NCBI GenBank assembly: GCA_021818875.1
Contig: JAKASW010000001.1
Span: forward strand, 1-53,782
Direction of reading: 5' to 3'
DNA: 53,782 bases
Source: Bacteroidota bacterium
GTDB lineage: Bacteria > Bacteroidota > Ignavibacteria > Kryptoniales > JAKASW01
Shown here: positions 1 to 53,782 of the stretch, in pieces
Layout of the letters: the number at the start of each line of letters is the position of its first letter
How positions within the stretch are numbered: position 1 is the first letter of the stretch
The notes under the pieces: model-generated
Databases searched by the model: none
Told to the model about the DNA's origin: nothing
Seen by the model: only the letters and a program-made list of their open reading frames with translations
Program-made: the position numbers and the translations under genes

Positions 1-236
1 AAGAGACCTTTTATGCCGTTTACTGATATGAGAAAAAGCTACCTCGGGCCACCGGAAAGTTTTCATAAAGGAGTTGCAAACGAAAAGGCGGACTGATGAA
101 ATCACCAAATTGCGATAGAAATGCTCAACGCACGAATGAAAAATCGACATTGACGAATTGGGAAGCCGATTGCAAAAGTGATTATCGGGAAAGACGCTGT
201 TCTAAGAAAAATCAATTTGAGAGAGGAAGTCTCATA

Positions 237-2372
237 ATGAGATCAAATATGATTCTGCTGACCTTTCTCGTTTGCGTATCTGTCGCGGCGAGTATATCAG
301 CCCAAACGATGCCGCTTGTCTATGATGTCCAGGACACGGGTGAGAATGTGCCACCATATATGCCTTCTTCGCTCAACCAGCTTCCTGTTAACAAATCATT
401 GCCGGACCCGTTCGAGTGGGCAGATGGGAGGGGCCTCATCAAGTATTATTCGGATTGGGCGGTTCGACGTAATGAGATCGGAGATCAGATCCAGAATTAC
501 GAGATTGGTACGATACCTCCGCGCCCTGATAGCATCACTGCGAGCTATTCTAACGACACACTCACGGTGAACGTTACTGTGAACGGCCAAACGCTGACAC
601 TTAGTTCGCAAGTTGTTCTACCGTCAGGAAGTGGACCATTTCCTGTGATAATTGGTATGAACACTCCGGTTAACTTTATTCTTCCATCGGGCATCCTTGA
701 CAGCAACAAAATCATACAGATTATGTTCAACGCTAATCAGGTAACAACTTATAACGGAGGTTTCGGCGGCGCTCTCCCCTCGGACAGTGATCCATTTTAC
801 CGGCTCTATCCGAGTCTCAACCTTGATAATACAGGACAGTACGACGCGTGGACCTGGGGAGTCAGCCGCTTAATCGACGGCCTTGAGATGGTTAAAAACG
901 TTCTCCCTGTGGATCTGAATCGAATAGCGGTAGCAGGATGTTCCTATGCCGGAAAGATGGCACTCTTCGCGGGAGCGTTTGATGAGCGCGTCGCGCTTAC
1001 GATTGCCTTGGAATCGGGCGGCGGCGGCGCTACCTCATGGCGATATTCACATTACCAGGGTGGTAGTACAGTAGAAGAAGTGGATAATACGGACTACGAT
1101 TGGTTCAGGAACGATATGCATGATTTTGCGGGGGACAATGTTTATCAGATGCCAGAGGATCACAATGAGCTGATGGCAATGGTGGCCCCGCGGGCACTAT
1201 ACATTACGGGAAATCCGAGCTACACCTGGCTATCGAATCCATCATGCTACGTCGCCAGCGAAGCCTGCAAACAAGTCTATGAGGATTTGGGAATACCGGA
1301 TCGCTTTGGCTTTTCCATTGTCGGCGGCCATCAACATTGCCAGGTTCCGGATGTCCAGACACCCGAGATCGCAGCCTTTGTGGACAAGTTTCTACTTGGA
1401 GATGATACCGTAAACACGAGCGACGTAGCTGACAATCCGTATGGCAACAGTATCGATCTTTCCATCTGGATCCCATGGACCAACCCGCAACTAACGAATG
1501 GCACATCATACTTTGGCAGAACTTCTCTGGTCTCTCCTGCCGATTCTTTAGCTGGCGTGGACACGGCGGTCACTTTCGAATGGAACAAAGTCAGCGGCGC
1601 TGAAGAGTATTATATTGAAGTGACATCAGATCCGTCGCTTCAGAGTATCGACAGGATCGATTCCACGACAGATACGACAATAACAATCAGCAACCTGCTA
1701 CCAAGTACGCAATACTACTGGCGTGTACAGGCCGGGAGCGCTGAGGGAGCAGGTCCATGGAGCGATGTGCAATTGGTCAGCACCGCGGGCCCTTTTCCAA
1801 CGGAGCCGGAATTAGTTTCTGCAATTCAGGATTCCGACCAAAATGGTTACCTCGGATACAGTTTCAATTGGAGAAAATCTGCATACGCCAGTGATTATCT
1901 ATTTCAAGAATCCATCGATTCTACATTCTCTCAAACCAACTATTCGAGTTCCACGTCTGATACCTCTCTGTATTTATTAGGATTTCTCGCAGGGACCGAA
2001 TACTACTGGCGAGTTCAAGCTGGCAACGTCATCGGCTCGAGTCCATGGAGCAATGTCTCCCGCTTTGACGCCGCTGTAACGGGGATCAAGCAGGTGAGCG
2101 GTATGCCTGCCGAGTTTTCACTGAGTCAAAATTATCCTAACCCATTTAACCCGAGTACAACGATAGCTTTTACGTTGCCGAAGTCTGCGTTTACGAAGAT
2201 AGTTCTTTATGATTTGCTGGGTAGAGAAATCCGGATTCTGCTGGACAGACAGATGGAAGCGGGGCATTACGAAATTAATGTGGACGCAAGCGGATTGTCG
2301 AGTGGAGTTTACATATATCGCATTCAGGCAGGAGACTATTCGGCCACGAGAAAGATGGTGGTGATAAAGTAA
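237..2372 (+). CDS. CE15 glucuronoyl esterase, secreted, with two Fn3-like modules and a T9SS C-terminal sorting domain
   Basis: From ORF 96..2372. The likely start is ATG 237 (purine-rich GAGAGGAAG upstream), which gives signal peptide MRSNMILLTFLVCVSVAASISAQ. The CE15 core is VAGCSYAGKMALFAGAFDERVALTIALESGGGG (G-C-S-x-x-G nucleophile elbow). Two modules end in xYYWRVQAxxxxGxxPWS. The tail QNYPNPFNPSTTI...VYIYRIQAGDYSATRKMVVIK is a Por/T9SS CTD. Confidence 0.85.
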   Translation: MRSNMILLTFLVCVSVAASISAQTMPLVYDVQDTGENVPPYMPSSLNQLPVNKSLPDPFEWADGRGLIKYYSDWAVRRNEIGDQIQNYEIGTIPPRPDSITASYSNDTLTVNVTVNGQTLTLSSQVVLPSGSGPFPVIIGMNTPVNFILPSGILDSNKIIQIMFNANQVTTYNGGFGGALPSDSDPFYRLYPSLNLDNTGQYDAWTWGVSRLIDGLEMVKNVLPVDLNRIAVAGCSYAGKMALFAGAFDERVALTIALESGGGGATSWRYSHYQGGSTVEEVDNTDYDWFRNDMHDFAGDNVYQMPEDHNELMAMVAPRALYITGNPSYTWLSNPSCYVASEACKQVYEDLGIPDRFGFSIVGGHQHCQVPDVQTPEIAAFVDKFLLGDDTVNTSDVADNPYGNSIDLSIWIPWTNPQLTNGTSYFGRTSLVSPADSLAGVDTAVTFEWNKVSGAEEYYIEVTSDPSLQSIDRIDSTTDTTITISNLLPSTQYYWRVQAGSAEGAGPWSDVQLVSTAGPFPTEPELVSAIQDSDQNGYLGYSFNWRKSAYASDYLFQESIDSTFSQTNYSSSTSDTSLYLLGFLAGTEYYWRVQAGNVIGSSPWSNVSRFDAAVTGIKQVSGMPAEFSLSQNYPNPFNPSTTIAFTLPKSAFTKIVLYDLLGREIRILLDRQMEAGHYEINVDASGLSSGVYIYRIQAGDYSATRKMVVIK

Positions 2373-2459
2373 TCTCTCTCGAAAGCGAGGCAAACGAAAA
2401 TGGCTGAAAATGCAATAACAAATCTACGGCCGATAATGTTGACCGGTCTGACGAACAAA

Positions 2460-4103
2460 ATGTCTGTTGCCGGACGCGCTATCCCGATTAGCGCTATGCT
2501 GATCTTTTCATTCTTCATTTTGACCTGTGCAGATGCACAGTCGGGTGACAGCGGAATTCCGCATCTTGTTAAGCACGGAGCCGCTACTCAAATGGTCGTG
2601 AACGGAAGGCCTATGCTCATTCTCGCCGGCGAGACCGGAAATTCTTCAGCCTCTGTACCATCTTATTTGGATCCTTACTGGACAAATTTCAATGAGATGC
2701 ACATGAACGCCCTGGTTGTGCCGGCCTATTGGGAACTCATCGAGCCGGAGGAAGGACATTTTGATTTCTCGACAATCGATAGCGTCATCTACGCCGCCCG
2801 GCAGCACCATCTCAAAATTGTTTTTCTCTGGTTTGGAACATGGAAGAACAGCATGTCATGTTATGTCCCACTCTGGGTGAAGACTGACGAGAAGCGTTTT
2901 CCTCGCGCCCGGATGAGCAGCGGAGAGCCGCTCGACATACTCACCGCATTCAGCACGAACACTCTCGATGCCGACGCGCGTGCCTTCGCAGCTCTCATGA
3001 AACACATCAAAGAGATTGACGGGACTGAGCATACAGTCATCCTGGTACAGGTGGAAAATGAGATGGGGATGATACCGGAAGCGCGTGACCATTCCTCAGA
3101 GGCGAACAAGGCGTTTAACGAACATGTCCCCCCCATGCTGATGAACTATCTAGAAGCACACAAGGACTCGTTGACTTCTGATTTGATCGAGCATTGGGAA
3201 AGTTCAGGTTACAAGAAGTCGGGGACGTGGACGCAAGTCTTCGGAGAGGGCACCGCCACCGACGAGTTTTTCCAGGCGTGGTATCTTGCAAGATATGCGA
3301 ACTATGTTGCGGCTGCCGGGAAACGTGAGTACCAGATTCCAATGTACGTGAACTGTGCGCTGATCAGGCCGGGGTTCAGGCCTGGGATGTATCCCAGTGG
3401 CGGACCTCTTCCACATCTCATGAACATCTGGAAGGCTGCCGCGCCGGACATAAACTTCCTGGCCCCTGATATCTATTTTCCCACCTTCAAGGAGTGGTGC
3501 GACAAGTATTACAAGCCCGACAATCACTTTTTCATACCGGAGGTCCAGAACACACAGGGCATTGCGAACGCTTACTACGCAATTGCCGAGGACAACGTGA
3601 TGGGGTTCAGCCCGTTTTCTGTCGAGTCTGTACCGGATCCCGCGCACAACCAGATGTCACAGGGATACAAAGTGCTCCAGGATCTCTCGCCGCTTATTCT
3701 CAAGAATCAAGGAATGGGGACGATGAGAGGAGTACTGTTTGACAGCGCAGACCAGGAAACGAACATCACTCTCGGTGATTACGAATTCAGGTTCCAGCAT
3801 GAGTATGCATGGAGATACTGGCAGCGTGAGCCCGGGCCGACTCCGAGAGTTGGCGGCCTGATAATTGAGCTTTCTCCAGACAAATTCATAATTGCGGGCA
3901 CCGGCATGCTCGTCACATTCCGCCCGAAAGATGACGTGAATGCCCGGGCGGGAATCGGGTATGACTATCTCGGAAAATTCGTGAACGGGAAATGGGTCAC
4001 TGATCTGATCCTGAACGGAGATCAGACAAACCAGGGGAGACAATTTTTCCTACCTGGGAATGAGTTTAGCATTCAGAAGGTAAGATTGTACACTTACCAT
4101 TAG
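2460..4103 (+). CDS. Clan GH-A beta-galactosidase-like glycoside hydrolase (GH35/GH42-like TIM barrel plus C-terminal beta-sandwich), secreted
   Basis: From ORF 2400..4103. The internal ATG 2460 gives signal-like MSVAGRAIPISAMLIFSFFILTCADAQ. The segment AYWELIEPEEGHFDFSTIDSVIYAARQHHLKIVFLWFGTWKN ... ILVQVENEMG is typical of GH35/42-type (beta/alpha)8 enzymes, with acid/base Glu in ENE. The exact family is not resolvable by eye. Confidence 0.55.
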   Translation: MSVAGRAIPISAMLIFSFFILTCADAQSGDSGIPHLVKHGAATQMVVNGRPMLILAGETGNSSASVPSYLDPYWTNFNEMHMNALVVPAYWELIEPEEGHFDFSTIDSVIYAARQHHLKIVFLWFGTWKNSMSCYVPLWVKTDEKRFPRARMSSGEPLDILTAFSTNTLDADARAFAALMKHIKEIDGTEHTVILVQVENEMGMIPEARDHSSEANKAFNEHVPPMLMNYLEAHKDSLTSDLIEHWESSGYKKSGTWTQVFGEGTATDEFFQAWYLARYANYVAAAGKREYQIPMYVNCALIRPGFRPGMYPSGGPLPHLMNIWKAAAPDINFLAPDIYFPTFKEWCDKYYKPDNHFFIPEVQNTQGIANAYYAIAEDNVMGFSPFSVESVPDPAHNQMSQGYKVLQDLSPLILKNQGMGTMRGVLFDSADQETNITLGDYEFRFQHEYAWRYWQREPGPTPRVGGLIIELSPDKFIIAGTGMLVTFRPKDDVNARAGIGYDYLGKFVNGKWVTDLILNGDQTNQGRQFFLPGNEFSIQKVRLYTYH

Positions 4104-4171
4104 AGTAGAAGAAGGTCGCCTTCAACTGGGTTTTTCCTTAGAGGAGGAAGCTTTCATCTAAAGGACAGAAA

Positions 4172-6112
4172 ATGAAGAAGCTGTTTTATTATCCGGTTTG
4201 TCTATTTCTCTTAGTCGCTTCGTTGCCTGCCTTCGGACAGGTAAGACTTCCGAAGCTCGTCAGCGACGGCATGGTACTCCAGAGAAATATGAATGTGAGA
4301 ATATGGGGATGGGCCAGGCCCGGAGAAGAAGTGACGATAAGATTTCTAGGGAAAACGTATACAACCGCCACCAACCCGGACAGCGAGTGGGAGGTAATGC
4401 TTCCGCCGGTGAAAGCCGGCGGGCCGTACAGCATGGAAATAGATGCAAGCAATCATATAGTCCTGAACAACATTCTCGTCGGGGACGTTTGGCTTTGTTC
4501 CGGCCAATCGAACATGGTAATCCCCATGGAGAGAGTGAAACCGATGTACAGAGATTTTATCGCACATGCGTATAATGATGACATCAGGATGTTCATAGTC
4601 CCGGACATTTACAACTTCAATACTCCGCAGAAGGACTTGCGGTATGGTCAATGGCTTCCCGAGAACCCGTGGACCATTCTGAACTTCAGTGCAGCTTCAC
4701 TCTTTTTTGCAACCAACTTGTACGCAAAATATCACGTGCCGATCGGATTGATAGAGGCAGCGGTCGGCGGAACACCGATTCAGGCATGGCTGAGCGCCAC
4801 ATCGCTGAAAAAGTTTCCCGCTGCTCAAGAACTGGCTGACGAGTATAAGCAGGCGAGCTTCAGAGACAGTGTTGCAGAGTACAATTACACGACGGACAAC
4901 GCCTGGTATGGTAAAATATTCCGCGATGACAAAGGACTAAATGCCGATGTGCCATGGTACTCGCCCTCATACGACGACTCGTCCTGGTCGACGATGGAAG
5001 TGCCGAATTACTTCAACGTCACAAGCCTGGGACGAACTCACGGCGTCATCTGGTTCAGAAGAAGCTTCGACGTCCCGGCGTCGCTTGCAGGCAAACCTGC
5101 TAAACTTCTCATGGGCAGGATTATCAACGCCGACTACGATTATGTGAATGGAGTGTTCGTCGGCGCAATAACCTACCAGTATCCGCCCCGAAGGTATGAT
5201 GTTGCCGCCGGCATACTTAAGCCGGGAAAGAACTCAATCACTGTTCGGCTGATCAACACAAGGGGCAGAGGCGGCTTCATCAAAGACAAGCCTTACGAGC
5301 TGAGAATTGGCAGCCATGTCATTGACCTGAAAGGGAAATGGCATTACAGAGCCGGCGTGAGTGTCGATTCACTGGTCTATCCCACATTCCTTCAGTTCCA
5401 GCCGGAAGGATTGTTCAACGGCATGATCTCTTTGCTCCTGAACTGCACCATCAAAGGTACTATCTGGTATCAGGGAGAATCGAACACCGGTGACCCGACC
5501 GGTTACGCTGAGATGTTCAAGTCCATGATAACGGACTGGAGAGCAAAGTGGGGCGAAGGGAATTTCCCGTTCATCTTCGTGCAGCTCCCGAACTATGGTC
5601 CCCCGGCAAAAGAGCCGCCGGCGTGGAGCGGCTGGGCAGATGTCAGAGCGGCCCAACGCGAGGCATTGTCGCTTCCGAACACCGGCATGGCTGTCACCAT
5701 CGATATTGGTGAATGGAACGATATCCATCCACTCGACAAGGGCGATGTCGGAAAGAGACTCGCACTGGCGGCGGAGCACGTCGCTTACGGGGACAACAAC
5801 ATCGTTTACTCGAGTCCTCTATACGAGTCAGCGAGGATTGAAGGGAGCAAGGTGGTTGTTTCGTTCTCGCACATAGGAACCGGTTTGATGTCGAAGGGTG
5901 GATCACTGAAATGGCTCGAGATTGCCGGCAAGGACGGCAAATACGTCTTTGCGAAGGCGAAGATTTCCGGAAACAAGGTTGTCGTGTGGAGCAGTAATGT
6001 CCAGCACCCTGCCATGGTACGGTATGCCTGGGCTGACGATCCGATGGGAGCCAACCTGTACAACAAAGAAGGCTTGCCGGCTTCACCGTTCGAGACGGGA
6101 GTGATACACTGA
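4172..6112 (+). CDS. Sialate O-acetylesterase (SASA/DUF303) family esterase, probable acetyl-xylan/xylo-oligosaccharide deacetylase
   Basis: Signal peptide MKKLFYYPVCLFLLVASLPAFGQ. The SGNH-like block GDVWLCSGQSNM, then AAVGGTPIQAWL and WYQGESN, are characteristic of SASA-domain esterases found in xylan loci. Confidence 0.75.
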   Translation: MKKLFYYPVCLFLLVASLPAFGQVRLPKLVSDGMVLQRNMNVRIWGWARPGEEVTIRFLGKTYTTATNPDSEWEVMLPPVKAGGPYSMEIDASNHIVLNNILVGDVWLCSGQSNMVIPMERVKPMYRDFIAHAYNDDIRMFIVPDIYNFNTPQKDLRYGQWLPENPWTILNFSAASLFFATNLYAKYHVPIGLIEAAVGGTPIQAWLSATSLKKFPAAQELADEYKQASFRDSVAEYNYTTDNAWYGKIFRDDKGLNADVPWYSPSYDDSSWSTMEVPNYFNVTSLGRTHGVIWFRRSFDVPASLAGKPAKLLMGRIINADYDYVNGVFVGAITYQYPPRRYDVAAGILKPGKNSITVRLINTRGRGGFIKDKPYELRIGSHVIDLKGKWHYRAGVSVDSLVYPTFLQFQPEGLFNGMISLLLNCTIKGTIWYQGESNTGDPTGYAEMFKSMITDWRAKWGEGNFPFIFVQLPNYGPPAKEPPAWSGWADVRAAQREALSLPNTGMAVTIDIGEWNDIHPLDKGDVGKRLALAAEHVAYGDNNIVYSSPLYESARIEGSKVVVSFSHIGTGLMSKGGSLKWLEIAGKDGKYVFAKAKISGNKVVVWSSNVQHPAMVRYAWADDPMGANLYNKEGLPASPFETGVIH

Positions 6113-8106
6113 TGAAAAACCTCAGCCGAAATTTTGCTCTCAACGCCGGGCATCAACGCTCCGGCTTTCCATTATTTCACTATTCCACTATCATGCTGCT
6201 TCTTGTCCCCGGCTTCCTGCTTATCGCTTCCCAATCGGCCTTCGCTCAGATCAGGCTCCCAAGTCTGGTCAGCGACGGCATGGTGCTTCAAAGAAATACA
6301 GCCGATAGAATATGGGGTTGGGCCGAACCCGGACAACCGGTAACCATAGGCTTCCTTGGCAAAACGTACACGACGACCACCAAACCCGACAGCGAGTGGT
6401 CGGTCATGCTTGCACCCGTGAAAGCCGGCGGACCTTATAGCATGAACATAAACGGCATGGTCATAAACGATATCATGGTCGGCGATGTCTGGCTCTGCTC
6501 AGGCCAGTCGAACATGTGGCTGGTTATGAAAGAGATCGCACCGCATTGGATGAATATCATCAAGCATTCGGCCAACCCGGATATAAGAGAGTTCCTCGTC
6601 CCTGCCAGGTACGATTTCAACAGACCGAGGAAGACTCTGGATGGCGGCAGTTGGAAATCGGTCAACCCCTGGACCATTAACAGTTTTTCGGCGACGGCGT
6701 ATTTCTTCGCAAGAGCTCTCTGGAAAAAATACGACGTGCCGATCGGGCTTATCAACGCGAGTGTCGGTGGCACGCCTATCCAGTCGTGGCTCAGCTCGGC
6801 TTCGCTCAAAGAATTTCCCGATGCCCGCGGAATAGCAGACAAGTTTAAAAGTAAAGCTTATCTGGACAGCGTCATCGCAAGCAACGATTCGATAGAGACC
6901 GGCTGGAACCGTTACGTCTGGCAGAACGACAAGGGCCTGAAAGGAAAGGCCTGGTATTCGATTTCGTACAATGCGTCTTCATGGCCGACCATGGAGGTGC
7001 CGAACTACTGGTTTCGCACGAGTCTGAAGTTCACTAACGGTGTGGTTTGGTTCAGGAGAAATTTCGACATTCCCGACTCGCTTGCCGGAAAACCCGCCAG
7101 GCTCTTAATGGGCAGGGTTGTCAATGCCGACTACGACTACATCAATGGCGTGCTTGTCGGCTATACGTCGTACCAGTATCCTGAACGGAGGTATAACGTG
7201 GCCGCCGGTCTGCTGCATGCAGGAAGAAATACCATAACGGTGCGTGTCATCAACAGGTACGGACCCGGTGGTTTCGTTAAGGACAAACCGTACGAGCTTG
7301 TTTTCGGGAAGCAGGTGATAGATTTATCCGGAAAGTGGCATTACAAGCTGGGAGTTGCATCGAAACCGATGGCCCCGACAACGACGATATGGTATGTACC
7401 GCTCGGACTGTATAACGGAATGATTGCGCCGCTCGTCAACTACACCATCAAGGGTGCAATCTGGTACCAGGGCGAATCGAACGGCGGCGACCCGACGGGA
7501 TACAAAAGCATGCTGGAATCCATGATAACCGACTGGAGAGCCAAGTGGGGAGAGGGGAATTTCCCATTTCTTATCGTGCAGCTTCCGAACTACGGGCCTG
7601 TCGCGAAGAAACCCGGCAATAGCGGCTGGGCTCAGGTACAATGGGATCAGTTGAGGGCACTCGAACTTCCGAATACCGGCCTGGCCATCACCTTAGGTCT
7701 CGGCGAATGGAATGATGTGCATCCATGGCACAAGCGGGGAGTCGGGAATCGACTGGCGCTTGCAGCCGAGCATGTAGCTTATGGAGAAAACAACATCGTT
7801 TACTCCGGCCCGACATACAAATCGTCTGAAATCGAAGGCAACAAGATCGTGGTCCACTTTAGACACATTGGTAGCGGATTGATGGTGAAAGGCGGCGGTC
7901 CGCTGAAGTGGTTCGAGATTGCCGGTAAAGACGGAAGGTACGTTTTCGCGAACGCAAAGATCTCCGGGAGCAAAGTGATTATCTGGAGCAGTAAAGTCCA
8001 GCATCCCGGGGAGGCGCGGTACGCATGGGCCACCGATGCAATGGGTGCCAACCTTTACAACAAGGAAGGGCTGCCTGCGTCGCCGTTTAAGACAGGGGCG
8101 CGGTAA
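6112..8106 (+). CDS. Second SASA/DUF303-family O-acetylesterase (tandem paralogue of 4172..6112)
   Basis: It is collinear with the previous protein over its full length (GDVWLCSGQSNM, ASVGGTPIQSWL, WYQGESNGGDPTGY, DWRAKWGEGNFPF identical or near-identical). The start overlaps the upstream stop (TGATG at 6110..6114). An alternative start at ATG 6193 gives MLLLVPGFLLIASQSAFAQ. Confidence 0.75.
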   Translation: MKNLSRNFALNAGHQRSGFPLFHYSTIMLLLVPGFLLIASQSAFAQIRLPSLVSDGMVLQRNTADRIWGWAEPGQPVTIGFLGKTYTTTTKPDSEWSVMLAPVKAGGPYSMNINGMVINDIMVGDVWLCSGQSNMWLVMKEIAPHWMNIIKHSANPDIREFLVPARYDFNRPRKTLDGGSWKSVNPWTINSFSATAYFFARALWKKYDVPIGLINASVGGTPIQSWLSSASLKEFPDARGIADKFKSKAYLDSVIASNDSIETGWNRYVWQNDKGLKGKAWYSISYNASSWPTMEVPNYWFRTSLKFTNGVVWFRRNFDIPDSLAGKPARLLMGRVVNADYDYINGVLVGYTSYQYPERRYNVAAGLLHAGRNTITVRVINRYGPGGFVKDKPYELVFGKQVIDLSGKWHYKLGVASKPMAPTTTIWYVPLGLYNGMIAPLVNYTIKGAIWYQGESNGGDPTGYKSMLESMITDWRAKWGEGNFPFLIVQLPNYGPVAKKPGNSGWAQVQWDQLRALELPNTGLAITLGLGEWNDVHPWHKRGVGNRLALAAEHVAYGENNIVYSGPTYKSSEIEGNKIVVHFRHIGSGLMVKGGGPLKWFEIAGKDGRYVFANAKISGSKVIIWSSKVQHPGEARYAWATDAMGANLYNKEGLPASPFKTGAR

Positions 8107-8109
8107 ACA

Positions 8110-9825
8110 TTGTCAAGGCTCGGGCTTGCCCTTCTTCTTGTCTCTCGTGTCTGTCTTCTTTCTTCTAATTTGTCTGCGCAAACTAAAATGGAATACACAA
8201 ACCCAATATTAGCAGGCTTTCATCCCGACCCGAGCATATGCCGGGTCGGCGAAGATTATTACCTGGTCAACTCGACATTTGCATACTTTCCCGGGATTCC
8301 TGTCTTTCACAGCAGGGACCTGGTTAACTGGAAACTTATCGGATACGTAATCGATAGACCGGATCAGTTGGACTATGACAGCCTCGGCGTCTCGCGGGGA
8401 ATTTTCGCACCTGCGATCAGATATTATGATGGTACATTCTACGTCACGTGTACTTTTGTCGACGGCGGCGGCAACTTCGTCTGCACCGCCAGGAATCCGG
8501 CCGGACCATGGTCGAAACCGGTTTGGCTGCCGCAGGTAAACGGCATCGATCCATCACTGTTTTTCGATACCGATGGCAAAGCCTATCTCGTTCACAACAG
8601 CGTCCCCCCGGAAGGTAAGCCGCTTTACCAGGGACAGCGCACGATCAGGCTGTTCGGCTTTGATACCGGTAGGTTGCGCGTGATCGGTGACGAAAGAATT
8701 CTCGTGAATGGAGGGACCGACATTAAAGAGAATCCCATCTGGATCGAAGGGCCGCATATTTTCAAAGTCGGTGATCATTATTACCTGATCTGCGCCCAGG
8801 GTGGAACAGCGGAAAATCATTCGGAAGTAGTTTTCAAGAGCAGGGATGTGTGGGGGCCTTATGTCTCTTTTGACGGAAACCCTATCCTGACTCAAAGAGA
8901 CCTCAACCCTGATCGCAAAAATCCGATAACATGTACAGGTCACGCTGACTTCGTAGAAACCCAGAACGGAACATGGTGGTCAGTTTTTCTCGGATGTCAG
9001 CCTTACCCGCCGTACGAGAAAGACTACTACAACACCGGAAGGGAAACCTTCCTGGCGCCGGTGACCTGGAAAGACGGGTGGCCGACGATCATTCCGCATG
9101 GGCAGACGGTTTCCTATCATTATCCGTATCCGCCTACTCCCGATTACATGAAGGATGAACTTCGCTACAGCGGGGACATAGAATATATCGACAACCTTGA
9201 TTCAAAGACGCTCGATCCCCATTGGGAATTTCTCCGCGCCCCTCGTGGAAGGTGGTACAGTCTCGATGAGAAACCCGGCTGGCTCGCTATAAGGCTGAGG
9301 CCGGAAACTGTTTCGGAAACGGTGAACCCGAGTTTTCTCGGTCGTCGCCAGCAGCAGGCGCACAGCTCCGCGAGCACCACGATGGACTTTATCCCGAGTG
9401 GTGAAAACGAAAAGGCAGGTCTTATCGTGTTCCAGAACGAGACGCACTTCTATTATTTGTGCAAGTCAATCGAGAATGGAGAACCGGTTGTTGAACTCTA
9501 CAAATCGGTCGGGAACGAGGACTCGCAGACCGGAATGGAGCTGGTCTCTGCGCAAGTCCTTGAGAGTAATTCAAGGGATGGAGATTTGGATTTGAAAATT
9601 GAATCCATGGGAAGCACGTACTCTTTCCTTTATCGCTCTTCTCGCGGGGAGTGGAGCACTTTGAAGGATAGCATCGATGCGAGTTTTCTCAGCACGAAAG
9701 TGGCGGGTGGCTTTGTAGGATGCTTCTATGCGTTCTACGCAACTTCTCTCGGCAAGCCGAGTGAAAACACGGCATACTTCGATTGGTTTAAATATAAAGG
9801 AATAAATGAAGCAAACGATAGATGA
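8110..9825 (+). CDS. GH43 beta-xylosidase/alpha-L-arabinofuranosidase with C-terminal beta-sandwich domain (XynB-like), periplasmic
   Basis: TTG start and signal peptide MSRLGLALLLVSRVCLLSSNLSAQ. NPILAGFHPDPSICRVGEDYYLVNSTFAYFPGIPVFHSRDLVNWKLIGY is the classic N-terminus of two-domain GH43 xylosidases. There is no T9SS tail. Confidence 0.85.
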   Translation: MSRLGLALLLVSRVCLLSSNLSAQTKMEYTNPILAGFHPDPSICRVGEDYYLVNSTFAYFPGIPVFHSRDLVNWKLIGYVIDRPDQLDYDSLGVSRGIFAPAIRYYDGTFYVTCTFVDGGGNFVCTARNPAGPWSKPVWLPQVNGIDPSLFFDTDGKAYLVHNSVPPEGKPLYQGQRTIRLFGFDTGRLRVIGDERILVNGGTDIKENPIWIEGPHIFKVGDHYYLICAQGGTAENHSEVVFKSRDVWGPYVSFDGNPILTQRDLNPDRKNPITCTGHADFVETQNGTWWSVFLGCQPYPPYEKDYYNTGRETFLAPVTWKDGWPTIIPHGQTVSYHYPYPPTPDYMKDELRYSGDIEYIDNLDSKTLDPHWEFLRAPRGRWYSLDEKPGWLAIRLRPETVSETVNPSFLGRRQQQAHSSASTTMDFIPSGENEKAGLIVFQNETHFYYLCKSIENGEPVVELYKSVGNEDSQTGMELVSAQVLESNSRDGDLDLKIESMGSTYSFLYRSSRGEWSTLKDSIDASFLSTKVAGGFVGCFYAFYATSLGKPSENTAYFDWFKYKGINEANDR

Positions 9826-10594
9826 CGAATCAGAACATTGCACATATGGAGACCTCAGAGATAAAGTCGTCCTCGTAACGGGCGGCGCGAGCGGAATCGG
9901 TCTCGCGATCGCTGCGGCGTTTGCCGCGAACTACTCCCAGGTGGTCGCTGTCGGAAGGGACAAGTCAAAGCTTGATGCGGCGGCGAAGAAGTTGGGCGAC
10001 AATCTATCTGCGTATAATCTCGATCTCGACAATCTCGGGAAACTTCCCCCGCTCGTTGCGAAGATAGAAAGAGAAGTCGGCGGGATTGATGTTCTCGTGA
10101 ATAACGCCGGGATCAACATGAAGAAAGATGCACTCAATGTCTCGGATGAAGAATTCGAAAGAATAATGAGAACAAACCAGACCGCTGTATTCGCGCTTTC
10201 AAGAGAAGTTGCTAAGTTGATGTTGAGGCGCGGAAAGGGGAGCATAATTATGATAAGTTCAATGGCATCGCAATATGGCATCCCGAAAGTTGTGGCATAC
10301 ACCGCGTCGAAATCGGCCGTCGAGGGAATGACGCGGGAGCTCGCAGTTGAATGGTCGCCCCACGGCGTGCGCGTCAACTGTATTGCCCCGGGTTTCATCA
10401 AGACTTCAATGTCTTCAAAGGCGCTGGATGCCGACATGGAAAGGAAGAACAAAGTACTGTCCCGTACCCCGATGGGAAAATTGGGAGAGCCGTTGGACGT
10501 TGCAAACGCCGCTTTGTTTCTCGCTTCCGATCAATCGAAATACATAACCGGGGTCATCCTTCCGGTGGATGGAGGAAATTCAATCGGGTTCTGA
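9806..10594 (+). CDS. Short-chain dehydrogenase/reductase (KduD/IdnO/SDR-type sugar-acid oxidoreductase-like)
   Basis: SDR motifs TGGASGIGLAIA (TGxxxGIG), NNAG and YTASK (YxxxK). It overlaps the GH43 3' end by 20 nt. The substrate is not inferable from sequence. Confidence 0.8.
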   Translation: MKQTIDDESEHCTYGDLRDKVVLVTGGASGIGLAIAAAFAANYSQVVAVGRDKSKLDAAAKKLGDNLSAYNLDLDNLGKLPPLVAKIEREVGGIDVLVNNAGINMKKDALNVSDEEFERIMRTNQTAVFALSREVAKLMLRRGKGSIIMISSMASQYGIPKVVAYTASKSAVEGMTRELAVEWSPHGVRVNCIAPGFIKTSMSSKALDADMERKNKVLSRTPMGKLGEPLDVANAALFLASDQSKYITGVILPVDGGNSIGF

Positions 10595-10685
10595 AAAAGT
10601 CGAAATCCGGAAGTGAAGGGTCAATGGTAAAAGGTAAGAGACATTTCCACAAGCGTAAAAGATTAAAGCACGAAAAGGACTAGTT

Positions 10686-12266
10686 ATGTCAACCAAGGTA
10701 AATGACGTTTTGAGATTGAGTCTGTCGGCATGGTTGTCGGCGGCGCTCGTTGTCGCTTTCGTTCCGTCGAAATCTTATTCACAATTAGCCAAAGGTAGAA
10801 GCAAATTCGTCGGAAACACAATCAACACCCCGACCAGCATAGAGTCTTACTTCTCGCAGTACTGGGATCAAGTGACTCCGGAAAATGCGGGTAAATGGGG
10901 AAGCGTTCAGGGGAGCGATACCAGCAGTTTCAACTGGACCGGCGTCGAGGATGCTTACAACTATGCAATTTCTCATAATTTCCCGTTCAAGTTTCACAAT
11001 CTGATCTGGGGAAATCAGCAGCCGCAGTTCATGCAGAAGGGCGTTCTCGATTCTGCCCAGCAATACGACGCTATCTCAACGTGGATCGATTCTGTCGGTC
11101 ATAAATTTCCAAAGTCGGCCATGTGCGATGTGGTCAACGAGCCCATTCACACCCCGCCAAACGGAGTCAACAATACGGCAGACTACATACAAGCACTGGG
11201 AGGATCTGGAAAAACAGGTTGGGATTGGGTTATCAAAGCTTTCGAGCTCGCGAAGGCTGCTTTTCCCCCGACCACCAAACTCTTACTCAACGAGTACGGG
11301 ATAGTCAACAGTACATCCACGACCGCACAGTACCTGCAAATTATCCGACTCCTGCAGGCCAGGGGCTTAATCGGCGGTATCGGGGTACAGGCACATTATT
11401 TTTCCGTCCAGGGCACTCCTCTGAGCCTGATTAAACAAAATCTCGATAGTCTCGCTTCGACCGGTTTGCCGATATACATTTCTGAGTTCGACATAAACGA
11501 GCAGAGTGATCAAACGCAGCTGCAGGACTATGAAACATATTTCCCGTTCCTGTACCAGTACCCGGATGTCAAGGGAATAACGATCTGGGGATACAAGGAG
11601 TATCAGACATGGGTTCCGTATTCATATCTGATTACCGACAGGCTTACCCCACGCCCTGCACTTGTATGGCTCGAGCAATATTTCGCGAGTTATTTACAGA
11701 CGAATCTTGTCTCACCGGTCGACACGACAGATGTTCCACGAAACCCTCTACTGGCCTGGAATTCTTCGACAGCAGCAACGACCTATCAAGTTCAAGTGGC
11801 GACCGACAGCCTTTTCTCCAATATTGTAATGGATTCTTCGACAGTCGACACTTCGATCCGACTGGACACCCTTGCTGCGAACTCAACCTACTACTGGCAT
11901 GTTCTGGCAACAAACTCGAGCGACACCGGGAGCTATTCAGACACCGCGAGCTTCACGACGGGAAGTATAATAACAGGGATACTTGATCTCGCCGGAATTC
12001 CGAGTGAATTCGAATTGGATCAGAATTATCCTAACCCATTCAATCCGACCACTACCATCGGCTATCAGTTGCCGGCCAGCAGCTTCGTTACACTGAAAAT
12101 TTATGATGTGCTTGGAAGAATAGTGGCGACGCTTGTGAATGAGAGTCAAAACGCCGGGCCTCATGAAGTTGTGTTCAGTGCAAGTAATCTGCCGAGCGGT
12201 GTTTACTTCTATCGGATCACCGCCGGAGCTCACAGCGCGGTGAAAAGGCTGATGCTTATCAAGTAA
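10686..12266 (+). CDS. GH10 endo-1,4-beta-xylanase with Fn3-like module and T9SS CTD
   Basis: GH10 motifs: FVGNTIN, YWDQVTPENAGKWG, FKFHNLIWGNQQP, acid/base in VVNEPIH and nucleophile in YISEFDI. The Fn3-like module contains NSTYYWHVLATN. The tail is QNYPNPFNPTTTI...VYFYRITAG...KRLMLIK. Confidence 0.9.
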   Translation: MSTKVNDVLRLSLSAWLSAALVVAFVPSKSYSQLAKGRSKFVGNTINTPTSIESYFSQYWDQVTPENAGKWGSVQGSDTSSFNWTGVEDAYNYAISHNFPFKFHNLIWGNQQPQFMQKGVLDSAQQYDAISTWIDSVGHKFPKSAMCDVVNEPIHTPPNGVNNTADYIQALGGSGKTGWDWVIKAFELAKAAFPPTTKLLLNEYGIVNSTSTTAQYLQIIRLLQARGLIGGIGVQAHYFSVQGTPLSLIKQNLDSLASTGLPIYISEFDINEQSDQTQLQDYETYFPFLYQYPDVKGITIWGYKEYQTWVPYSYLITDRLTPRPALVWLEQYFASYLQTNLVSPVDTTDVPRNPLLAWNSSTAATTYQVQVATDSLFSNIVMDSSTVDTSIRLDTLAANSTYYWHVLATNSSDTGSYSDTASFTTGSIITGILDLAGIPSEFELDQNYPNPFNPTTTIGYQLPASSFVTLKIYDVLGRIVATLVNESQNAGPHEVVFSASNLPSGVYFYRITAGAHSAVKRLMLIK

Positions 12267-12379
12267 TCACGAACGACAGTGAAATAGCCAGCGAGGTCAC
12301 CTGGCCTCACCTGATATCGGCCGCTGTTGTCGATCAAATAGAAAGAATTGACAAATAATCATATCAAGGAAGGAACTAA

Positions 12380-14323
12380 ATGAAATCTTTCGATAAGAAA
12401 TCTGTTTTGGTTATGGCTGCTCTGCTGATAATCGCGGGCGGTTCTTCATGCGTGTACGGGCAACAATATACTGTCAGCGGAACGATCACCGCTTCCGGGA
12501 CCCCGGTTCAGGATGCGTTGGTTACTTTCGTAGATAACAGCAATGCCTCTCTAACTTACAGCGCACTTACAAATTCTACAGGGACTTTCAATCTGGGTTC
12601 AATCACAGCGATTGAAGCAAAAAGCCAGTTGCATCGGACTTTCCAGCTCGCGCAAAATTATCCTAATCCGTTCTCATCGGGGACGGCAATATCTTACAAT
12701 TTGGAAAAGAACTCGGACGTCAAGGTAACTATATATGATGTTCTTGGAAGAGTGGTAAGAGACTACACCATGGGATACCAGGGCACGGGAGTTCATGGAA
12801 TTATATGGAACGGAAGAAACAATCTTGGGGAGAAAGTCACACCGGGAGTCTACTTCTATCGACTGCAAGCTAACGGTAAGGCCATAGTCAAGAAAATGGT
12901 TTACGGAATCGGCTCTTCAAACGGCAACGTCTCTCTTACGGGTACTCTTCCATCACAGGCTTTCAAATCTGGCAGTCAGGAGGAAGTTGCCGTTCAAGGT
13001 GAAAATTTTACAGTTAACATCACAAACACCGACAGCACTTCTCCGCTTATGGTGCCGACGTCATTCTCTTCGATAACGGTGATGAGCGATACCACCTTCG
13101 GATTCAGCCTGGTCAAATTGAACCCGGCAACGGTCAATTCCGACAGCCTCATGCAGGTAATCGAAGGCTTCGGCTGTGCAAACGTTCTCATCTTCTATCC
13201 TGCGGGCATGACGACTGCCGAATTGAACACGGCTTTCGATACTACCGCGGGAGACATCGGGCTGACGATAATGCGCGTCTCGATCCCATCCGACTCTACG
13301 CAGTTCAGCCAGGATGTCCCCAGCGTCAAGCTTGCGGACGCTCTCGGTGTGAAGGTTATCGCTACACCATGGACGCCGCCGGCATGGATGAAGACCAACG
13401 ACAATACTTCCGGAGGGAGCCTCGATACGAATGACTATGGAGCTTTCGCATCGTACCTGAAGTCGTTCGGCGATACAATGTCGACCAACGGTGCACCTGT
13501 TTATGCGATCTCGGTTCAGAATGAGCCTAACTTTAAGGCGTCGTATCAATCGTGTTTATGGAATGGAACACAATTTCTCAATTTTATGAAGAACAATGCC
13601 CCGGAGGTTGGTTATCCAGTTTTCATGCCGGAGACGGATGACTTCAGTCATGCTCTCTCAGATTCAACACTGAACGATTCTGTGGCAGCGGCGCATGTCG
13701 CATTCATAGGAGGACACATTTATGGTGATGTTGCTGCAAATGGTACCGTATCATCTTCGGTCCAATACCCGCTCGCTCTGCAGAAAGGTAAACAATTATG
13801 GATGACCGAGTACTTGATAGACACCCCCAACCCACCACCCATCTCAAGTATCGACACAGGTTGGACCGGTGCCATGGCGTCAGCAAAGTGCATAAGCGAT
13901 GTGATGAATTTCAATATGAGCGCATTCGTGTGGTGGCAGGCGAACAGGTACTATTCACTAATTGGAGACGGTAGTTACGGCACCGTGAACGGGCAGGTGA
14001 CTAAGAAAGGTTATGTCACATCCCAGTTTGCCAGATTCATTCGCCCGGGGTATCACCGGATTTATACGTCGTATAGTCCTCAGCAAAACGTTTACCTGAC
14101 TGCGTATGAAGGCAATGGCGAAACCGTCCTTGTCATTCTCAACATGAACTCAAATCCCACTCTTCAGCCGATTACGTTGATGAACTCAAACGTCACGACT
14201 TTTACGCCGTATGTTACAACTGATTACCAGAATTGCCAGCAACAAAGCAGCGTTACGGTATCAAATGGGAAATTCACGGCCACTCTCGCTCCGTCGAGCA
14301 TAACGACCTATGTATCGAACTAA
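12380..14323 (+). CDS. GH30 subfamily-8-like glucuronoxylanase with an N-terminal CarboxypepD_reg-like domain and an INTERNAL T9SS-CTD-like module
   Basis: GH30 catalytic part: IEGFGCAN, GLTIMRVSIP, ATPWTPPAWMK, acid/base in SVQNEPN, nucleophile in WMTEY, and WWQANRYYS (the loop equivalent to WWYIRRSYGP of XynC). Residues about 88-175, LAQNYPNPFSSGTAISY...VTIYDVLGR...GVYFYRLQANGKAIVKKMV, form a complete CTD-like module. It sits upstream of the catalytic domain. Confidence 0.8.
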   Translation: MKSFDKKSVLVMAALLIIAGGSSCVYGQQYTVSGTITASGTPVQDALVTFVDNSNASLTYSALTNSTGTFNLGSITAIEAKSQLHRTFQLAQNYPNPFSSGTAISYNLEKNSDVKVTIYDVLGRVVRDYTMGYQGTGVHGIIWNGRNNLGEKVTPGVYFYRLQANGKAIVKKMVYGIGSSNGNVSLTGTLPSQAFKSGSQEEVAVQGENFTVNITNTDSTSPLMVPTSFSSITVMSDTTFGFSLVKLNPATVNSDSLMQVIEGFGCANVLIFYPAGMTTAELNTAFDTTAGDIGLTIMRVSIPSDSTQFSQDVPSVKLADALGVKVIATPWTPPAWMKTNDNTSGGSLDTNDYGAFASYLKSFGDTMSTNGAPVYAISVQNEPNFKASYQSCLWNGTQFLNFMKNNAPEVGYPVFMPETDDFSHALSDSTLNDSVAAAHVAFIGGHIYGDVAANGTVSSSVQYPLALQKGKQLWMTEYLIDTPNPPPISSIDTGWTGAMASAKCISDVMNFNMSAFVWWQANRYYSLIGDGSYGTVNGQVTKKGYVTSQFARFIRPGYHRIYTSYSPQQNVYLTAYEGNGETVLVILNMNSNPTLQPITLMNSNVTTFTPYVTTDYQNCQQQSSVTVSNGKFTATLAPSSITTYVSN

Positions 14324-14338
14324 AACGAGGATCTCGTC

Positions 14339-15388
14339 ATGCATCTATTTATGTCAGGGGATTCAATTCGCCGCCGGCTGTACTTTGGATTATGGATACT
14401 GCTGATGTCCGGTGGTCCATCTTCAGCTCAGGCACCTTCAAGCACTTACCAGGTTGCACCCTGGAGGGACTTTCGGCAGGCAGCAATAAGTTTCACCTTC
14501 GATGACAATCTTCCGAACCAGCTTGCCATTGCTGTTCCGATGTTCAATCGTTTCAATTTCAAGGTTACACTCTTTACCGTAACGAGTCCAAAATGGGTGT
14601 GGCCGGCAAACTGGAATGGGTTGCAGAAAGCGGCTTCGGAAGGCAACGAAATCGGTAGCCACACGATCAACCATCCGAATTTCGATACGCTCTCCGATTC
14701 AGCGCTGCGGTCAGAGTTGTTGCTGTCCCAGGATACCATCAGCGCGCATATCAAAGGCCAGAGGTGCATAACGATCGCCTATCCATACTGTGTCCCGGGG
14801 AATGAAGCGATAGACGCCGAATATTACATCGCAGCTCGCGGATGTTCGGGTCAGATTGTGAGCAAAACTCCATTCGACTTCATGAACATCAGCTCATTTG
14901 TCTGTGGTGACCAGGGCCTGAACAGCGTCGATGCCGTCGAGACCGAAGCAAACAAGGCGGCGACATCAGGTGGATGGTGTGTGTACCTTATTCATGGAAT
15001 CAACTTCAACGAGCCGGGCGCTTACTCTCCAGTATCCCAGGACACCATATTTGCCGTTCTCAAGTACTTGAGTGCAAATCCTGACAAATTCTGGGTCGCT
15101 CCGTTTGGAACCGTTGCCCGGTATATTAAAGAGAGAAACTCTGCATCGATCTCGGAGGTCTCAGCAGCCGCCGACAGCATCGTGGTACATCTGGAAGACG
15201 ACCTCGACAGTGCATTCTACGACGTCCCACTTACGATCCGTCGTCCGCTTCCTTCGGGCTGGGTTTCAGTTGCCGTTCGGCAAAATGGTGAGACAATGCC
15301 TTCGCAAATAGTCAAGCTGCAAGGTGTAAACTACGTTATGTTTGAAGCTGTGCCGAAAATGAGTGATATTACGATTGAAAAAAGGTAA
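14339..15388 (+). CDS. CE4 polysaccharide deacetylase (NodB homology), probable acetyl-xylan esterase
   Basis: NodB motifs FTFDDNLPNQ and GSHTINHPN, plus an N-terminal signal peptide. A C-terminal ~90-aa beta-sandwich-like extension is present. Confidence 0.75.
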   Translation: MHLFMSGDSIRRRLYFGLWILLMSGGPSSAQAPSSTYQVAPWRDFRQAAISFTFDDNLPNQLAIAVPMFNRFNFKVTLFTVTSPKWVWPANWNGLQKAASEGNEIGSHTINHPNFDTLSDSALRSELLLSQDTISAHIKGQRCITIAYPYCVPGNEAIDAEYYIAARGCSGQIVSKTPFDFMNISSFVCGDQGLNSVDAVETEANKAATSGGWCVYLIHGINFNEPGAYSPVSQDTIFAVLKYLSANPDKFWVAPFGTVARYIKERNSASISEVSAAADSIVVHLEDDLDSAFYDVPLTIRRPLPSGWVSVAVRQNGETMPSQIVKLQGVNYVMFEAVPKMSDITIEKR

Positions 15389-15439
15389 TTTACTGGCAGA
15401 AATCTAGTATTCACTCACGAAATCTCAGGCAGGTGTGGC

Positions 15440-17443
15440 ATGAAACGTCTCTTACTTTTTTTAATCACGTTGTCCTTCGCAATCGTCCCTTCGTTGAGTG
15501 CACAGGTGAACCAAAGCACTGCAACGCTCGATGTTTCGAAGATCAGGTACAAGATCAACAAGAATATCTACGGACAATTTAGCGAAAACCTCGGACATTG
15601 TATTTACGGGGGTATTTGGGTCGGACCGAACTCTCCGATCCCGAACATCGACGGGATACGAAAGGATGTGGTCGAGGCATTGAGGCGAATTAAGGTCCCC
15701 GTCGACCGCTGGCCGGGTGGATGCTTTGCAGATGGCTACAACTGGAAGGATGGAATTGGTCCGAGGCGGCTCCGTCCCAAGACGACCAACACCAGTTGGG
15801 GAAATGTCCCGGACGACAACGCTTTCGGAACGGCCGAGTTCTTGGAGTTCTGCAAATTGATCGGGTGCCAGCCGTACATCACCGGCAATTTAGGAAGCGG
15901 GACTGTCGGGGAGTTGTCGCAGTGGGTGGAGTACTGCAACTCCAACGATGTAAGCTCAATAACCGAGCTCAGGAAAAAGTACGGGCACGCGCAAGCCTGG
16001 GGGGTGAAATACTGGGGACTCGGCAATGAAAGCTGGGGGTGCGGTGGGAACATGACACCGGAATACTATTCCGACCTCGTGCGCCGGTACTCCACTTTCA
16101 TGAAAGATTACGGCAAGAACAGGGTCTTCAAGATCGCCGTCGGGCCGGGCGGGAACGATTACAACTGGACCAACGTGGTGATGAAAGACGCCAGGCAGAG
16201 TTTCGATGGATTATCTTTGCACTATTACTCCTTTGCTAATGAAAAACCTGCGACGGATTTCACTCAAAAAGGCTGGTTCAATATTATTCAAAGTACGCTG
16301 CAGATGAACACGCTCATAAACAAAAACGATTCTATAATGAATATCTACGACCCGGGCAAGAGAATCGCCCTCGTAGTCGATGAATATGGAACATGGTACG
16401 CCGTCCAGCCCGGGACTAATCCGGCATTTCTTTACCAGCAAAATACGATGAGAGATGCAGTGGCCGCTTCCTGCAATCTGAACATCTTCAACAACCATTG
16501 CGACCGTGTGAGGATGGCATGCATCGCACAATTGGTAAACGTGCTTCAGTCGATGATCCTGACGGATGGCCCGAAGATGGTTCTGACGCCGACTTACTGG
16601 GTGTTCGATCTTTATAAGGTAAATCAGAACGCGATGATGGTTCCGATCAAGATAAATTCCGCGGAGTATTCGTTCGACGGAGAATCGATTCCGGCAGTCA
16701 ATGCTTCGGCTTCCCTCGATAGCACAGGGACAGTTCATGTTTCGCTGTGCAACGTCGATCCCAATTCGCCGGAGGTGGTCACATTCCGGCTTGAAAGCTT
16801 CAAAGGAAAGAAAATTTCCGGGAGAGTGCTGACGGCCGAGAAAATGAACGCCCATAATACTTTCGATAATCCGAACGCGGTTGTTCCGAAAGAGTTCACC
16901 GGCTATAGACTTGACAACGACAGTGTCATGACGGTGACCATGCCGCCGATGTCGGTAGTTGTCCTCTCGATGGGCGGTACACTCGAGCCGCCACCGCCTC
17001 TTAAGGTCAAAAACCCGGTGGAGGGACTCAACTATGAATATTACCAGGGAACGTGGCAGGAGCTGCCGAACTTCGCTCTCCTTACACCTGACCGGAAAGG
17101 CACGATCGCAGACTTCACCATCCCGAAACAAAACTCCGGTCAAGACTTCGGGGTGCAGTATGAAGGATACATAAAACTTCCGGGTACTGGCTTATACACT
17201 TTTTCCCTGGGGTCGGACGACGGTTCGAGTCTTTATATCGACGGGCAATTGGTCGTTTCGAATGATGGTGAGCACGCAGTAGTGTTCCAGTCGGGAACCG
17301 ATTACCTTGGGGCCGGCTTCCACGAAATAAAGGTCACGTACTTTCAAGCTGGCGGCGGGATGGACCTGGTCGCGGGCATAGAAGGTCCCGGCGTGAAGAG
17401 AGAAAGGATTCCTTCAAGTATGTTGTTCCGGGAAGGGAAATGA
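15440..17443 (+). CDS. GH51 alpha-L-arabinofuranosidase fused to a C-terminal PA14 domain
   Basis: GH51 motifs: NKNIYGQFSENLGHCIYGGIWVG, WPGGCFADGYNWKDGIGP, YWGLGNESWGCGG (acid/base Glu) and VVDEYGTWY (nucleophile). The C-terminal GLNYEYYQGTWQELPNF...GLYTFSLGSDDGSSLYIDGQLVVSNDGEH...VTYFQAGGG is PA14-like. Signal peptide MKRLLLFLITLSFAIVPSLSAQ. Confidence 0.85.
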   Translation: MKRLLLFLITLSFAIVPSLSAQVNQSTATLDVSKIRYKINKNIYGQFSENLGHCIYGGIWVGPNSPIPNIDGIRKDVVEALRRIKVPVDRWPGGCFADGYNWKDGIGPRRLRPKTTNTSWGNVPDDNAFGTAEFLEFCKLIGCQPYITGNLGSGTVGELSQWVEYCNSNDVSSITELRKKYGHAQAWGVKYWGLGNESWGCGGNMTPEYYSDLVRRYSTFMKDYGKNRVFKIAVGPGGNDYNWTNVVMKDARQSFDGLSLHYYSFANEKPATDFTQKGWFNIIQSTLQMNTLINKNDSIMNIYDPGKRIALVVDEYGTWYAVQPGTNPAFLYQQNTMRDAVAASCNLNIFNNHCDRVRMACIAQLVNVLQSMILTDGPKMVLTPTYWVFDLYKVNQNAMMVPIKINSAEYSFDGESIPAVNASASLDSTGTVHVSLCNVDPNSPEVVTFRLESFKGKKISGRVLTAEKMNAHNTFDNPNAVVPKEFTGYRLDNDSVMTVTMPPMSVVVLSMGGTLEPPPPLKVKNPVEGLNYEYYQGTWQELPNFALLTPDRKGTIADFTIPKQNSGQDFGVQYEGYIKLPGTGLYTFSLGSDDGSSLYIDGQLVVSNDGEHAVVFQSGTDYLGAGFHEIKVTYFQAGGGMDLVAGIEGPGVKRERIPSSMLFREGK

Positions 17444-17462
17444 AAATACCCCGGTCTGCCAG

Positions 17463-19289
17463 ATGATTAAGAGTACATTGAGATCCGCCGTGTTCCTCGC
17501 GGCCTCTCTCTTCTATTTGGGAGCGTTACACGCCCAGGATTTCGGCAAGTGGGCCCAAACGCCTCCGATGGGATGGAACAGTTGGGACTGCTTCGGCTCC
17601 ACCGTCAACGAACGCGAGGTCAGGGCAAATGCTGATTACATGGCTGCGCATCTGAAGAAATATGGGTGGAAATACATTGTGGTCGATATTCGGTGGTATG
17701 TGTCGAACCCTCACGTGCGTGCTTACAATGAGACTGATCCGATCATCAACATGGATAAGTACGGTCGACTCATTCCGGCTGTCAACCGTTTTCCTTCTTC
17801 TGCAGGCGGCAAAGGATTCAGGCCGCTCGCCGATTACATTCATAGTCTCGGCCTCAAATTTGGTATCCATATCATGCGCGGCATACCGAGGCTGGCTGTC
17901 GAACGCAACACACCGATACTCGGCACACATTTTACCGCTGGAGATGTGTACGACACGACGGAGCTGTGCACATGGCTCCACGATATGTATTCGGTTGATG
18001 CGGCTAAACCTGGAGCACAGCAATATTACAATTCCATCTTCAAGTTGTACGCATCGTGGGGCGTCGACTTTGTGAAGGTAGATGATATCGCCAGTCCGTA
18101 TCATGAAGCGGAAATCGAGATGGTCCGAAAGGCCATCGATAATTGTGGACGGCCGATTGTCCTGAGCCTGTCACCCGGCCCGGCGCCGTTGCAGGACGCG
18201 GAGAACGTCGCCGCTCACGCCAACATGTGGCGTATCGTGAATGACTTCTGGGACAATTGGTCGCAGCTCGAAGAGCACTTCTCGGCATTTGAGGAGTGGA
18301 TCCACTATATGAGTCCAGGTCACTGGCCCGATGGCGATATGCTTCCGTTAGGAAAAATCGGGATACGCGCTCAGGAAGGACCGCCGCGTATGACGAACTT
18401 CACCAGAGACGAACAATACACTTTGATGTCGCTCTTCTTAATTTGCCGATCACCGTTGATGTTTGGTGGGAATCTTCCGGACAACGATCAGCTCACTTTG
18501 AATCTGATTACAAACAAGGAAGCACTTGATGTCGTGGACGAAAGCACCGACAACCGTCTCCTCTTTGACGATGGCGACAGGATTGCCTGGACGGCTAATC
18601 AAATGGGCACGAAAGACAAATATGTCGCTCTCTTCTATGCCGGCGACCGAATGCCGATCCTCGAACGCGATGCAATATGGAACAGCAGGCTGCTATCGTG
18701 GCGGCCTGGCCGGCAAAGTGAGCAAGTCAACGTGAATATCGGCAACGCAAAGAAACTTTACCTGGTTGTGACTCCCGGTTCAAGCAGTACTAATTGGGAT
18801 CATTCTGATTGGATAGAACCGGAGCTCAGGGGCAAAAAAGGCGTTCTGAAGCTTACCGACCTCAAATGGGTGAGTGCGACTTCAGGCTGGAGCAGTGTAA
18901 AGGTCGATAAGAGTGTCGAAGGAAACAAGTTGACCGTGGACGGCAAAGAATATGGCGATGGCATCGGCACGCATGCTCAATCCATCATCGAGTACGATAT
19001 TCCGGAAGGGTATGATACATTTTCTGCTTTAGTGGGACTCGACAAGGAATGCGTCAGTCATCACGAAGGCGCAACTGTCAGGTTCCATGTCTTTACACAT
19101 AGTCCGACGGGTTCTTCACCGAAGGATTCAGTCAGGATTTCTGTGACGCTTGCGCATCTCGGTCTGAAAGGACTGTGCCGGGTTCGCGACCTGTGGGCGA
19201 AGAAGGATATCGGAGAATTCAGGAATCGAGTATCGCTTTGGGTGAGGGATCATGGAGCGAGGTTATTGAAAATCAGTCCGGCAGAATGA
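17463..19289 (+). CDS. GH27-like alpha-galactosidase (or beta-L-arabinopyranosidase) with C-terminal NPCBM-type carbohydrate-binding domain
   Basis: PPMGWNSWDCFGSTVNEREVRANADYMAAHLKKYGWKYIVVD and WGVDFVKVDD are typical of the GH27/36 clan. The C-terminal LKLTDLKWVSATSGWSSVKVDKSVEGNKLTVDGKEYGDGIGTHAQSIIEYDI resembles NPCBM/NEW2. Confidence 0.65.
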   Translation: MIKSTLRSAVFLAASLFYLGALHAQDFGKWAQTPPMGWNSWDCFGSTVNEREVRANADYMAAHLKKYGWKYIVVDIRWYVSNPHVRAYNETDPIINMDKYGRLIPAVNRFPSSAGGKGFRPLADYIHSLGLKFGIHIMRGIPRLAVERNTPILGTHFTAGDVYDTTELCTWLHDMYSVDAAKPGAQQYYNSIFKLYASWGVDFVKVDDIASPYHEAEIEMVRKAIDNCGRPIVLSLSPGPAPLQDAENVAAHANMWRIVNDFWDNWSQLEEHFSAFEEWIHYMSPGHWPDGDMLPLGKIGIRAQEGPPRMTNFTRDEQYTLMSLFLICRSPLMFGGNLPDNDQLTLNLITNKEALDVVDESTDNRLLFDDGDRIAWTANQMGTKDKYVALFYAGDRMPILERDAIWNSRLLSWRPGRQSEQVNVNIGNAKKLYLVVTPGSSSTNWDHSDWIEPELRGKKGVLKLTDLKWVSATSGWSSVKVDKSVEGNKLTVDGKEYGDGIGTHAQSIIEYDIPEGYDTFSALVGLDKECVSHHEGATVRFHVFTHSPTGSSPKDSVRISVTLAHLGLKGLCRVRDLWAKKDIGEFRNRVSLWVRDHGARLLKISPAE

Positions 19290-20440
19290 GGGCATTGAAA
19301 TCGCCAGGGAGAATCAGGCTCCGCAAGGAGTTTGTACCGGGTCTCTCTCTGCTATTTGTTGTGCTCCTCCAATTAAGCGGCTGCTCTTTCTTCATTACAA
19401 AACCGGAAGTGAAAAGCACAGGAATTATCGATGCCGATAATCCGTACATTCAATACATCGGGCGATTCGATTTTTCAAATCCGCAGAGAGTCGTCTTTGA
19501 CTGGGCAGGCGTTTACATCTGTGCAAAATTCGAAGGGACGAGCTGCTCACTCCGGCTGAAAGACAGCACCGATTACTATGATGTGGTAATCGATGATCAT
19601 GCGCCGATCATACTCCACACAGATAGCGCGGATTCGATCTACAGAGTTGCATCGGGATTATCCGATTCGGTTTCACATGCTATCATGGTACAGAAGCGAA
19701 CCGAAGCCCTCGTCGGAGCCGGCGTGTTCATGGGATTTATTCTTGATAAGGGGAAGACTCTTCTGCCGATGCCTCGGCGTCCGGACAGGCGAATCGAGTT
19801 CGTAGGGAATTCCATAACATCCGGTTATGGAAATGAGGCGGACTCATCGGACCATTACTTTCAGGGATCTACTGAAGATGCATGTCTGTCGTTTGCTTCT
19901 ATCACCGGAAGGGAGCTTCACGCAGATTATTCGTTGATTTCATGGTCAGGAAGAGGCGTCGTTCGGAATTACGGGGACAGCAATAGGGTCTCCCGTGACC
20001 CGATGCCTGCCTTCTATGATCGGACTCTGGCTACTGATTCGACGTTGAAATGGAATTTCAAAAATTGGATTCCTCAGGCCGTCGTAATCAATCTCGGTAC
20101 GAACGATTTCTCGACTCACCCATATCCGGATTCCGCAGTATTCGTGAACGCGTACGGTCGGCTGATCGATCATGTCCGTTCGTTATATCCTGGAGTGACT
20201 CTTTTCTGCTGTTGTGGTCCGATGATCGGTGAGCCTTGTTTCGAGTACGTAAAGGAAGTCGTCAATCTGCAACAAGAAAAAGAAGGTCGGAACAAAGACG
20301 TCTTCTTCGTTAATATGGATTCGAGTAGGATTAACATAACGCTGAAAGACCTTGGCCTCAACGAACACCCAAACATCGAAGGTGCATGGAAGATGGCACG
20401 GGTGCTCGTGCGAGAGATGAACCTCAGGATGCTCTGGTAG
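19286..20440 (+). CDS. SGNH/GDSL hydrolase with N-terminal beta-sandwich (CE2-like acetyl-xylan esterase), lipoprotein
   Basis: From ORF 19175..20440. The likely start is ATG 19286, which overlaps the upstream stop (ATGA). It gives the lipobox LLQLSGC. SGNH blocks present: IEFVGNSITSGYGNE, VVINLGTNDF and NEHPN. Confidence 0.65.
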   Translation: MRALKSPGRIRLRKEFVPGLSLLFVVLLQLSGCSFFITKPEVKSTGIIDADNPYIQYIGRFDFSNPQRVVFDWAGVYICAKFEGTSCSLRLKDSTDYYDVVIDDHAPIILHTDSADSIYRVASGLSDSVSHAIMVQKRTEALVGAGVFMGFILDKGKTLLPMPRRPDRRIEFVGNSITSGYGNEADSSDHYFQGSTEDACLSFASITGRELHADYSLISWSGRGVVRNYGDSNRVSRDPMPAFYDRTLATDSTLKWNFKNWIPQAVVINLGTNDFSTHPYPDSAVFVNAYGRLIDHVRSLYPGVTLFCCCGPMIGEPCFEYVKEVVNLQQEKEGRNKDVFFVNMDSSRINITLKDLGLNEHPNIEGAWKMARVLVREMNLRMLW

Positions 20441-20461
20441 CCCTTCGACGAAAGGAAATAG

Positions 20462-22747
20462 ATGCTTAAGCTGTTTGGATCTTCAGCATGGATTTTCGTT
20501 TTAACTAACCTCGCTTTTGCCCAGTCTCTTTCGTTTCAAACGTATGTGAATCCTGTCGTTCCCGGTGACCATGCCGATTGCACTGTGACTAAAGTTGGGA
20601 CCGGCTACTACACTACCGGTTCTTCATTCAATCCGACGCCGGTGATTTATTATTCCACCGACCTGGTACACTGGGAAGCTATTGCCCAGCCGGTCAACGC
20701 GTCATGGTCAGGATACGGCAACGCACCTGCCGGCGGGTGCTGGGGAGGACAGGTGGTCTTTCACGACGGCAAGTGGTGGTTTTTTTTCAAATCTAACAAT
20801 GGGATGTGCTTCGTCAGCGCAGACACTGTGACTGGACCGTGGTCCATACCGACAGTGATGAACACACCCGCGGGTGTCCCCGGCCTCGGTTATGACAATT
20901 CGATCTTTATCGATAGCGATAGCACCTGGTATCTGGTCGTGAAGAATGGACAGCCGAACAACTGGGTAGTTCAACTTGGCAGTAACGGTCAGCCGAGCGG
21001 GAAGGTTTTGAATTTAACATGGTTGAATCCTCCACCCTCGTATCCGTACAGTTGGGCAGAAGGGCCGGTGATGTGGAAACACGACGGCTACTATTATTAC
21101 GCCTTTGCGGGAAATGTCTATGGCGGAGAATGGGTTATGAGGAGCGATACTCTTACAGCTGATTCGTCGGCCTGGTCGAGGCCGGTTCCCTTTTTCGGCC
21201 AGTCTGCCGGCACTTCATTGTTTGTTACACCCAACCATTGCTCGGCCGTGGTTTCGGCCGGAGACAGCACATATTGGGTACTGACTCCCGGATGGGAAAC
21301 GGCGAACAATAACGAATGGTGGGGACAGGGACGGCAGGGGCAGTTGTGCCAGGTTACGTACAATGCTGCTAACATCCCGACTGCGCATTACCCTGACAAC
21401 TCTCCTGCGGTGGCCCCGAAGCTTCCGAGCAGCGGCATACCATGGATGGTGCCGCATTCTGATTTCTTCGATTCAGATACGTTGAATCCCGAATGGTCGT
21501 TTCTCGGTTACACCGCCTCGAATACCTGGTCACTCACCTCACGACCCGGTTGGCTGACGCTTTCACCGCGTGGCAGGCTGTACAACACTGTGATCAAGAC
21601 CGATGCAGAGCACAATTACTCCCTGATCACCAGATTGGATTTTCATCCGCGATCCGTCACCGATGAGGCCGGCATCTGGATCTTTAACGGCAACGAGACA
21701 AAGTTTGCGAAGATTTATAGCTCCGTCGATAGTTCCGGAAGAAAGATTGTCGCCTTCAGTTATGATACCACCGGCGGAACGACATACTATCAGGTCAGCA
21801 GTCCCGCGACAGCAACCGACAGCACTTTGTGGCTCAAGTTGATCCGTATGAATCACGTGCTGATAGGCTTCTGCAGCTTGAATGGTTATAACTGGATCAA
21901 AGTCGGAAGCAGCATTAACGTTGCAGACATGGACGATCTGCAGACTAACTATAACTCATGGACCGGTAACCGTCAGGGTCTGTTTGTCCAGGGAAGTCCG
22001 GCGGAATTTGATTTCTACATCTATCGCGATGCTTACACTCCGATCCTGGCCCAATGCCCGGCCAACCAGTATGGTACCACGACATCGCCGGCCGTAGGCG
22101 GAATAAGTTCTCTGTCAGCCCACAATAACAACTGGGCGATGTATGCCGGTGTGGAGTTCGGTGGCTCGACGGAATATCCGATGCGGCCGGATTCTCTTCA
22201 ACTGGTTGCCTCGTGCGCTACAGGTGGTGGAACGGTCCAGGTGTGGCTTGATTCGTTGGATACTGGCACGGAAATCGCCGAGTGCAGCATCGGTAACACC
22301 GGGAGCTGGGATACATACGATACGATTACGACTCCTGTACTCAAGCCGGTCTCCGGAAGCCATGATGTATATCTGAAGTTCACAGGAAGTGGGGCCGGCC
22401 ATCTTTTCAACATCGAGTGGCTCATATTCACTGATAGCTCTCATCCAGAAACCACGCCGGTGAATGAATACGGTTGTGTCCCTGAGCGGTTTGAGCTTGA
22501 GCAGAATTACCCGAACCCGTTCAATCCAACAGCAGCTATTGGCTATCATCTGTCGACGGTCAGCAACGTCACCTTGAAAGTGTATGATGTGCTGGGAAGA
22601 CAAGTGGCGACGCTAGCAGACGGCAAGGAAAGCACGGGGGACCACGAAGTTCAGTTTAACGGCTCGCGCTTTGCCAGCGGAGTATATTTCTGCATGCTCA
22701 GGGCGGATGGGCATTCGGCGGTGAGGAAGATGTTGCTAATAAAATAG
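20462..22747 (+). CDS. GH43 family hydrolase with beta-sandwich domain, CBM6-like module and T9SS CTD
   Basis: The N-terminal YVNPVVPGDHADCTVTKVGTGYYTTGSSFNPTPVIYYSTDLVHWE indicates a 5-bladed propeller GH43. NNWAMYAGVEFGG...VQVWLDSLDTGTEIAECSIGNTGSWDTYDTITTPV...HDVYLKFTGSGAGHLFNIEWLIF is CBM6-like. The tail is QNYPNPFNPTAAI...VYFCMLRADG...RKMLLIK. Confidence 0.8.
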   Translation: MLKLFGSSAWIFVLTNLAFAQSLSFQTYVNPVVPGDHADCTVTKVGTGYYTTGSSFNPTPVIYYSTDLVHWEAIAQPVNASWSGYGNAPAGGCWGGQVVFHDGKWWFFFKSNNGMCFVSADTVTGPWSIPTVMNTPAGVPGLGYDNSIFIDSDSTWYLVVKNGQPNNWVVQLGSNGQPSGKVLNLTWLNPPPSYPYSWAEGPVMWKHDGYYYYAFAGNVYGGEWVMRSDTLTADSSAWSRPVPFFGQSAGTSLFVTPNHCSAVVSAGDSTYWVLTPGWETANNNEWWGQGRQGQLCQVTYNAANIPTAHYPDNSPAVAPKLPSSGIPWMVPHSDFFDSDTLNPEWSFLGYTASNTWSLTSRPGWLTLSPRGRLYNTVIKTDAEHNYSLITRLDFHPRSVTDEAGIWIFNGNETKFAKIYSSVDSSGRKIVAFSYDTTGGTTYYQVSSPATATDSTLWLKLIRMNHVLIGFCSLNGYNWIKVGSSINVADMDDLQTNYNSWTGNRQGLFVQGSPAEFDFYIYRDAYTPILAQCPANQYGTTTSPAVGGISSLSAHNNNWAMYAGVEFGGSTEYPMRPDSLQLVASCATGGGTVQVWLDSLDTGTEIAECSIGNTGSWDTYDTITTPVLKPVSGSHDVYLKFTGSGAGHLFNIEWLIFTDSSHPETTPVNEYGCVPERFELEQNYPNPFNPTAAIGYHLSTVSNVTLKVYDVLGRQVATLADGKESTGDHEVQFNGSRFASGVYFCMLRADGHSAVRKMLLIK

Positions 22748-22827
22748 GCTCCGCTTTTTTCGTGCAGGCCATACATTCGAAAAAGCACGTGATTTCGTTA
22801 TATCAAAATCGAAAAGGAAAATAGACA

Positions 22828-23811
22828 ATGTTATCAAATGCGTCGAAGAAGTTACTATATCATCAAGAAGTTTTTAGTTTCCTTATTATCATGGCTGCTC
22901 TGATTTTGCCGGAACGGTCCTTCTCTCAAATTGCAAAAGGTCAATCTAAATTCATCGGCAATGTCATCGGCGCCTACATCCCTTCTAACTTCGCTAAATA
23001 CTGGGACCAGGTTACGCCAGAGAACGCGGGGAAATGGGGAAACGTGGGAGTCAGCGAGAATCCCGCGAAGTGGGACTGGACACCGCTCGATTCGATTTAC
23101 GATTATGCCCTTTCGCACCATTTTCCGTTCAAGTTCCACAATCTTGTCTGGGGAAATCAGCAGCCCACATGGATCGCGGGCCTTCCGCCCGAAAAACAAA
23201 AGAAGATGGTTGAACTATGGATAAGCGAAGCAGGTAGGAAATTTCCTAAAGCGGCCATGGTCGATGTTGTAAACGAGCCTATCCAACATCCGCCGGCATA
23301 CAAGAATGCCATCGGAGGCGACGGCAAAACTGGTTGGGACTGGGTCGTATGGTCATATGAAGAAGCGAGGAAAGCGTTTCCCAATTCGAAACTCCTGCTT
23401 AACGAGTACAACATACTTCGAAGCCGCGATATGACGGAGAAATACATAAGCATAATCGACATCCTCAAGAAGCGTCACCTGATCGACGGCATCGGCTGCC
23501 AGGGACATTTTATGGAAAGAGTCAACGCGGATACGATAGCCTCTAATCTGAGATTGCTCGCCGCCACGTGTCTGCCGATCTACATCTCGGAGTATGACGT
23601 GAACGAAGAGAACAGTGCCAAGCAGCTTGAGATCTACAAACAGCAATTCCCTCTTTTCTGGAACGACCCCACCGTAAAGGGAATAACACTGTGGGGGTAC
23701 ATACAGGGGACGATGTGGAGGCCCGAGGGTTACCTTGTCAGAAAGGACGGATCAGAAAGACCTGCTCTGAAATGGATGCAAGAATATGTCGCTTCACATC
23801 CAGTCAAATAG
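22828..23811 (+). CDS. GH10 endo-1,4-beta-xylanase, single domain, signal peptide, no CTD
   Basis: GH10 motifs: FIGNVIG, YWDQVTPENAGKWG, FKFHNLVWGNQQP, VVNEPIQH (acid/base) and YISEYDV (nucleophile). Confidence 0.9.
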   Translation: MLSNASKKLLYHQEVFSFLIIMAALILPERSFSQIAKGQSKFIGNVIGAYIPSNFAKYWDQVTPENAGKWGNVGVSENPAKWDWTPLDSIYDYALSHHFPFKFHNLVWGNQQPTWIAGLPPEKQKKMVELWISEAGRKFPKAAMVDVVNEPIQHPPAYKNAIGGDGKTGWDWVVWSYEEARKAFPNSKLLLNEYNILRSRDMTEKYISIIDILKKRHLIDGIGCQGHFMERVNADTIASNLRLLAATCLPIYISEYDVNEENSAKQLEIYKQQFPLFWNDPTVKGITLWGYIQGTMWRPEGYLVRKDGSERPALKWMQEYVASHPVK

Positions 23812-24358
23812 TGAGAGCTCAAAAAGAGTGGTAATTAATTCGCGGCACTGATTATCCTTCCGACTAACGCGTGGAAATGTCCTGCAGGAGCATGGATGCC
23901 TTGAGAAAGGGCGAAGCCATGAGACCGTTTTGGCGATTCAGACATCCTGCTTCCCATCTTATCTGAGAACATGTTGAGTTGGGCGCCGGCTGCAAGCGAG
24001 GCCGCGCCACGGATGCAATTTTGTTCTTGACATTTAGAATCAGTTCTATTAACATTGAAACGGTTCAGATAAATATGAACCGAAAGGCATTAGGGTGCCG
24101 GTTGTGAATGCAGGGAGCCGGACGGTTTTCGCGATCACGATACAGTTGCTCTTTAAGAAAGCAATCGTATGCAGATGCCAGATTCTGCAAGAGCGAATTT
24201 CCGCAATAGTCGTGCATTGACTCCCTTACCAAGTTGGGACTGAAAAGTCTCCTTCCCCTATAGTACCACAAGCTCCAATCGTCATTATCGAGTATTGATG
24301 AGCCGGGGCAACCTTCGGTTGCGCCGCGGCGTAAAGCATTTTGACCTGGGAACTTGAT

Positions 24359-26677
24359 ATGATTTATAATCTTCCTGCGGCTGAGACATTAGAGTCAGAA
24401 AAGATTCCTCGTTACAGGGACCAGCGGTTTTCTCCGGAGGAGCGGGCCGGCGATCTTCTCGGTCGAATGACTATCGAAGAGAAGGTGGCACAGATGCTCT
24501 GCATCTGGGGGCAGAAAAAACTAATGCTCTTTGATCGAGACGGGGAACTGAGTTCGGAGAAGATGAGGAGTCTTCTTAAAGATGGAATCGGACAGATAGG
24601 AAGACTCAGCGACTCGTGTGGTGGATTGGGGCCGCTTGAGATGGCGAATCTGGCAAACGAGATCCAAAAATTCTTCGTCGAGCAGACGCGCCTCGGAATA
24701 CCGGTTGTGTTTCATGAAGAGTGTCTGCACGGGTTGGTCGCGAAGCACGCAACAAGCTATCCTCAGCCGATAGGACTTGCGTCCACGTTTGATCCGGAGA
24801 TTGTCGAAAAGATATACTCCTCGATTGCGGAGGATGCACGGAGCCGCGGAGTCCATCAGGCTCTTACACCGGTACTGGATGTGGCGCGCGAGCCAAGATG
24901 GGGAAGAGTAGAGGAGACTTTCGGTGAGGACCCCTATCTCATTTCGAGGATGGGGATCGCTGCCGTGGAGGGATTCCAGGGCAACGGGGATTTCAAAGAC
25001 AAGAAGCATATAATGGCGACGCTCAAGCATTTTGCTGCACACGGACAGCCGGAATCGGGATCTAACTGCGGGCCTGTGAATGTCTCTGAGAGGTTGTTGC
25101 GTGATGTTTTTCTTTTTCCGTTCCAGGAAGTGATCGGGAGGTGTAGGCCGCAAAGTGTAATGGCATCATATAATGAGATTGACGGAGTTCCCTCACATGC
25201 GAACAAGTGGCTTCTCAGGGATGTCCTGAGAAGAGAGTGGGGCTTTGATGGTACAGTAGTATCCGACTACTACGCGATTACCGAACTCGACACGAGGGAA
25301 GAGACGCACGGTCACAGGGTCGCAAACGACAAGAACGAAGCAGCGGCCCTCGCGGTGAACTCAGGAGTAAATGTTGAGCTGCCGGATCCCGATTGCTATC
25401 CAGGGGTCGCCGATCTCGTGCGCGACGGGGTGCTTGACGAGAAAGTGGTTGATGATTTAGTCGCTGTGGTATTAAGGCAGAAATTTGAATTTGGCTTGTT
25501 CGAAGATCCCTATGTCGATCCGGGGTTAACTCAGAATGAAGCGAGGCTGGAGGAAGAGCGGAAGCTGGCGCTTCAGGCCGCACATGAAACCATTACGCTT
25601 CTGAGAAATGAGCAAAATTTGCTTCCTCTACAGATACAGAAAGGTGATACCATAGCGGTGATAGGACCGAATGCCGACAGAAGGCTGCTCGGTGGCTACA
25701 GCGGTCAACCCAGGTATTATACCACGGTGCTCGAAGGAATAAAGGAAAAGGCGGGTCGTCTCATTAATGTCAAGTACAGCGAGGGCTGCAAAATAACTGT
25801 CGGAGGAAGCTGGAACGATGATGCAGTCACATTTCCTGATCCGGACGAGGACAGGAAGTCGATTCGCGACGCTGTCGAGATATCACAAGACTCCGATGTT
25901 GTTGTTCTTGTCCTTGGAGGCAACGAACAAACGTCGCGGGAAGCCTGGAGCAAAATCCATCTTGGAGACAGGACGAGCCTGGATCTGTTTGGACGGCAGA
26001 AGGAGCTTGCGGAGGCAATCTTGTCAGTAGGGAAGCCGGTTGTTCTGGTCCTCTTCAACGGACGACCTGTATCGATCAGCTCGATCAATTCCCGCATGAA
26101 CGCGATACTGGAATGCTGGTATCTTGGACAAGAGACCGGCCGGGCGATTGCGGACGTCCTTTTCGGGGATTACAACCCGGGTGGCAAATTACCGATATCG
26201 ATTCCCCGTTCAGTCGGACACATACCGAGCTTTTACAATTACAAGCCCTCCGCTCGCCGTGGATTCCTCGACGACCAAATTAGTCCCCTGTACCAGTTTG
26301 GATACGGGTTGAGCTATACCTCGTTCGAGTTTCGTAACCTCACACTGTCGAAGACTAAAATTAACAGAGACGAGCCGACAAGTATCTCAATCGATCTGAA
26401 AAATACCGGGAACAGAGCGGGATCAGAAGTGGTACAGATGTACATTCACGATGTATCGAGCTCGGTAACCCGTCCGGTCAAAGAGCTGAAGGGTTTCGAG
26501 AGAGTGTGGCTAGATCCGGGCGATAGCAGAACGGTTACGCTGGCCATTCTGCCCGAGCACCTGGCATTTACGAACATCGAACGCAAGCACGTAGTCGAAC
26601 CGGGGGACTTCGAGATCATGGTTGGCAGCTCTTCGAGAGATGAGGATCTGTTGAAGACGATTCTGAGGGTTATGTAA
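24359..26677 (+). CDS. GH3 beta-glucosidase/beta-xylosidase, no signal peptide (cytoplasmic)
   Basis: From ORF 24341 (TTG); the first ATG is at 24359. GH3 motifs: EEKVAQM, GIPVVFHEECLHG, TLKHFAAHG, MASYNEIDG and GFDGTVVSDY (nucleophile Asp). A C-terminal Fn3-like domain is present (VVQMYIHD...ELKGFERV). Confidence 0.9.
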   Translation: MIYNLPAAETLESEKIPRYRDQRFSPEERAGDLLGRMTIEEKVAQMLCIWGQKKLMLFDRDGELSSEKMRSLLKDGIGQIGRLSDSCGGLGPLEMANLANEIQKFFVEQTRLGIPVVFHEECLHGLVAKHATSYPQPIGLASTFDPEIVEKIYSSIAEDARSRGVHQALTPVLDVAREPRWGRVEETFGEDPYLISRMGIAAVEGFQGNGDFKDKKHIMATLKHFAAHGQPESGSNCGPVNVSERLLRDVFLFPFQEVIGRCRPQSVMASYNEIDGVPSHANKWLLRDVLRREWGFDGTVVSDYYAITELDTREETHGHRVANDKNEAAALAVNSGVNVELPDPDCYPGVADLVRDGVLDEKVVDDLVAVVLRQKFEFGLFEDPYVDPGLTQNEARLEEERKLALQAAHETITLLRNEQNLLPLQIQKGDTIAVIGPNADRRLLGGYSGQPRYYTTVLEGIKEKAGRLINVKYSEGCKITVGGSWNDDAVTFPDPDEDRKSIRDAVEISQDSDVVVLVLGGNEQTSREAWSKIHLGDRTSLDLFGRQKELAEAILSVGKPVVLVLFNGRPVSISSINSRMNAILECWYLGQETGRAIADVLFGDYNPGGKLPISIPRSVGHIPSFYNYKPSARRGFLDDQISPLYQFGYGLSYTSFEFRNLTLSKTKINRDEPTSISIDLKNTGNRAGSEVVQMYIHDVSSSVTRPVKELKGFERVWLDPGDSRTVTLAILPEHLAFTNIERKHVVEPGDFEIMVGSSSRDEDLLKTILRVM

Positions 26678-28219
26678 ATGGAAAAAGCAGAACGGGTTGC
26701 AGTCAAGGCAAGTGCTATGGGAGGCGCAGTCTCCGGCACAACTATTACAAAACTTTCAGTCAGAGAGAAAATCGGCTACGGCTTCGGCGACGGCGCTGCA
26801 AACTTCGTCTTCCAGACGATGCTGATTTTCCAGTTAGGGTTCTACACCGACGTTTTCGGACTCGGCGCTGCCGCGGCCGGTGTTCTCCTGCTGGTTGGTC
26901 GGTTCTGGGACGCTATCTTTGATCCTCTCATAGGGGTCATGGCAGATCGGACCGAAACGAGATGGGGTAAGTTTCGCCCGTGGGTCCTGTGGTCGGCTGT
27001 GCCATTCGCTGGTCTATTCGTCCTTGCATTTACCACCCCGCATTTCGGTGGTGCGGGAAAGATAATCTACGCGTATGCCACTTATATCCTGCTGATGACG
27101 TTTTACTCAGTTAACAATACTCCTTACTCCGCTCTCAACGGAGTGATCACGGGCGATGTGAATGAAAGAACCTCGCTCTCCTCCTTCCGGTTTTTCTTCT
27201 CCATGGCGGCGGCATTTCTGGTTCAGGGATTAACGCTGCCACTTGTCAACAAATTCGGGGCAGGCAATGCCGAGAAAGGATGGACGACGACGATCGGGTT
27301 GTTCGGAATCGTTATGGTGGTTTGCTTCGTCGTCACATTCTTCAGCGTAAGGGAGCGCATCAAGCCCGATCCTAAGCAACAGTCTTCCCCGAAAAAGGAT
27401 CTGCTCGGACTCCTGAAGACCGGACCATGGATTACGATGTTTGTCGCAACCCTATTCGTCTTCATAACTCTAGCCATGTGGGGGAGCGGCTCCTTCTACT
27501 TCTTCAGTTACTATGTCGATAAGAACGCTCTCTATAATTTTCTTCAGTCCATGGGCCTTGCAAAAGGCGGCGCGGAAAGTGGTGGGATATGGCACGGATT
27601 CCTGAATACTTTCGGACTCATTGTTGCGAAAGATGGAAGCAACGTCTCTTCAGTTGGGTTCAGCCTTTTCAATATGGCCGGCATGCTGATGAATATTCTC
27701 GGAGTGCTTACATCTACAGCTCTCGCAATACGGTTCGGCAAGAAAGCAGTATTCACGGTGGGCCTTTTCTTCACCGCTGTTTTTACGGCGCTGTTCATTA
27801 CGGTGCCCGCGAACGCTATCGGATTTGCATTTCTTCTTAACATCCTCAAGTCGCTGTCGTACGGCCCGACGATTCCTCTCTTGTGGGCCATGATGGCGGA
27901 TGTGGCCGATTACTCCGAGTGGAAAACGAAAACGCGTGCGACCGGTCTCGTGTTCGCCGGGATTGTCTTCGCGTTGAAAGCAGGCCTCGGTTTGGGCGGT
28001 GCAATCTGCGGCTGGATACTGGCGGGCTACGATTACGTCCCGAATGCCGTGCAGTCAATACATGCGCTCTTCGGGATTCGAATGGCTGCCAGCGTATATC
28101 CTGCAATGACTTTCTTTGCAGGCGTGGTCGCAATTCTCTTTTACGGCATCGGCAAGAAACTCAATCTTCAGATACAAGACGAATTGGCAGAACGGAGAAA
28201 AAACTTCGAATACACATGA
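26678..28219 (+). CDS. Glycoside-pentoside-hexuronide (GPH):cation symporter family MFS transporter (XynP/YicJ-like oligosaccharide importer)
   Basis: The GPH signature is DPLIGVMADRTETRWGKFRPWVLW, and the protein is multi-spanning and hydrophobic. The ATG directly abuts the GH3 stop (TAA-ATG at 26675..26680). Confidence 0.85.
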   Translation: MEKAERVAVKASAMGGAVSGTTITKLSVREKIGYGFGDGAANFVFQTMLIFQLGFYTDVFGLGAAAAGVLLLVGRFWDAIFDPLIGVMADRTETRWGKFRPWVLWSAVPFAGLFVLAFTTPHFGGAGKIIYAYATYILLMTFYSVNNTPYSALNGVITGDVNERTSLSSFRFFFSMAAAFLVQGLTLPLVNKFGAGNAEKGWTTTIGLFGIVMVVCFVVTFFSVRERIKPDPKQQSSPKKDLLGLLKTGPWITMFVATLFVFITLAMWGSGSFYFFSYYVDKNALYNFLQSMGLAKGGAESGGIWHGFLNTFGLIVAKDGSNVSSVGFSLFNMAGMLMNILGVLTSTALAIRFGKKAVFTVGLFFTAVFTALFITVPANAIGFAFLLNILKSLSYGPTIPLLWAMMADVADYSEWKTKTRATGLVFAGIVFALKAGLGLGGAICGWILAGYDYVPNAVQSIHALFGIRMAASVYPAMTFFAGVVAILFYGIGKKLNLQIQDELAERRKNFEYT

Positions 28220-28297
28220 GACAATTCAGAAGTCGTTGGCGCATAAGATTTTGTTCTAAACGGTTTTCAGCAGTAACTCAAAAATAGGGAGAGAAAT

Positions 28298-31200
28298 ATG
28301 TCGAGGAACGACAGCTACTTGCTGGCAAAAGGATTTACATTCCTGGTTGTCTTCTTTCTCTTTGCGGTTCAATCCGGATTTGCAGCGGGCACCGGAAGAA
28401 TGAAGGGAAGAGTTTTCGACAGGCAAACAAAAGAAGCCCTGCCGGGTGCGACTGTGCTTGTGAAAGGGACAAGCATAGGTGCGTCGACGGATTTGAACGG
28501 CAATTTCGTGATCGACAACGCCCCGGAAGGCGTGCAGACTATAGTGGTTACCTATGTCGGTTACGTAGATTCGAAGGAGGCGGTAAACATAGTCCAGGGA
28601 CAAACGATCAGCAAAGACTTTTATCTTGAGCCGACGGCGGTGCAGGGAAAGGCGGTTATCGTGACTGCCCAGGCTCAAGGTCAAATCCAGGCCATCAATC
28701 AACAACTCAGCTCCAACAAGATCGTAAACGTGGTATCTTCAGCAAAGATACAGGAGCTGCCAGATTTTAACGCGGCACAGGCGATAAGCCGACTCCCCGG
28801 TGTGTCAGTCCTGATGAGTTCCGGTGAAGCGAACAAAGTCGTTATCAGAGGCCTCGCGCCTCAATACAACGAGGTTGCGGTCAGCGGAATCACGCTCGCA
28901 TCAACCGGAAGCTCGCAGATAGGTGCCACCTCCCTCGCAGGTCTAACGTCTGGTTCGGTAACCGACGATAGAAGCGTCGATCTCACCATGGTAACTCCAT
29001 ACATGATCAAATCGATCGAAGTCTATAAAACACTGACGCCGGACATGGAGGCTAATGCCATTGGTGGATATGTGAATATGAGCTTGAGAGAAGCACCGTC
29101 AGGCTTTCACGGAGATGTACTTTGGCAGTCTGGTTATACTCAGAAGAGCAACACCTACGGCAACTATCGTGCTGTAGCATCGGTCAGCAATCGGTTCTTT
29201 GATGATCATTTGGGTGTGTATATCCTTGGGGATGCGGAACGATATGACCGCAGCGCAGATAACATGAACGCAGGCTATGTAACTGCCGGCTCAACCGTGA
29301 ACCCTAACGGCTACAGGACCGTGATAGTGAACAACGTTACCCTCAATCGGCATATTGAGACCAGGAATCGATACGGCGGCAATTTGATACTCGATTACAG
29401 GCTTCCTTCAGGCTCGATAAGATCGATCAATATGTTCAGCCGTTTGAATTCGAATTATCAGGATTATAATACGATTCTTAATTATCGCAGCGATGTCACT
29501 AACAAGAGCCTCGGCTTTCAGTATAGAGCAGGAAGCAGCAATACTGATCTTGCGGTCAATTCAGTGGAAGTTACAAACGACTTTGGATTCATGACGGCAG
29601 ATATCATCGCTGCTAATACCTATTCGAGAAATCACCTTCCCACGTCGCCTTTCTATTCGTTTTTCCAAAACGGCGCTATGAAGGGTTTTACCACCGGTGA
29701 TACTAACATCGTTCCGGAGCAGTTGACGCATCTGGTAAATTACAACGCTCCGGGTGACACGACCTTGCTGGGCTCAACAAGCCTCTTCCTTTCCGATTAC
29801 CACGAGAACGATCAGGTCTACAAAGGTGACTTTAGGATTCCACTGAATGTCGGTTCCGTAGTTTCCGGGTATTTTAAGTTTGGTGGAGAATACAGGTACA
29901 ACTTTCATGCAAATGCTCAGAGTACACCTTACATATCGATCAACCGTGGAAGTGGAACCACTGCCAACGACATAAACAGAGCGGTAGTGGATTCACTCTT
30001 GAGGTATTATCCCAATCTTCAATTCGGCATTACTAATCAATTGCTGGCGTCTAACTTCACTTCGAGCGATTCGAAGCTGCTAAATAGCTTCTTGGGCAAC
30101 AAATTCGGAAGCATATATTGGGCGGCTAATCCATCATCCCTTAATTGGATGATGAATTACATAAGCCAGAATCCTGCACTCAGGGCATATAACTCAATCG
30201 GAGGATGGTTCGACGGGCCCTATCAGAACCTGCCGAATAATTATCATTATATCGAGAGATACTATGCTGCATATCTGATGTCGGAACTGGATCTCGGCCC
30301 TGATTTCATGGTGGTTGGTGGCGCACGTTATGAAGAAGACAAAGGCATGTACTCCGCGTTCAACTTAATGGATGAGCGCAATCCTGTATCTCAAAAGTTT
30401 TTCCCTGCGACGGTTTATCCGGAGAACCATTTCTGGCTCCCCATGGTACAGGCGCGGTATGATGTTACCGAGTGGGCAGACGTCCGATATTCGTATACCC
30501 AGACACTGGCACGACCGGACTACTCCCAGCTCTCTCCCCATTTCAATGTCTCGGCCGATTCACCCCACCAGCTCTGGGCTGGAAACCCCGGTCTTAAACC
30601 GGCCCAGGCATACAACCATGATCTGGAACTCACTTTCCACAGCAACGATTTGGGCCTTTTGTCCATAGGCGGCTTCTACAAGGAGATAAAAAACTTCGCC
30701 TATGCCGCCGAGTATCAGCTTTATAGCAAGAGCGTCTACGATAAGTTTGGGATCACCGGCCTCGATTCTTTGAACTCGTTCATGTTGGGAGGCAGCCCCG
30801 CCTTAACGAGTGCCGATGCAGGTGCCACCTTAAACACTTTCATCAACAGCCGGTACATAGCTTACATTAGGGGAATCGAGACAGATTTTGAAACACGATT
30901 CTGGTATTTGCCTAACCCCTTCAATGGGATAGTATTTGGAATCAATTATACTCATATCTGGTCGAAGACGAGATATCCATATTTCAATGTAACCGGGGCA
31001 AGAGGCGTAGTAACAAACTACACCGACAGCACGCGGGCCGGTCGCTTGCTCTATCAGCCCAATGATATTTTGAATACTTACTTCGGGTATGATTTCGAAG
31101 GGTTCTCTGCACGATTGTCCTTTGTTTTCCAGGGAAACTCCGTCACGGCCGTCGGCAATTATCCCGAGCAGGATGGATTCTCCCAGGACTACTTCCGCAT

Positions 31201-31369
31201 GGATTTTTCGGCGAGACAGCTTCTCCCGTGGAAAGGACTTGAGTTGTACTTCGACAGCACTAATCTCAACGGTGAACCAAACATCTCCATCGAGAATGCA
31301 ATCAGAGGGTTTACTTCTGAACAGTACTACGGCCTAACCGCCGACTTAGGAATTAGATATACCCTGTGA
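28298..31369 (+). CDS. TonB-dependent outer-membrane receptor with N-terminal carboxypeptidase-regulatory-like domain
   Basis: The CarboxypepD_reg-like segment is GRVFDRQTKEALPGATVLVKGTSIGASTDLNGNFVIDNAPEG. The plug reads IQELPDFNAAQAISRLPGVSV...VVIRGLAPQYNEVAVSGI...IEVYKTLTPDMEANAIGGYVNM, which resembles the RGLxPxYN type seen in carbohydrate-scavenging TBDTs. It is 1023 aa and ends in an aromatic-rich beta-strand, LGIRYTL. Confidence 0.85.
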   Translation: MSRNDSYLLAKGFTFLVVFFLFAVQSGFAAGTGRMKGRVFDRQTKEALPGATVLVKGTSIGASTDLNGNFVIDNAPEGVQTIVVTYVGYVDSKEAVNIVQGQTISKDFYLEPTAVQGKAVIVTAQAQGQIQAINQQLSSNKIVNVVSSAKIQELPDFNAAQAISRLPGVSVLMSSGEANKVVIRGLAPQYNEVAVSGITLASTGSSQIGATSLAGLTSGSVTDDRSVDLTMVTPYMIKSIEVYKTLTPDMEANAIGGYVNMSLREAPSGFHGDVLWQSGYTQKSNTYGNYRAVASVSNRFFDDHLGVYILGDAERYDRSADNMNAGYVTAGSTVNPNGYRTVIVNNVTLNRHIETRNRYGGNLILDYRLPSGSIRSINMFSRLNSNYQDYNTILNYRSDVTNKSLGFQYRAGSSNTDLAVNSVEVTNDFGFMTADIIAANTYSRNHLPTSPFYSFFQNGAMKGFTTGDTNIVPEQLTHLVNYNAPGDTTLLGSTSLFLSDYHENDQVYKGDFRIPLNVGSVVSGYFKFGGEYRYNFHANAQSTPYISINRGSGTTANDINRAVVDSLLRYYPNLQFGITNQLLASNFTSSDSKLLNSFLGNKFGSIYWAANPSSLNWMMNYISQNPALRAYNSIGGWFDGPYQNLPNNYHYIERYYAAYLMSELDLGPDFMVVGGARYEEDKGMYSAFNLMDERNPVSQKFFPATVYPENHFWLPMVQARYDVTEWADVRYSYTQTLARPDYSQLSPHFNVSADSPHQLWAGNPGLKPAQAYNHDLELTFHSNDLGLLSIGGFYKEIKNFAYAAEYQLYSKSVYDKFGITGLDSLNSFMLGGSPALTSADAGATLNTFINSRYIAYIRGIETDFETRFWYLPNPFNGIVFGINYTHIWSKTRYPYFNVTGARGVVTNYTDSTRAGRLLYQPNDILNTYFGYDFEGFSARLSFVFQGNSVTAVGNYPEQDGFSQDYFRMDFSARQLLPWKGLELYFDSTNLNGEPNISIENAIRGFTSEQYYGLTADLGIRYTL

Positions 31370-31479
31370 ATGGTCAATCACCCGTGCGGGGGTCAACGAG
31401 CAGTCTTCTTGACTCTCAAAAGGCTTCAAATTGTGGACGTTTTAGTTGGATCAAGAAACCATAAATAAGGAGAAGTAAA

Positions 31480-33351
31480 ATGAGACATTTTTTGTGGTTG
31501 CTGCTTATCGCGGCAGTTATGATACCGGCGTCGCTGTCTGCCCAGACAGACACCCTGGTAGTAACCAGCGACCTGACCACCAGCACCGAAGGGAATCTCA
31601 ACAATGCGATTGGCAACATCATCCTGTCGGATTCGCTGAATCATACCAACAACTTATCGAATACCGTCTTCATGTTACAACCGAACGGCTATTACATCCT
31701 TACTGGTACGATTACGACGCCTCCGCACTCGCATCTTTACCTGTATGGCCCGACCCCCGGTGGTACGCAGGGTGAATCTTTGCCGCAGATAGCATGGAGC
31801 AGTAGCGGCGGTGTAAGTACTACTTATAGTTTCGACTGCTACGGCGATCTTACGATGAAGAATGTTTGGGTTCTATCAGCGACTTCGATCGGATCGCAGG
31901 TCGGGTCGAGCATCGTGCTTGAGGACGATTCTCTTGCAAACCTGAGCGGAAAAGGCGAGCATCTCGATATGGACGGGTGCATAATAGATTACAACAACAT
32001 CGGTAACGGCGGAGGGGCAATTGAGCCGTCTTGCAGACATTTCCGCGGAAATATCACCAATACTTATTTCCGTAATTTGACGGATTCACACTACCGTTAT
32101 TATGGCAGACCGGTATCATGGACTTACCAGAGTACAACATGGCACACCGACTCGCTCATTTTTGAGAATTGCACGATAGCGAACGTGGGATATGGTTACA
32201 TGCAGGAAGCACCCGAGTATGCTGATTATGTGTCGTTCAATCACTGCACTCTTTTCAACACCATGATGTACACGCTGGAATCTTCTTACTGGTGGAATCT
32301 CTCAGTGACAAATTGCGTGTTTGCTAACTCCTATCTGTTTGGAGACCAGCCTTCCGCAGACGGCACCAACATGGTCCCTGTCGGAGGGATGGTAAACATC
32401 GATAGCGCTGCAACGGCCGGGTTTCCTGTGCCATTCACGGATTCGTCGACTGCCCCCGTTAATCTCCAACGTCATATTCTTTTTGCTAATGACAGTTACG
32501 GATACGAGAAATGGTACATCAATTACCTGGCCAGCAACCCTGTGAACGATACCGCCGGCGCGGCTAACAAGTTCAATGTAATGCCTGCAATGAGCGCAAA
32601 GACGTACCGTTTCTTTGGCGGAATCGATTCCTCGACAGGAAAGAAACTCTGGCCGTACATAAACGCGGTCAATCTTTATCCGCTCGATACGGCTACCACC
32701 ACTAACAATAATACCTCTTACGCTTCGTACACGGGCGGTGCCGATCCCGGTTTCATTCTTCCTCCATCTAACGCCGACAGTTTAAAAGCCTTCTTGATGG
32801 GGAGATGGGCAACGGGAGCAAATGTCAGCTGGGCATACGACCCGACATCTGACGTGCAGCAGATTTGGCCGATGAATGAAGATCTGTCTTACAGCAATTC
32901 CACATTGATGACCGCCGCCATGGGAGGTCTCCCGCTTGGCGATCTCTACCACTGGTGGGGAACACTTTCTGCGACAAACTACTATACGTCATGGCAAGCA
33001 CAGTCGGCCGCTGAGCGCGAGAAAATTGCTACATGGCTGAATACGGGAAATATTACGGCAGTCAAGGAACGGGGCGGTGTAATCCCGGCCGAGTACACAC
33101 TCTCTCAGAACTATCCGAATCCGTTCAATCCCGCAACTCAGATTGAGTATTCTGTACCGAAGAACGGTTTCGTCACGCTGAAAGTGTACAACATTCTCGG
33201 GCAGGAAGTGGCAACCCTCTTCTCGGGCATCCAGCACGCGGGAAGTTACACCGCGACATTTGACGGGAGCAGACTTGCAAGCGGAGTCTATTTCTACCGC
33301 CTGCAGGCTGGCAATGTTTCAATTGCAAAGAAGTTAGTGCTGATGAAATAA
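31480..33351 (+). CDS. Secreted protein of unknown function, probable right-handed parallel beta-helix, T9SS CTD; occupies the position where SusD would be
   Basis: Strong RBS (AAGGAG 8 nt upstream) and signal peptide MRHFLWLLLIAAVMIPASLSAQ. Repeated beta-helix-like turns: MKNVWVLSA, FRGNITNTYFRNL, FENCTIANVGYG, FNHCTLFNTMMY and VTNCVFANSYLF. The tail is QNYPNPFNPATQI...VYFYRLQAGNVSIAKKLVLMK. It has no lipobox and no TPR/SusD-like features. Confidence 0.6.
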   Translation: MRHFLWLLLIAAVMIPASLSAQTDTLVVTSDLTTSTEGNLNNAIGNIILSDSLNHTNNLSNTVFMLQPNGYYILTGTITTPPHSHLYLYGPTPGGTQGESLPQIAWSSSGGVSTTYSFDCYGDLTMKNVWVLSATSIGSQVGSSIVLEDDSLANLSGKGEHLDMDGCIIDYNNIGNGGGAIEPSCRHFRGNITNTYFRNLTDSHYRYYGRPVSWTYQSTTWHTDSLIFENCTIANVGYGYMQEAPEYADYVSFNHCTLFNTMMYTLESSYWWNLSVTNCVFANSYLFGDQPSADGTNMVPVGGMVNIDSAATAGFPVPFTDSSTAPVNLQRHILFANDSYGYEKWYINYLASNPVNDTAGAANKFNVMPAMSAKTYRFFGGIDSSTGKKLWPYINAVNLYPLDTATTTNNNTSYASYTGGADPGFILPPSNADSLKAFLMGRWATGANVSWAYDPTSDVQQIWPMNEDLSYSNSTLMTAAMGGLPLGDLYHWWGTLSATNYYTSWQAQSAAEREKIATWLNTGNITAVKERGGVIPAEYTLSQNYPNPFNPATQIEYSVPKNGFVTLKVYNILGQEVATLFSGIQHAGSYTATFDGSRLASGVYFYRLQAGNVSIAKKLVLMK

Positions 33352-33595
33352 ATCTTGAGTAACGGAGCGAGGTCATGGCTGCGCGCCGAAACTCACGTTG
33401 ATGAATTCCCGGCGTGAAGGCACTTGAACCTCGCCTGTTGTACCATCAAAGGAGGTGGTTGAGTTCATTATATGTAAGTCCGCTCAGGGTTCTGCTTTGT
33501 AGTTAAAACCTATGAAATAGTTAACGGAGTTTTTTCCTGGTTCATTCCAGTCTATACAGTAATTGCTCCGATTAACAAAAATCTTTGGAGGAATC

Positions 33596-36500
33596 ATGAA
33601 AACTTTTTTACGCTCACTCACGGCCGGAGTTTTCCTGCTCCTGCTGGGATTGAGTGCATCGATGGCACAGGAAGTGACGTATTCTCCAGGCCCGGCAATA
33701 ACCCCGTCGTCAGGTGCGGCAAACGGCGGCTTTGCATGGGCGGATGTGAATAAGGATGGTAATCTGGATGTCTTTATTCCGTCCAATAATATGATCTACA
33801 ACAGCACCACCTCATTTGCTCAGGATGCATCTGCCACTGTAAATATTTCGCTCAACACCAATTCAGTCGGGCTTTTGTTAGCCGATTTCAATGGTGATGG
33901 TGTCCCTGATTTGTTTACAACTAATGGCGGGACTCCTTCGTCAGGCTTGTTCTATAATCAAAACGGAGTATTTATTCCTCCAACCGGGACCGGTGATCTT
34001 GGGACGGCGGGAGTCACCGGCGAAGTATTCGAAGGCGCCGCGGCGGCACCGATCGATCACAGCAATTACCTTAGCATCTGCTGGCCCGGAACCTTTACAG
34101 GCATCGCAGGCAACGCGTCGGCGGCGGGCGGCGGAGGTATGTGGCTGCTTAAAGGAGGCCCGAACGGCTTTACTAACATAGGTAGGCGAGCAGGTGGAGG
34201 AGCATCCTCCTCAAACCTTACCATGGATTTTGAAAGCCAAAACGTTGGGTATGCCTTTCCGACTATCGGTTGGTCTGCGACGGACATTCAATCCACAGTT
34301 GCTTTGGATCCCACTGGTGGGACGAACCACGTTCTGAAAAATGTAGTACATAACTACAATGCAGCCCCAGTGCTCGAATTTACTTTGCCTTCTGGCAAGA
34401 CGCTGGCTGATTATACTTCGTTCATGTTCAAAGGTGACTGGGCCCAAGGAGATGTGGGTTATAAGAATATTGTCGTTGAGGCTTATCAGTCGATGCCGAC
34501 AGCTCAGGCATTTAATAATTCTGCCAATCAAATTGGCTCATGGAATCGCGCTGCTATGGGCTCCAACGGTTGGGAAATTGACACCGTTAACATTACCAAT
34601 ACCAGGAGCTACAGCGGGACTGTATTTATTGCCTTCGGAATAAACTGTGCAGGCACGGGCAACGTTGGGGCTGCCGGAGATACCACTATCTGGTATGCCG
34701 ACGATATCACTCTCGTATCCCCGACCGGAGGATCGATCTCCAGTGCTGCCATAGATACTTCGCTTTCGTTTGAATCCTGGGATGTGCGCTTCCTGGATGC
34801 GAATAATGACGGCTACCAGGATTTGTTGATGCCGAGTTTCCGATGTGGGTTTGCCAGAATTGACACCGGTTCGTCGGGTGCAAGAAAAGGAACCGTCCTG
34901 TTCTTGAACGATGGGACGGGCAAATTCATAATACCGACCGCAGCATCCCTCGGGCGCCCTATCTATTCGATTGGGGCAGGAGGTGCGGTGAGCACGACCG
35001 GAGATACGGGTATTGTCGTCGACGACACTGTGCGTCACTTCACCGCCATCGGCAGTCAGTGGGGGGATCTCAACAACGATGGTATCCCTGATCTATTCCT
35101 TAACGCGCTTGGTGGAACCGACAACCTCGACGGCAATGGGAATTACGTTGCCGATGTTATTCTTTATGGAAAGGGAGACGGTACCTTTACCTACAAGTGG
35201 GACGGAGTGCACGTCGTTGCCAACAATGGGATCGTGCAGGCTACTAACCAGCGCGGGATCGACATTGGAGACTACAACAATGACGGACTGGCGGATATAT
35301 ACACGAGCGGGACCTTTGGAGCCCAACACTTGTACAGAAACAACGGTGATGGTACATTCACTGATGTTGCGGTCCAGGACGGTATAACGGCAGGCGGGCA
35401 GCGAGCCGGACAATTCGTTGATTACAATGGCGACGGCTTCCTCGACATATTCATGTATACCGGTGGCACTTCTGTCATGCAGAAAAACGCCGGCAATAGC
35501 AACCATTGGATTGGGTTTATTCCAATCGGGACAGGCCATAATATGTCGGCAATTGGAGCTAAGTTCACCGTCTGGGTCGGAGGGAAGCAGCAGGCCCGCT
35601 GGATCAAGGCAGAAGGTGGTTCCGGAGGTATGGGTGGCGAAGTAAGAGCAAACTTCGGTCTAGGTGCCAGCACAAAGATCGACAGCGTGAATGTCCAGTG
35701 GCCCGATGGTACCAGTCATACGTATAGCTTTGGCGCGGCGAACAATCTAATCGCGGTTAACAAATACTATACGATCCAGGAAGGATCGGTCATACCATCG
35801 ACACCGACGATCAAAAGGCCATCGTGGGCAGCTGGCGACGTAGCTCTCTCCTCCACTGATACTTTGACATGGAACGCTGCTACGACGGGAGCGGGTACAA
35901 CTACTTACCAGGTCCAGATTGCTTCGAATGCTTCGTTCTCAAGTATAGCGAAGGCCGTAAAGGGAATAACCGGCACGAGCGCGATAGTGCGCCTCGGACT
36001 TTCCACAAAGTACTACTGGCGCGTGCAGGCCTTCAATAATCAGCTTTCTGGCCCATATTCGGCAATCGATAGCTTCCAGACCAACGTTACGCCGTGCACA
36101 ACAGCGCCGACGCAATTGAAACCAGTGAACAATTCGACAACTGCGCCCAACAAGCCTACGTTGGTGGTCAGCTACGTTCCTACCGCTTCAACGTACCATT
36201 TCCAACTTTCAGATACTGTAGCCATGACCAGGTTTATTGTGAATGATTCGTTGAGTGATTTCGATACGACTTGGGTGGTCACACAGTCTCTGACACCTAG
36301 CAAACAGTACTACTGGCGTGTTCGAGGCTACAATCCGGCCGGGTCATCAAGCTGGTCTCAGGTAGACTCATTTACTATAATGTATTTGCCTGCAACTCCG
36401 ACTCTGGCCTATCCGTCCAGCAACCAGGCAAACGTACCGGTTAATCCACTTACACTGAAGTGGAAGCATGAAGCCGGCGACAGCAACTATGTAGTAAAGC

Positions 36501-37291
36501 TGTGGACTTACTCTACCGGCGGGCAGACACTTATGGTGGACACCACGAGCCACGATACATCGTGGACGGTTACATCAGGCCTGACTAACCGCGTTTACTA
36601 CTACTGGCAGGTACAGTGCTACAACCAGGGCGGAGCGAGTGCATTCAGCGCTGTCGACTCGTTCACAAGCGTCATCGAAGTTGCTGCAGCGCCGATCGCA
36701 GTTTCGCCGAAGGGTGTTGCGGTCGCTCAGCCGAGGCAGACAGTCTTCGCATGGAATCCTGCAGTCAATGCACAGTGGTACCATCTGCAAATCGCTACGG
36801 CGAGCGACTTCTCGGGTGATGTGGTTGTCGACCAGACGATGATATCTGACACGTCAGTGCAGATAGCCGACACACTGGCACCAACTACGACTTACTATTA
36901 TCGCCTGAGCTCGATCAACCTGGGCGGTGAGGGCGCATTCTCAAGTCCAACCGTGTTCAAGACAGGATCTGGTGTGACCGGGATCTTCGGTGTGCCGGGT
37001 ACCCTTCCAAAGGAGTTTGCACTCCACCAGAACTACCCGAATCCGTTCAACCCTTCGACGACGATCAGCTATGATCTGCCGAAGGCCGCATTTGTAGAAG
37101 TCGTGATCTACGATGTTCTCGGACGGCAGGTCGCAAGGTTGGTGGATGGGATACAACAGCCCAGCACGCAAACTGTGGTCTGGAACCCTGAAGGCTTAAG
37201 CAGTGGCGTTTATTTCTGCCGCATCTCGGCACGAAGCATGGATGGGTCCAAGAACTTCAATGCTGTAAAGAAACTAATGTACATGAAATAA
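33596..37291 (+). CDS. Giant FG-GAP/VCBS-repeat + ASPIC/UnbV (CRTAC1-like) protein with CBM-like insertion, four Fn3-like modules and T9SS CTD
   Basis: From ORF 33563; the likely start is ATG 33596 (GGAGG RBS), giving signal peptide MKTFLRSLTAGVFLLLLGLSASMAQ. FG-GAP/VCBS repeats: DVNKDGNLDVF, DFNGDGVPDLF, DANNDGYQDLL, DLNNDGIPDLF, DYNNDGLADIY and DYNGDGFLDIF. The ASPIC/UnbV block is NHWIGFIPIGTGHNMSAIGAKFTVWVGGKQQARWIKAEGGSGGMGG...VNVQWPDGTSHTY. Four xYYWRVxxxN modules follow, then a CTD tail. Confidence 0.75.
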   Translation: MKTFLRSLTAGVFLLLLGLSASMAQEVTYSPGPAITPSSGAANGGFAWADVNKDGNLDVFIPSNNMIYNSTTSFAQDASATVNISLNTNSVGLLLADFNGDGVPDLFTTNGGTPSSGLFYNQNGVFIPPTGTGDLGTAGVTGEVFEGAAAAPIDHSNYLSICWPGTFTGIAGNASAAGGGGMWLLKGGPNGFTNIGRRAGGGASSSNLTMDFESQNVGYAFPTIGWSATDIQSTVALDPTGGTNHVLKNVVHNYNAAPVLEFTLPSGKTLADYTSFMFKGDWAQGDVGYKNIVVEAYQSMPTAQAFNNSANQIGSWNRAAMGSNGWEIDTVNITNTRSYSGTVFIAFGINCAGTGNVGAAGDTTIWYADDITLVSPTGGSISSAAIDTSLSFESWDVRFLDANNDGYQDLLMPSFRCGFARIDTGSSGARKGTVLFLNDGTGKFIIPTAASLGRPIYSIGAGGAVSTTGDTGIVVDDTVRHFTAIGSQWGDLNNDGIPDLFLNALGGTDNLDGNGNYVADVILYGKGDGTFTYKWDGVHVVANNGIVQATNQRGIDIGDYNNDGLADIYTSGTFGAQHLYRNNGDGTFTDVAVQDGITAGGQRAGQFVDYNGDGFLDIFMYTGGTSVMQKNAGNSNHWIGFIPIGTGHNMSAIGAKFTVWVGGKQQARWIKAEGGSGGMGGEVRANFGLGASTKIDSVNVQWPDGTSHTYSFGAANNLIAVNKYYTIQEGSVIPSTPTIKRPSWAAGDVALSSTDTLTWNAATTGAGTTTYQVQIASNASFSSIAKAVKGITGTSAIVRLGLSTKYYWRVQAFNNQLSGPYSAIDSFQTNVTPCTTAPTQLKPVNNSTTAPNKPTLVVSYVPTASTYHFQLSDTVAMTRFIVNDSLSDFDTTWVVTQSLTPSKQYYWRVRGYNPAGSSSWSQVDSFTIMYLPATPTLAYPSSNQANVPVNPLTLKWKHEAGDSNYVVKLWTYSTGGQTLMVDTTSHDTSWTVTSGLTNRVYYYWQVQCYNQGGASAFSAVDSFTSVIEVAAAPIAVSPKGVAVAQPRQTVFAWNPAVNAQWYHLQIATASDFSGDVVVDQTMISDTSVQIADTLAPTTTYYYRLSSINLGGEGAFSSPTVFKTGSGVTGIFGVPGTLPKEFALHQNYPNPFNPSTTISYDLPKAAFVEVVIYDVLGRQVARLVDGIQQPSTQTVVWNPEGLSSGVYFCRISARSMDGSKNFNAVKKLMYMK

Positions 37292-37301
37292 TAATTAGCC
37301 G

Positions 37302-37369
37302 GTAGGCGAAGTGACGCCACCTCGCCTACTCCTCTTGCCGAAGGAGATGGAGGGTAAGCCTTCATCTCC
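37302..37369 (+). terminator. Two consecutive hairpins in the 123-nt spacer after the FG-GAP gene
   Basis: The first hairpin pairs GTAGGCGA (37302..37309) with TCGCCTAC (37322..37329). The second pairs GGAGATG (37343..37349) with CATCTCC (37363..37369). There is no clear T-tract, so a terminator function is tentative. Confidence 0.4.
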
Positions 37370-37414
37370 CAGGCAAGTTCCACTAGAACCAAAGGGTGCT
37401 TAGGGTCAGCAAAA

Positions 37415-38974
37415 ATGAGAATTAAAATAATCCATACTCTGCTTCTACTGAGCTTTTGTCTCTGCAGTGTTTCACTAGCACAAAACTTTCCCCTTGTCTA
37501 TGATGTCGAAAACACAGGCGAAAACTGTCTGCAACCTCAGTTTCCTTCTCTCACCCAATTGCCGGTCAACAAGTCATTGCCCGATCCGTTCATGTGGGCT
37601 GACAGTGCGCTCGGACGTATCAAATATTACTCGGATTGGCAGGCACGGCGCGCCGAGATAGGTTATCAGATCCAACATTATGAGATCGGAGTAAAGCCAC
37701 CTCGGCCGGATACGATTTCTGCCAGCTATTCTCAAGACACACTGGTTGTCAATGTTACTGTGAATGGTAGCACTCTTACCATGAGGTCGCATATTACTCT
37801 ACCGTCAGGCACCGGCCCATTCCCGGCAGTGATCGGTATTATGACGCCTACCGGAAGTATCCCCGATAGCATTTTCAGCAATCGCCATATTGCAGAAATT
37901 ACGTATAACATCAATCAGGTAACCACTTACTACAACTTCCAATATACTGATCCATATTTCAGGCTTTACCCTAATCTTAATACAACCAACATCGGACAGT
38001 ACAGCGCATGGGCATGGGGAGTAAGCAGAATAATCGACGGGTTGGAACTGGTACAGGACTCGCTTCCCATCGACTTAAAGCACATAGCAGTTACCGGATG
38101 CTCCTACGCAGGCAAGTTGGCACTATTTGCTGGAGCGTTTGACGAACGCATTGCGCTAACAATTGCCCAGGAGTCGGGCGGCGGCGGTGCAACTTCGTGG
38201 CGTTACTCACATGCCACGGCCGGTACCGGCGTAGAGGAGATAGACAACACGAGTTATGATTGGTTTGCAGATTCGTTGAAGCAATTTGCCGGAGACGAAG
38301 TTTATCGACTGCCGTATGATCACCATGAATTGATGGCGATGGTGGCGCCGCGTGCTTTGTATGTCACCGCGAATCCCGATTATACTTGGCTGTCGAATCC
38401 CTCGTGTCACGTTGCGAGTATCGCTGCCCAGAGAGTTTATGAAGGTCTCCAGATACCGGATAGGTTCGGCTATTCAATTGTTGGTGGACATTCGCATTGT
38501 CAGCTTCCGGATGTCCAGGTGCCTGATATCCAGGCATTTGTTGAGAAGTTTCTTCTCGGTGACTCGACCCAATATACGTATCTTGGAACCAGTCCGTATA
38601 ATATCGACCTTACTCCATGGATTGTGTTGAAGAATCCTAAGCTTGCGGATACGACCACCACGTCCATAGGTGACAGACCCGGAAGTGTGATCAGCGGATT
38701 TAGACTTGAACAAAACTGTCCCAACCCCTTTAATCCGACGACGACGATCAGGTATGGTCTGTCCAAAAAATCCTACGTCCAGCTTTTCATCTACGATGTT
38801 CTTGGACGGCAGGTAGCGAAGCTGGTTGATGGTATTCAACACCCCAGCGAGCAGAGCGTTTCATGGGACGCGTCAGGCTTTAGCAGCGGTGTTTACTTCT
38901 GCCGGATTATTGCTCGCAGTCTCGATGGGTCGACAGATTTCAATGCTGTAAAAAAACTCCTGTACATGAAATAG
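37415..38974 (+). CDS. CE15 glucuronoyl esterase (second copy) with T9SS CTD
   Basis: It is collinear with 237..2372: LVYDVENTGEN, LPVNKSLPDPFMWAD, VTGCSYAGKLALFAGAFDERIALTIAQESGGGG and GGHSHCQLPD. It lacks Fn3 modules. The CTD is QNCPNPFNPTTTI...VYFCRIIARSLDGSTDFNAVKKLLYMK. Confidence 0.88.
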   Translation: MRIKIIHTLLLLSFCLCSVSLAQNFPLVYDVENTGENCLQPQFPSLTQLPVNKSLPDPFMWADSALGRIKYYSDWQARRAEIGYQIQHYEIGVKPPRPDTISASYSQDTLVVNVTVNGSTLTMRSHITLPSGTGPFPAVIGIMTPTGSIPDSIFSNRHIAEITYNINQVTTYYNFQYTDPYFRLYPNLNTTNIGQYSAWAWGVSRIIDGLELVQDSLPIDLKHIAVTGCSYAGKLALFAGAFDERIALTIAQESGGGGATSWRYSHATAGTGVEEIDNTSYDWFADSLKQFAGDEVYRLPYDHHELMAMVAPRALYVTANPDYTWLSNPSCHVASIAAQRVYEGLQIPDRFGYSIVGGHSHCQLPDVQVPDIQAFVEKFLLGDSTQYTYLGTSPYNIDLTPWIVLKNPKLADTTTTSIGDRPGSVISGFRLEQNCPNPFNPTTTIRYGLSKKSYVQLFIYDVLGRQVAKLVDGIQHPSEQSVSWDASGFSSGVYFCRIIARSLDGSTDFNAVKKLLYMK

Positions 38975-38995
38975 TTGTCACTTCTCCTTCTTGGT

Positions 38996-39040
38996 GCATC
39001 CCGATTTGGCATTTGGCCGACTCGGGATGCTTCTTCTTCC
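38996..39040 (+). terminator. Rho-independent terminator-like hairpin
   Basis: A perfect 9-bp stem pairs GCATCCCGA (38996..39004) with TCGGGATGC (39022..39030). It is followed by the T-rich TTCTTCTTCC. Confidence 0.6.
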
Positions 39041-39205
39041 CACGAATTCCTATGAGAGTGAGATCCATCTGTAACTTGAAGATTCTTTTACAACTCGTCA
39101 CTCAAAGAGATGGCGAACCGGATGCAAATGACAAGGCATCCATCGAATACGCCGCGAGCCACGATGCGCGTACCGCGAGTGTGCTTTACGACTAAGGAGA
39201 CTACC

Positions 39206-40813
39206 GTGACACCCGGATCATTGAAGTTTCAAGGACAACAGACCGTGGCGATTCGTCTAATGCTTTTTGCAGTGCTTCTCGTCCCTTCAGAATCTTTTTG
39301 CCAATTAGCACTCGGTAGAAGCAAATTCCTTGGGAACGCAGTTACCTGGGGCTATCGCATACCGTCGAGCTATCCTGCATATTGGAATCAGGTCACTCCT
39401 GGAAATGACGGGAAATGGGGGAGCGTCGAAAACAACCGGGGTGTCTTCAACTGGACGGGGCTCGACGATCTGTACAACTTCGCGGTGACAAACGGTATTC
39501 CATTTAAGGATCACAATCTGATCTGGGGTCAGCAGCAGCCGAGCTGGATTTCTACTCTTGATTCAGCCAGTCAGAGAGCGGCAATCAAAGCGTGGATCGA
39601 TTCCGTAGGACACCGGTATCCGCAGATGGATTTTATCGACGTCGTCAACGAGCCTCTGCATGCTCCACCTGACGGTAGAAACGGGACTGCGAACTACATT
39701 CGCGCACTCGGTGGATCCGGAGCGACAGGTTGGGATTGGATCGTCACTGTCTTCACATGGGCAAGACATGCCTGCGCACCGGGAGTAAAGCTTCTTATCA
39801 ACGACTACAACATCCTGCATGACAATGGAGTTACGAACACTTATATCGCCCTCATCGATACTTTGAAGGTCAGGGGACTGATCGATGGAATCGGGATCCA
39901 GGGACACTATTTTGAATTCAAGAGTGCTGCGGGTTTGTCCCCTGTCTATTCTTATCCGGTGAGCACCCTGAAATCCAATCTTGATAGACTGGCCTCGGCC
40001 ACAGGATTGCCAATCTATATTTCTGAGTTTGAAATAGACGAAGCCAAGGACAGCACCCAATTGGTGAATTACAAGACGTACTTTTCTCTTTTCTGGGAAG
40101 ACCCTGCAGTGAAGGGCATGACGTTGTGGGGTTACATCCAGGGCGATACGTGGAAAGCAAACGGTTACCTGCTTCGTACAGACGGGACCGAACGACCGGC
40201 ACTTCAATGGCTGCGTACCTATCTCGCCAAGTACTTGCTCCAGCCCGTAGTGGTTTCGCCGGCCGGCACAACAGGCAGTCCGCGCAATCCTGTTCTCCTA
40301 TGGCATTCCTCAATTGCTGCATCGTCCTACCACTTGCAGGTTGGGACTGACGAATTGGTCTCGACAGTAGTCCTAGACTCCACCGTGTCGGATACCCTGC
40401 TGCAACTACCGAGTTTAAGTGCGAACACGCGATACTACTGGCACGTTGCTGCATTGAACCCCAGCGACACCGGCGACTTTTCTGCTCCCGTGAGTTTTAC
40501 TACCGGGGATTCGATTGCTGCGGATGTAAATGAGCACGAAGAAATGCCTGCAGAATTTAGGCTATGGCAGAATTATCCGAATCCATTCAATCCAATGAGT
40601 AATATCGAATTTCAAATTCCGAATACCGGATTTGTGTCGTTGAAAGTATATGATGCATTGGGTAGGGAAGTAAAGACGTTGGTAAATGGATCTGAACAGG
40701 CGGGAAGTCATCAAGTCACATTCGACGCGACCGCGTTTCCGAGCGGGGTCTATTTCTATCGGCTCAGCACTGGAAACATGACTGCCATAATGAAGATGAT
40801 TGTACTCAAGTAA
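39206..40813 (+). CDS. GH10 endo-1,4-beta-xylanase (third copy) with Fn3-like module and T9SS CTD
   Basis: From ORF 39110. The best start is GTG 39206, 5 nt after TAAGGAGA, which gives a hydrophobic signal ...AIRLMLFAVLLVPSESFCQ. GH10 motifs: FLGNAV, YWNQVTPGNDGKWG, VVNEPLH and YISEFEI. The Fn3-like module contains NTRYYWHVAALN. The tail is QNYPNPFNPMSNI...VYFYRLSTG...MKMIVLK. Confidence 0.88.
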   Translation: MTPGSLKFQGQQTVAIRLMLFAVLLVPSESFCQLALGRSKFLGNAVTWGYRIPSSYPAYWNQVTPGNDGKWGSVENNRGVFNWTGLDDLYNFAVTNGIPFKDHNLIWGQQQPSWISTLDSASQRAAIKAWIDSVGHRYPQMDFIDVVNEPLHAPPDGRNGTANYIRALGGSGATGWDWIVTVFTWARHACAPGVKLLINDYNILHDNGVTNTYIALIDTLKVRGLIDGIGIQGHYFEFKSAAGLSPVYSYPVSTLKSNLDRLASATGLPIYISEFEIDEAKDSTQLVNYKTYFSLFWEDPAVKGMTLWGYIQGDTWKANGYLLRTDGTERPALQWLRTYLAKYLLQPVVVSPAGTTGSPRNPVLLWHSSIAASSYHLQVGTDELVSTVVLDSTVSDTLLQLPSLSANTRYYWHVAALNPSDTGDFSAPVSFTTGDSIAADVNEHEEMPAEFRLWQNYPNPFNPMSNIEFQIPNTGFVSLKVYDALGREVKTLVNGSEQAGSHQVTFDATAFPSGVYFYRLSTGNMTAIMKMIVLK

Positions 40814-40834
40814 TCGTTCTCCTACTTGGTTCAT

Positions 40835-40878
40835 CCCGACCCGGCCATCGTGTGTCGGGTCGGGGTGTTTTGTTTTTG
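40835..40878 (+). terminator. Rho-independent terminator
   Basis: A perfect 9-bp stem pairs CCCGACCCG (40835..40843) with CGGGTCGGG (40856..40864). It is followed by GTGTTTTGTTTTTGT. Confidence 0.7.
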
Positions 40879-41004
40879 TCAAAGCCAAGTTGAACATCGT
40901 TGTCAGGGGAAGGTAAGAGGTTGGAGGGTTTCTTCAGAGCTATGAGGAGAATGTTGTTGTTGAAGAGGCCACAAGCTGAAGTCATATACATCACGAGGAA
41001 TCAT

Positions 41005-42222
41005 ATGAAATACTTTTCAATGGTGCTGAGCCTTGTGATAGCGATATCTGGTTGCTCCAGAAAAAGTATTGTTACGGCTCCGCCCGATACGAATGGTTCG
41101 ACGACGATCTATCTGGATAACACCCAACAAATCATCAGAGGCTTTGGCGCTGCCAACATTGTCGGCTGGCGGCCGGATATGACACCCTCAGAAATACAGA
41201 CGGCCTTTGGAACTGGTCCGGGCGAGCTCGGCTTTTCGATAATGCGCCTTCGAATTCCACCCGACTCGACTCAGTTCGCTATCAACTTCCCCTCTGCAAA
41301 AGCGGCCTCCGCGATGGGAGTGACCATCATCGCAACTCCGTGGACGCCTCCCCGTTGGATGAAAAGCAACAAGAGTAATATTGGAGGAATACTTAACGCA
41401 TCTTCCTACGCCGCGTACGCCGGCTTTCTGAAATCGTTTGCCGACACAATGTTCAACAACGGAGCGCCTTTGTATGCCATTTCTGTTCAGAACGAACCTG
41501 ATGCCAACGTAACTTACGAGTCATGTTCCTGGTCGCCCGCGGGTTTTTTCAACTTTATGAAGAATAACGCTCCTTCTGTCGGCGTCCCTGTCTTTTTGCC
41601 GGAGTCTATGAGATTCGATCACGCATATTCAGACTCCGCTCTGAGCGATCCAGCCGTTGCCGCAAACGTAGCGTTTATCGGCGGCCATATCTACGGCACC
41701 AGTCCCTCCCTATATCCGCGCGCCATTGCCATGGGTAAGGAGGTGTGGATGACGGAGTACCTTGACCTGGATACGAGCTGGGCCGCTGTCGTGGGGACAG
41801 CTAAGAGCACCAACGATTGTATGAACGTCCAGATGAGCGCATACCTATGGTGGTACATCGTCCGCTATTATGGTCCAATTGGCGAGGACGGCGTCGTCAC
41901 GAAAAGAGGCTATGTCATGTCTCAGTTTGCCAGGTTCATTCGCCCCGGGTTCCATCGCGTCTCCACTTCGGCACAATCTCAAGCGAACATTTGCGTGACT
42001 GCTTACAAAAACGGATCGAAAGTGGTCATTGTTGCGCTGAATACCGGCTCATCGTCGGTTAATCAGAGATTTGTCATCCCGAATTCAGCAGTCGTTTCGT
42101 TCACAGATTACGTCACATCGGTTGATAAGAACTGTACACAAGGAACGACTGTCCAGGTTAACGGCGGAATCTTCATTGCGACTTTGGCCCCATCGAGCGT
42201 GACTACATTTGTCTCAAATTAG
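41005..42222 (+). CDS. GH30 subfamily-8-like glucuronoxylanase, lipoprotein (second copy)
   Basis: From ORF 40900. The likely start is ATG 41005, which gives the lipobox MKYFSMVLSLVIAISGCS. GH30 motifs: IRGFGAAN, ATPWTPPRWMK, SVQNEPD and WMTEY. WWYIVRYYGPIGEDGVVTKRGY closely resembles the uronate-recognising WWYIRRSYGP loop of XynC-type enzymes. Confidence 0.85.
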   Translation: MKYFSMVLSLVIAISGCSRKSIVTAPPDTNGSTTIYLDNTQQIIRGFGAANIVGWRPDMTPSEIQTAFGTGPGELGFSIMRLRIPPDSTQFAINFPSAKAASAMGVTIIATPWTPPRWMKSNKSNIGGILNASSYAAYAGFLKSFADTMFNNGAPLYAISVQNEPDANVTYESCSWSPAGFFNFMKNNAPSVGVPVFLPESMRFDHAYSDSALSDPAVAANVAFIGGHIYGTSPSLYPRAIAMGKEVWMTEYLDLDTSWAAVVGTAKSTNDCMNVQMSAYLWWYIVRYYGPIGEDGVVTKRGYVMSQFARFIRPGFHRVSTSAQSQANICVTAYKNGSKVVIVALNTGSSSVNQRFVIPNSAVVSFTDYVTSVDKNCTQGTTVQVNGGIFIATLAPSSVTTFVSN

Positions 42223-42267
42223 GATGAACTGTTCTTTGAAAAAGACAATAAACTGGTGGCATAAAAG

Positions 42268-44139
42268 ATGAAAAATCCTTTTCGGTTTTCTGTAGTGATG
42301 GCTGTCTTCTATATTTTCCTCGGCTTCAAAACGGCCCCTGCCCAGCCTTCGGGCGGCCCATACGGTCCAGTCAGACAAACTTACCAATTGCCCAAAGTCG
42401 CCGGCTCGATATATTACGTCGCTGTCGATGGTGACTCAACACAATCGGGTGAATCATTTAGTAGACCCACAACTATAGAAGCCGCAGTGGAAAGAGTGAA
42501 GACAGGCGATGCCATCGTAATGCGCGGCGGGACGTACCGAACCGGAAATCTTGTGTTGAATCAAGGGATTACAATTCAGCCGTATGGTGATGAGCATCCC
42601 GTACTCAAGGGGACTCTTGTCGTATCGATTTGGCGGAACCTTGGAAACGGACTGTGGGTCACAAAGTGGAACCACCTTTTCCCGCAAGAGCCCGCGGACT
42701 GGTGGCAGCGCGATGTGTTTGGAAAGCAAACACCGCTATGCCGTTTCAACAATGATATGGTATTTGTTGACGGTAAGTTTCTTCAGTCGGTGATGTGGGA
42801 AGGCGAGGTTGACAGCAGCTCGTATTACATCGATTACGATGACAGCCTTATCTACATCGGTAGCGACCCGACAAATCATCTGGTTGAAATCACCGCTTTC
42901 GATGCAGCGTTGATCAGGACTACACGCGAGTGCCACGGCAAGAAGTCTGACCACGAAGGATATAGCATCCGCGGCATCACATTCACACAATACGCTTACC
43001 GTGCGCTTGAGGTTGAAGGCACCGAGCCGGAAGGTGTTGCTGACGAATCGAAATTTGGGAAAGATGTCGTAGGTACGACACTGGATAATTGTACAATCTC
43101 GTTTTGCTCGCGCGTCGCCGCATATTTGCGCGGAGACAGTCTCACGATCCGTCACTGCAAAATCAGCGACACGAGCACCGAAGGAATCTACACCATTGCT
43201 TCGAATGACGTATTGCTCGATGGCAATATGTTCATGCGGAACAACATCGAAAACATCGGCGGGTGCTATCCTGCCGCAGTGAAGATATTCAATCAGAGTC
43301 ATAGGGTAATATGCCGTGACAACCTGATAACCGATCTTCCGAATTCGAACGGTGTGTGGTACGATGTTGGCGAGGCGGATGGAGTGTTCGTCAATAACTG
43401 GGTGCAGAACGTGGGTCATGTCGGGAAAACGACTCCGACCGACCAGCTCTGGCCGAGCGATAATGGCTTCTTCTTCGAGATATCAAAGGGAGTCATAGTT
43501 GCAGGAAATGTCTTCGTCAACTGCGACCACGGCATGATGATTCTCAACAGCTCAAATGCACAAATTTATCACAATACTTTTGTGAACAGCATGGCATGTA
43601 TCGGGCGGAATGGACGAACGGCGGCCGGGGATCGGTTCGGTTGGCACTCAACCACCGGACCCGATCTTGAAAAACGCGAGGGTCATGCCTTCGTCGACAA
43701 TCTACTTTTCGGAGCTGCGGACTTTATTAGACCGCTTTTCTTTGTCTGGCAACCCGGTTCGCTGTGTGGGAAGCTGAACGATTCGCAACTGGCTCAGCTC
43801 AATTACAACGTCTACGTCCGGGAGGCAGCAGACTCGCCGTATCCGATGATTCTCTGGAGTCCTGTGAAGAATGAGAAGTGCCAGATTGGCGTTGATTCGC
43901 TGGAGAGTCTGCGAGCGCTCTACCCGGGATTCGAGACCGGCGGTGAATGCTATTCCCACTATGACAAACCCGTCTTCAAGAGTTTGGAGCTGGGTAACTT
44001 TCAACTGCTGCCTGAGTTTGACGGCGCAAGACTCGGGATCACACCTCCAATAGAAATCCGAAGGATCATCGGCCGTCCCGATCCGGAGAAACAATATGTC
44101 GGTGCCTATCCGTCAGTCATGCGACTGCAGAAGCCTTAA
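42268..44139 (+). CDS. Secreted right-handed parallel beta-helix repeat protein, unknown function (candidate novel glycan-active enzyme)
   Basis: Signal peptide MKNPFRFSVVMAVFYIFLGFKTAPAQ. The N-terminal IYYVAVDGDSTQSGESFSRPTTIEAAVERVKTGDAIVMRGGTY is typical of pectate-lyase-fold proteins. PbH1-like turns are present: LDNCTISFCSRVAAY, IRHCKISDTSTEGIY, LDGNMFMRNNI and VAGNVFVNCDHGMMI. It has no CTD and no lipobox. Confidence 0.6.
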   Translation: MKNPFRFSVVMAVFYIFLGFKTAPAQPSGGPYGPVRQTYQLPKVAGSIYYVAVDGDSTQSGESFSRPTTIEAAVERVKTGDAIVMRGGTYRTGNLVLNQGITIQPYGDEHPVLKGTLVVSIWRNLGNGLWVTKWNHLFPQEPADWWQRDVFGKQTPLCRFNNDMVFVDGKFLQSVMWEGEVDSSSYYIDYDDSLIYIGSDPTNHLVEITAFDAALIRTTRECHGKKSDHEGYSIRGITFTQYAYRALEVEGTEPEGVADESKFGKDVVGTTLDNCTISFCSRVAAYLRGDSLTIRHCKISDTSTEGIYTIASNDVLLDGNMFMRNNIENIGGCYPAAVKIFNQSHRVICRDNLITDLPNSNGVWYDVGEADGVFVNNWVQNVGHVGKTTPTDQLWPSDNGFFFEISKGVIVAGNVFVNCDHGMMILNSSNAQIYHNTFVNSMACIGRNGRTAAGDRFGWHSTTGPDLEKREGHAFVDNLLFGAADFIRPLFFVWQPGSLCGKLNDSQLAQLNYNVYVREAADSPYPMILWSPVKNEKCQIGVDSLESLRALYPGFETGGECYSHYDKPVFKSLELGNFQLLPEFDGARLGITPPIEIRRIIGRPDPEKQYVGAYPSVMRLQKP

Positions 44140-44302
44140 CTTCTTTGATCCGCTAAAAGAGACAGGGATTGCAAGACCAGGATAACATTGATTCGGCGGT
44201 GGTCAGGACTTAACTTTGCTTAAGAAAAGGAAAGGGGCCGGGAAGCCGGCTCTCTGAAACCGAAATCTTTCACGTCAAGCACAAAACGTAGAGGCACCCA
44301 CA

Positions 44303-44971
44303 GTGAATGAAATTGTTGAGCAGATTGGAGTATGCATAGAACGTGGTAAAGTGAACCAATCTTCTCCCTATCCGAATGATATGAAAGGTCAGGTCGGAGC
44401 AGATGAGCTTGCGAAAGAGGCTCTTGGCGCAGGGGTCGGTCCCGATGAAATACTGTCGGCCTGCAATGACGGCATGAAGCGTATCGGTGAGAGGTTCAGC
44501 CGCAGCGAGGTGTTTGTCCCGGAGCTTCTGATGGCGGCCAAAGCGATGAACGCTGTCATGGCACACCTCAAGCCCTACTTTCAAACCGGAGCGGTCAAGG
44601 CCAAGGGGAAGTTGGTGATCGGGACTGTTGCCGGGGACCTCCATGACATCGGCAAAAACCTTGTTGCCATGGTTGTCGAAGGCAACGGGTGGGAAGTCGT
44701 TGATCTTGGAGTCGATGTAAAGGCGCAGAAGTTCATCGATGCTATCAACAAGAATCCGGGCTGCGTCGTCGGCTTGAGTGCCCTTCTCACTACGACAATG
44801 GCCAACATGATGAAGATAGTAAAGGACATCAAATCGCAGCTACCCTCGACACGGGTGATTGTCGGAGGCGCTCCGCTGACGCAGAAGGCGGCCGACGAAA
44901 TGGGTGCGGATGGCTACGCGCCGAATCCACAGGGCGCGGTCGCATTTTTGAACTCGGCAGGTCAAGTATGA
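44303..44971 (+). CDS. Corrinoid (cobalamin-binding) protein, MtaC/MtbC/MetH-B12-domain type
   Basis: GTG start. The N-terminal helical cap (B12-binding_2-like) is followed by a Rossmann domain. That domain carries the canonical DxHxxG motif in GTVAGDLHDIGKNLV, then GLSALLTTTM and VIVGGAPL. Confidence 0.9.
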   Translation: MNEIVEQIGVCIERGKVNQSSPYPNDMKGQVGADELAKEALGAGVGPDEILSACNDGMKRIGERFSRSEVFVPELLMAAKAMNAVMAHLKPYFQTGAVKAKGKLVIGTVAGDLHDIGKNLVAMVVEGNGWEVVDLGVDVKAQKFIDAINKNPGCVVGLSALLTTTMANMMKIVKDIKSQLPSTRVIVGGAPLTQKAADEMGADGYAPNPQGAVAFLNSAGQV

Positions 44972-45852
44972 GACTTCTGACTGACGCTTTGAAAGAAGGG
45001 AAAGTGTTGGTTTCCGATGGGGCGTGGGGGACCATGTTGCAAGGGCGGGGTCTTGAGCCGGGAGACTGCCCCGAGCTGTGGAATGTCACTCATCGTGACG
45101 ACGTCTTCGCCATTGCCAGAGCTTATGTCGATGCCGGGGCGGACATGGTACTCACGAACAGCTTCGGGGGATCGCCGATTAAGCTTTCTCACTATAACTT
45201 GCAGGATCGTGCCGCAGAGCTTAACGAAGCCGCAGCCAGAATTTCGCGGGAAGCGGCAGGAGCCGCTCATTTTGTGCTCGGTTCCATTGGCCCCACAGGT
45301 GAAATACTTATGACGGCACAGGTAACACAAGAAAGCGTCTATGATGACTTCAGACTACAGGCGGAGGCCCTGAAGCGCGGCGGAGTAGATGCGATCGTCG
45401 TCGAGACGATGTCTGCGATCGATGAAGCGGTGCTTGCGATTCGCGCTGCTAAGGAGTCGACGGGACTTGAAGTTGTCTGCACATTCACATTTGACAGGTC
45501 GCCCAACGGTGAGTATCGGACTATGATGGGCGTTTCACCTGAAGAGATGGTTCGTGCAGTCAAGGGGGCGGGCGCTTCGATTATCGGCGCAAACTGCGGC
45601 AACGGCTTCGACCAGATGGTAGAAGTCGTCAAAGAAATCCGCCGTGCCGATCCGGCAACTCCGATTTTGGTCCATGCCAATGCCGGGTTGCCTGTTCTGA
45701 AAGATGGCAGGACAATTTATCTCGAAACACCAGCAGACATCATTCCAAAAGTACGTGAGCTTGCGGACTGTGGAGCAAACATTATCGGTGGGTGTTGTGG
45801 AACGACGCCTGAACATATCCGTGTGATCGCAGAGGAATTGAAGAGATATTGA
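44968..45852 (+). CDS. Homocysteine S-methyltransferase-domain protein (MetH Hcy-binding module as a standalone protein)
   Basis: The ATG overlaps the upstream stop (ATGA at 44968..44971). Motifs: VSDGAWGTMLQ, AGADMVLTNSFG and VVETM. The Zn-Cys motifs are IGANCGNG and IIGGCCGTTPEHI. Confidence 0.85.
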   Translation: MRLLTDALKEGKVLVSDGAWGTMLQGRGLEPGDCPELWNVTHRDDVFAIARAYVDAGADMVLTNSFGGSPIKLSHYNLQDRAAELNEAAARISREAAGAAHFVLGSIGPTGEILMTAQVTQESVYDDFRLQAEALKRGGVDAIVVETMSAIDEAVLAIRAAKESTGLEVVCTFTFDRSPNGEYRTMMGVSPEEMVRAVKGAGASIIGANCGNGFDQMVEVVKEIRRADPATPILVHANAGLPVLKDGRTIYLETPADIIPKVRELADCGANIIGGCCGTTPEHIRVIAEELKRY

Positions 45853-46613
45853 ATCTGCTCGAAACTGCGATCGAGGGCAACGTTTTTGAAGTTCACATCA
45901 AGTACGATGACCTTCGAATTTCCCGCCGCGAAGTTGAACTCACTCTCGGTTACATGGATGCCGAGATTCCGCCGCATTTTTCGGGGATGATCGACGATGC
46001 TCTCCTGGAGCTGAAGGGTCGCTGTGAAATAAAGGCAGGGTATAGACTCACCGAAGTTGCTCGCCCCCCCGGTCGTTACGACGGACTCCTTGTCGGCGGA
46101 AATTTTCTCAGGATGGACAAGATAGTCACGAGCCAACTCAAGAAATCTGAGAGAGCAGCGGTATTCGTGTGCACGATCGGTTCATCGATGGAAACCTGGG
46201 CCAGAGGATTGATGAAAGATGGTGATCCTGCGATGGGGTACATTGCAGACACGACTGCTTCCGTTGCAGCCGAGGCGGTGACGAATCTTTTACACGATCA
46301 TATCGGGGAGCGGATGTTGTCTCAAGGAATGAGGATTACAAACAGGTACAGTCCGGGCTACTGTAACTGGTCCGTGTCGGAGCAGCATCTTCTTTTCTCT
46401 CTACTGCCGAAAGATTTCTGCGGGGTGACCCTCTCGGAGTCTGCTCTGATGTCGCCGATCAAGTCGGTCAGCGGTGTCATCGGAGTCGGCACTCTTGTCC
46501 GGAGAAAGGATTACATTTGCGATAGGTGCGGCGTCAAAGATTGCACATACAGATCAAAAAGACCAGCGGCAACAAATCAAAAGACGAGCCACATAGAAAC
46601 ATCGGGCACATAG
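45849..46613 (+). CDS. Methionine-synthase (MetH) activation/reactivation-domain-like protein
   Basis: The TTG start overlaps the upstream stop (TTGA at 45849..45852). RYSPGYCNWSVSEQHLLFSLL...LSESALMSPIKSVSGVIGVG parallels the MetH AdoMet-binding domain consensus (PGY...W...Q..LF.LL ... M.P..SVSG). Confidence 0.7.
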   Translation: MNLLETAIEGNVFEVHIKYDDLRISRREVELTLGYMDAEIPPHFSGMIDDALLELKGRCEIKAGYRLTEVARPPGRYDGLLVGGNFLRMDKIVTSQLKKSERAAVFVCTIGSSMETWARGLMKDGDPAMGYIADTTASVAAEAVTNLLHDHIGERMLSQGMRITNRYSPGYCNWSVSEQHLLFSLLPKDFCGVTLSESALMSPIKSVSGVIGVGTLVRRKDYICDRCGVKDCTYRSKRPAATNQKTSHIETSGT

Positions 46614-46666
46614 TCAACTGCCACTGTGTGCCCTGATGCATCTATTTGGTTGAAAGGCCTTGCAGC

Positions 46667-47695
46667 ATGACAGACCATCAATGGGATTTATTGAAAAAGA
46701 CAATCAAGGGTGAAGTCTCCGATCCTCTTCCAATTGCTTTCATTATCGACAGTCCGTGGCTGCCGAACTGGTATGGCGTCAAGATCCTGGACTATTTCTC
46801 CAGCGATGAGTTATGGCTGAAAGCTAATCTGAAGGCGATCACAGATTTTCCGGATGTCATGTTCCTGCCGGGATTCTGGTCGGAGTTTGGAATGTGCACT
46901 GAGCCTTCGGCATTTGGAGCCCGCGGTACGTTCCCACCCAACGAGTTTCCGTTCGCTCACAAAGTGATTCGCTCGGCAGATGATGTTGACGAGTTACCGA
47001 CGCCCGATCCGAGGATTGATGGTCTGCTGCCGTTTATGTTAAACCGGCTGAAGCTTGCTCAGCCGAAAATCGAGGCGGCAGGCCATAAGATTCGATTCGC
47101 TGTTGCGCGCGGGCCGCTCAATATTGCCAGCTACCTGATGGGCTCGACGGAATTCCTGACAATGATGATGATGCAGCCGGACAAAGCCGAATTGCTGATC
47201 AGGAAAATTACCGATTACCTAAAAGAGTGGCTCCATCTCCAGATGGAGACTTTTCCTACGATCGATGGTATCTTTCTTCTCGACGATATAATCGGCTTCA
47301 TGGGTGCCGAGCAATTTCGTCAATTCGGTCTCCCGTATTTTAAGGAGCTGTTCGACGCGAACGTTTCGGTGAGGTTTCTTCATAATGATGCACCTTGTCG
47401 CGAATCTGCCCCTTTCCTTCCTGAGATGGGAGTCAACCTGTTCAACATGGGCTTTGAGGTGTCATTGAATGAGTTGAGGCAGTTGACGCGAAACAAAGTC
47501 GCACTGGTGGGAAATCTTCCGCCACGTGATGTGCTTGCGAGCGGAACTCCGGAAGTCGTTGCCGCAAAGACACGCGAACTTGTCGGATCTCTTAAAGATA
47601 AGTCCATGGTGATAATGTCATGCGGTGGAGGTATGCCGCCGGGAGTAAGCACCGAGAACATAAAATCATTCTTGGAAGCCGTCAGGAAACATTGA
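46667..47695 (+). CDS. URO-D (uroporphyrinogen decarboxylase) superfamily methyltransferase, MtaA/CmuA/O-demethylase-MT-like, copy 1
   Basis: From ORF 46646 (TTG); the first ATG is at 46667. The length is about 340 aa and the layout is URO-D-like (P..W..RQAGR-type N-terminus replaced by PIAFIIDSPWLPNWYG; GIFLLDD; MSCGGGMPPG). It lacks the H-x-C zinc motif (LHNDAPC instead). Assignment rests on fold-level resemblance and context. Confidence 0.6.
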   Translation: MTDHQWDLLKKTIKGEVSDPLPIAFIIDSPWLPNWYGVKILDYFSSDELWLKANLKAITDFPDVMFLPGFWSEFGMCTEPSAFGARGTFPPNEFPFAHKVIRSADDVDELPTPDPRIDGLLPFMLNRLKLAQPKIEAAGHKIRFAVARGPLNIASYLMGSTEFLTMMMMQPDKAELLIRKITDYLKEWLHLQMETFPTIDGIFLLDDIIGFMGAEQFRQFGLPYFKELFDANVSVRFLHNDAPCRESAPFLPEMGVNLFNMGFEVSLNELRQLTRNKVALVGNLPPRDVLASGTPEVVAAKTRELVGSLKDKSMVIMSCGGGMPPGVSTENIKSFLEAVRKH

Positions 47696-47734
47696 TCTCT
47701 AAAGTGAAAATTATATGGGAACATTCGGTTCTCC

Positions 47735-48754
47735 GTGACAAAGCCATTTCTTGACGCGGTTCGCGGATCTTACGCGCAGCGTCGCCGCCTGGTGGCTCCG
47801 CTGATGGGTTTCCCGGGTGTTAAGCTTGCAGGCACCACTGTAAAACTTGCCCAGCAGAACTATGCCGAGCATTTCAGAGTACTTAAAGCATTGGTCGAAA
47901 CGTTTAACCCGGATGTGATTTTTCCCCTGATGGACTTGTCGGTGGAAGCGAATGCACTTGGCCGCTACACAATTTTTCCGAAGGAAGATTCGGCTACGGT
48001 TGTGAAAGGGGAATTCACTCGTGAGGATCTTGAAATGGCCGGGAAGATCGATATTTGCTCCGACGCGCGGCTGCTTGGATACGTCGAGACGATGAGATTA
48101 ATGACATCGCATCTGCCTGGCGGGATTATTAGAGGTGCTTACGTTACGGGACCATACACGCTTGCTGCACTTCTGATGGGGGCGGACGAAGCGGCGATTG
48201 CGACCGTGATGAACTGCGAGATGCTCCATGAAATATGCGACATGACTGTCGCGAAAATTGCTCAATACGTTCAACTGCTGGTGAAAGCCGGTGCGCAGCT
48301 GATATGCGTTCTCGAACCGAGCGCAGTTATGCTTGGGCCAGCCCAGTTTGAAGAATATTCGGGTTCGTATGTCCGAAAGATATCCTCGGAATATTCACGT
48401 TCGGACATTGCGTTCGTTTATCATGTCTGCGGAAATTCAATGCATCTTATTGAGGTCATGGCAAGCTCAGCCGTCGATGCGATTAGTCTCGACTCTACTG
48501 AAGCGGGTGTTGATTTGCTGCGGGCAGCGACAAAAGTGCAAAACGAAATCGTATTTATTGGCAACCTGAGTCCGACCGGATCAATCTTAGGCGGACATCC
48601 TGGAGAAGTCGAAAGAGAAACATCTGCGCTTCTTGACGAAATGGAAAGCTGTCCAAACTTTGTCCTGAGCACCGGCTGCGATCTGCCTCAGGAGACACCG
48701 CACGAGAACATCGAAGCTTTCATGAACGCAGGGCGCAGCTATATGATTAATTAA
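47735..48754 (+). CDS. URO-D superfamily methylcobamide methyltransferase, MtaA/MtbA-like, copy 2 (retains HxC...C zinc motif)
   Basis: GTG start. VYHVCGNSMHLIEVMASSAVDAISLD matches the MtaA-type 'HxCG ... D..S.D' block. A second Cys lies in LSTGCDLPQETPHENI. It is about 339 aa. Confidence 0.65.
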   Translation: MTKPFLDAVRGSYAQRRRLVAPLMGFPGVKLAGTTVKLAQQNYAEHFRVLKALVETFNPDVIFPLMDLSVEANALGRYTIFPKEDSATVVKGEFTREDLEMAGKIDICSDARLLGYVETMRLMTSHLPGGIIRGAYVTGPYTLAALLMGADEAAIATVMNCEMLHEICDMTVAKIAQYVQLLVKAGAQLICVLEPSAVMLGPAQFEEYSGSYVRKISSEYSRSDIAFVYHVCGNSMHLIEVMASSAVDAISLDSTEAGVDLLRAATKVQNEIVFIGNLSPTGSILGGHPGEVERETSALLDEMESCPNFVLSTGCDLPQETPHENIEAFMNAGRSYMIN

Positions 48755-48784
48755 TTCGGCAAAGAGACTGCCACGCAGGAGGAA

Positions 48785-50092
48785 ATGATGAAGACCGGAA
48801 ATACAAGCTCCGTTAATTTACAGCAGGATTCCGACTTTGAATCGAAAGTCGGCTACTATAGGTGGATCGTCTGCGGCCTCCTGTTTTTTGCCACGACGAT
48901 TAACTATGTGGACAGGGCAGTTCTGGGAATTCTGGCTCCGACTCTTCAGAAGCAGATGGGCTGGAACCAGATCGATTACGGCTACATAGTCACGGCTTTC
49001 ACCGGCGCATACGCCATCGGAATGTTGTTCGTCGGGAGATTTATAGATAAGGTGGGGACCAGAATCGGGTATGCTGTGTCGATGATAGTCTGGAGCATAG
49101 CGGCCATGACACACGCTTTAGCCGCCAACGTATTCGAATTCGGAGCCGCAAGATTCGCATTGGGGCTTGGAGAGTCCGGGAACTTTCCCGCAGCCATAAA
49201 GGGAACTGCAGAATGGTTCCCGAAGAAGGAGAGAGCTTACGCGACCGGGCTCTTTAATTCCGGTGCAAACATAGGCTCAATAGTTGCACCTCTCATCGTG
49301 CCGTGGATAACTCTGACCTGGAGCTGGCGCGAGGCGTTCATATTCACCGGACTGCTCGGTGTCATTTCCCTCGCTTTATGGTTGTGGTTTTTCGAAATCC
49401 CAGAAAGGCAGAAACGTGTGAGCAAAGCCGAGATCGCTTACATCCAGAGCGATCCCCCGGAACCGCCTGCGGAGAAAGTACCATGGCTCAAGCTTCTTAA
49501 GTACAGGCAATCGTGGGCTTTTGTCGAGAGCAAGTTCCTGACAGATCCGATATGGTGGTTCTACCTTTACTGGCTGCCAAATTTCCTGAATTCCCGGTAT
49601 CACCTTAACTTAGCTGAGATTGGTCTTCCTTTGATCGTCATTTACACGATGACGACGGTAGGCAGCATTGGTGGAGGCTGGATGTCCGGAGCACTGATAA
49701 AAAGGGGATGGAGCGTCAACCGTGGAAGAAAGGCGACGATGCTATTGAGTGCGGTGCTTATCGTTCCGATAGTGTTTGCTTCGATAGTGCCCGAGTGGTG
49801 GGCGGTATTCCTGATCGGACTTGCCGCTGCTTCGCACCAGAGCTGGTCGGCGAATTTGTTCACTACGACTTCCGACATGTTTCCGAAGAAAGCTGTTGCG
49901 TCCGTCACCGGCCTCGGCGGAATGGCGGGCGCAATAGGCGGAATGCTTATCGCTACCGCAGCAGGGTTCATACTCCAGTTCACCGGAAGCTACATGGCGC
50001 TATTCATAATTGCGGGTACAGTCTATTTGCTTGCACTGCTGGTGTTCCATCTTCTCGTGCCGGAGATAAAAGAGTTCAAGATGGAAGGATAG
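48785..50092 (+). CDS. MFS transporter, anion:cation symporter (ACS) family, hexuronate transporter ExuT-like
   Basis: AGGAGG RBS. YYRWIVCGLLFFATTINYVDRAVLGILAPTLQKQMGWNQIDYGYIVTAFTGAYAIGMLFVGRFIDKVGTR is very similar in pattern to ExuT/ACS N-termini. The protein has about 12 hydrophobic segments. Confidence 0.75.
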   Translation: MMKTGNTSSVNLQQDSDFESKVGYYRWIVCGLLFFATTINYVDRAVLGILAPTLQKQMGWNQIDYGYIVTAFTGAYAIGMLFVGRFIDKVGTRIGYAVSMIVWSIAAMTHALAANVFEFGAARFALGLGESGNFPAAIKGTAEWFPKKERAYATGLFNSGANIGSIVAPLIVPWITLTWSWREAFIFTGLLGVISLALWLWFFEIPERQKRVSKAEIAYIQSDPPEPPAEKVPWLKLLKYRQSWAFVESKFLTDPIWWFYLYWLPNFLNSRYHLNLAEIGLPLIVIYTMTTVGSIGGGWMSGALIKRGWSVNRGRKATMLLSAVLIVPIVFASIVPEWWAVFLIGLAAASHQSWSANLFTTTSDMFPKKAVASVTGLGGMAGAIGGMLIATAAGFILQFTGSYMALFIIAGTVYLLALLVFHLLVPEIKEFKMEG

Positions 50093-50098
50093 ATGATT

Positions 50099-50132
50099 CT
50101 TGCTTATCCTGAATGCAAGCTTTAACTTTTTC
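50099..50132 (+). terminator. Weak hairpin plus T-tract after the transporter gene
   Basis: CTTGC (50099..50103) pairs with GCAAG (50115..50119), followed by CTTTAACTTTTT. The stem is short, so confidence is low. Confidence 0.3.
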
Positions 50133-50134
50133 CG

Positions 50135-50509
50135 ATGGCAATCGTGGGTGGCAGAAAAGAGAAGCATACAAACGAGAAGATGTTGACTGATCGCGAGTTG
50201 AATCGCACGTTGAAACTCATGGTCAGTCGAATCGTCAGGAAATTCAAGCCGGAGCAGATCATTCTTTTCGGTTCGCGAGCGCGCGGCGATGCCCAACCCG
50301 ACAGCGACTTCGATTTGCTGGTGGTAATGCCGGTCGCAGGATCGAAGCGGGAAAAGAGTGTGGAATTAGGAGTAGCTTTGCACGATATTCGCGTGGCTAA
50401 AGATATAATTGTGGTCACGCCCGAGGAATTTGCGTGGCAACAAAATCAAGTGGGGACTATCGCTTATCCCGCCGTGCGGGAAGGCAGGGTGCTGTATGCT
50501 GGTGACTGA
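50135..50509 (+). CDS. Minimal nucleotidyltransferase (MNT) antitoxin of an MNT/HEPN pair
   Basis: ILFGSRARGDAQPDSDFDLLVV is the GSxxRG...DxD polymerase-beta-type NTase motif. An alternative start is ATG 50180. Confidence 0.85.
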   Translation: MAIVGGRKEKHTNEKMLTDRELNRTLKLMVSRIVRKFKPEQIILFGSRARGDAQPDSDFDLLVVMPVAGSKREKSVELGVALHDIRVAKDIIVVTPEEFAWQQNQVGTIAYPAVREGRVLYAGD

Positions 50510-50921
50510 CGAGGCCCTCTACGTAATTCGGCAGTGGGTTGAGAAAGCAGAGAACGATTATATCACCGCCGTCCACACGTTAAAGCTGGGCAAGAAGTGC
50601 CCGACAGACACTGTGTGCTTTCACACTCAACAGTGCGTCGAAAAATACTTGAAATCACTTTTGATATTCGAGGATGAAGATATTCGCAAGACACATGACA
50701 TTGGACTCTTAATTAGCTTGCTGTCACCGCGACACCGGCCAAAACTGACGGTGGAAGAGCAGAGGCTCTTGACTGGTTTCGCAATCTTCACTCGATACCC
50801 TGGCGATTATGAACCGATATCATTAAAACAAGCCAGGGAAGCTGTTGCCATGGCGAGGCGAGTGCGCAAGCAAGTGCGGGCGTTGTTGCCGCCGGCGAGC
50901 CTGAAGCTGGAGCGGGATTAG
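50496..50921 (+). CDS. HEPN-domain toxin partner of the MNT
   Basis: From ORF 50409. The likely start is ATG 50496, which overlaps the MNT 3' end by 14 nt. AENDYITAVHTLK...QQCVEKYLKSLL...IRKTHDIGLLISLL is typical of HEPN (PF05168-like). Confidence 0.8.
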   Translation: MLVTDEALYVIRQWVEKAENDYITAVHTLKLGKKCPTDTVCFHTQQCVEKYLKSLLIFEDEDIRKTHDIGLLISLLSPRHRPKLTVEEQRLLTGFAIFTRYPGDYEPISLKQAREAVAMARRVRKQVRALLPPASLKLERD

Positions 50922-50986
50922 TTTTCAAAAGTCGCTCAGGTGGCGTGAACAAATACTGAAGCAACCTCGCGAAGCCCTCGCAGCAT

Positions 50987-51229
50987 TTGCGGGGTCAGCT
51001 TCGGAAGGTGTCAAGACGATTTTTCCACGCTCCCGGATCTGTCATTTCCCAGTTGCGGAAGAAACGATACGTTCGACACCCCAAAGCGGTGCCGGTTAAT
51101 TGTGAGTTGAATTCACGATCAGCTTCATGCACCCTGTCTCTCGTTTCTCACGGCAGGAATGACCTCGTCAAGTTCTATCAAGTGGATGACGTAATCGATG
51201 CTTTGCAGGAACTCGGAGAACGACAATGA
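50987..51229 (+). CDS. Possible degenerate HicA-like toxin
   Basis: The stop overlaps the HicB start (ATGA at 51226..51229). The C-terminal SLVSHGRNDLVKFYQVDDVIDALQELG loosely follows the HicA pattern (..P.H...d.l....l..IlkqlGl). The TTG start, poor N-terminus and missing GSH motif leave this weak. Confidence 0.3.
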   Translation: MRGQLRKVSRRFFHAPGSVISQLRKKRYVRHPKAVPVNCELNSRSASCTLSLVSHGRNDLVKFYQVDDVIDALQELGERQ

Positions 51230-51519
51230 AGAAGAACATTTCATACTACCTATCATTAGATTATCCTGTCACCATTGAACGAATGGAGGATGGTGACTAC
51301 TGCGCATCGATTCCTCCGCTAAAAGGGTGCAAAGCTTACTGGAAAACTCAGGCAAAAGCACTCGATGAATTGCATGGGGTAAGGGAAGCGCTGGTCGAAA
51401 TGATGTTCGATCAGCACAAGCCAATACCTGAGCCAACGGTACGTCTCGAAATACCTGCTTCGCAATTTTCCCGCATTCGCAACAAGAAACAGCTCCGCCG
51501 ATTTATTCGAAGCTCGTAA
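51226..51519 (+). CDS. HicB-family antitoxin (UPF0150 fold)
   Basis: YPVTIERMEDGDYCASIPPLKGCKAYWKTQAKALDELHGVREALVEMMFDQHKPIPEP matches the HicB N-terminal domain pattern. Confidence 0.75.
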   Translation: MKKNISYYLSLDYPVTIERMEDGDYCASIPPLKGCKAYWKTQAKALDELHGVREALVEMMFDQHKPIPEPTVRLEIPASQFSRIRNKKQLRRFIRSS

Positions 51520-51610
51520 CGAAGCTTTCAGCTTCGTCTCCATACTTGTAAACCCTATTTTGAATAAGTATTCCAGTGGAAGCGGCAAACATGCCGTCGG
51601 CATAGACTTA

Positions 51611-51899
51611 CCAACATTTGGAATTGACGAACATCCCATCAGCAGCTACAAACAAGCCGTCGGAATTGACAAACATACCATCCGCAGAGACAAATGAGCC
51701 ATCGGCACTGGCAAACATCACATCCGCAACGACAAACGGGCTATCGGAATTGACGAATATCGCATCCGCAGGCGCAAACGAGCCATCGGCGCCAGCAAAC
51801 GTAATATCCGCAGAGACAAACGAGCCTTCGGAATTGGGAAACGTAACATCCGCAATGGCAAACCCGCGATTGGAAGCGCACAATGCTACATCGGAGGCG
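51611..51899. repeat. About 13 tandem 21-bp repeats in two alternating variants (42-bp super-repeat)
   Basis: The units were read directly. Examples: 51648 ACAAACAAGCCGTCGGAATTG, 51669 ACAAACATACCATCCGCAGAG, 51690 ACAAATGAGCCATCGGCACTG, 51711 GCAAACATCACATCCGCAACG, and so on to about 51899, becoming degenerate at both ends. The region is open on both strands. The minus strand (ORF 51608..52096) encodes heptads xxDGxFV. The plus strand (ORF 51618..51965) encodes heptads like NEPSELT. Confidence 0.85.
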
Positions 51900-52130
51900 A
51901 TATACCTACGATCTTCAAGGACGAATGTACCATTCGCATTCTCATTCAAGCCGCTCGATAAATGAGACTTGCGAGCAATATTTACCTGGTCTTGCCTTCT
52001 CGTCGGGTTCCGCCATTTCCCATCACGCCATGATTCCAACTGACTTTGCACGATTTCCCTGTTCTGGGAGCACTCCGTTGATCGAAGGTACCTCACGTAT
52101 TACATTGTGTATTACAAGAAGGAGCAGATT

Positions 52131-52424
52131 ATGTTTTCAATCAGGTTGCCGGACGACTTGGAGAAGAAGCTGGAACGGGTTTCGAAAGAGGAGAAGAAAC
52201 CTAAATCCAGAATTGTCAAAGAGGCTCTTGCTTCATACCTCGAACAGCATTCCAGGAAGCCAACCGCTTATGAACTGGGCAAAGACCTATTTGGGAAATA
52301 TGATCTAGGGATCAAAAATCTAGCGAGGGACCACAAGAAGATATATGCAGAAATGCTGCGTGAAGACCATATTCAAGAGGAAAAGAAACTAAAGAAGTTT
52401 CTACGTGAAAAGCGCTCTCATTGA
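52131..52424 (+). CDS. Ribbon-helix-helix (CopG/VapB-type) antitoxin
   Basis: ATG 52131 lies 7 nt after AAGGAG. MFSIRLPDDLEKKLERVSKEEKKPKSRIVKEALASYLE is a canonical RHH N-terminus. Confidence 0.8.
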   Translation: MFSIRLPDDLEKKLERVSKEEKKPKSRIVKEALASYLEQHSRKPTAYELGKDLFGKYDLGIKNLARDHKKIYAEMLREDHIQEEKKLKKFLREKRSH

Positions 52425-52836
52425 TACAGGCCCACTGGTGGCACTTTTCAACAGCGGCGATGAACGTCATGGTGTGGTCGTATTATTCTTTAAACAAATC
52501 GACGGAAACCTCTTGACCACATGGCCTGTCATCGCGGAAACGGCATATCTACTGCGGTTGAATATTAATGCTCAGATTGACTTCTTTGAGTGGCTAAAGA
52601 GAGAAGCAATTCAGATAATTGAGTTCGAGAAGAAGCATCTTGACAGGGTTATCGAATTGCTGAAGAAATATTCCGATGTGCCGATGGATTTCGCCGACGC
52701 ATCGTTGATGTTGGCTGCAGAGTCGCTGGGCATAAACGATATTGTTTCACTTGACAACGATTTCTATGTCTATAAAACCAAGTCACGAAAGGTTCTTAAC
52801 AACCCGTTGCTGACTTTCATCGAAAGAAAGCACTGA
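52405..52836 (+). CDS. PIN-domain ribonuclease toxin (VapC-like)
   Basis: The GTG start overlaps the antitoxin by 20 nt. The acidic quartet is in the expected context: LIDTGPLVAL, VIAETAYL, MDFADASL and SLDNDF. Confidence 0.8.
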   Translation: MKSALIDTGPLVALFNSGDERHGVVVLFFKQIDGNLLTTWPVIAETAYLLRLNINAQIDFFEWLKREAIQIIEFEKKHLDRVIELLKKYSDVPMDFADASLMLAAESLGINDIVSLDNDFYVYKTKSRKVLNNPLLTFIERKH

Positions 52837-52980
52837 GGCCACTGTTCCAGTATATCGAAACCGCCTTTCACCTCGGTCAACACTTTACTTCTCCTCATCC
52901 ACCAGCACCTCATACTATATCTAAAGCGCGCGACACAACGAGGACAGATTGATGTGTTTGAGTAAAACGAATTTAAAAGT

Positions 52981-53223
52981 ATGTCCAACGAAGAAAAGCA
53001 CGGGATTGACTTGGAAGAGGCGCAAAAGTTATGGAGAAGGATTACTGTAGAGCTCTCATCCAGGTACAAAGAGGATCCGAGAAGACTTGTGATCCTAAGA
53101 TTGAGTGGGAAATTTTGAACTGCGATAGTGACCGAGAGGGGAGATGCACTAAGAATAATATCAGTTCGGAGATCGAGGGATGAAGAGGAAAAAATGTATG
53201 AGACGCTTACAGAAAACCAATAG
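52981..53223 (+). pseudogene. BrnT-like (DUF497) toxin gene interrupted by an in-frame TGA
   Basis: My own translation is MSNEEKHGIDLEEAQKLWRRITVELSSRYKEDPRRLVILRLSGKF*TAIVTERGDALRIISVRRSRDEEEKMYETLTENQ*. The stop is at 53116..53118, in the same frame as the conserved RIISvRr...E...Y tail. The N-terminus is also shorter than is typical for BrnT. Confidence 0.6.
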
Positions 53224-53479
53224 AGAGAATCTTGAAAGTCGGTTTGATTGAGACGAAAGTGTACTCGACTATTTTGACATGGACTCCGCCATGGTACGGG
53301 TGAGCGTGGATTTTCGGGCATGGATGCTGAGAATGTTTGACCAGGAATCTACCAGGCGTGTAGTTAGCAGGCAGGCTTTTGTAAAAATGTGGATCGCAGA
53401 TCGCTTTGAGAAGTCAGGAGTCGGAAATTCTTCCAGGACGCATCGCACAAGAACGATCGGCAAAGCAAGAGAACGCTGA
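53198..53479 (+). pseudogene. BrnA-like antitoxin gene interrupted by an in-frame TGA
   Basis: My own translation is MRRLQKTNRENLESRFD*DESVLDYFDMDSAMVRVSVDFRAWMLRMFDQESTRRVVSRQAFVKMWIADRFEKSG..., with the stop at 53249..53251. The start overlaps the BrnT 3' end, as in intact brnTA operons. vDFp.Wm...lD.Ea.r.gvsRq..iK.Wi..rl is the BrnA pattern. Confidence 0.55.
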
Positions 53480-53518
53480 GCTGTCCACCTTTCTTTTCCC
53501 CTTCAAACTTACACCCTC

Positions 53519-53782
53519 TCATACGACTAGCGATCTCCTTATCCCCATCTCCAATCCCCGCAGCTCAGCCAGACCGCGCATTCTACCGAAGAGCGAATAG
53601 CCCGGGTAAATCCCTTTTCTGTCCATATCAGGGAGCATCAGATGTCCATGGTCCGGCCGCATCGGCATTCGCGCGTTCTCCAAACCTTGCTCTGTTCGCC
53701 GCTTCTGTTCCATGATGAGCGGCTTCATCACTCCGTACATATCCACATCGCCGTCCAGTTGATAACTCTCTACGAACCCGCC
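53519..53782 (-). CDS. uxuA: Mannonate dehydratase, C-terminal fragment (gene continues beyond the window edge)
   Basis: The frame is open to the window edge. ...[49 protein letters not shown] matches the highly conserved UxuA C-terminus (RPDHGHQMLDD....PGYS.IGRLKGLAE.RG.E.AI). Confidence 0.7.

Follow-up and report, generated by a model that had tools for sequence, protein, structure and literature searches.

When a glycan-uptake locus encodes a TonB-dependent transporter (TBDT) followed by something other than SusD, what does the neighbouring protein do? The question is raised by a 53,782-nt stretch of a Bacteroidota bacterium genome (GCA_021818875.1, JAKASW010000001.1:1-53782; the window), in which a preliminary description had proposed that a receptor of 1,023 amino acids is paired with a beta-helix protein sorted by type IX secretion (T9SS), 110 nt downstream, instead of with SusD. 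The open reading frames agree with that layout, and both genes lie on the same strand within a large xylan locus:

96..23811, + strand: upstream xylan locus, encoding CE15, GH35-like, two SASA esterases, GH43, SDR, GH10 with a C-terminal sorting domain (CTD), GH30-like, CE4, GH51, GH27-like, CE2, GH43 with CBM6 and CTD, and GH10
24341..26677, + strand: GH3 (Pfam Glyco_hydro_3, _C and Fn3-like), without signal peptide
26678..28219, + strand: GPH-family glycoside:cation symporter of the inner membrane (MFS_2, E 4e-91; TIGR00792 gph, 360.7 bits, cutoff 231)
28298..31369, + strand: TBDT, 1,023 aa, with signal peptide, N-terminal CarboxypepD_reg domain, plug and TIGR01782-type barrel
31370..31479, + strand: intergenic gap, 110 nt, with an AAGGAG ribosome-binding site before the ATG
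31480..33351, + strand: T9SS-sorted beta-helix protein, 623 aa, the founding member of its family
31480..31542, + strand: its type-I signal peptide (aa 1-21, ending in SLSA before Q), without cysteine
31543..32502, + strand: its right-handed parallel beta-helix (aa 22-341), with Asn/Cys ladders (modelled secondary structure)
32503..33057, + strand: its C-terminal helical/irregular subdomain (aa 342-526; AlphaFold model)
32860..32961, + strand: motif WPxNEDLSYxNxTLxTAxxGGxPLGDLYxWW (aa 461-494; superfamily alignment)
33097..33348, + strand: its type-A T9SS C-terminal sorting domain (aa 540-623; PF18962 and TIGR04183 above cutoffs)
33563..37291, + strand: FG-GAP/UnbV_ASPIC beta-propeller protein carrying Ig, fn3 and T9SS sorting domains
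37415..44139, + strand: downstream xylan locus, encoding CE15 with CTD, GH10 with CTD, GH30 (XynC-like) and a second, unrelated beta-helix protein

The symporter and the GH3, which is a probable cytoplasmic beta-xylosidase, lie directly upstream of the TBDT, as first described.

Anatomy of the transporter and its neighbour

The receptor had been likened to SusC-type transporters, and this comparison stands for its N-terminal domain but not for its barrel. A CarbopepD_reg_2 domain (PF13715, aa 36-122, E 5e-22) precedes the plug (aa 138-257) and the barrel (aa 489-990; all Pfam). With the SusC/RagA model TIGR04056 (cutoff, 368.25 bits) the receptor reaches no more than 60.6 bits, and the match (aa 35-242) is confined to the N-terminal domain and the first part of the plug. 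TIGR01782 (TonB-Xanth-Caul) instead runs over aa 119-1022 at 308.0 bits, 2 bits short of its curated cutoff of 310. With TIGR04056 so far below cutoff and no full-length match, we rejected a SusC/RagA identity; on its profile matches, the protein is a SusC-like N-terminal CarboxypepD_reg domain joined to a Xanthomonas/Caulobacter-type barrel. All eight partner TBDTs tested from other loci have the same N-terminal domain and TIGR01782 barrel (314-377 bits in the six that exceed the 310 cutoff), and none is a SusC (TIGR04056, 54-109 bits). The TIGR04056 shortfall and the extent of the TIGR01782 match point to a separate TBDT lineage with its own partner, rather than a SusC that has lost its SusD.

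The export signals of the 623-aa protein are clear. Its N-terminus, MRHFLWLLLIAAVMIPASLSA followed after the cleavage site by QTDT, can be read directly as a Sec signal peptide; this peptide contains no cysteine and therefore no lipobox, and aa 1-35 are free of cysteine altogether. Gln22 is kept in at least 80% of the superfamily, and a lipobox-like motif occurs in 1 of 93 full-length family representatives, nearly all of which combine a type-I signal peptide with a type-A sorting domain. Two models detect this domain in the window protein: Por_Secre_tail (PF18962; aa 545-620 of 623; 43.9 bits for a cutoff of 27) and TIGR04183 type A (46.9 bits for a cutoff of 23). Foldseek aligns the domain's fold with the T9SS substrate C-terminal domains 8glk_D and 8gl6_D. 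Seven proteins within the 54-kb window carry type-A sorting domains, which implies that the source organism has a working T9SS.

In the AlphaFold model (pLDDT 88.2, pTM 0.80), strand pairs recur every ~25 residues across aa 23-341. A helical/irregular subdomain comes next (aa 344-522), and after a linker the chain ends in an Ig-like C-terminal domain (aa 540-621). Helix turns are also visible in the sequence itself (ITNTYFRN, FENCTIAN, FNHCTLFN, VTNCVFAN), and in distant members, profile matches run over the helix and C-terminal subdomain as a single unit. The signal peptide, beta-helix turns and Por/T9SS domain named at the outset are thus all present, and the protein is, as was also claimed, not SusD-like. 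Four SusD Pfam models (PF07980, PF12741, PF12771 and PF14322) found nothing at E values up to 1 in the protein and 55 homologues, and 30 neighbouring gene products likewise gave no SusD signal; no susD homologue was seen beside the orthologous TBDTs. A SusD/RagB identity was rejected given the lack of a SusD profile, a lipobox and an all-alpha, TPR-like fold; the model (pLDDT 88) is a beta-helix, a mixed subdomain and an Ig-like sorting domain.

To what family, then, does the protein belong? Pfam and NCBIfam models detect nothing in it beyond the sorting domain, and our literature search found no functional study of its relatives, which form ~635 clusters at 50% identity. The right-handed beta-helix model PF13229 matches 29 of 56 homologues (best E 2e-6), the window protein not among them. 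Membership of DUF4957/DUF5123 was rejected, as the only matches were sub-threshold and among homologues (DUF5123 in 6/56, best E 0.23; DUF4957 in 2/56, best E 0.039), with none in the window protein. This is an undescribed beta-helix family.

Conservation of the gene pair across glycan loci

We gathered 78 related loci by similarity to the beta-helix protein. Several of the metagenome assemblies in this set contain frameshifts. Of the 78, 73 have a same-strand TBDT gene of the same type as the nearest upstream neighbour (median gap, 53 nt), and a family member follows 70 of the 72 full-length TBDTs of those loci, including two secondary TBDTs, 31-32% identical to that of the window, that were not used to pick loci. 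Even among divergent members (~25-32% identity), 9 of 10 directly follow the same TBDT type, in Ignavibacteria, Kryptoniota, KSB1, Rhodothermia and one Paludibacter metagenome-assembled genome. Mannan loci account for two of these settings (GH26/GH2 and GH130/epimerase/GH5); the others include a xylan locus of a second kind (GH10-CBM4_9/GH115), a GH106 locus, a Rhodothermaceae locus and, in Paludibacter, an ECF-sigma/FecR unit. The pairing is substrate independent, not xylan specific. Four family members in the sampled loci, plus the one in locus L083, are not beside a TBDT and are set among enzyme genes.

The two proteins also diverge together. Identity to the window sequences correlates between TBDT and beta-helix partner at r = 0.95 (n = 65), compared with 0.43 between TBDT and GPH symporter. 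In 30 related loci the symporter gene directly precedes that of the TBDT, and GH3 is upstream of the cassette in many. The AAGGAG site and the gaps flanking the beta-helix gene, neither of which contains a terminator-like hairpin, are consistent with co-transcription with the TBDT gene, which we consider likely. Next after the beta-helix gene in 55/78 loci comes the FG-GAP/ASPIC gene (33563-37291 in the window), and the identity of its product to the window rises and falls with the TBDT's (r = 0.83). This T9SS protein, missed in the preliminary description, is a third conserved component of the cassette.

Within the beta-helix protein, we examined conservation over 68 superfamily sequences at 21-73% identity. 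Superfamily-wide, conservation falls on the structural ladders and on the C-terminal motif (aa 461-494). No other stretch outside the sorting domain is as well conserved as this motif, which is also kept in the 32%-identical L060 paralogue and is a candidate surface for a common function, e.g., TBDT contact. Three helix loops with many aromatic and charged residues (aa 196-225, 237-250 and 262-273) are conserved in the xylan subfamily only. The pattern fits a variable ligand site on what may be a constant docking scaffold.

Relation to known uptake systems

The arrangement resembles SusC/SusD (RagA/RagB) in that the TBDT gene is directly followed by the gene for an accessory protein, here with a predicted surface location; in both systems, the pair has been duplicated, has diversified with substrate and is embedded in CAZyme loci, and the TBDT has a CarboxypepD_reg domain. 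In contrast, the barrel here is not TIGR04056, and the partner, a beta-helix where SusD is TPR-like and helical, has no relationship to SusD in sequence or fold. It is a non-lipoprotein with T9SS export signals, whereas SusD takes the surface-lipoprotein route. Few CAZyme clusters of Ignavibacteriales contain a susCD pair (PMC10576277).

Bacteroides is known to have lids other than SusD on non-SusC TBDTs, among them BtuG, XusB and DUF4876 (Price, Deutschbauer and Arkin, bioRxiv 10.1101/2023.03.17.533168). As in our case, a gene conserved beside that of a non-SusC TBDT encodes an extracellular partner with no relation to SusD, and the argument starts from conserved adjacency. Those lids are all lipoproteins, however, and most serve vitamin, siderophore or haem uptake, whereas here a partner with type-I signal peptide and T9SS sorting domain is encoded in glycan loci. 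Measured against the criteria of Price et al., the family has the adjacency across families but not the lipoprotein character (lipobox-like motif in 1/93).

TIGR01782-type TBDTs are found in the CUT loci of Xanthomonas and Caulobacter (Blanvillain et al. 2007, PMC1790865). These probably share the barrel subfamily, and they share the layout of a carbohydrate locus in which a TBDT is combined with an inner-membrane transporter, glycoside hydrolases and, in many cases, a LacI regulator, but their TBDTs lack the CarboxypepD_reg domain of the window TBDT and their enzymes use other secretion routes. We know of no dedicated surface partner for CUT-locus TBDTs.

Also comparable is the xylan locus Rmar_1067-1081 of Rhodothermus marinus, where GH43-CBM6 (CTD) and CBM4-GH10 Xyn10A (CTD) are followed by Rmar_1070, a TonB-dependent receptor, and Rmar_1071, a hypothetical protein with a Por sorting domain (PMC6987092). 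Locus L087 of our set has identical gene order, and this order suggests that Rmar_1071 may belong to the beta-helix family. Unlike the window, the R. marinus locus also holds a canonical SusC/SusD pair. Proteins with DUF4957/DUF5123 in Bacteroides PULs offer another parallel, as beta-helix proteins of unassigned role in glycan loci, although the window protein is not one of them and its homologues match them below threshold.

Accessory partner, enzyme or adhesin

Given that this pair recurs across lineages, next to loci for different sugars, the beta-helix protein probably fills the place that SusD has in Bacteroides. Our main reading, to which we give a probability of about one half, is that it acts outside the cell as an accessory to the TBDT whose gene lies just before its own, a functional counterpart of SusD or of surface glycan-binding proteins assembled from other parts. 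The protein would cross the inner membrane via Sec, with type-I signal-peptide cleavage, and the outer membrane via the T9SS through its type-A C-terminal domain, and would then probably be kept at the cell surface. There, variable loops on one side of the helix would bind the glycan of the locus, here xylan or xylo-oligosaccharides freed by the T9SS-secreted GH10, GH30, GH43 and CE15 enzymes. The conserved C-terminal subdomain, next to the anchor point, would hold the protein at the transporter, so that oligosaccharides could pass to the TonB-powered barrel; the GPH symporter would carry them into the cytoplasm for cleavage by GH3. The FG-GAP/ASPIC protein is probably a second surface component. 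The sequences themselves establish the domain anatomy, the secretion signals, the lack of SusD and a conserved pairing whatever the substrate; retention at the surface, glycan binding and physical contact with the TBDT are inferences.

An accessory role is favoured by the adjacency (73/78 and 70/72 overall, and 9/10 divergent members), the uniform type of the partner TBDTs (8/8), co-inheritance at r = 0.95, the export signals, the conservation pattern and likely co-transcription. It is further favoured by the lack of any known catalytic family or SusD signal and by the loci themselves: canonical endo-xylanases that carry T9SS sorting domains are already present in the xylan locus, and GH26 or GH5 in the mannan loci. 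The published background, with few susCD pairs in Ignavibacteriales and known non-SusD lids in Bacteroides, also speaks for it. The preliminary description had named a known catalytic family, lost synteny or a susD gene beside orthologous TBDTs as grounds against it; we found none of these, and the pair is strongly syntenic, divergent subfamilies included. On the other side, TIGR01782-type TBDTs in Proteobacteria work, to our knowledge, without any known lid. In other bacteria, many T9SS cargos of type A leave the cell instead of being anchored to it, which counts against surface retention.

Alternatively, the protein may represent a new family of beta-helix carbohydrate-active enzymes, located at the surface or secreted and acting as lyase, esterase or hydrolase, that cut or de-decorate the polymer into importable pieces, with adjacency reflecting co-expression only and docking optional. 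Many polysaccharide lyases, esterases and hydrolases use the beta-helix fold, and the helix's Foldseek matches are exclusively beta-helix proteins: PL6 alginate lyase, CE8 pectin methylesterase, PL3, WceF and phage pectate-lyase-superfamily proteins. These matches are weak, though (PL6 best, at E 8e-4; identity ≤15%), and were obtained with a low-confidence truncated model as query. Known CAZyme family Pfam models (including PL1/3/6/9, GH28, CE8, GH120 and GH141) have no match in the protein or its homologues, and a PDB profile search with the protein found nothing; we therefore rejected membership of these known families. Invariant charged residues in the xylan-subfamily loops (D202, H204, R198, R210, H222, D224, E243, E267) could form an active site, but no acidic or basic constellation in the loops is conserved across the 68 superfamily sequences. 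A family class of ~840 aa carries a CBM35-like module, more typical of enzymes, a Sortilin/BNR (GH74-like) region precedes one member as a fusion, and the members away from a TBDT (the four plus L083) sit among GH genes. Against this, the same family follows the same TBDT type in chemically unrelated glycan loci that already have canonical endo-enzymes. In all, we regard an enzymatic role as somewhat unlikely, but as a serious rival.

Beta-helix proteins with T9SS sorting domains are also common adhesins, and the FG-GAP/ASPIC neighbour is integrin-like, so the protein might be an adhesin or surface-layer component that fixes cells to plant particles, co-regulated with uptake genes but without a direct transport role. 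A fixed place after one TBDT type across ~90 loci and several classes, and co-divergence with that TBDT at r = 0.95, are not expected of an adhesin, which makes this improbable. Could the pairing itself lack functional meaning, as an artefact of locus collection or gene calling? The loci were retrieved by beta-helix similarity, so close relatives share ancestry, and frameshifts could mislead gene calls. However, the pairing holds at 25-32% identity, in other phylum-level lineages and locus types, and for secondary TBDTs outside the retrieval set, and we give an artefact hardly any credence.

The accessory-partner reading may extend further. Tentatively, and at less than even odds, the family could be a second, independent 'lid' solution for glycan-importing TBDTs: a T9SS-delivered, covalently anchored beta-helix partner of a whole transporter lineage. 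That lineage would comprise those TBDTs of Ignavibacteria, Kryptoniota, KSB1, Rhodothermia and some Bacteroidia that combine a CarboxypepD_reg domain with a TIGR01782 barrel. The partner would be anchored covalently via its processed C-terminus and would dock via the conserved WP...LSY...GDLxW subdomain, while substrate-specific helix loops present glycans. If this proves true, the T9SS would be an assembly route for nutrient-uptake complexes, beyond its roles for enzymes, adhesins and gliding proteins.

The transporter and its neighbor in the xylan locus

The genes of the window form one long plus-strand array of 53.8 kb, and Pfam and NCBIfam annotation shows that a large xylan utilization locus spans 96 to ~44139. 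Its T9SS-sorted enzymes are two CE15 glucuronoyl esterases, two GH10 and one GH43+CBM6, while those without a sorting domain are a third GH10, two GH30-type enzymes, another GH43, a GH51, a GH27-like and a GH35/42-like enzyme, two SASA esterases, a CE2, a CE4, an SDR and a GH3. In all, seven window proteins have a sorting domain of T9SS type A at the C-terminus: the five enzymes named first, the beta-helix protein considered here (the partner) and an FG-GAP/ASPIC protein. Neither SusD nor SusC/RagA genes were found among window ORFs of at least 200 aa.

Features of the window
28298-31369, + strand: TonB-dependent transporter (TBDT), 1023 aa; signal peptide, CarbopepD_reg_2 at aa 36-122 (E 5e-22), plug at aa 138-257, barrel
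31480-33351, + strand: partner, 623 aa, 110 nt 3' of the TBDT gene
33563-37291, + strand: FG-GAP/UnbV_ASPIC beta-propeller protein, also carrying Ig, fn3 and T9SS sorting domains
12380-14323, + strand: GH30-like protein
42268-44139, + strand: second beta-helix protein, 623 aa, PF13229/NosD-like; signal peptide, no T9SS domain
44303-50092, + strand: corrinoid-methyltransferase gene set, directly 3' of the xylan locus and unrelated to it

The preliminary description pointed to an N-terminal domain seen in SusC-type transporters; by its NCBIfam scores, the TBDT as a whole is not SusC-type, which is a correction to that reading. With the SusC/RagA model TIGR04056, it reaches 60.6 bits (cutoff 368) and aligns over aa 35-242 only; TIGR01782 (TonB-Xanth-Caul) gives 308 bits over aa 119-1022, just under its cutoff of 310. 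These scores indicate a hybrid, with a SusC-like N-terminal extension on a barrel of the kind found in Xanthomonas/Caulobacter carbohydrate loci. All eight partner TBDTs tested from other loci likewise join this N-terminal domain to a barrel of the TIGR01782 type; six exceed the curated cutoff, and none is a SusC. A PDB sequence search with the TBDT alone gave no match.

An AAGGAG ribosome-binding site lies in the 110-nt gap between the two genes, which shows no hairpin resembling a terminator. The partner begins with MRHFLWLLLIAAVMIPASLSA/QTDT (slash, predicted cleavage site), without a cysteine, and has at its C-terminus a sorting domain of T9SS type A (PF18962, 43.9 bits; TIGR04183, 46.9 bits); the 520 residues between signal peptide and sorting domain match no Pfam or NCBIfam model. 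A confident AlphaFold model built on 56 homologs (pLDDT 88.2, pTM 0.80) has a beta-helix at aa 23-341, with strand pairs about every 25 residues and the ladders ITNTYFRN, FENCTIAN, FNHCTLFN and VTNCVFAN. This is followed by a helical/irregular subdomain (aa 344-522), a flexible linker (aa 527-533) and the Ig-like sorting domain (aa 540-621). Sequence, domain models and structure model all bear out the anatomy first proposed, namely a type-I signal peptide, beta-helix turns and a Por/T9SS C-terminal domain.

Foldseek with the full model returned from the PDB only sorting-domain relatives, including the T9SS substrate domains 8glk_D and 8gl6_D; since all top matches were to the Ig-like domain, this search is uninformative on the protein body. 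The same model has weak fold matches to phage "pectate lyase superfamily" proteins. A second model, made without the sorting domain from a shortened alignment of 14 sequences, is usable for the helix half only (pLDDT 56.6). That half matched only right-handed beta-helix carbohydrate-active proteins, all at ≤15% identity and to be read as fold class only: the PL6 alginate lyase 7dmk (E 8e-4), a CE8 pectin methylesterase, a PL3 pectate lyase and WceF.

Several other features of the window deserve mention. The Gln directly after the predicted signal-peptidase-I site of the partner (aa 21-23, 31540-31548) is kept in at least 80% of the superfamily, and also occurs in the FG-GAP protein (A/QEV) and other secreted window proteins. 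This resembles the Bacteroidetes "Q-rule," which does not hold across the whole FCB group (PMC5837995). The second beta-helix protein has no significant BLASTP similarity to the partner, ruling it out as a paralog; many xylan loci of relatives keep it, at 50-73% identity, and it may be an unclassified xylan-active enzyme. In the GH30-like protein, CarboxypepD_reg (aa 31-76) is followed by a Por_Secre_tail/FlgD_ig-like Ig domain (aa 94-174), which places a sorting-domain-like fold near the N-terminus, not the C-terminus; homologs of 610-717 aa recur across related loci. The CE2 esterase ORF (19175-20440), listed with a GTG start, overlaps the 3' end of the GH27-like gene (17463-19289) by 115 nt, and the true start probably lies further downstream because the Pfam domains start only at aa 94. 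The corrinoid set encodes a B12-binding protein, an S-methyltransferase, a Met_synt_B12 activation domain, two URO-D-like methyltransferases and an MFS transporter. In two related loci, L036 (68% identity) and L019, a URO-D-like homolog adjoins GH3, and the set may be linked to methoxylated substrates (4-O-methyl-glucuronate or lignin-derived aromatics).

Conservation of the gene pair

The N-terminal 512 aa of the partner recovered more than 260 proteins of ~600 aa, all unnamed or labeled "T9SS type A sorting domain-containing protein." Scanning one genome per GTDB species turned up 225 relatives, and the loci of the best 78 of these, from metagenome-assembled genomes (MAGs) labeled Kryptoniota, Ignavibacteriota/-ae, Melioribacteraceae, KSB1 or "Bacteroidota," were compared, with ORFs labeled by BLASTP against the window proteins. 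A TBDT is the immediate upstream same-strand gene in 73 of the 78 (median gap, 53 nt), so the proposed pair is syntenic in relatives; the five exceptions involve contig edges, frameshifts, a spurious small ORF or a second paralog. As an account of two genes, however, the original reading was incomplete, as it missed a third: the FG-GAP/UnbV_ASPIC protein is encoded directly 3' of the partner in 55 of the 78 loci. In ~12 others, the third position holds a different T9SS protein of 842-1299 aa with no Pfam domain beyond the sorting domain. Directly 5' of the TBDT, a GPH symporter gene is present in 30 of 78 loci, and elsewhere a xylose-isomerase-like gene, a LacI regulator, an FGGY kinase or a GH67.

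Identity of the TBDT to its window counterpart tracks that of the partner closely (r = 0.95, n = 65) and that of the FG-GAP protein well (r = 0.83), with poor correlation for the GPH symporter (r = 0.43). These values indicate that TBDT, partner and third gene are inherited and duplicated as a unit and that the inner-membrane transporter is exchangeable.

The 842-1299-aa proteins, 39-53% identical among themselves, are another uncharacterized family tied to this cassette (L031, 12075-15212; L038, 11967-15116; also L052, L055, L068, L070, L072-L074 and L078-L080). In the Rhodothermaceae locus L090, an FG-GAP/ASPIC-related gene lies on the opposite strand.

We found no SusD among the partner homologs scanned or among their scanned neighbors. 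A Pfam scan of the window protein and 55 homologs at E up to 1 gave SusD matches in 0 of 56 sequences, Beta_helix (PF13229) in 29 (best E 2e-6), DUF5123 in 6 (best E 0.23) and DUF4957 in 2 (best E 0.039), which rules out membership in SusD, DUF5123 or DUF4957. None of 30 products scanned from genes neighboring the TBDT and partner in the related loci is a SusD. A family profile searched against all PDB sequences returned nothing relevant, only a sorting domain and chance maspin matches, and neither search placed the protein in a known catalytic family. Catalytic-family membership, lost synteny and a neighboring susD had been named at the outset as speaking against the pair; none of them was observed.

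A family beyond xylan

How general is the pairing? In locus L060, a second TBDT only 31% identical to that of the window stands 122 nt ahead of a frameshifted paralog of the partner (32% identical), with homology across helix, C-terminal subdomain and sorting domain. BLASTP labels that assigned second genes in some loci to the family were mostly sorting-domain-only matches and were rejected; all locus ORFs were re-screened with a superfamily HMM built without the sorting domain. A family member follows 70 of 72 full-length TBDTs, including the secondary ones of L056 and L060; 76 members have a TBDT directly 5', and four genuine "orphans" sit among enzyme genes.

A search of 1.84 billion representatives with the domain profile, clustered at 50% identity, put the family at 635 clusters at E ≤1e-3, 351 at 1e-10 and 101 at 1e-30. 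A type-I signal peptide without a lipobox and the sorting-domain ending ...SGVYFYRL...KKMxLxK occur together in nearly all of the 93 representatives of full length. Nine of 10 divergent members lie directly 3' of a TBDT with CarboxypepD_reg, plug and barrel domains (see the table below), the sole exception being L083, where the member is directly 3' of a GH127 gene. The pairing is general, not xylan-specific: mannan and other loci carry it too. This is the chief extension of the original finding and one of three corrections to it, beside the barrel type and the third gene.

Loci of divergent family members directly 3' of a TBDT
L082, L084: partner, then Rotamase_2 and GDSL/TPR genes; GH9 close by
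L085: mannan-type locus with GH2, GH26
L086: classical mannan locus with GH130, epimerase, GH5, SSF transporter; CBM35 on the partner
L087: second kind of xylan locus, with GH10-CBM4_9, GH43, GH115
L088: GH106, LacI, nucleoside hydrolase, kinase
L089: Paludibacter MAG; ECF sigma, FecR, TBDT, partner
L090: Rhodothermaceae; LacI, TBDT, partner
L091: Ser/Thr kinase-TonB_C, TBDT, partner

In L088 (7001-14376), two GH106 genes flank the pair and its neighbors, which encode a DUF362 T9SS protein, an inosine/uridine nucleoside hydrolase, a PfkB kinase and a sugar transporter; the substrate may be other than a plant polysaccharide. Members away from a TBDT are a minority (L005, 18530-20119; L026, 10537-13560; L037, 13873-15048; L047, 10515-12353; L083, 10001-11776). 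They are surrounded by GH10, GH30 and GH127 genes, and some are second copies in a locus that also has a TBDT-linked one. In several long-read MAG assemblies, frameshifts split the TBDT or partner gene into two to four ORFs (L060, 19887-21657; L082, 6720-9851; L085, 3796-6868; L086, 7001-9575); the splits suggest errors of assembly more than pseudogenes.

Function and relation to known systems

The beta-helix protein bears signals for Sec and T9SS export, its gene is tightly linked to that of the TBDT, and it probably serves as a dedicated surface partner of that transporter. Its locus encodes GH30-type enzymes and T9SS-targeted GH10, GH43 and CE15 enzymes along with the TBDT, a GPH symporter and a GH3 lacking a signal peptide. 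After T9SS export, the sorting domain would be removed and the beta-helix protein would remain at the cell surface, where its helix loops may bind xylan fragments and its C-terminal subdomain may contact the TBDT, with the FG-GAP/ASPIC propeller as a putative second surface component. Oligosaccharides would then cross the TBDT, be trimmed in the periplasm, pass through the GPH symporter and be cleaved by the GH3. Within the xylan subfamily, the inter-coil loops are almost invariant (YFRNxTDxHYRYYGR, WHTD, GYxYMQE, LESxYWW) and rich in aromatic and charged residues. This conservation is lost across the superfamily (68 sequences, 21-73% identity), where Asn ladders, glycines, prolines and above all aa 461-494 are conserved. 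The latter motif, WPxNEDLSYxNxTLxTAxxGGxPLGDLYxWW, lies within the C-terminal subdomain, a few dozen residues ahead of the linker to the sorting domain. A variable helix face with a constant anchor-proximal element would fit a substrate-specific binder docking on a conserved partner.

The protein may instead be an enzyme: its fold class is common to many polysaccharide lyases, esterases and hydrolases, and the xylan-subfamily loops hold invariant Asp, His, Arg and Glu. An ~840-aa class with a CBM35-like module ahead of the sorting domain, a 1736-aa member fused C-terminally to a Sortilin/BNR (GH74-like) region and the orphan members among GH genes point the same way. However, the family holds its post-TBDT position in loci for unrelated glycans, where canonical endo-enzymes are already encoded, and we consider an enzymatic role less likely, though a real alternative. 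Substrate-independent pairing strengthens the reading of the protein as a TBDT partner; the pairing is confirmed, and the role of surface binder is a putative one.

A TBDT with a dedicated surface partner is a known kind of arrangement; here it would be made of other parts. The working logic would be similar to that of SusC/SusD, but the beta-helix protein shares gene position with SusD and differs from it in Pfam models, signal peptide and fold, and the window TBDT falls outside SusC. To our knowledge, the TBDTs of CUT loci have no known partner protein. The window barrel probably groups with these transporters (PMC1790865). Non-SusD lids have been proposed for non-SusC TBDTs in Bacteroides (10.1101/2023.03.17.533168); they are similar to the partner described here, but are lipoproteins. 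CAZyme clusters are reported to contain few susCD pairs in Ignavibacteriales and none in Kapabacteria (PMC10576277), and Melioribacter roseus has one canonical sus operon (PMC3534657), which indicates that both systems are able to co-exist. The xylan locus table for Rhodothermus marinus lists the TonB receptor Rmar_1070 and then the hypothetical protein Rmar_1071 with a Por sorting domain (PMC6987092), the gene order of L087; judged by this order, they are probably a cultured example of the pair. Full-text literature searches gave no description of the pair or family, only the R. marinus table entry.

Many soils, sediments and hot springs are dominated by Bacteroidota relatives, and predictions of their glycan uptake rest nearly entirely on susC/susD pairs. 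As such pairs are few in Ignavibacteria and their relatives, the loci of these organisms go unnoticed or are taken to be incomplete. With no model or name beyond a sorting-domain label, the ~635 clusters are a well-defined target for structural and biochemical work. If the pair is what it appears to be, it would offer a new genomic marker for such loci, explain oligosaccharide capture in Ignavibacteria and their relatives, and extend the roles of the T9SS to the assembly of transport complexes.

Follow-up and report, generated by a model that had tools for sequence, protein, structure and literature searches.

A methyl-transfer gene block at the end of a xylan locus

The window (the whole stretch of DNA analysed, 53,782 nucleotides) carries six tightly packed plus-strand genes at positions 44303-50092, as delineated by ORF analysis. 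They encode a corrinoid (B12) carrier protein (CP, 222 aa, 44303..44971), a stand-alone zinc homocysteine S-methyltransferase module (HcyMT, 294 aa, 44968..45852), a MetH-type reactivation-domain protein (MetHact, 254 aa, 45849..46613), the URO-D-fold methyltransferase UroD-A (342 aa, 46667..47695), the MtaA-like URO-D-fold methyltransferase UroD-B (339 aa, 47735..48754), and a predicted ACS-family MFS sugar-acid:H+ symporter (435 aa, 48785..50092). The first-pass annotation had described these genes as co-directional and packed by short overlaps and gaps. ORF coordinates bear this out: the 4-nt overlaps, ATGA at 44968 and TTGA at 45849, are both real, and the intergenic gaps are 53, 39 and 30 nt. 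The 53-nt gap is counted from ATG 46667, where the public gene call for UroD-A starts; the ORF itself opens at TTG 46646.

Upstream of the block lies a 44 kb xylan locus, the enzymes of which are secreted via the type IX system. It does contain the two CE15 glucuronoyl esterases initially reported (PF22244, 1.5e-64 and 1.8e-71), one at 96-2372 and the other, with a T9SS tail, at 37415..38974 on the plus strand. Of its two GH30 enzymes, the plus-strand copy at 40900..42222 resembles the GH30_8 glucuronoxylanases XynA (PDB 1NOF, 1.1e-97) and XynC (3GTN, 1.8e-83). Three GH10, two GH43, GH51, GH3, CE2, CE4 and two SASA esterases make up the other locus enzymes. Directly 5' of CP, a secreted right-handed beta-helix protein (623 aa, 42268..44139, plus strand; PF13229, 5e-15) shows a weak Pel9A-like match in precomputed Pfam results and matches PDB 1RU4 at 1.4e-4. 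Its orthologues adjoin PurU or CP in three related loci (L012, L087, L089) and lie near the block in two more (L056, L098); the gene accompanies the methyl-transfer system in Kryptoniota-type loci.

On the other side, the uxuA that the first-pass annotation placed downstream is indeed convergent, but it is not adjacent. The gene is 3.4 kb away, and two toxin-antitoxin pairs and a repeat array occupy 50135-53321. Only its 3' end, the last 87 codons of this mannonate dehydratase gene (53522..53782, minus strand), falls before the window ends; by tblastn the tail shows 100% identity to the parent contig's UxuA (399 aa), and the full gene matches PF03786. No alpha-glucuronidase of family GH67 or GH115 is encoded in the window, and uxaC, PurU and PF00809 genes are absent as well. 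No SAM, B12 or THF riboswitches were found; LacI-type regulators are present at related loci.

Domain content of the six proteins

Pfam and NCBIfam profile searches reproduced the domain content first assigned to the six genes. CP combines B12-binding_2 (PF02607, 1e-14) with B12-binding (PF02310, 7.8e-27). Among NCBIfam models, MtgC, MtbC and the MetH B12 module score best, each under its cut-off, and its base-off/His-on DxHxxG motif (GDLHDIGKN) is kept in 24 orthologues. HcyMT matches S-methyl_trans over its full length (PF02574, 8.3e-71). Its Cys ligands in GANCG and GGCCGTTP are conserved in orthologues, with GGCCGTTPEHI readable in the translation, and the protein is predicted to be the methyl-Co(III):homocysteine methyltransferase, MT2. 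Its homologues share 66-77% identity, and in each of the four contexts sampled the gene belongs to the same CP-HcyMT-MetHact-URO-D block. MetHact matches Met_synt_B12 (PF02965, 6.3e-11) over profile positions 110-247; the RxxxGY motif (TNRYSPGYC) and a C-terminal CxxCx4C motif are conserved in orthologues, and its predicted role is repair of Co(II)-CP by SAM-dependent reduction.

Both UroD proteins belong to the URO-D family (PF01208, 5.5e-39 for UroD-A and 2e-50 for UroD-B). Identity as HemE was considered and rejected, since the TIGR01464 scores of 65 and 76 bits fall far short of the 303-bit cut-off. MtaA/CmuA models outscore the HemE model for both proteins (104-120 versus 76 bits for UroD-B), and RQAGR, a signature of HemE, is absent from both translations. 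UroD-A belongs to a tight clade: its best 120 homologues share 75-86% identity with it, compared with 53, 45 and 39% for the closest full-length outgroups. Its AF2 model (pLDDT 86.6) adopts the URO-D/MtaA fold with TM scores of 0.77-0.81. We predict that UroD-A is the core substrate:corrinoid methyltransferase, MT1. Together with CP, HcyMT and MetHact it forms the conserved core, to which UroD-B is accessory.

When UroD-B is aligned with MtaA (4AY7), 'yhvCGN' falls over 'LHICGN' and 'tGC' over 'pGC', and none of the H-x-C...C residues H230, C232 and C315 varies among 21 orthologues. A His-Cys-Cys zinc site of this type serves thiol/selenol methyl transfer in MtaA and Mlp proteins (PMC10418091). 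Of 80 genome loci with UroD-B, 29 are xylan loci; UroD-B is not xylan-specific, because about 50 of the 80 have heterogeneous non-xylan neighbours, mostly in other phyla. Genes galK-galT adjoin UroD-B in Anaerophaga, and sugar kinases lie near it elsewhere. Their presence outside xylan loci ties the family to sugar catabolism.

The transporter (MFS_1, 2.1e-62) has its best NCBIfam match in TIGR00893, the D-galactonate/ACS subfamily (1.1e-75, under its cut-off). Among solved structures E. coli DgoT comes closest (1.7e-45 over the full length), with the next family at 1e-14; PcaK and aromatic-acid transporter models gave weak matches to its N-terminal half. Judged from these matches, it is apparently of the sugar-acid rather than the aromatic-acid type, and it is predicted to import uronate.

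Gene neighbourhoods in related bacteria

Xylan CAZymes were present within 10 kb in 21 of 23 non-redundant UroD-A orthologue loci, so the block is not found mainly in non-xylanolytic settings. GH115 or GH67 occurred in 8 of the 23, and uxuA, kdgK or kdgA in 11. All ten contexts sampled directly with UroD-A or HcyMT homologues contained xylan CAZymes or hexuronate-catabolism genes, and seven an alpha-glucuronidase. Together, the locus census and these contexts argue against a housekeeping methionine or haem operon. As many of the loci sampled belong to related FCB-group lineages, they are not fully independent.

The commonest order among directly sampled loci was a LacI regulator gene followed by GH115-GH43-CP-HcyMT-MetHact-UroD-A-(AKR)-esterase, seen in L091-L096 with an optional GH10 after GH43. 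PurU, or MTHFR/PF00809/FTHFS, often adjoins this arrangement, with uxuA/kdgK/kdgA nearby; L091 and L094 carry FTHFS in place of PurU. Other orders were GH67...PurU-UroD-A...uxuA (L086), BetaHelix-PurU-UroD-A-AKR...kdgA-kdgK-uxuA (L089), PurU-UroD-A followed 6 kb on by CP-UROD-MetHact-HcyMT (L087), GH115-PurU-CP-esterase-...-UroD-B (L015, L016, L021), PurU-CP-esterase-AKR-...-UroD-B (L023, L029, L055; L023 also with GH115) and GH8-GH115-CE15-GH43-CE4-SASA-UroD-B-GH10 (L005). Such shuffling of gene order between lineages argues for functional coupling. In at least nine related loci PurU lies directly beside CP or UroD-A. Twelve of the 23 UroD-A loci have an esterase with PF00756 and DUF3471 within 10 kb, and in several (L089, L091-L096) it comes right after UroD-A or after an intervening AKR. 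Nine of the 23 have the transporter gene, whose orthologues come after UroD-B and directly before a convergent uxuA (e.g. L008, L009, L014, L056, L093, L098).

A proposed route for 4-O-methyl-glucuronate demethylation

We propose, with a probability of about 0.55, that the products of the six genes form a cobalamin-dependent methyl-transfer system in the cytoplasm, dedicated to the uronic-acid side chain of glucuronoxylan. Its foundation is what was observed: domain identities, motifs, operon packing and a conserved gene neighbourhood. From these we infer 4-O-methyl-glucuronate as the probable substrate, the direction of transfer, the assignment of the MT1 role between the two URO-D proteins and the fate of most methyl groups. 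The candidate 4-O-methyl-glucuronate O-demethylase put forward in the first-pass annotation is thus supported on a comparative-genomic basis, and the computational tests that were run did not refute it. Because the block turns up next to alpha-glucuronidase genes and genes of glucuronate catabolism across many related bacteria, it is the best available candidate for the missing 4-O-methyl-glucuronic acid demethylase. Our literature search found no paper on such a system.

In the proposed route, secreted GH10, GH30_8, GH43 and CE enzymes, including CE15, would degrade xylan, and an alpha-glucuronidase (GH115 or GH67 in relatives, none being encoded in the window) would free 4-O-methyl-D-glucuronate for uptake by the DgoT/ExuT-type MFS transporter. 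A URO-D-fold methyltransferase, with UroD-A as the core and UroD-B, bearing the MtaA-type zinc site, as an accessory, would bind it, and Co(I) on CP would capture the methyl group by SN2 attack to give D-glucuronate and CH3-Co(III). MtaB and MtsA provide precedents for demethylation by Co(I) with the help of zinc when the leaving group is poor. The PF02574 enzyme would move the methyl group to homocysteine, yielding methionine; in relatives with a PF00809 methyltransferase, MTHFR and FTHFS, or with PurU, it may also pass to tetrahydrofolate and on to formate. Cobalamin oxidised to Co(II) would be restored by the MetH-type activation-domain protein through SAM-dependent reductive methylation. 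Glucuronate would enter the isomerase pathway via uxuA, kdgK and kdgA; KDPG aldolase requires a free 4-OH. Hardwood xylan carries roughly one MeGlcA per 10 xylose units. As homocysteine could not take a stoichiometric MeGlcA methyl flux and HcyMT is the only acceptor enzyme here, bulk turnover would need an acceptor not seen in the window. The lack of alpha-glucuronidase, uxaC, PurU and PF00809 genes in the window, the non-xylan neighbours of many UroD-B genes and the thiol/selenol type of the UroD-B zinc site also weigh against the proposal. The folate C1-oxidation branch in relatives (PurU, or PF00809/MTHFR/FTHFS) likewise suggests that homocysteine is not the sole methyl acceptor.

The URO-D proteins might instead demethylate ferulate or lignin methoxyphenols freed by CE15 and PF00756 esterases, with the methyl group going to methionine and C1 metabolism. 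The characterised URO-D-fold ether-cleaving MT1 proteins known (OdmB, VdmB, MtvB, MtoB) all use aryl methyl ethers (PMC10418091), and CE15 enzymes release lignin-linked material. UroD-A has no more constant neighbour than the PF00756 esterase, which may be a feruloyl esterase and in several loci lies immediately 3' of UroD-A or the AKR; this would be consistent with an aromatic substrate. We nevertheless consider it rather unlikely, given a transporter nearest to DgoT and the sugar-acid ACS family with weak aromatic-acid models, galK-galT adjoining UroD-B in Anaerophaga, and tightest partners that are GH115/GH67, GH43 beta-xylosidase, uxuA, kdgK and kdgA. PurU, where present, is hydrolytic and brings no ATP gain, suggesting that the methyl is a waste product, removed so that the remaining compound can be used; this fits a sugar acid and not caffeate in a fermenter, although the two FTHFS-bearing loci depart from it.

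Two further readings appear quite improbable. The block could be a split, folate-independent methionine synthase in which URO-D replaces the MetH folate module and accepts any available donor, demethylation being incidental: three of the four MetH modules are separate proteins with the PF00809 module absent, HcyMT is the sole acceptor-side enzyme in the window, and UroD-A conservation is very high and housekeeping-like. Yet most sampled copies lie within catabolic xylan/alpha-glucuronidase loci, and a LacI-type regulator accompanies several of them; no sampled copy is beside met genes, neither of the SAM and B12 riboswitches was found, and the folate branch in relatives implies methyl disposal beyond methionine supply alone. 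This reading overlaps the proposed route, as the donor would still be a xylan-derived methoxy compound. UroD-B, and perhaps UroD-A, could also act like MtaA, MtsA or Mlp proteins on methanethiol, DMS, methylselenides or methanol, the last freed from uronate by esterases or a beta-eliminating lyase. UroD-B keeps the MtaA zinc site and occurs widely in settings other than xylan loci, related loci encode GH88 and a PL9-like beta-helix protein, which could mean beta-eliminative methanol release, and Kountz and Balskus (PMC10418091) argue that MtaA-like proteins of bacterial clusters are S/Se-methyltransferases. Against this, the system lacks an MtaB-type methanol methyltransferase and a RamA/RACE activase, sulfur, selenium and methionine-salvage genes were unseen in every xylan locus examined, and the strict linkage of UroD-A to alpha-glucuronidase operons is left unexplained.

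Comparison with known systems

Anaerobic corrinoid O-demethylases (Acetobacterium dehalogenans Odm/Vdm, Moorella MtvABC, Desulfitobacterium, archaeal MtoABCD) combine a URO-D-fold methyltransferase with a small DxHxxG corrinoid protein, as here. They share with the proposed system a second methyltransferase, a reactivation factor and ether cleavage by Co(I). They act, however, on aryl methyl ethers, with a PF00809/MtrH-type pterin-binding MT2 and an ATP-dependent RACE/RamA activase, whereas the present system has a MetH-type homocysteine module, a SAM-dependent activation domain, carbohydrate loci and a sugar-acid transporter. The UroD proteins have only about 20% identity to anything characterised. 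With MetH the block shares the PF02574 Hcy-binding Zn barrel, the B12 cap and Rossmann module, and PF02965 with RxxxGY. It differs in being four separate polypeptides, in having two URO-D-fold proteins in place of the absent methyl-THF PF00809 module, in its catabolic-operon setting and in the extra conserved CxxCx4C tail on the activation protein.

The folate branch beside the block in relatives (PurU or PF00809/MTHFR/FTHFS) parallels known catabolic demethylation pathways. CmuA/CmuB with MetF-FolD-PurU, and LigM/DesA, couple catabolic demethylation to folate-linked methyl oxidation and PurU-type THF recycling, and PurU also occurs in the relatives' loci; the present window is without PurU, unlike the chloromethane pathway. 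CmuA, whose substrate is CH3Cl, is a fusion of MT1 with the corrinoid protein, and LigM and DesA are THF-dependent, B12-independent aryl O-demethylases. Type 1 mlp clusters (Kountz and Balskus 2023, PMC10418091) also pair several MtaA-like URO-D proteins with a corrinoid protein and no THF methyltransferase. Those clusters carry a Ram/RACE activase, come mostly from Firmicutes and show links to genes for selenium, sulfur and methionine salvage, whereas the block has no RACE gene, includes both HcyMT and MetHact, and belongs to xylan/hexuronate loci in the FCB group. Removal of a sugar methyl ether to enable polysaccharide catabolism is also performed by the cytochrome P450 6-O-methyl-galactose demethylase, encoded in a polysaccharide utilisation locus (PMC6292453); in contrast to the block, that enzyme is oxidative, requires O2, releases formaldehyde and belongs to an unrelated protein family.

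Organization of the corrinoid block and its surroundings

Translation of the reading frames bore out the six co-directional genes, all on the + strand, that the first-pass annotation had placed at the end of the xylan locus, and their coordinates reproduced its two 4-nt overlaps and gaps of 53, 39 and 30 nt. The block opens with a corrinoid protein (CP, 44303-44971; Pfam B12-binding_2 and B12-binding), followed by a zinc homocysteine methyltransferase (HcyMT, 44968-45852; S-methyl_trans, 8.3e-71) and a MetH-type activation-domain protein (MetHact, 45849-46613; Met_synt_B12, 6.3e-11). Two URO-D-family proteins come next, UroD-A (46646-47695, with the ATG at 46667 as the likely start in public gene calls; URO-D, 5.5e-39) and UroD-B (47735-48754; URO-D, 2e-50), and an MFS transporter gene closes the block (48785-50092; MFS_1, 2.1e-62). 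These domains match those claimed earlier for all six proteins, and the motifs GDLHDIGKN, GANCG and GGCCGTTPEHI are present in the translations and kept across 18-24 orthologues. MetHact retains the RxxxGY motif for SAM binding (TNRYSPGYC) and shares with 17 orthologues a conserved C-terminal CxxCx4C motif (Y-x-C-x2-C-G-x3-C-x2-R), which might serve as a metal or Fe-S site through which electrons enter during reactivation.

The top family match of the transporter is TIGR00893 (D-galactonate/ACS subfamily), at 255 bits and below the cut-off of 395. Its closest solved structure is E. coli DgoT (6E9N; 1.7e-45 over residues 20-430), the next MFS family scoring 1e-14. Searches for riboswitches gave no match to any Rfam family in the whole window, nor in 43900-44500 at permissive thresholds. 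Promoter and terminator counts across 43900-50600 did not exceed those in shuffled sequence and were therefore uninformative.

Upstream of the block, all large reading frames lie on the + strand and the majority encode xylan enzymes. They comprise two CE15, three GH10, two GH43, GH51, GH3 and two GH30 enzymes; CE2, CE4 and two SASA esterases; a GH27-like protein with an NPCBM domain and a GH35/42-like protein with DUF5597; and, for transport, an MFS_2 transporter and a TonB-dependent receptor. A GH30_8-like glucuronoxylanase (40900-42222, + strand) matches XynA at 1e-97 and XynC at 2e-83. Many proteins of this locus carry type IX secretion (T9SS) tails, which place the organism in the FCB group. 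A SusC-like TonB-dependent receptor without a recognizable SusD partner (28298-31369) is followed by a 623-aa T9SS-tailed protein of no recognized family (31480-33351) and, third in the 28298-37291 stretch, by a 1242-aa FG-GAP/ASPIC/fn3 protein (33563-37291). Although this 44 kb glucuronoxylan locus encodes two CE15 enzymes along with a GH30_8-like xylanase, the window contains no GH67 or GH115 alpha-glucuronidase; PurU, an aldo-keto reductase (AKR), a PF00756 esterase, GH88 and PF00809 are likewise not encoded in it.

A convergent uxuA does exist downstream, as had been proposed, but it is not adjacent. It lies 3.4 kb away, beyond two toxin-antitoxin pairs on the + strand (nucleotidyltransferase/HEPN at 50135-50921 and RHH/PIN at 52107-52836), and only its last 87 codons fall in the window. 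In four related loci from other genomes (designated here by L numbers: L014, L056, L093 and L098), the transporter gene is directly followed by convergent uxuA. Between the toxin-antitoxin modules, a degenerate tandem array (51620-51863; period 21/42/84 nt) holds about 5.6 copies of 42 nt with 72-77% matches, and mirror-image repetitive reading frames occupy both its strands.

Identity of the two URO-D proteins

We scored both URO-D proteins against the HemE equivalog TIGR01464, whose cut-off is 303 bits. UroD-A reached 65 bits and UroD-B 76, and MtaA/CmuA models outscored the HemE model for both, so that neither is HemE, an assignment that would have undone the O-demethylase proposal. The N-terminal substrate-binding signature of HemE is PxWxMRQAGR; RQAGR is absent from both translations. 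Neither protein reaches the cut-offs of MtaA/MtbA/MtsA-type NCBIfam models (235-600 bits): the best score is 120 for UroD-B (PRK06252, cut-off 244) and 76 for UroD-A. No heme-biosynthesis gene was found in any neighborhood examined, in the window or in related loci. A housekeeping methionine synthase or heme gene is ruled out by the HemE and MetH model scores and the neighborhood census.

UroD-B carries an H-x-C...C zinc motif in the URO-D fold, with H230, C232 and C315 invariant in 21 orthologues and aligned with the corresponding motifs of the MtaA structure 4AY7; its top homologues, at 57-66% identity, come from many phyla. UroD-A carries just a variant of this motif, H-x4-C...SC, where MtaA has H-x-C...C. 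It belongs to a tight clade, its best 120 homologues being 75-86% identical, whereas in a library reduced to 50% identity clusters its nearest full-length relatives fall to 53, 45 and 39%. The predicted structure of UroD-A (pLDDT 86.6) gave a URO-D fold in Foldseek with HemE and MtaA as equally good matches (TM 0.77-0.81), a result that does not discriminate between them; no O-demethylase substrate:corrinoid methyltransferase (MT1) was among its PDB matches.

Corrinoid genes recur beside xylan and hexuronate genes

The evidence that we regard as decisive is comparative genomics. Scanning 185,579 species genomes, we obtained 236 stretches with UroD-B relatives, from which 80 loci were fetched and surveyed by BLAST with window proteins and other reference proteins. 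UroD-B had xylan CAZymes no more than 10 kb away in 29/80 loci, 28 of them from Kryptoniota, Ignavibacteria, Melioribacteraceae or other FCB-group MAGs, and CP was found in 19/80. The loci closest to the window carry the labels Candidatus Kryptoniota, Ignavibacteria or 'Bacteroidetes bacterium'.

Ten further contexts were sampled independently, from homologues of UroD-A and of HcyMT. All ten contain xylan CAZymes or hexuronate-catabolism genes, and seven an alpha-glucuronidase. The commonest arrangement (6/10) is LacI / GH115-GH43-(GH10)-CP-HcyMT-MetHact-UroD-A-(AKR)-esterase. Variants include GH67...GH43-GH43-PurU-UroD-A...uxuA-LacI (L086), BetaHelix-PurU-UroD-A-AKR-esterase...kdgA-kdgK-uxuA (L089), PurU-UroD-A-AKR...uxuA...CP-UROD-MetHact-HcyMT (L087), GH115-PurU-CP-esterase-...-UroD-B (L015, L016, L021), PurU-CP-esterase-AKR-...-UroD-B (L023, L029, L055) and GH8-GH115-CE15-GH43-CE4-SASA-UroD-B-GH10 (L005). 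This recurrence of the parts in varied order points to functional coupling, beyond inherited synteny alone.

In a census of 23 non-redundant loci with a UroD-A orthologue, xylan CAZymes occurred within 10 kb in 21, placing the block mainly in a xylanolytic context rather than in genomes without xylan genes; the sampled lineages are kin to each other, and the census counts overstate independence. Within the same distance we found GH115 or GH67 in 8/23 loci, uxuA, kdgK or kdgA in 11/23, HcyMT and MetHact in 19/23 each, and CP in 16/23. In many of the related loci, GH115 or GH67 adjoins the corrinoid genes.

Other genes accompany the block. The AKR that often follows UroD-A begins with a twin-arginine-like signal, MRRREFFKYTAATAGALAFSPAAKIFA (L094, 12829-13698; orthologues in L087, L089 and L091), and is therefore probably periplasmic, in contrast to the neighboring cytoplasmic corrinoid system. 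Another gene set recurs immediately downstream of UroD-B or of the transporter gene in L008, L011, L012, L015, L021, L029, L040 and L055; it comprises an IlvD/EDD-family dehydratase, a FAH-family protein, an aldehyde dehydrogenase and, often, a GntP permease. Its resemblance to a Weimberg-type aldonate pathway suggests that oxidized sugars such as xylonate are also handled by these xylan loci.

UroD-A belongs to the core and UroD-B is accessory or alternative

UroD-A, CP, HcyMT and MetHact travel together. UroD-B is missing from the sampled operons L091, L092 and L094-L096, and in L093 (12209-13004) it is broken into fragments of 99 and 104 aa while the other four genes are intact. UroD-B, missing or broken in six sampled operons, is therefore accessory or alternative, and seems dispensable when UroD-A is present. 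Other loci hold UroD-B and CP without UroD-A, and thus either URO-D protein can pair with CP; we read both as putative substrate-side methyltransferases.

Outside the FCB group, the neighbors of UroD-B are heterogeneous, and no consistent partner emerged among 125 neighbor proteins scanned; the most frequent were PfkB kinases, with 5/125 proteins in five loci. In Anaerophaga thermohalophila (L037, 362-8868), an orthologue 59% identical to UroD-B sits in the order GntR regulator-galK-galT-UroD-B-purL. A planctomycete UroD-B locus has a solute symporter and a GH38 enzyme nearby, and a Bacteroidales locus (L076) reads CP-UroD-B-URO-D::thioredoxin fusion-HcyMT-CobW. The galK-galT and sugar-kinase neighbors hint at a possible role for the UroD-B family in demethylating further methylated sugars, methyl-galactose for example.

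Proposed pathway and alternatives

In xylan from hardwood and many other sources, the chief acidic side chain is 4-O-methyl-glucuronic acid, and its methyl ether must be removed before the standard hexuronate pathway can complete. We know of no enzyme for this demethylation. Full-text literature searches returned neither a 4-O-methyl-glucuronate demethylase nor a report of corrinoid genes in xylan loci; in Enterobacter asburiae JDR-1, methanol is reportedly released from methylglucuronoxylose.

We propose that secreted enzymes and a periplasmic alpha-glucuronidase would free 4-O-methyl-glucuronate (in relatives, GH115 and GH43 have signal peptides), which the ACS-family transporter would take up. 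A URO-D methyltransferase would present the methoxy group, with a metal polarizing the O-CH3 bond in the manner of MtaB or MtsA. The methyl would be stripped by Co(I) on CP, and the resulting glucuronate would enter the uxaC-uxuB-uxuA-kdgK-kdgA route. HcyMT would discharge CH3-Co(III) onto homocysteine; in relatives, the methyl probably also passes to tetrahydrofolate via PF00809, with subsequent oxidation and PurU or FTHFS. MetHact would repair Co(II) with SAM, and together with HcyMT it may form a self-contained repair and methionine loop. The domain roles in this scheme rest on family knowledge, whereas we infer the substrate and the direction of transfer.

That the block is a corrinoid methyl-transfer system functionally tied to glucuronoxylan and hexuronate use is very probable. 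The candidate O-demethylase reading was supported in the computational tests run (HemE scores, domains and xylan neighborhood), and to the full explanation with 4-O-methyl-glucuronate as substrate we assign a probability of about 0.55. The odds seem even that UroD-A and/or UroD-B, with CP, would convert 4-O-methyl-D-glucuronate to D-glucuronate without oxygen, as the first cobalamin-dependent carbohydrate O-demethylase. Weighing against this substrate, homocysteine alone is unable to absorb a stoichiometric methyl flux and the window encodes no other acceptor; moreover, the zinc site of UroD-B is of the thiol-alkylating type, and UroD-B is widespread outside xylan loci. Ferulate or lignin methoxyphenols are a possible substrate, given that an esterase is a constant neighbor.

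UroD-A adjoins PurU in related loci and could on that account be the second methyltransferase (MT2), from methyl-cobalt to tetrahydrofolate. This is less likely, because two closely related loci, L091 and L094, encode a classical PF00809 protein besides UroD-A. It belongs to a convergent MTHFR-DUF5981-Pterin_bind(PF00809)-FTHFS operon (L091, 13389-17302; L094, 15107-19007) directly after the esterase of a CP-HcyMT-MetHact-UroD-A-AKR-esterase block. As predicted from its genes, this operon covers every step between methyl-corrinoid and formate; at least 9 other loci have PurU in the corresponding position. A separate beta-eliminative route releasing methanol is hinted at by a PL9-like beta-helix protein and GH88 in related loci. 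In the window, a secreted right-handed beta-helix protein of 623 aa (42268-44139, + strand) lies directly upstream of CP, and among solved structures its sequence resembles only the N-terminus of pectate lyase Pel9A (1.4e-4). Orthologues in three Kryptoniota-type loci (L012, L087 and L089) stand just before PurU or CP, the slot that GH115 takes elsewhere, and no GH115 occurs within the fetched regions of these three. The methylglucuronate side chain could be the target of this protein as a novel enzyme, whether by alpha-glucuronidase action or as a lyase that eliminates methanol; the latter would fit the GH88 in related xylan loci.

If demethylation of 4-O-methyl-glucuronate by this system is true, a missing step of methylglucuronoxylan catabolism would be filled for many FCB-group and other anaerobic polysaccharide degraders, facultative ones included, by an enzyme that is encoded right behind the alpha-glucuronidase gene and would be the first sugar demethylase known to work non-oxidatively. 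Hemicellulose turnover would be linked to vitamin B12, methionine and folate C1 metabolism, and xylan degradation in sediments, soils and guts would be predicted to be B12-dependent. Plant methoxyl groups would yield methionine and formate, with a bearing on C1 fluxes in anoxic habitats, and an enzyme would become available to make glucuronate from xylan side streams. This long-standing gap in hemicellulose catabolism is now directly testable with named genes, substrates and a cultured carrier, Rosettibacter primus 4148-Me (locus L063).

Comparison with known systems

The sole sugar demethylase turned up by our literature searches was the O2-dependent P450 acting on 6-O-methyl-galactose (PMC6292453). 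Type 1 mlp clusters combine the MtaA-like proteins Mlp2 and Mlp3 with a corrinoid protein as well as a Ram/RACE activase (PMC10418091). The block is set apart from them by gene content, since it has a MetH-type activation domain and no Ram/RACE gene, and by its different genomic context. With MetH it shares three of four modules (PF02574, PF02607/PF02310 and PF02965). It is not MetH, however, because the PF00809 folate module is missing and the modules are separate proteins; its proteins score 19-174 bits against the metH equivalog cut-off of 1011.

As in anaerobic corrinoid O-demethylases, a URO-D-fold MT1 and a DxHxxG corrinoid protein are encoded together. Unlike in those systems, the PF00809 MT2 is absent from the window, being found beside the block in L091 and L094 only, and PF02574 stands in the MT2 position. 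Their ATP-dependent RACE/RamA activase, for which no gene was found in the window or the sampled loci, is replaced by the PF02965 MetH-type protein. The system would thus work like anaerobic corrinoid O-demethylases but swaps two of their defining features for the homocysteine and activation modules of MetH.

Follow-up and report, generated by a model that had tools for sequence, protein, structure and literature searches.

The stretch of DNA analysed here (53,782 nt, hereafter the window) carries six forward-strand genes at 44303-50092, which end a 44-kb glucuronoxylan locus, a context that the sequence-only reading had missed. The features of the window that concern us are the following.

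96..42222, + strand: co-directional glucuronoxylan/arabinoxylan degradation locus (Pfam scans; NCBIfam GH35)
42268..44139, + strand: beta-helix protein (Pel9A-like/NosD-like), 623 aa (Pfam Beta_helix and NosD)
44303..44971, + strand: corrinoid (B12-binding) protein, 222 aa (Pfam B12-binding_2 and B12-binding, 7.8e-27)
44968..45852, + strand: HcyMT, stand-alone homocysteine S-methyltransferase, 294 aa (S-methyl_trans PF02574, full length, 8.3e-71)
45849..46613, + strand: React, TM0269-type AdoMet reactivation protein, 254 aa (Met_synt_B12 PF02965, partial, 6.3e-11)
46667..47695, + strand: UROD1, UroD-superfamily protein, 342 aa (URO-D PF01208, 5.5e-39)
47735..48754, + strand: UROD2, MtaA-like zinc methyltransferase, 339 aa (URO-D PF01208, 2e-50)
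48785..50092, + strand: ExuT-like MFS transporter, ACS (sugar-acid) family, 435 aa (Pfam MFS_1; NCBIfam TIGR00893)
53519..53782, - strand: 3′ part of uxuA (encodes the mannonate dehydratase of glucuronate catabolism), truncated by the window end (phmmer match)

The locus at 96..42222 encodes two CE15 glucuronoyl esterases, four GH10, two GH30-like and two GH43 proteins, one each of GH51, GH3, GH27, GH35, CE2 and CE4, two SASA esterases, a TonB-dependent receptor and an MFS_2 transporter, and many of these proteins bear T9SS sorting domains. The beta-helix protein is a conserved immediate upstream neighbour, found at the same place in three related loci (L168, L175 and L176; L numbers denote the contigs compared). 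On the window's own contig (L001), UxuA (PF03786) lies at 18552-19751, which maps to window position 53519 onward.

How might the six genes work together? The first three overlap by 4 bases at each junction (ATGA at 44968-44971 and TTGA at 45849-45852), and a gap of 53 nt separates React from UROD1, whose start we corrected from 46646 to the ATG at 46667 (MTDHQW). Because of these overlaps and this gap, the genes probably form one operon, and the modules are likely co-transcribed with the UroD-type methyltransferases. The sequence-only reading had described three modules resembling methionine synthase (MetH) as separate, overlapping reading frames accompanied by two URO-D-type methyltransferases; the Pfam families, together with the intact catalytic motifs of the three modules, agree with this description. 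No SAM or cobalamin riboswitch was found upstream of the operon, and the regulators in related loci are of the LacI, XylR or hybrid-sensor kind, a combination more in keeping with a catabolic regulon than with a methionine regulon.

The corrinoid protein (PF02607 and PF02310) contains the His-on motif DLHDIG (DxHxxG). Its best PDB matches are 1Y80 from Moorella (160 bits), 7XCN and 4JGI, the corrinoid protein of the D. hafniense O-demethylase, ahead of the MetH B12 domain (104 bits), and its top NCBIfam matches, all below cutoff, are the MtgC-type model NF047996 (170 bits against a cutoff of 370) and the cognate corrinoid protein model TIGR02370. The protein had been taken for the B12 module of MetH; its B12-binding domains and DxHxxG motif bear this out, but it is nearer to methyltransferase-cognate corrinoid proteins than to the MetH domain. 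It is predicted to carry the methyl group as CH3-Co(III).

HcyMT, for which thousands of 294-aa homologs exist, is homologous both to the homocysteine module of MetH and to MtgE ('Bhmt'), and is 42% identical to a Rhodobacterales homolog; its top NCBIfam match, PRK07534, reached 258.6 bits, under the cutoff of 338. In the alignment with Thermotoga maritima MetH (1Q7M; E 4.5e-46), the Cys of NCGN, the Cys pair of GGCCGT and the glutamate of an ET motif are all kept, so that the protein has a homocysteine barrel with the three-Cys zinc site that is the mark of MetH. The predicted reaction is CH3-Co(III) + homocysteine -> methionine + Co(I). React covers positions 110-247 of the 273 in the PF02965 profile, the N-terminal part of the E. 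coli domain being unmatched, and its RYSPGY (RxxxGY) aligns with RPAPGY of E. coli MetH 1046-1181 (hhalign probability 84.5%). A React profile matches the stand-alone T. maritima protein TM0269 (1J6R) over its full length (2.4e-13). An extra C-terminal cysteine motif, Y-x-C-(D/N)-x-C-x3-(D/E)-C-T-Y-R, is kept in every aligned sequence (alignments of 9 and 10), with C224, C227 and C232 invariant. These matches uphold the earlier view of a MetH-like AdoMet reactivation module that is not RACE-like and, as had also been noted, no RACE-type (COG3894) activator family was matched in Pfam scans of the window ORFs.

In sum, the cassette shares with MetH, including that of T. maritima with its separate TM0269 (1Q7M, 1J6R), a homologous Hcy barrel with a Cys3 zinc site, B12 domain (DxHxxG) and reactivation fold (RxxxGY). 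Unlike MetH, however, every module here is a separate polypeptide, the pterin module is absent from the locus, the B12 protein is nearer to methylotrophic corrinoid proteins, and the cassette lies in a polysaccharide-utilisation locus with UroD-type methyltransferases. Could the genes nevertheless encode a split housekeeping methionine synthase, with its methyl-THF module elsewhere and the UroD-type genes as unrelated neighbours? A split MetH is known in Phaeobacter (PMC5764234), T. maritima has a separate activation protein (1J6R), L090 has an HcyMT of about 56% identity followed directly by a pterin protein, and all four MetH-type modules fit into about 7 kb in L170 and L178. We consider this explanation very unlikely because 10/10 close-clade genomes (window included) have the cassette, with UROD1 in every case, inside xylan loci, and because of the probable single operon with UROD1 and the lack of a SAM or B12 riboswitch. 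In addition, a full-length MetH neighbours the 55% homolog of L095, so the stand-alone proteins are not necessarily the sole methionine synthase.

The neighbourhood of the cassette points to a catabolic function. The core order corrinoid protein-HcyMT-React-UROD1 is conserved at 65-85% identity in L005, L007, L168-L173 and L178, and lies inside a xylan/uronate locus in 9/9 other genomes of the clade with 65-77% HcyMT identity. A GH115 alpha-glucuronidase usually comes immediately before it, and UxuA/UxuB are often close by. The claim of the sequence-only reading that the methyl donor is something other than methyl-THF is strengthened by this synteny, which shows a catabolic donor rather than a housekeeping MetH. 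UROD1 was present in all 13 xylan/uronate loci examined (window included), with a GH115 or GH67 alpha-glucuronidase nearby in 8 and UxuA in 6; in L172, UxuA is next to a D-mannonate oxidoreductase scoring above its NCBIfam cutoff (376 vs 281 bits). CE15 occurs near UROD1 in the window (two copies) and in L172, and L175 has a KDPG aldolase and a PfkB kinase. The transporter matches TIGR00893 at 1.1e-75, compared with 1.3e-29 for the aromatic-acid symporter family, and is 32% identical to E. coli ExuT over 407 aa (E 1e-61); in L007 an ortholog comes directly after the cassette and in L173 one comes after UROD2, and the transporter is predicted to import (4-O-methyl-)glucuronate. The earlier proposal of a methoxylated donor thus stands as regards a catabolic methyl donor; it had left the likely donor unnamed, and GH115/GH67, CE15, UxuA/UxuB and the ExuT-like transporter point to 4-O-methyl-D-glucuronate (MeGlcA). 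Counting against the MeGlcA proposal, neither GH115 nor GH67 is found in this window, and in L174 and L175 the 10 kb around UROD1 contain no corrinoid gene.

Another potential donor is a methoxylated aromatic (ferulate, sinapate or lignin fragments) that xylan-lignin complexes set free; the system would then belong to the classical aryl O-demethylases, but its acceptor and activator would be unusual. Cleavage is more difficult for an alkyl than for an aryl methyl ether, which counts against MeGlcA. UroD-type substrate:corrinoid methyltransferases (MT I) are not known to use donors other than aryl methyl ethers, thiols and halomethanes (PMC10418091). Lignin-carbohydrate esters are substrates of CE15 enzymes, and the corrinoid protein is similar to those of the Moorella and D. 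hafniense O-demethylases. In six related loci (L005, L170, L171, L172, L175 and L178), UROD1 is followed by a PF00756 esterase that may be a feruloyl esterase, which leaves room for an aromatic donor. This window, however, has no PF00756 esterase, the transporter is ExuT/DgoT-like and not aromatic-acid-like, the most tightly linked genes are GH115 and UxuA/UxuB/KDG, an aldo-keto reductase after UROD1 in three loci suggests a reducing sugar, and no aromatic catabolic genes were seen. An aromatic donor is therefore quite doubtful in our view.

The two UroD-superfamily proteins are only 21% identical to each other, and both score below the NCBIfam cutoffs for HemE and for the MtaA/CmuA family: UROD1 reached 76 bits for MtaA/CmuA (TIGR01463, cutoff 235) and 65 bits for the hemE equivalog (TIGR01464, cutoff 303), and UROD2 reached 104 and 76 bits, respectively. 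UROD1, whose homologs with 75-86% identity occur in Kryptoniota, Melioribacter, Ignavibacteria and Bacteroidota, has the UroD/MtaA fold (TM 0.70-0.74). In place of the canonical H-x-C, its metal site has H239-x4-C244 and C319, of which H239 and C319 are invariant and C244 nearly so. By sequence and by fold it is equidistant from true UroD and MtaA; this position and the missing H-x-C weigh against the proposed MeGlcA demethylase.

Might UROD1 be a decarboxylase or another uronate enzyme, placed beside the corrinoid genes without sharing a reaction with them? The matches in PDB sequence and profile searches are true UroD enzymes only, and the missing zinc motif and the two loci with no nearby corrinoid gene would be in keeping with such a role. 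In 11/13 loci, however, a corrinoid protein gene lies next to UROD1 or no more than 7 kb away. UROD1 also lacks the N-terminal Arg-rich motif of UroD (sequence read by eye), scores slightly higher for MtaA/CmuA than for hemE and, in L174-L176, directly follows PurU, a bona fide one by score (381-389 bits vs a cutoff of 286), which implies C1 chemistry. We regard a role outside methyl transfer as highly improbable, and predict that UROD1, the constant locus-specific partner, is the MT I for MeGlcA. UROD2 matches the MtaA structure 4AY7 (6.6e-13), with the zinc ligands of H-x-C (H-V-C) and the GC cysteine aligned. Its orthologs have 57-62% identity in L172 and L173, and one is also called at the end of L168; in L005, L007 and L169-L171, none was present in the ±10 kb covered. 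UROD2 is predicted to be an optional second methyltransferase, for a second methyl donor or a thiol acceptor.

Where would the methyl group go? The sequence-only reading found no pterin-binding module in the window, and our searches agree within the same range: PF00809 was not matched in a Pfam scan of every forward-strand ORF of at least 150 aa, the best tblastn hit with three seeds (E. coli, L170 and L090) had an E value of 0.5, and no pterin methyltransferase was found in the 53.8-kb window or the approximately 2 kb of its own contig beyond (L001). That reading took the methyl group straight to homocysteine. Homocysteine could be the sole acceptor, with demethylation stoichiometrically coupled to methionine synthesis and tetrahydrofolate (THF) uninvolved in this organism. 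In keeping with this, the operon has no acceptor-side methyltransferase other than HcyMT, which is also the one most often linked to UroD-type methyltransferases; the linkage, corrinoid proteins included, recurs in L008, L010, L089 and L176, and extends to other sugar contexts, as in L089, where HcyMT follows a GH29 fucosidase.

This account is incomplete, however, in that it over-reads an absence from one window. First, genes of THF-linked C1 metabolism lie in or beside 5/13 loci: L170 and L178 have a stand-alone Pterin_bind gene beside the homologous cassette, with MTHFR, FTHFS and DUF5981, inside the same glycan locus, and L174-L176 have PurU. At least seven further contigs appear, from identical lengths across hit lists, to hold both a pterin gene and UROD1 or HcyMT. 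Second, the pterin subunit of Phaeobacter and Ruegeria exists and can be unlinked (PMC5764234, PMC12478193). Given the linked genes in relatives, the family probably has a THF exit, which here, as in those two genera, may be encoded away from the cassette. Third, by our own estimate, the methyl supply from xylan (MeGlcA) should far exceed the methionine demand of the cell, so that homocysteine cannot be the sole sink. We therefore consider exclusive transfer to homocysteine unlikely, and the corrinoid protein is probably a hub with a second exit to THF, by analogy with the MtgBCDE hub of Ruegeria.

We lean slightly toward the interpretation that the operon at 44303-50092 is an oxygen-independent, cobalamin-dependent demethylase system for MeGlcA. 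From the genes observed, their motifs and their synteny, we infer what the substrate is, which way the methyl group moves, which acceptors take it and how the corrinoid is reactivated. MeGlcA would be freed by secreted xylanases together with CE15 esterases and an alpha-glucuronidase (GH115 or GH67 in relatives), and then imported by the ExuT-like MFS transporter. UROD1, with its UroD fold and variant His/Cys/Cys metal site, would use the O-methyl group to methylate Co(I) of the corrinoid protein, and the resulting glucuronate would enter the UxaC/UxuB/UxuA pathway. The zinc-dependent HcyMT would discharge CH3-Co(III) onto homocysteine, yielding methionine and restoring Co(I), and the TM0269-type React would repair oxidised Co(II) by reductive methylation with AdoMet, replacing the ATP-dependent RACE protein of classical O-demethylases. 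At the second exit, a stand-alone pterin-binding methyltransferase, whose gene, like those for the later steps, is cassette-linked in relatives but absent from this window, would pass the methyl group to THF for oxidation to formate.

Parts of this scheme resemble known systems. In Ruegeria pomeroyi, the MtgBCDE corrinoid hub is common to demethylation and methionine synthesis (PMC12478193), a dual service that we propose here as well, and both this hub and the split MetH of Phaeobacter inhibens have a stand-alone corrinoid protein and a homocysteine methyltransferase (MtgE, formerly 'Bhmt'), as in the window (PMC12478193, PMC5764234). The top NCBIfam models of the window proteins are likewise MtgC and PRK07534, with all scores below cutoff. 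In contrast, the hub of Ruegeria includes the pterin methyltransferase MtgD, and the locus here has no pterin subunit; the donor-side enzyme is of the UroD superfamily (PF01208) instead of the MttB-family MtgB, the methyl group probably comes from a methylated sugar acid instead of glycine betaine, and the activator resembles the MetH activation domain instead of RamA. Neither an MttB-family (PF06253) methyltransferase nor a RamA-like activator is present here, and the hosts, unlike those of MtgBCDE, are FCB-group bacteria with T9SS xylan loci.

The anaerobic aryl O-demethylases (OdmABCD/Vdm of Acetobacterium dehalogenans, Mtv of Moorella, the D. hafniense systems and Mto of Methermicoccus) combine a UroD-superfamily MT I, such as OdmB/VdmB (cited in PMC10418091), with a small corrinoid protein, and their methyl group passes via CH3-Co(III), as proposed here. 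UROD1 has the fold and Pfam family of that superfamily, and 1Y80 and 4JGI are among the best PDB relatives of the window's corrinoid protein. The aryl O-demethylases differ in using a pterin-binding MT II that delivers to THF or H4MPT, whereas the linked acceptor enzyme here is a homocysteine methyltransferase; in their ATP-dependent RACE activator, compared with an AdoMet-type activator; and in their aryl methyl ether substrates, compared with the carbohydrate methyl ether suggested by the context here.

In the chloromethane pathway of Methylobacterium (CmuA/CmuB with metF-folD-purU), a UroD-like domain loads the corrinoid and the methyl group is oxidised through THF intermediates. The linkage of purU is shared with L174-L176, but CmuA is a methyltransferase-corrinoid fusion with a halomethane donor, and the pathway has no homocysteine methyltransferase or MetH-type activator. 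A parallel in setting is the cytochrome P450 6-O-methyl-D-galactose demethylase of marine Bacteroidetes, which lies inside a polysaccharide-utilisation locus and unblocks the catabolism of a methylated sugar (PMC6292453). It is, however, an oxygen-dependent monooxygenase that releases formaldehyde, and its fold, cofactor and chemistry are unrelated to those of the cassette.

Hardwood xylan carries 4-O-methyl-glucuronic acid on roughly every tenth xylose and therefore represents a large pool of methyl groups, and the methyl ether blocks entry of MeGlcA into the glucuronate pathway. Our literature searches found no enzyme for the oxygen-free demethylation of MeGlcA and no publication describing this cassette; the only sugar O-demethylase found was the oxygen-dependent P450 for 6-O-methyl-galactose (PMC6292453). 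An anaerobic route for MeGlcA demethylation thus appears not to have been described. It could as easily prove right as wrong that UROD1 and its corrinoid partner form the first oxygen-independent carbohydrate O-demethylase, sending the methyl group to methionine via HcyMT and to the THF C1 pool. The cassette appears to be widespread in xylan-degrading Kryptoniota, Ignavibacteriota, Calditrichota and Bacteroidota, and sister cassettes, such as that beside the GH29 fucosidase, might do likewise for other methylated sugars. Because the four small proteins form a conserved and easily expressed set, the question is directly testable. If the proposal is true, a missing step would be added to anaerobic hemicellulose catabolism, corrinoid methyltransferases would extend from aryl ethers, amines and thiols to carbohydrates, and the parts of methionine synthase would, for a second and independent time after MtgBCDE, be found serving as a hub of catabolic demethylation. 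It would also provide a biocatalyst for stripping methyl groups from aldouronates, and would explain a B12 requirement of fibre degraders.

How might a degrader of glucuronoxylan deal with the methyl group of its side sugar, 4-O-methyl-D-glucuronate (MeGlcA)? The 4-O-methyl ether must be removed before the glucuronate-consuming pathway (UxuB, UxuA, KDG kinase and aldolase) can act. By Pfam and NCBIfam matches, positions 96-44139 of the window, all on one strand, form a glucuronoxylan/arabinoxylan degradation locus. Its enzymes are two CE15 glucuronoyl esterases, four GH10, two GH30-like, two GH43, GH51, GH3, GH27, GH35, CE2, CE4 and two SASA-type esterases, together with a SusC-like TonB receptor and an MFS_2 transporter, and many of its proteins bear T9SS sorting domains. 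At its edge the window takes in the 3′ end of uxuA, and the nearest named relatives are Candidatus Kryptobacter/Kryptoniota MAGs. Enzymes of the GH115, GH67 and CE15 families release (4-O-methyl-)glucuronic acid from xylan. Although two CE15 and two GH30-like enzymes are present, neither a GH115 nor a GH67 alpha-glucuronidase was found in window 1-53782; the MeGlcA-releasing enzyme of this genome is either encoded elsewhere or among the window's unassigned proteins. Directly 3′ of the SusC-like receptor, where a SusD-like gene is expected in Bacteroidota, lies a 623-aa protein (31480-33351, forward strand) whose only domain match is a T9SS sorting tail.

The locus is followed by a six-gene operon, the first four genes of which we term the cassette.

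Genes of the operon (window coordinates, strand, product)
44303-44971, forward, corrinoid protein (Pfam B12-binding_2 and B12-binding)
44968-45852, forward, HcyMT, zinc homocysteine S-methyltransferase (PF02574, full-length domain, 8.3e-71)
45849-46613, forward, React, AdoMet reactivation protein (PF02965, MetH activation domain, partial, 6.3e-11)
46646-47695 as first called, forward, UROD1, UroD-superfamily protein (Pfam URO-D)
47735-48754, forward, UROD2, UroD-superfamily protein (Pfam URO-D)
48785-50092, forward, transporter (Pfam MFS_1)

Genes 1-3 are joined by four-base overlaps (ATGA at 44968; TTGA at 45849, with a GAGGAA box ahead of it), and the start of UROD1 was set at ATG 46667 because its homologs point to this start. 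We placed the operon end at 50092 because toxin-antitoxin genes come after the MFS gene; between the operon and uxuA (50135-52836) these comprise a nucleotidyltransferase/HEPN pair, a HicB-like gene and a PIN-domain gene. Neither an Rfam search of the whole window nor a permissive scan of the operon 5′ region revealed a cobalamin or SAM riboswitch, and a sigma-70/terminator scan was uninformative, its sites being no more numerous than in shuffled sequence.

The sequence-only reading had described the first three of these genes as a MetH split into separate proteins, and the Pfam domains, the overlaps and the intact motifs agree with it. The corrinoid protein retains its DLHDIG motif, and when HcyMT is aligned with Thermotoga maritima MetH (1Q7M, 4.5e-46), all three zinc cysteines and the glutamate of the ET motif are preserved. 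In React, RYSPGY aligns with RPAPGY of Escherichia coli MetH (hhalign probability 84.5%), and a profile of React matches, end to end, TM0269 of T. maritima, a stand-alone protein of known structure (1J6R, 2.4e-13). Conserved cysteines of React further include C172 and C191, and near its C terminus the motif Y-x-C-(D/N)-x-C-x3-(D/E)-C-T-Y-R (residues 222-237, window 46512-46559) is conserved, in a part that the E. coli activation domain does not match; electrons might enter directly here, through a bound metal or Fe-S cluster. Judged by its PDB matches (1Y80 at 160 bits, also 7XCN and 4JGI, against 104 bits for the MetH B12 domain), the corrinoid protein is nearer to those cognate corrinoid proteins that work in methylotrophic or O-demethylase systems than to MetH.

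The absence of a pterin-binding module and a RACE activator, also claimed from the sequence, holds for the window and about 2 kb of its own contig beyond it, where PurU, MTHFR and FTHFS were likewise not found. Although its parts are homologous to MetH modules, the operon differs from MetH in the pterin module, from classical O-demethylases in the pterin-binding acceptor methyltransferase (MT II) and RACE, and from the Ruegeria corrinoid hub MtgBCDE in having neither its MttB-type donor enzyme nor its RamA activator; no NCBIfam score reached the cutoff. Genetic work in Ruegeria showed that glycine betaine demethylation and methionine synthesis share one corrinoid core (PMC12478193), a logic that the hub proposed here would follow; Phaeobacter encodes its pterin subunit at an unlinked site (PMC5764234). 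We regard the operon as a methyltransferase hub of the corrinoid kind in which the combination of components is new. Its substrate class is probably also new. Literature searches returned no corrinoid-dependent demethylase acting on MeGlcA or on another methylated sugar; among sugar O-demethylases, only a P450 for 6-O-methyl-galactose came up (PMC6292453).

Which protein might take the methyl group from the substrate? UROD1 is as far from HemE as from MtaA in both sequence and fold; because its AlphaFold model (pLDDT 80.5) matched UroD and MtaA equally (TM about 0.73), the fold does not discriminate a decarboxylase from a methyltransferase. It belongs to a small, distinct clade (133 representative clusters at E <= 1e-30) and has H239-x4-C244 and C319 where MtaA has its H-x-C...C site. 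UROD2, which shares 21% identity with UROD1 and occurs in only some loci, retains the MtaA site. Homologs 75-86% identical to UROD1 were found in Kryptoniota, Melioribacter, Ignavibacteria, Bacteroidota and one Acidoferrales-labelled MAG. Exact-protein look-ups of individual clade members provided their contexts (L-numbers), and in every member looked up in other genomes the order corrinoid protein, HcyMT, React, UROD1 was kept within a glycan locus.

Cassette contexts in related loci
L005: upstream GH115, GH43, GH10; downstream esterase, GH3
L007: upstream GH115, GH43; downstream ExuT-like MFS
L168: upstream GH10, GH30, beta-helix; downstream GH43, GH88, DUF362, URO-D
L169: upstream GH8, GH115; downstream GH97, GH88
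L170: upstream LacI, GH115, GH43; downstream AKR, esterase
L171: upstream GH67, GH10, LacI, GH115, GH43; downstream esterase, GH97
L172: upstream GH115, CE15, GH43, UROD2, UxuA, mannonate oxidoreductase; downstream esterase
L173: cassette, then DUF362, UROD2, MFS, UxuA
L178: upstream GH115; downstream esterase

A different layout was found in three UROD1-based loci (L174-L176), in which a genuine PurU, scoring 381-389 bits where the cutoff is 286, lies directly 5′ of UROD1; GH67, GH43, GH10, a beta-helix protein, UxuA, KDPG aldolase and PfkB kinase were found nearby, and, 6 kb beyond, L176 also has a corrinoid protein, a UroD-type protein, React and HcyMT. In four genomes (window 42268-44139, forward strand; L168 7382-9238; L175 6953-8809; L176 5537-7393) the gene directly 5′ of the cassette, or of PurU-UROD1, codes for the beta-helix protein (Pel9A-like/NosD-like, 618-623 aa), and it is conceivable that this protein acts as a lyase or hydrolase on (Me)GlcA side chains. 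The GH88 proteins of L168 and L169 are unsaturated glucuronyl hydrolases. Another protein found repeatedly beside UROD1 or UROD2 is a DUF362 protein that is secreted and bears a T9SS sorting domain (L168 18955-20337; L173 12810-14249; L174 11387-12853; L175 13710-15089).

The recurrent neighbours of the cassette are thus MeGlcA-release enzymes, glucuronate pathway genes and a hexuronate-type transporter; the transporter of the operon itself belongs to the sugar-acid ACS family (TIGR00893, 1.1e-75, against 1.3e-29 for aromatic-acid symporters) and is 32% identical to E. coli ExuT. A UroD-fold protein beside a corrinoid protein is the donor-half architecture of known corrinoid demethylases. From this architecture and these neighbours we read UROD1 as a putative MeGlcA:corrinoid methyltransferase, and consider that, on balance, gene content slightly favours the operon being a corrinoid-dependent MeGlcA demethylase. 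A methoxylated aromatic as methyl donor remains a rival, because a PF00756 esterase, possibly a feruloyl esterase, lies 3′ of UROD1 in six related loci. Methanol was rejected as the main reading, an MtaB-type gene being absent, as was a housekeeping MetH, the xylan-locus context being invariant.

If MeGlcA is the donor, UROD1 would move its methyl group to the corrinoid protein, HcyMT would be the operon-encoded acceptor half, making methionine, and React would serve as an AdoMet-dependent repair module in place of a RACE activator. By our own rough stoichiometric estimate, MeGlcA methyl groups exceed methionine demand by more than an order of magnitude, and homocysteine is therefore unlikely to be the sole methyl sink. 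The THF genes linked in sister loci (pterin methyltransferase, MTHFR and FTHFS, or PurU) argue for a second exit, by which the corrinoid protein would pass methyl groups to THF for oxidation to formate; PurU linkage is also seen in the chloromethane cmu pathway. An FTHFS, Pterin_bind, DUF5981, MTHFR operon directly adjoins the cassette in L170 and L178, in the latter with glycoside hydrolase genes on both sides, and at least seven further contigs, paired by their identical lengths, appear common to pterin matches and UROD1 or HcyMT matches. A search with the L170 pterin protein revealed a widespread, conserved 290-aa family. The 152-aa DUF5981 protein (L170 15981-16439, reverse strand; L178 10898-11356), always between the stand-alone pterin methyltransferase and MTHFR, had no NCBIfam match and may be an MTHFR accessory subunit. 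Of the earlier proposal, a non-folate donor feeding a MetH-like machine thus appears likely, but transfer straight to homocysteine only is doubtful, given the linked THF genes and the methyl excess.

Stand-alone 294-aa homologs of HcyMT number in the thousands, the best 120 at 66-77% identity; among the matches listed in scans of genome and metagenome collections, most were distant MetH or MTHFR-fusion proteins and few were close relatives. One Prolixibacteraceae MAG (L008 7403-11875) encodes, in this order, a corrinoid protein, a 539-aa UroD-type/thioredoxin-like fusion, an HcyMT 59% identical to that of the window and a CobW-family GTPase. In L089 (6670-10891), the genes after that of a GH29 alpha-L-fucosidase encode a UroD-type protein, a corrinoid protein and an HcyMT sharing 57% identity with that of the window, which suggests that analogous cassettes may handle further methylated sugars, methyl-fucose for example. 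More remote stand-alone homologs of HcyMT (55-57% identity) accompany other UroD-type proteins in L089, L010 (after an alpha/beta hydrolase) and L090 (directly beside a pterin protein), so that this module may find use with other methylated compounds too.
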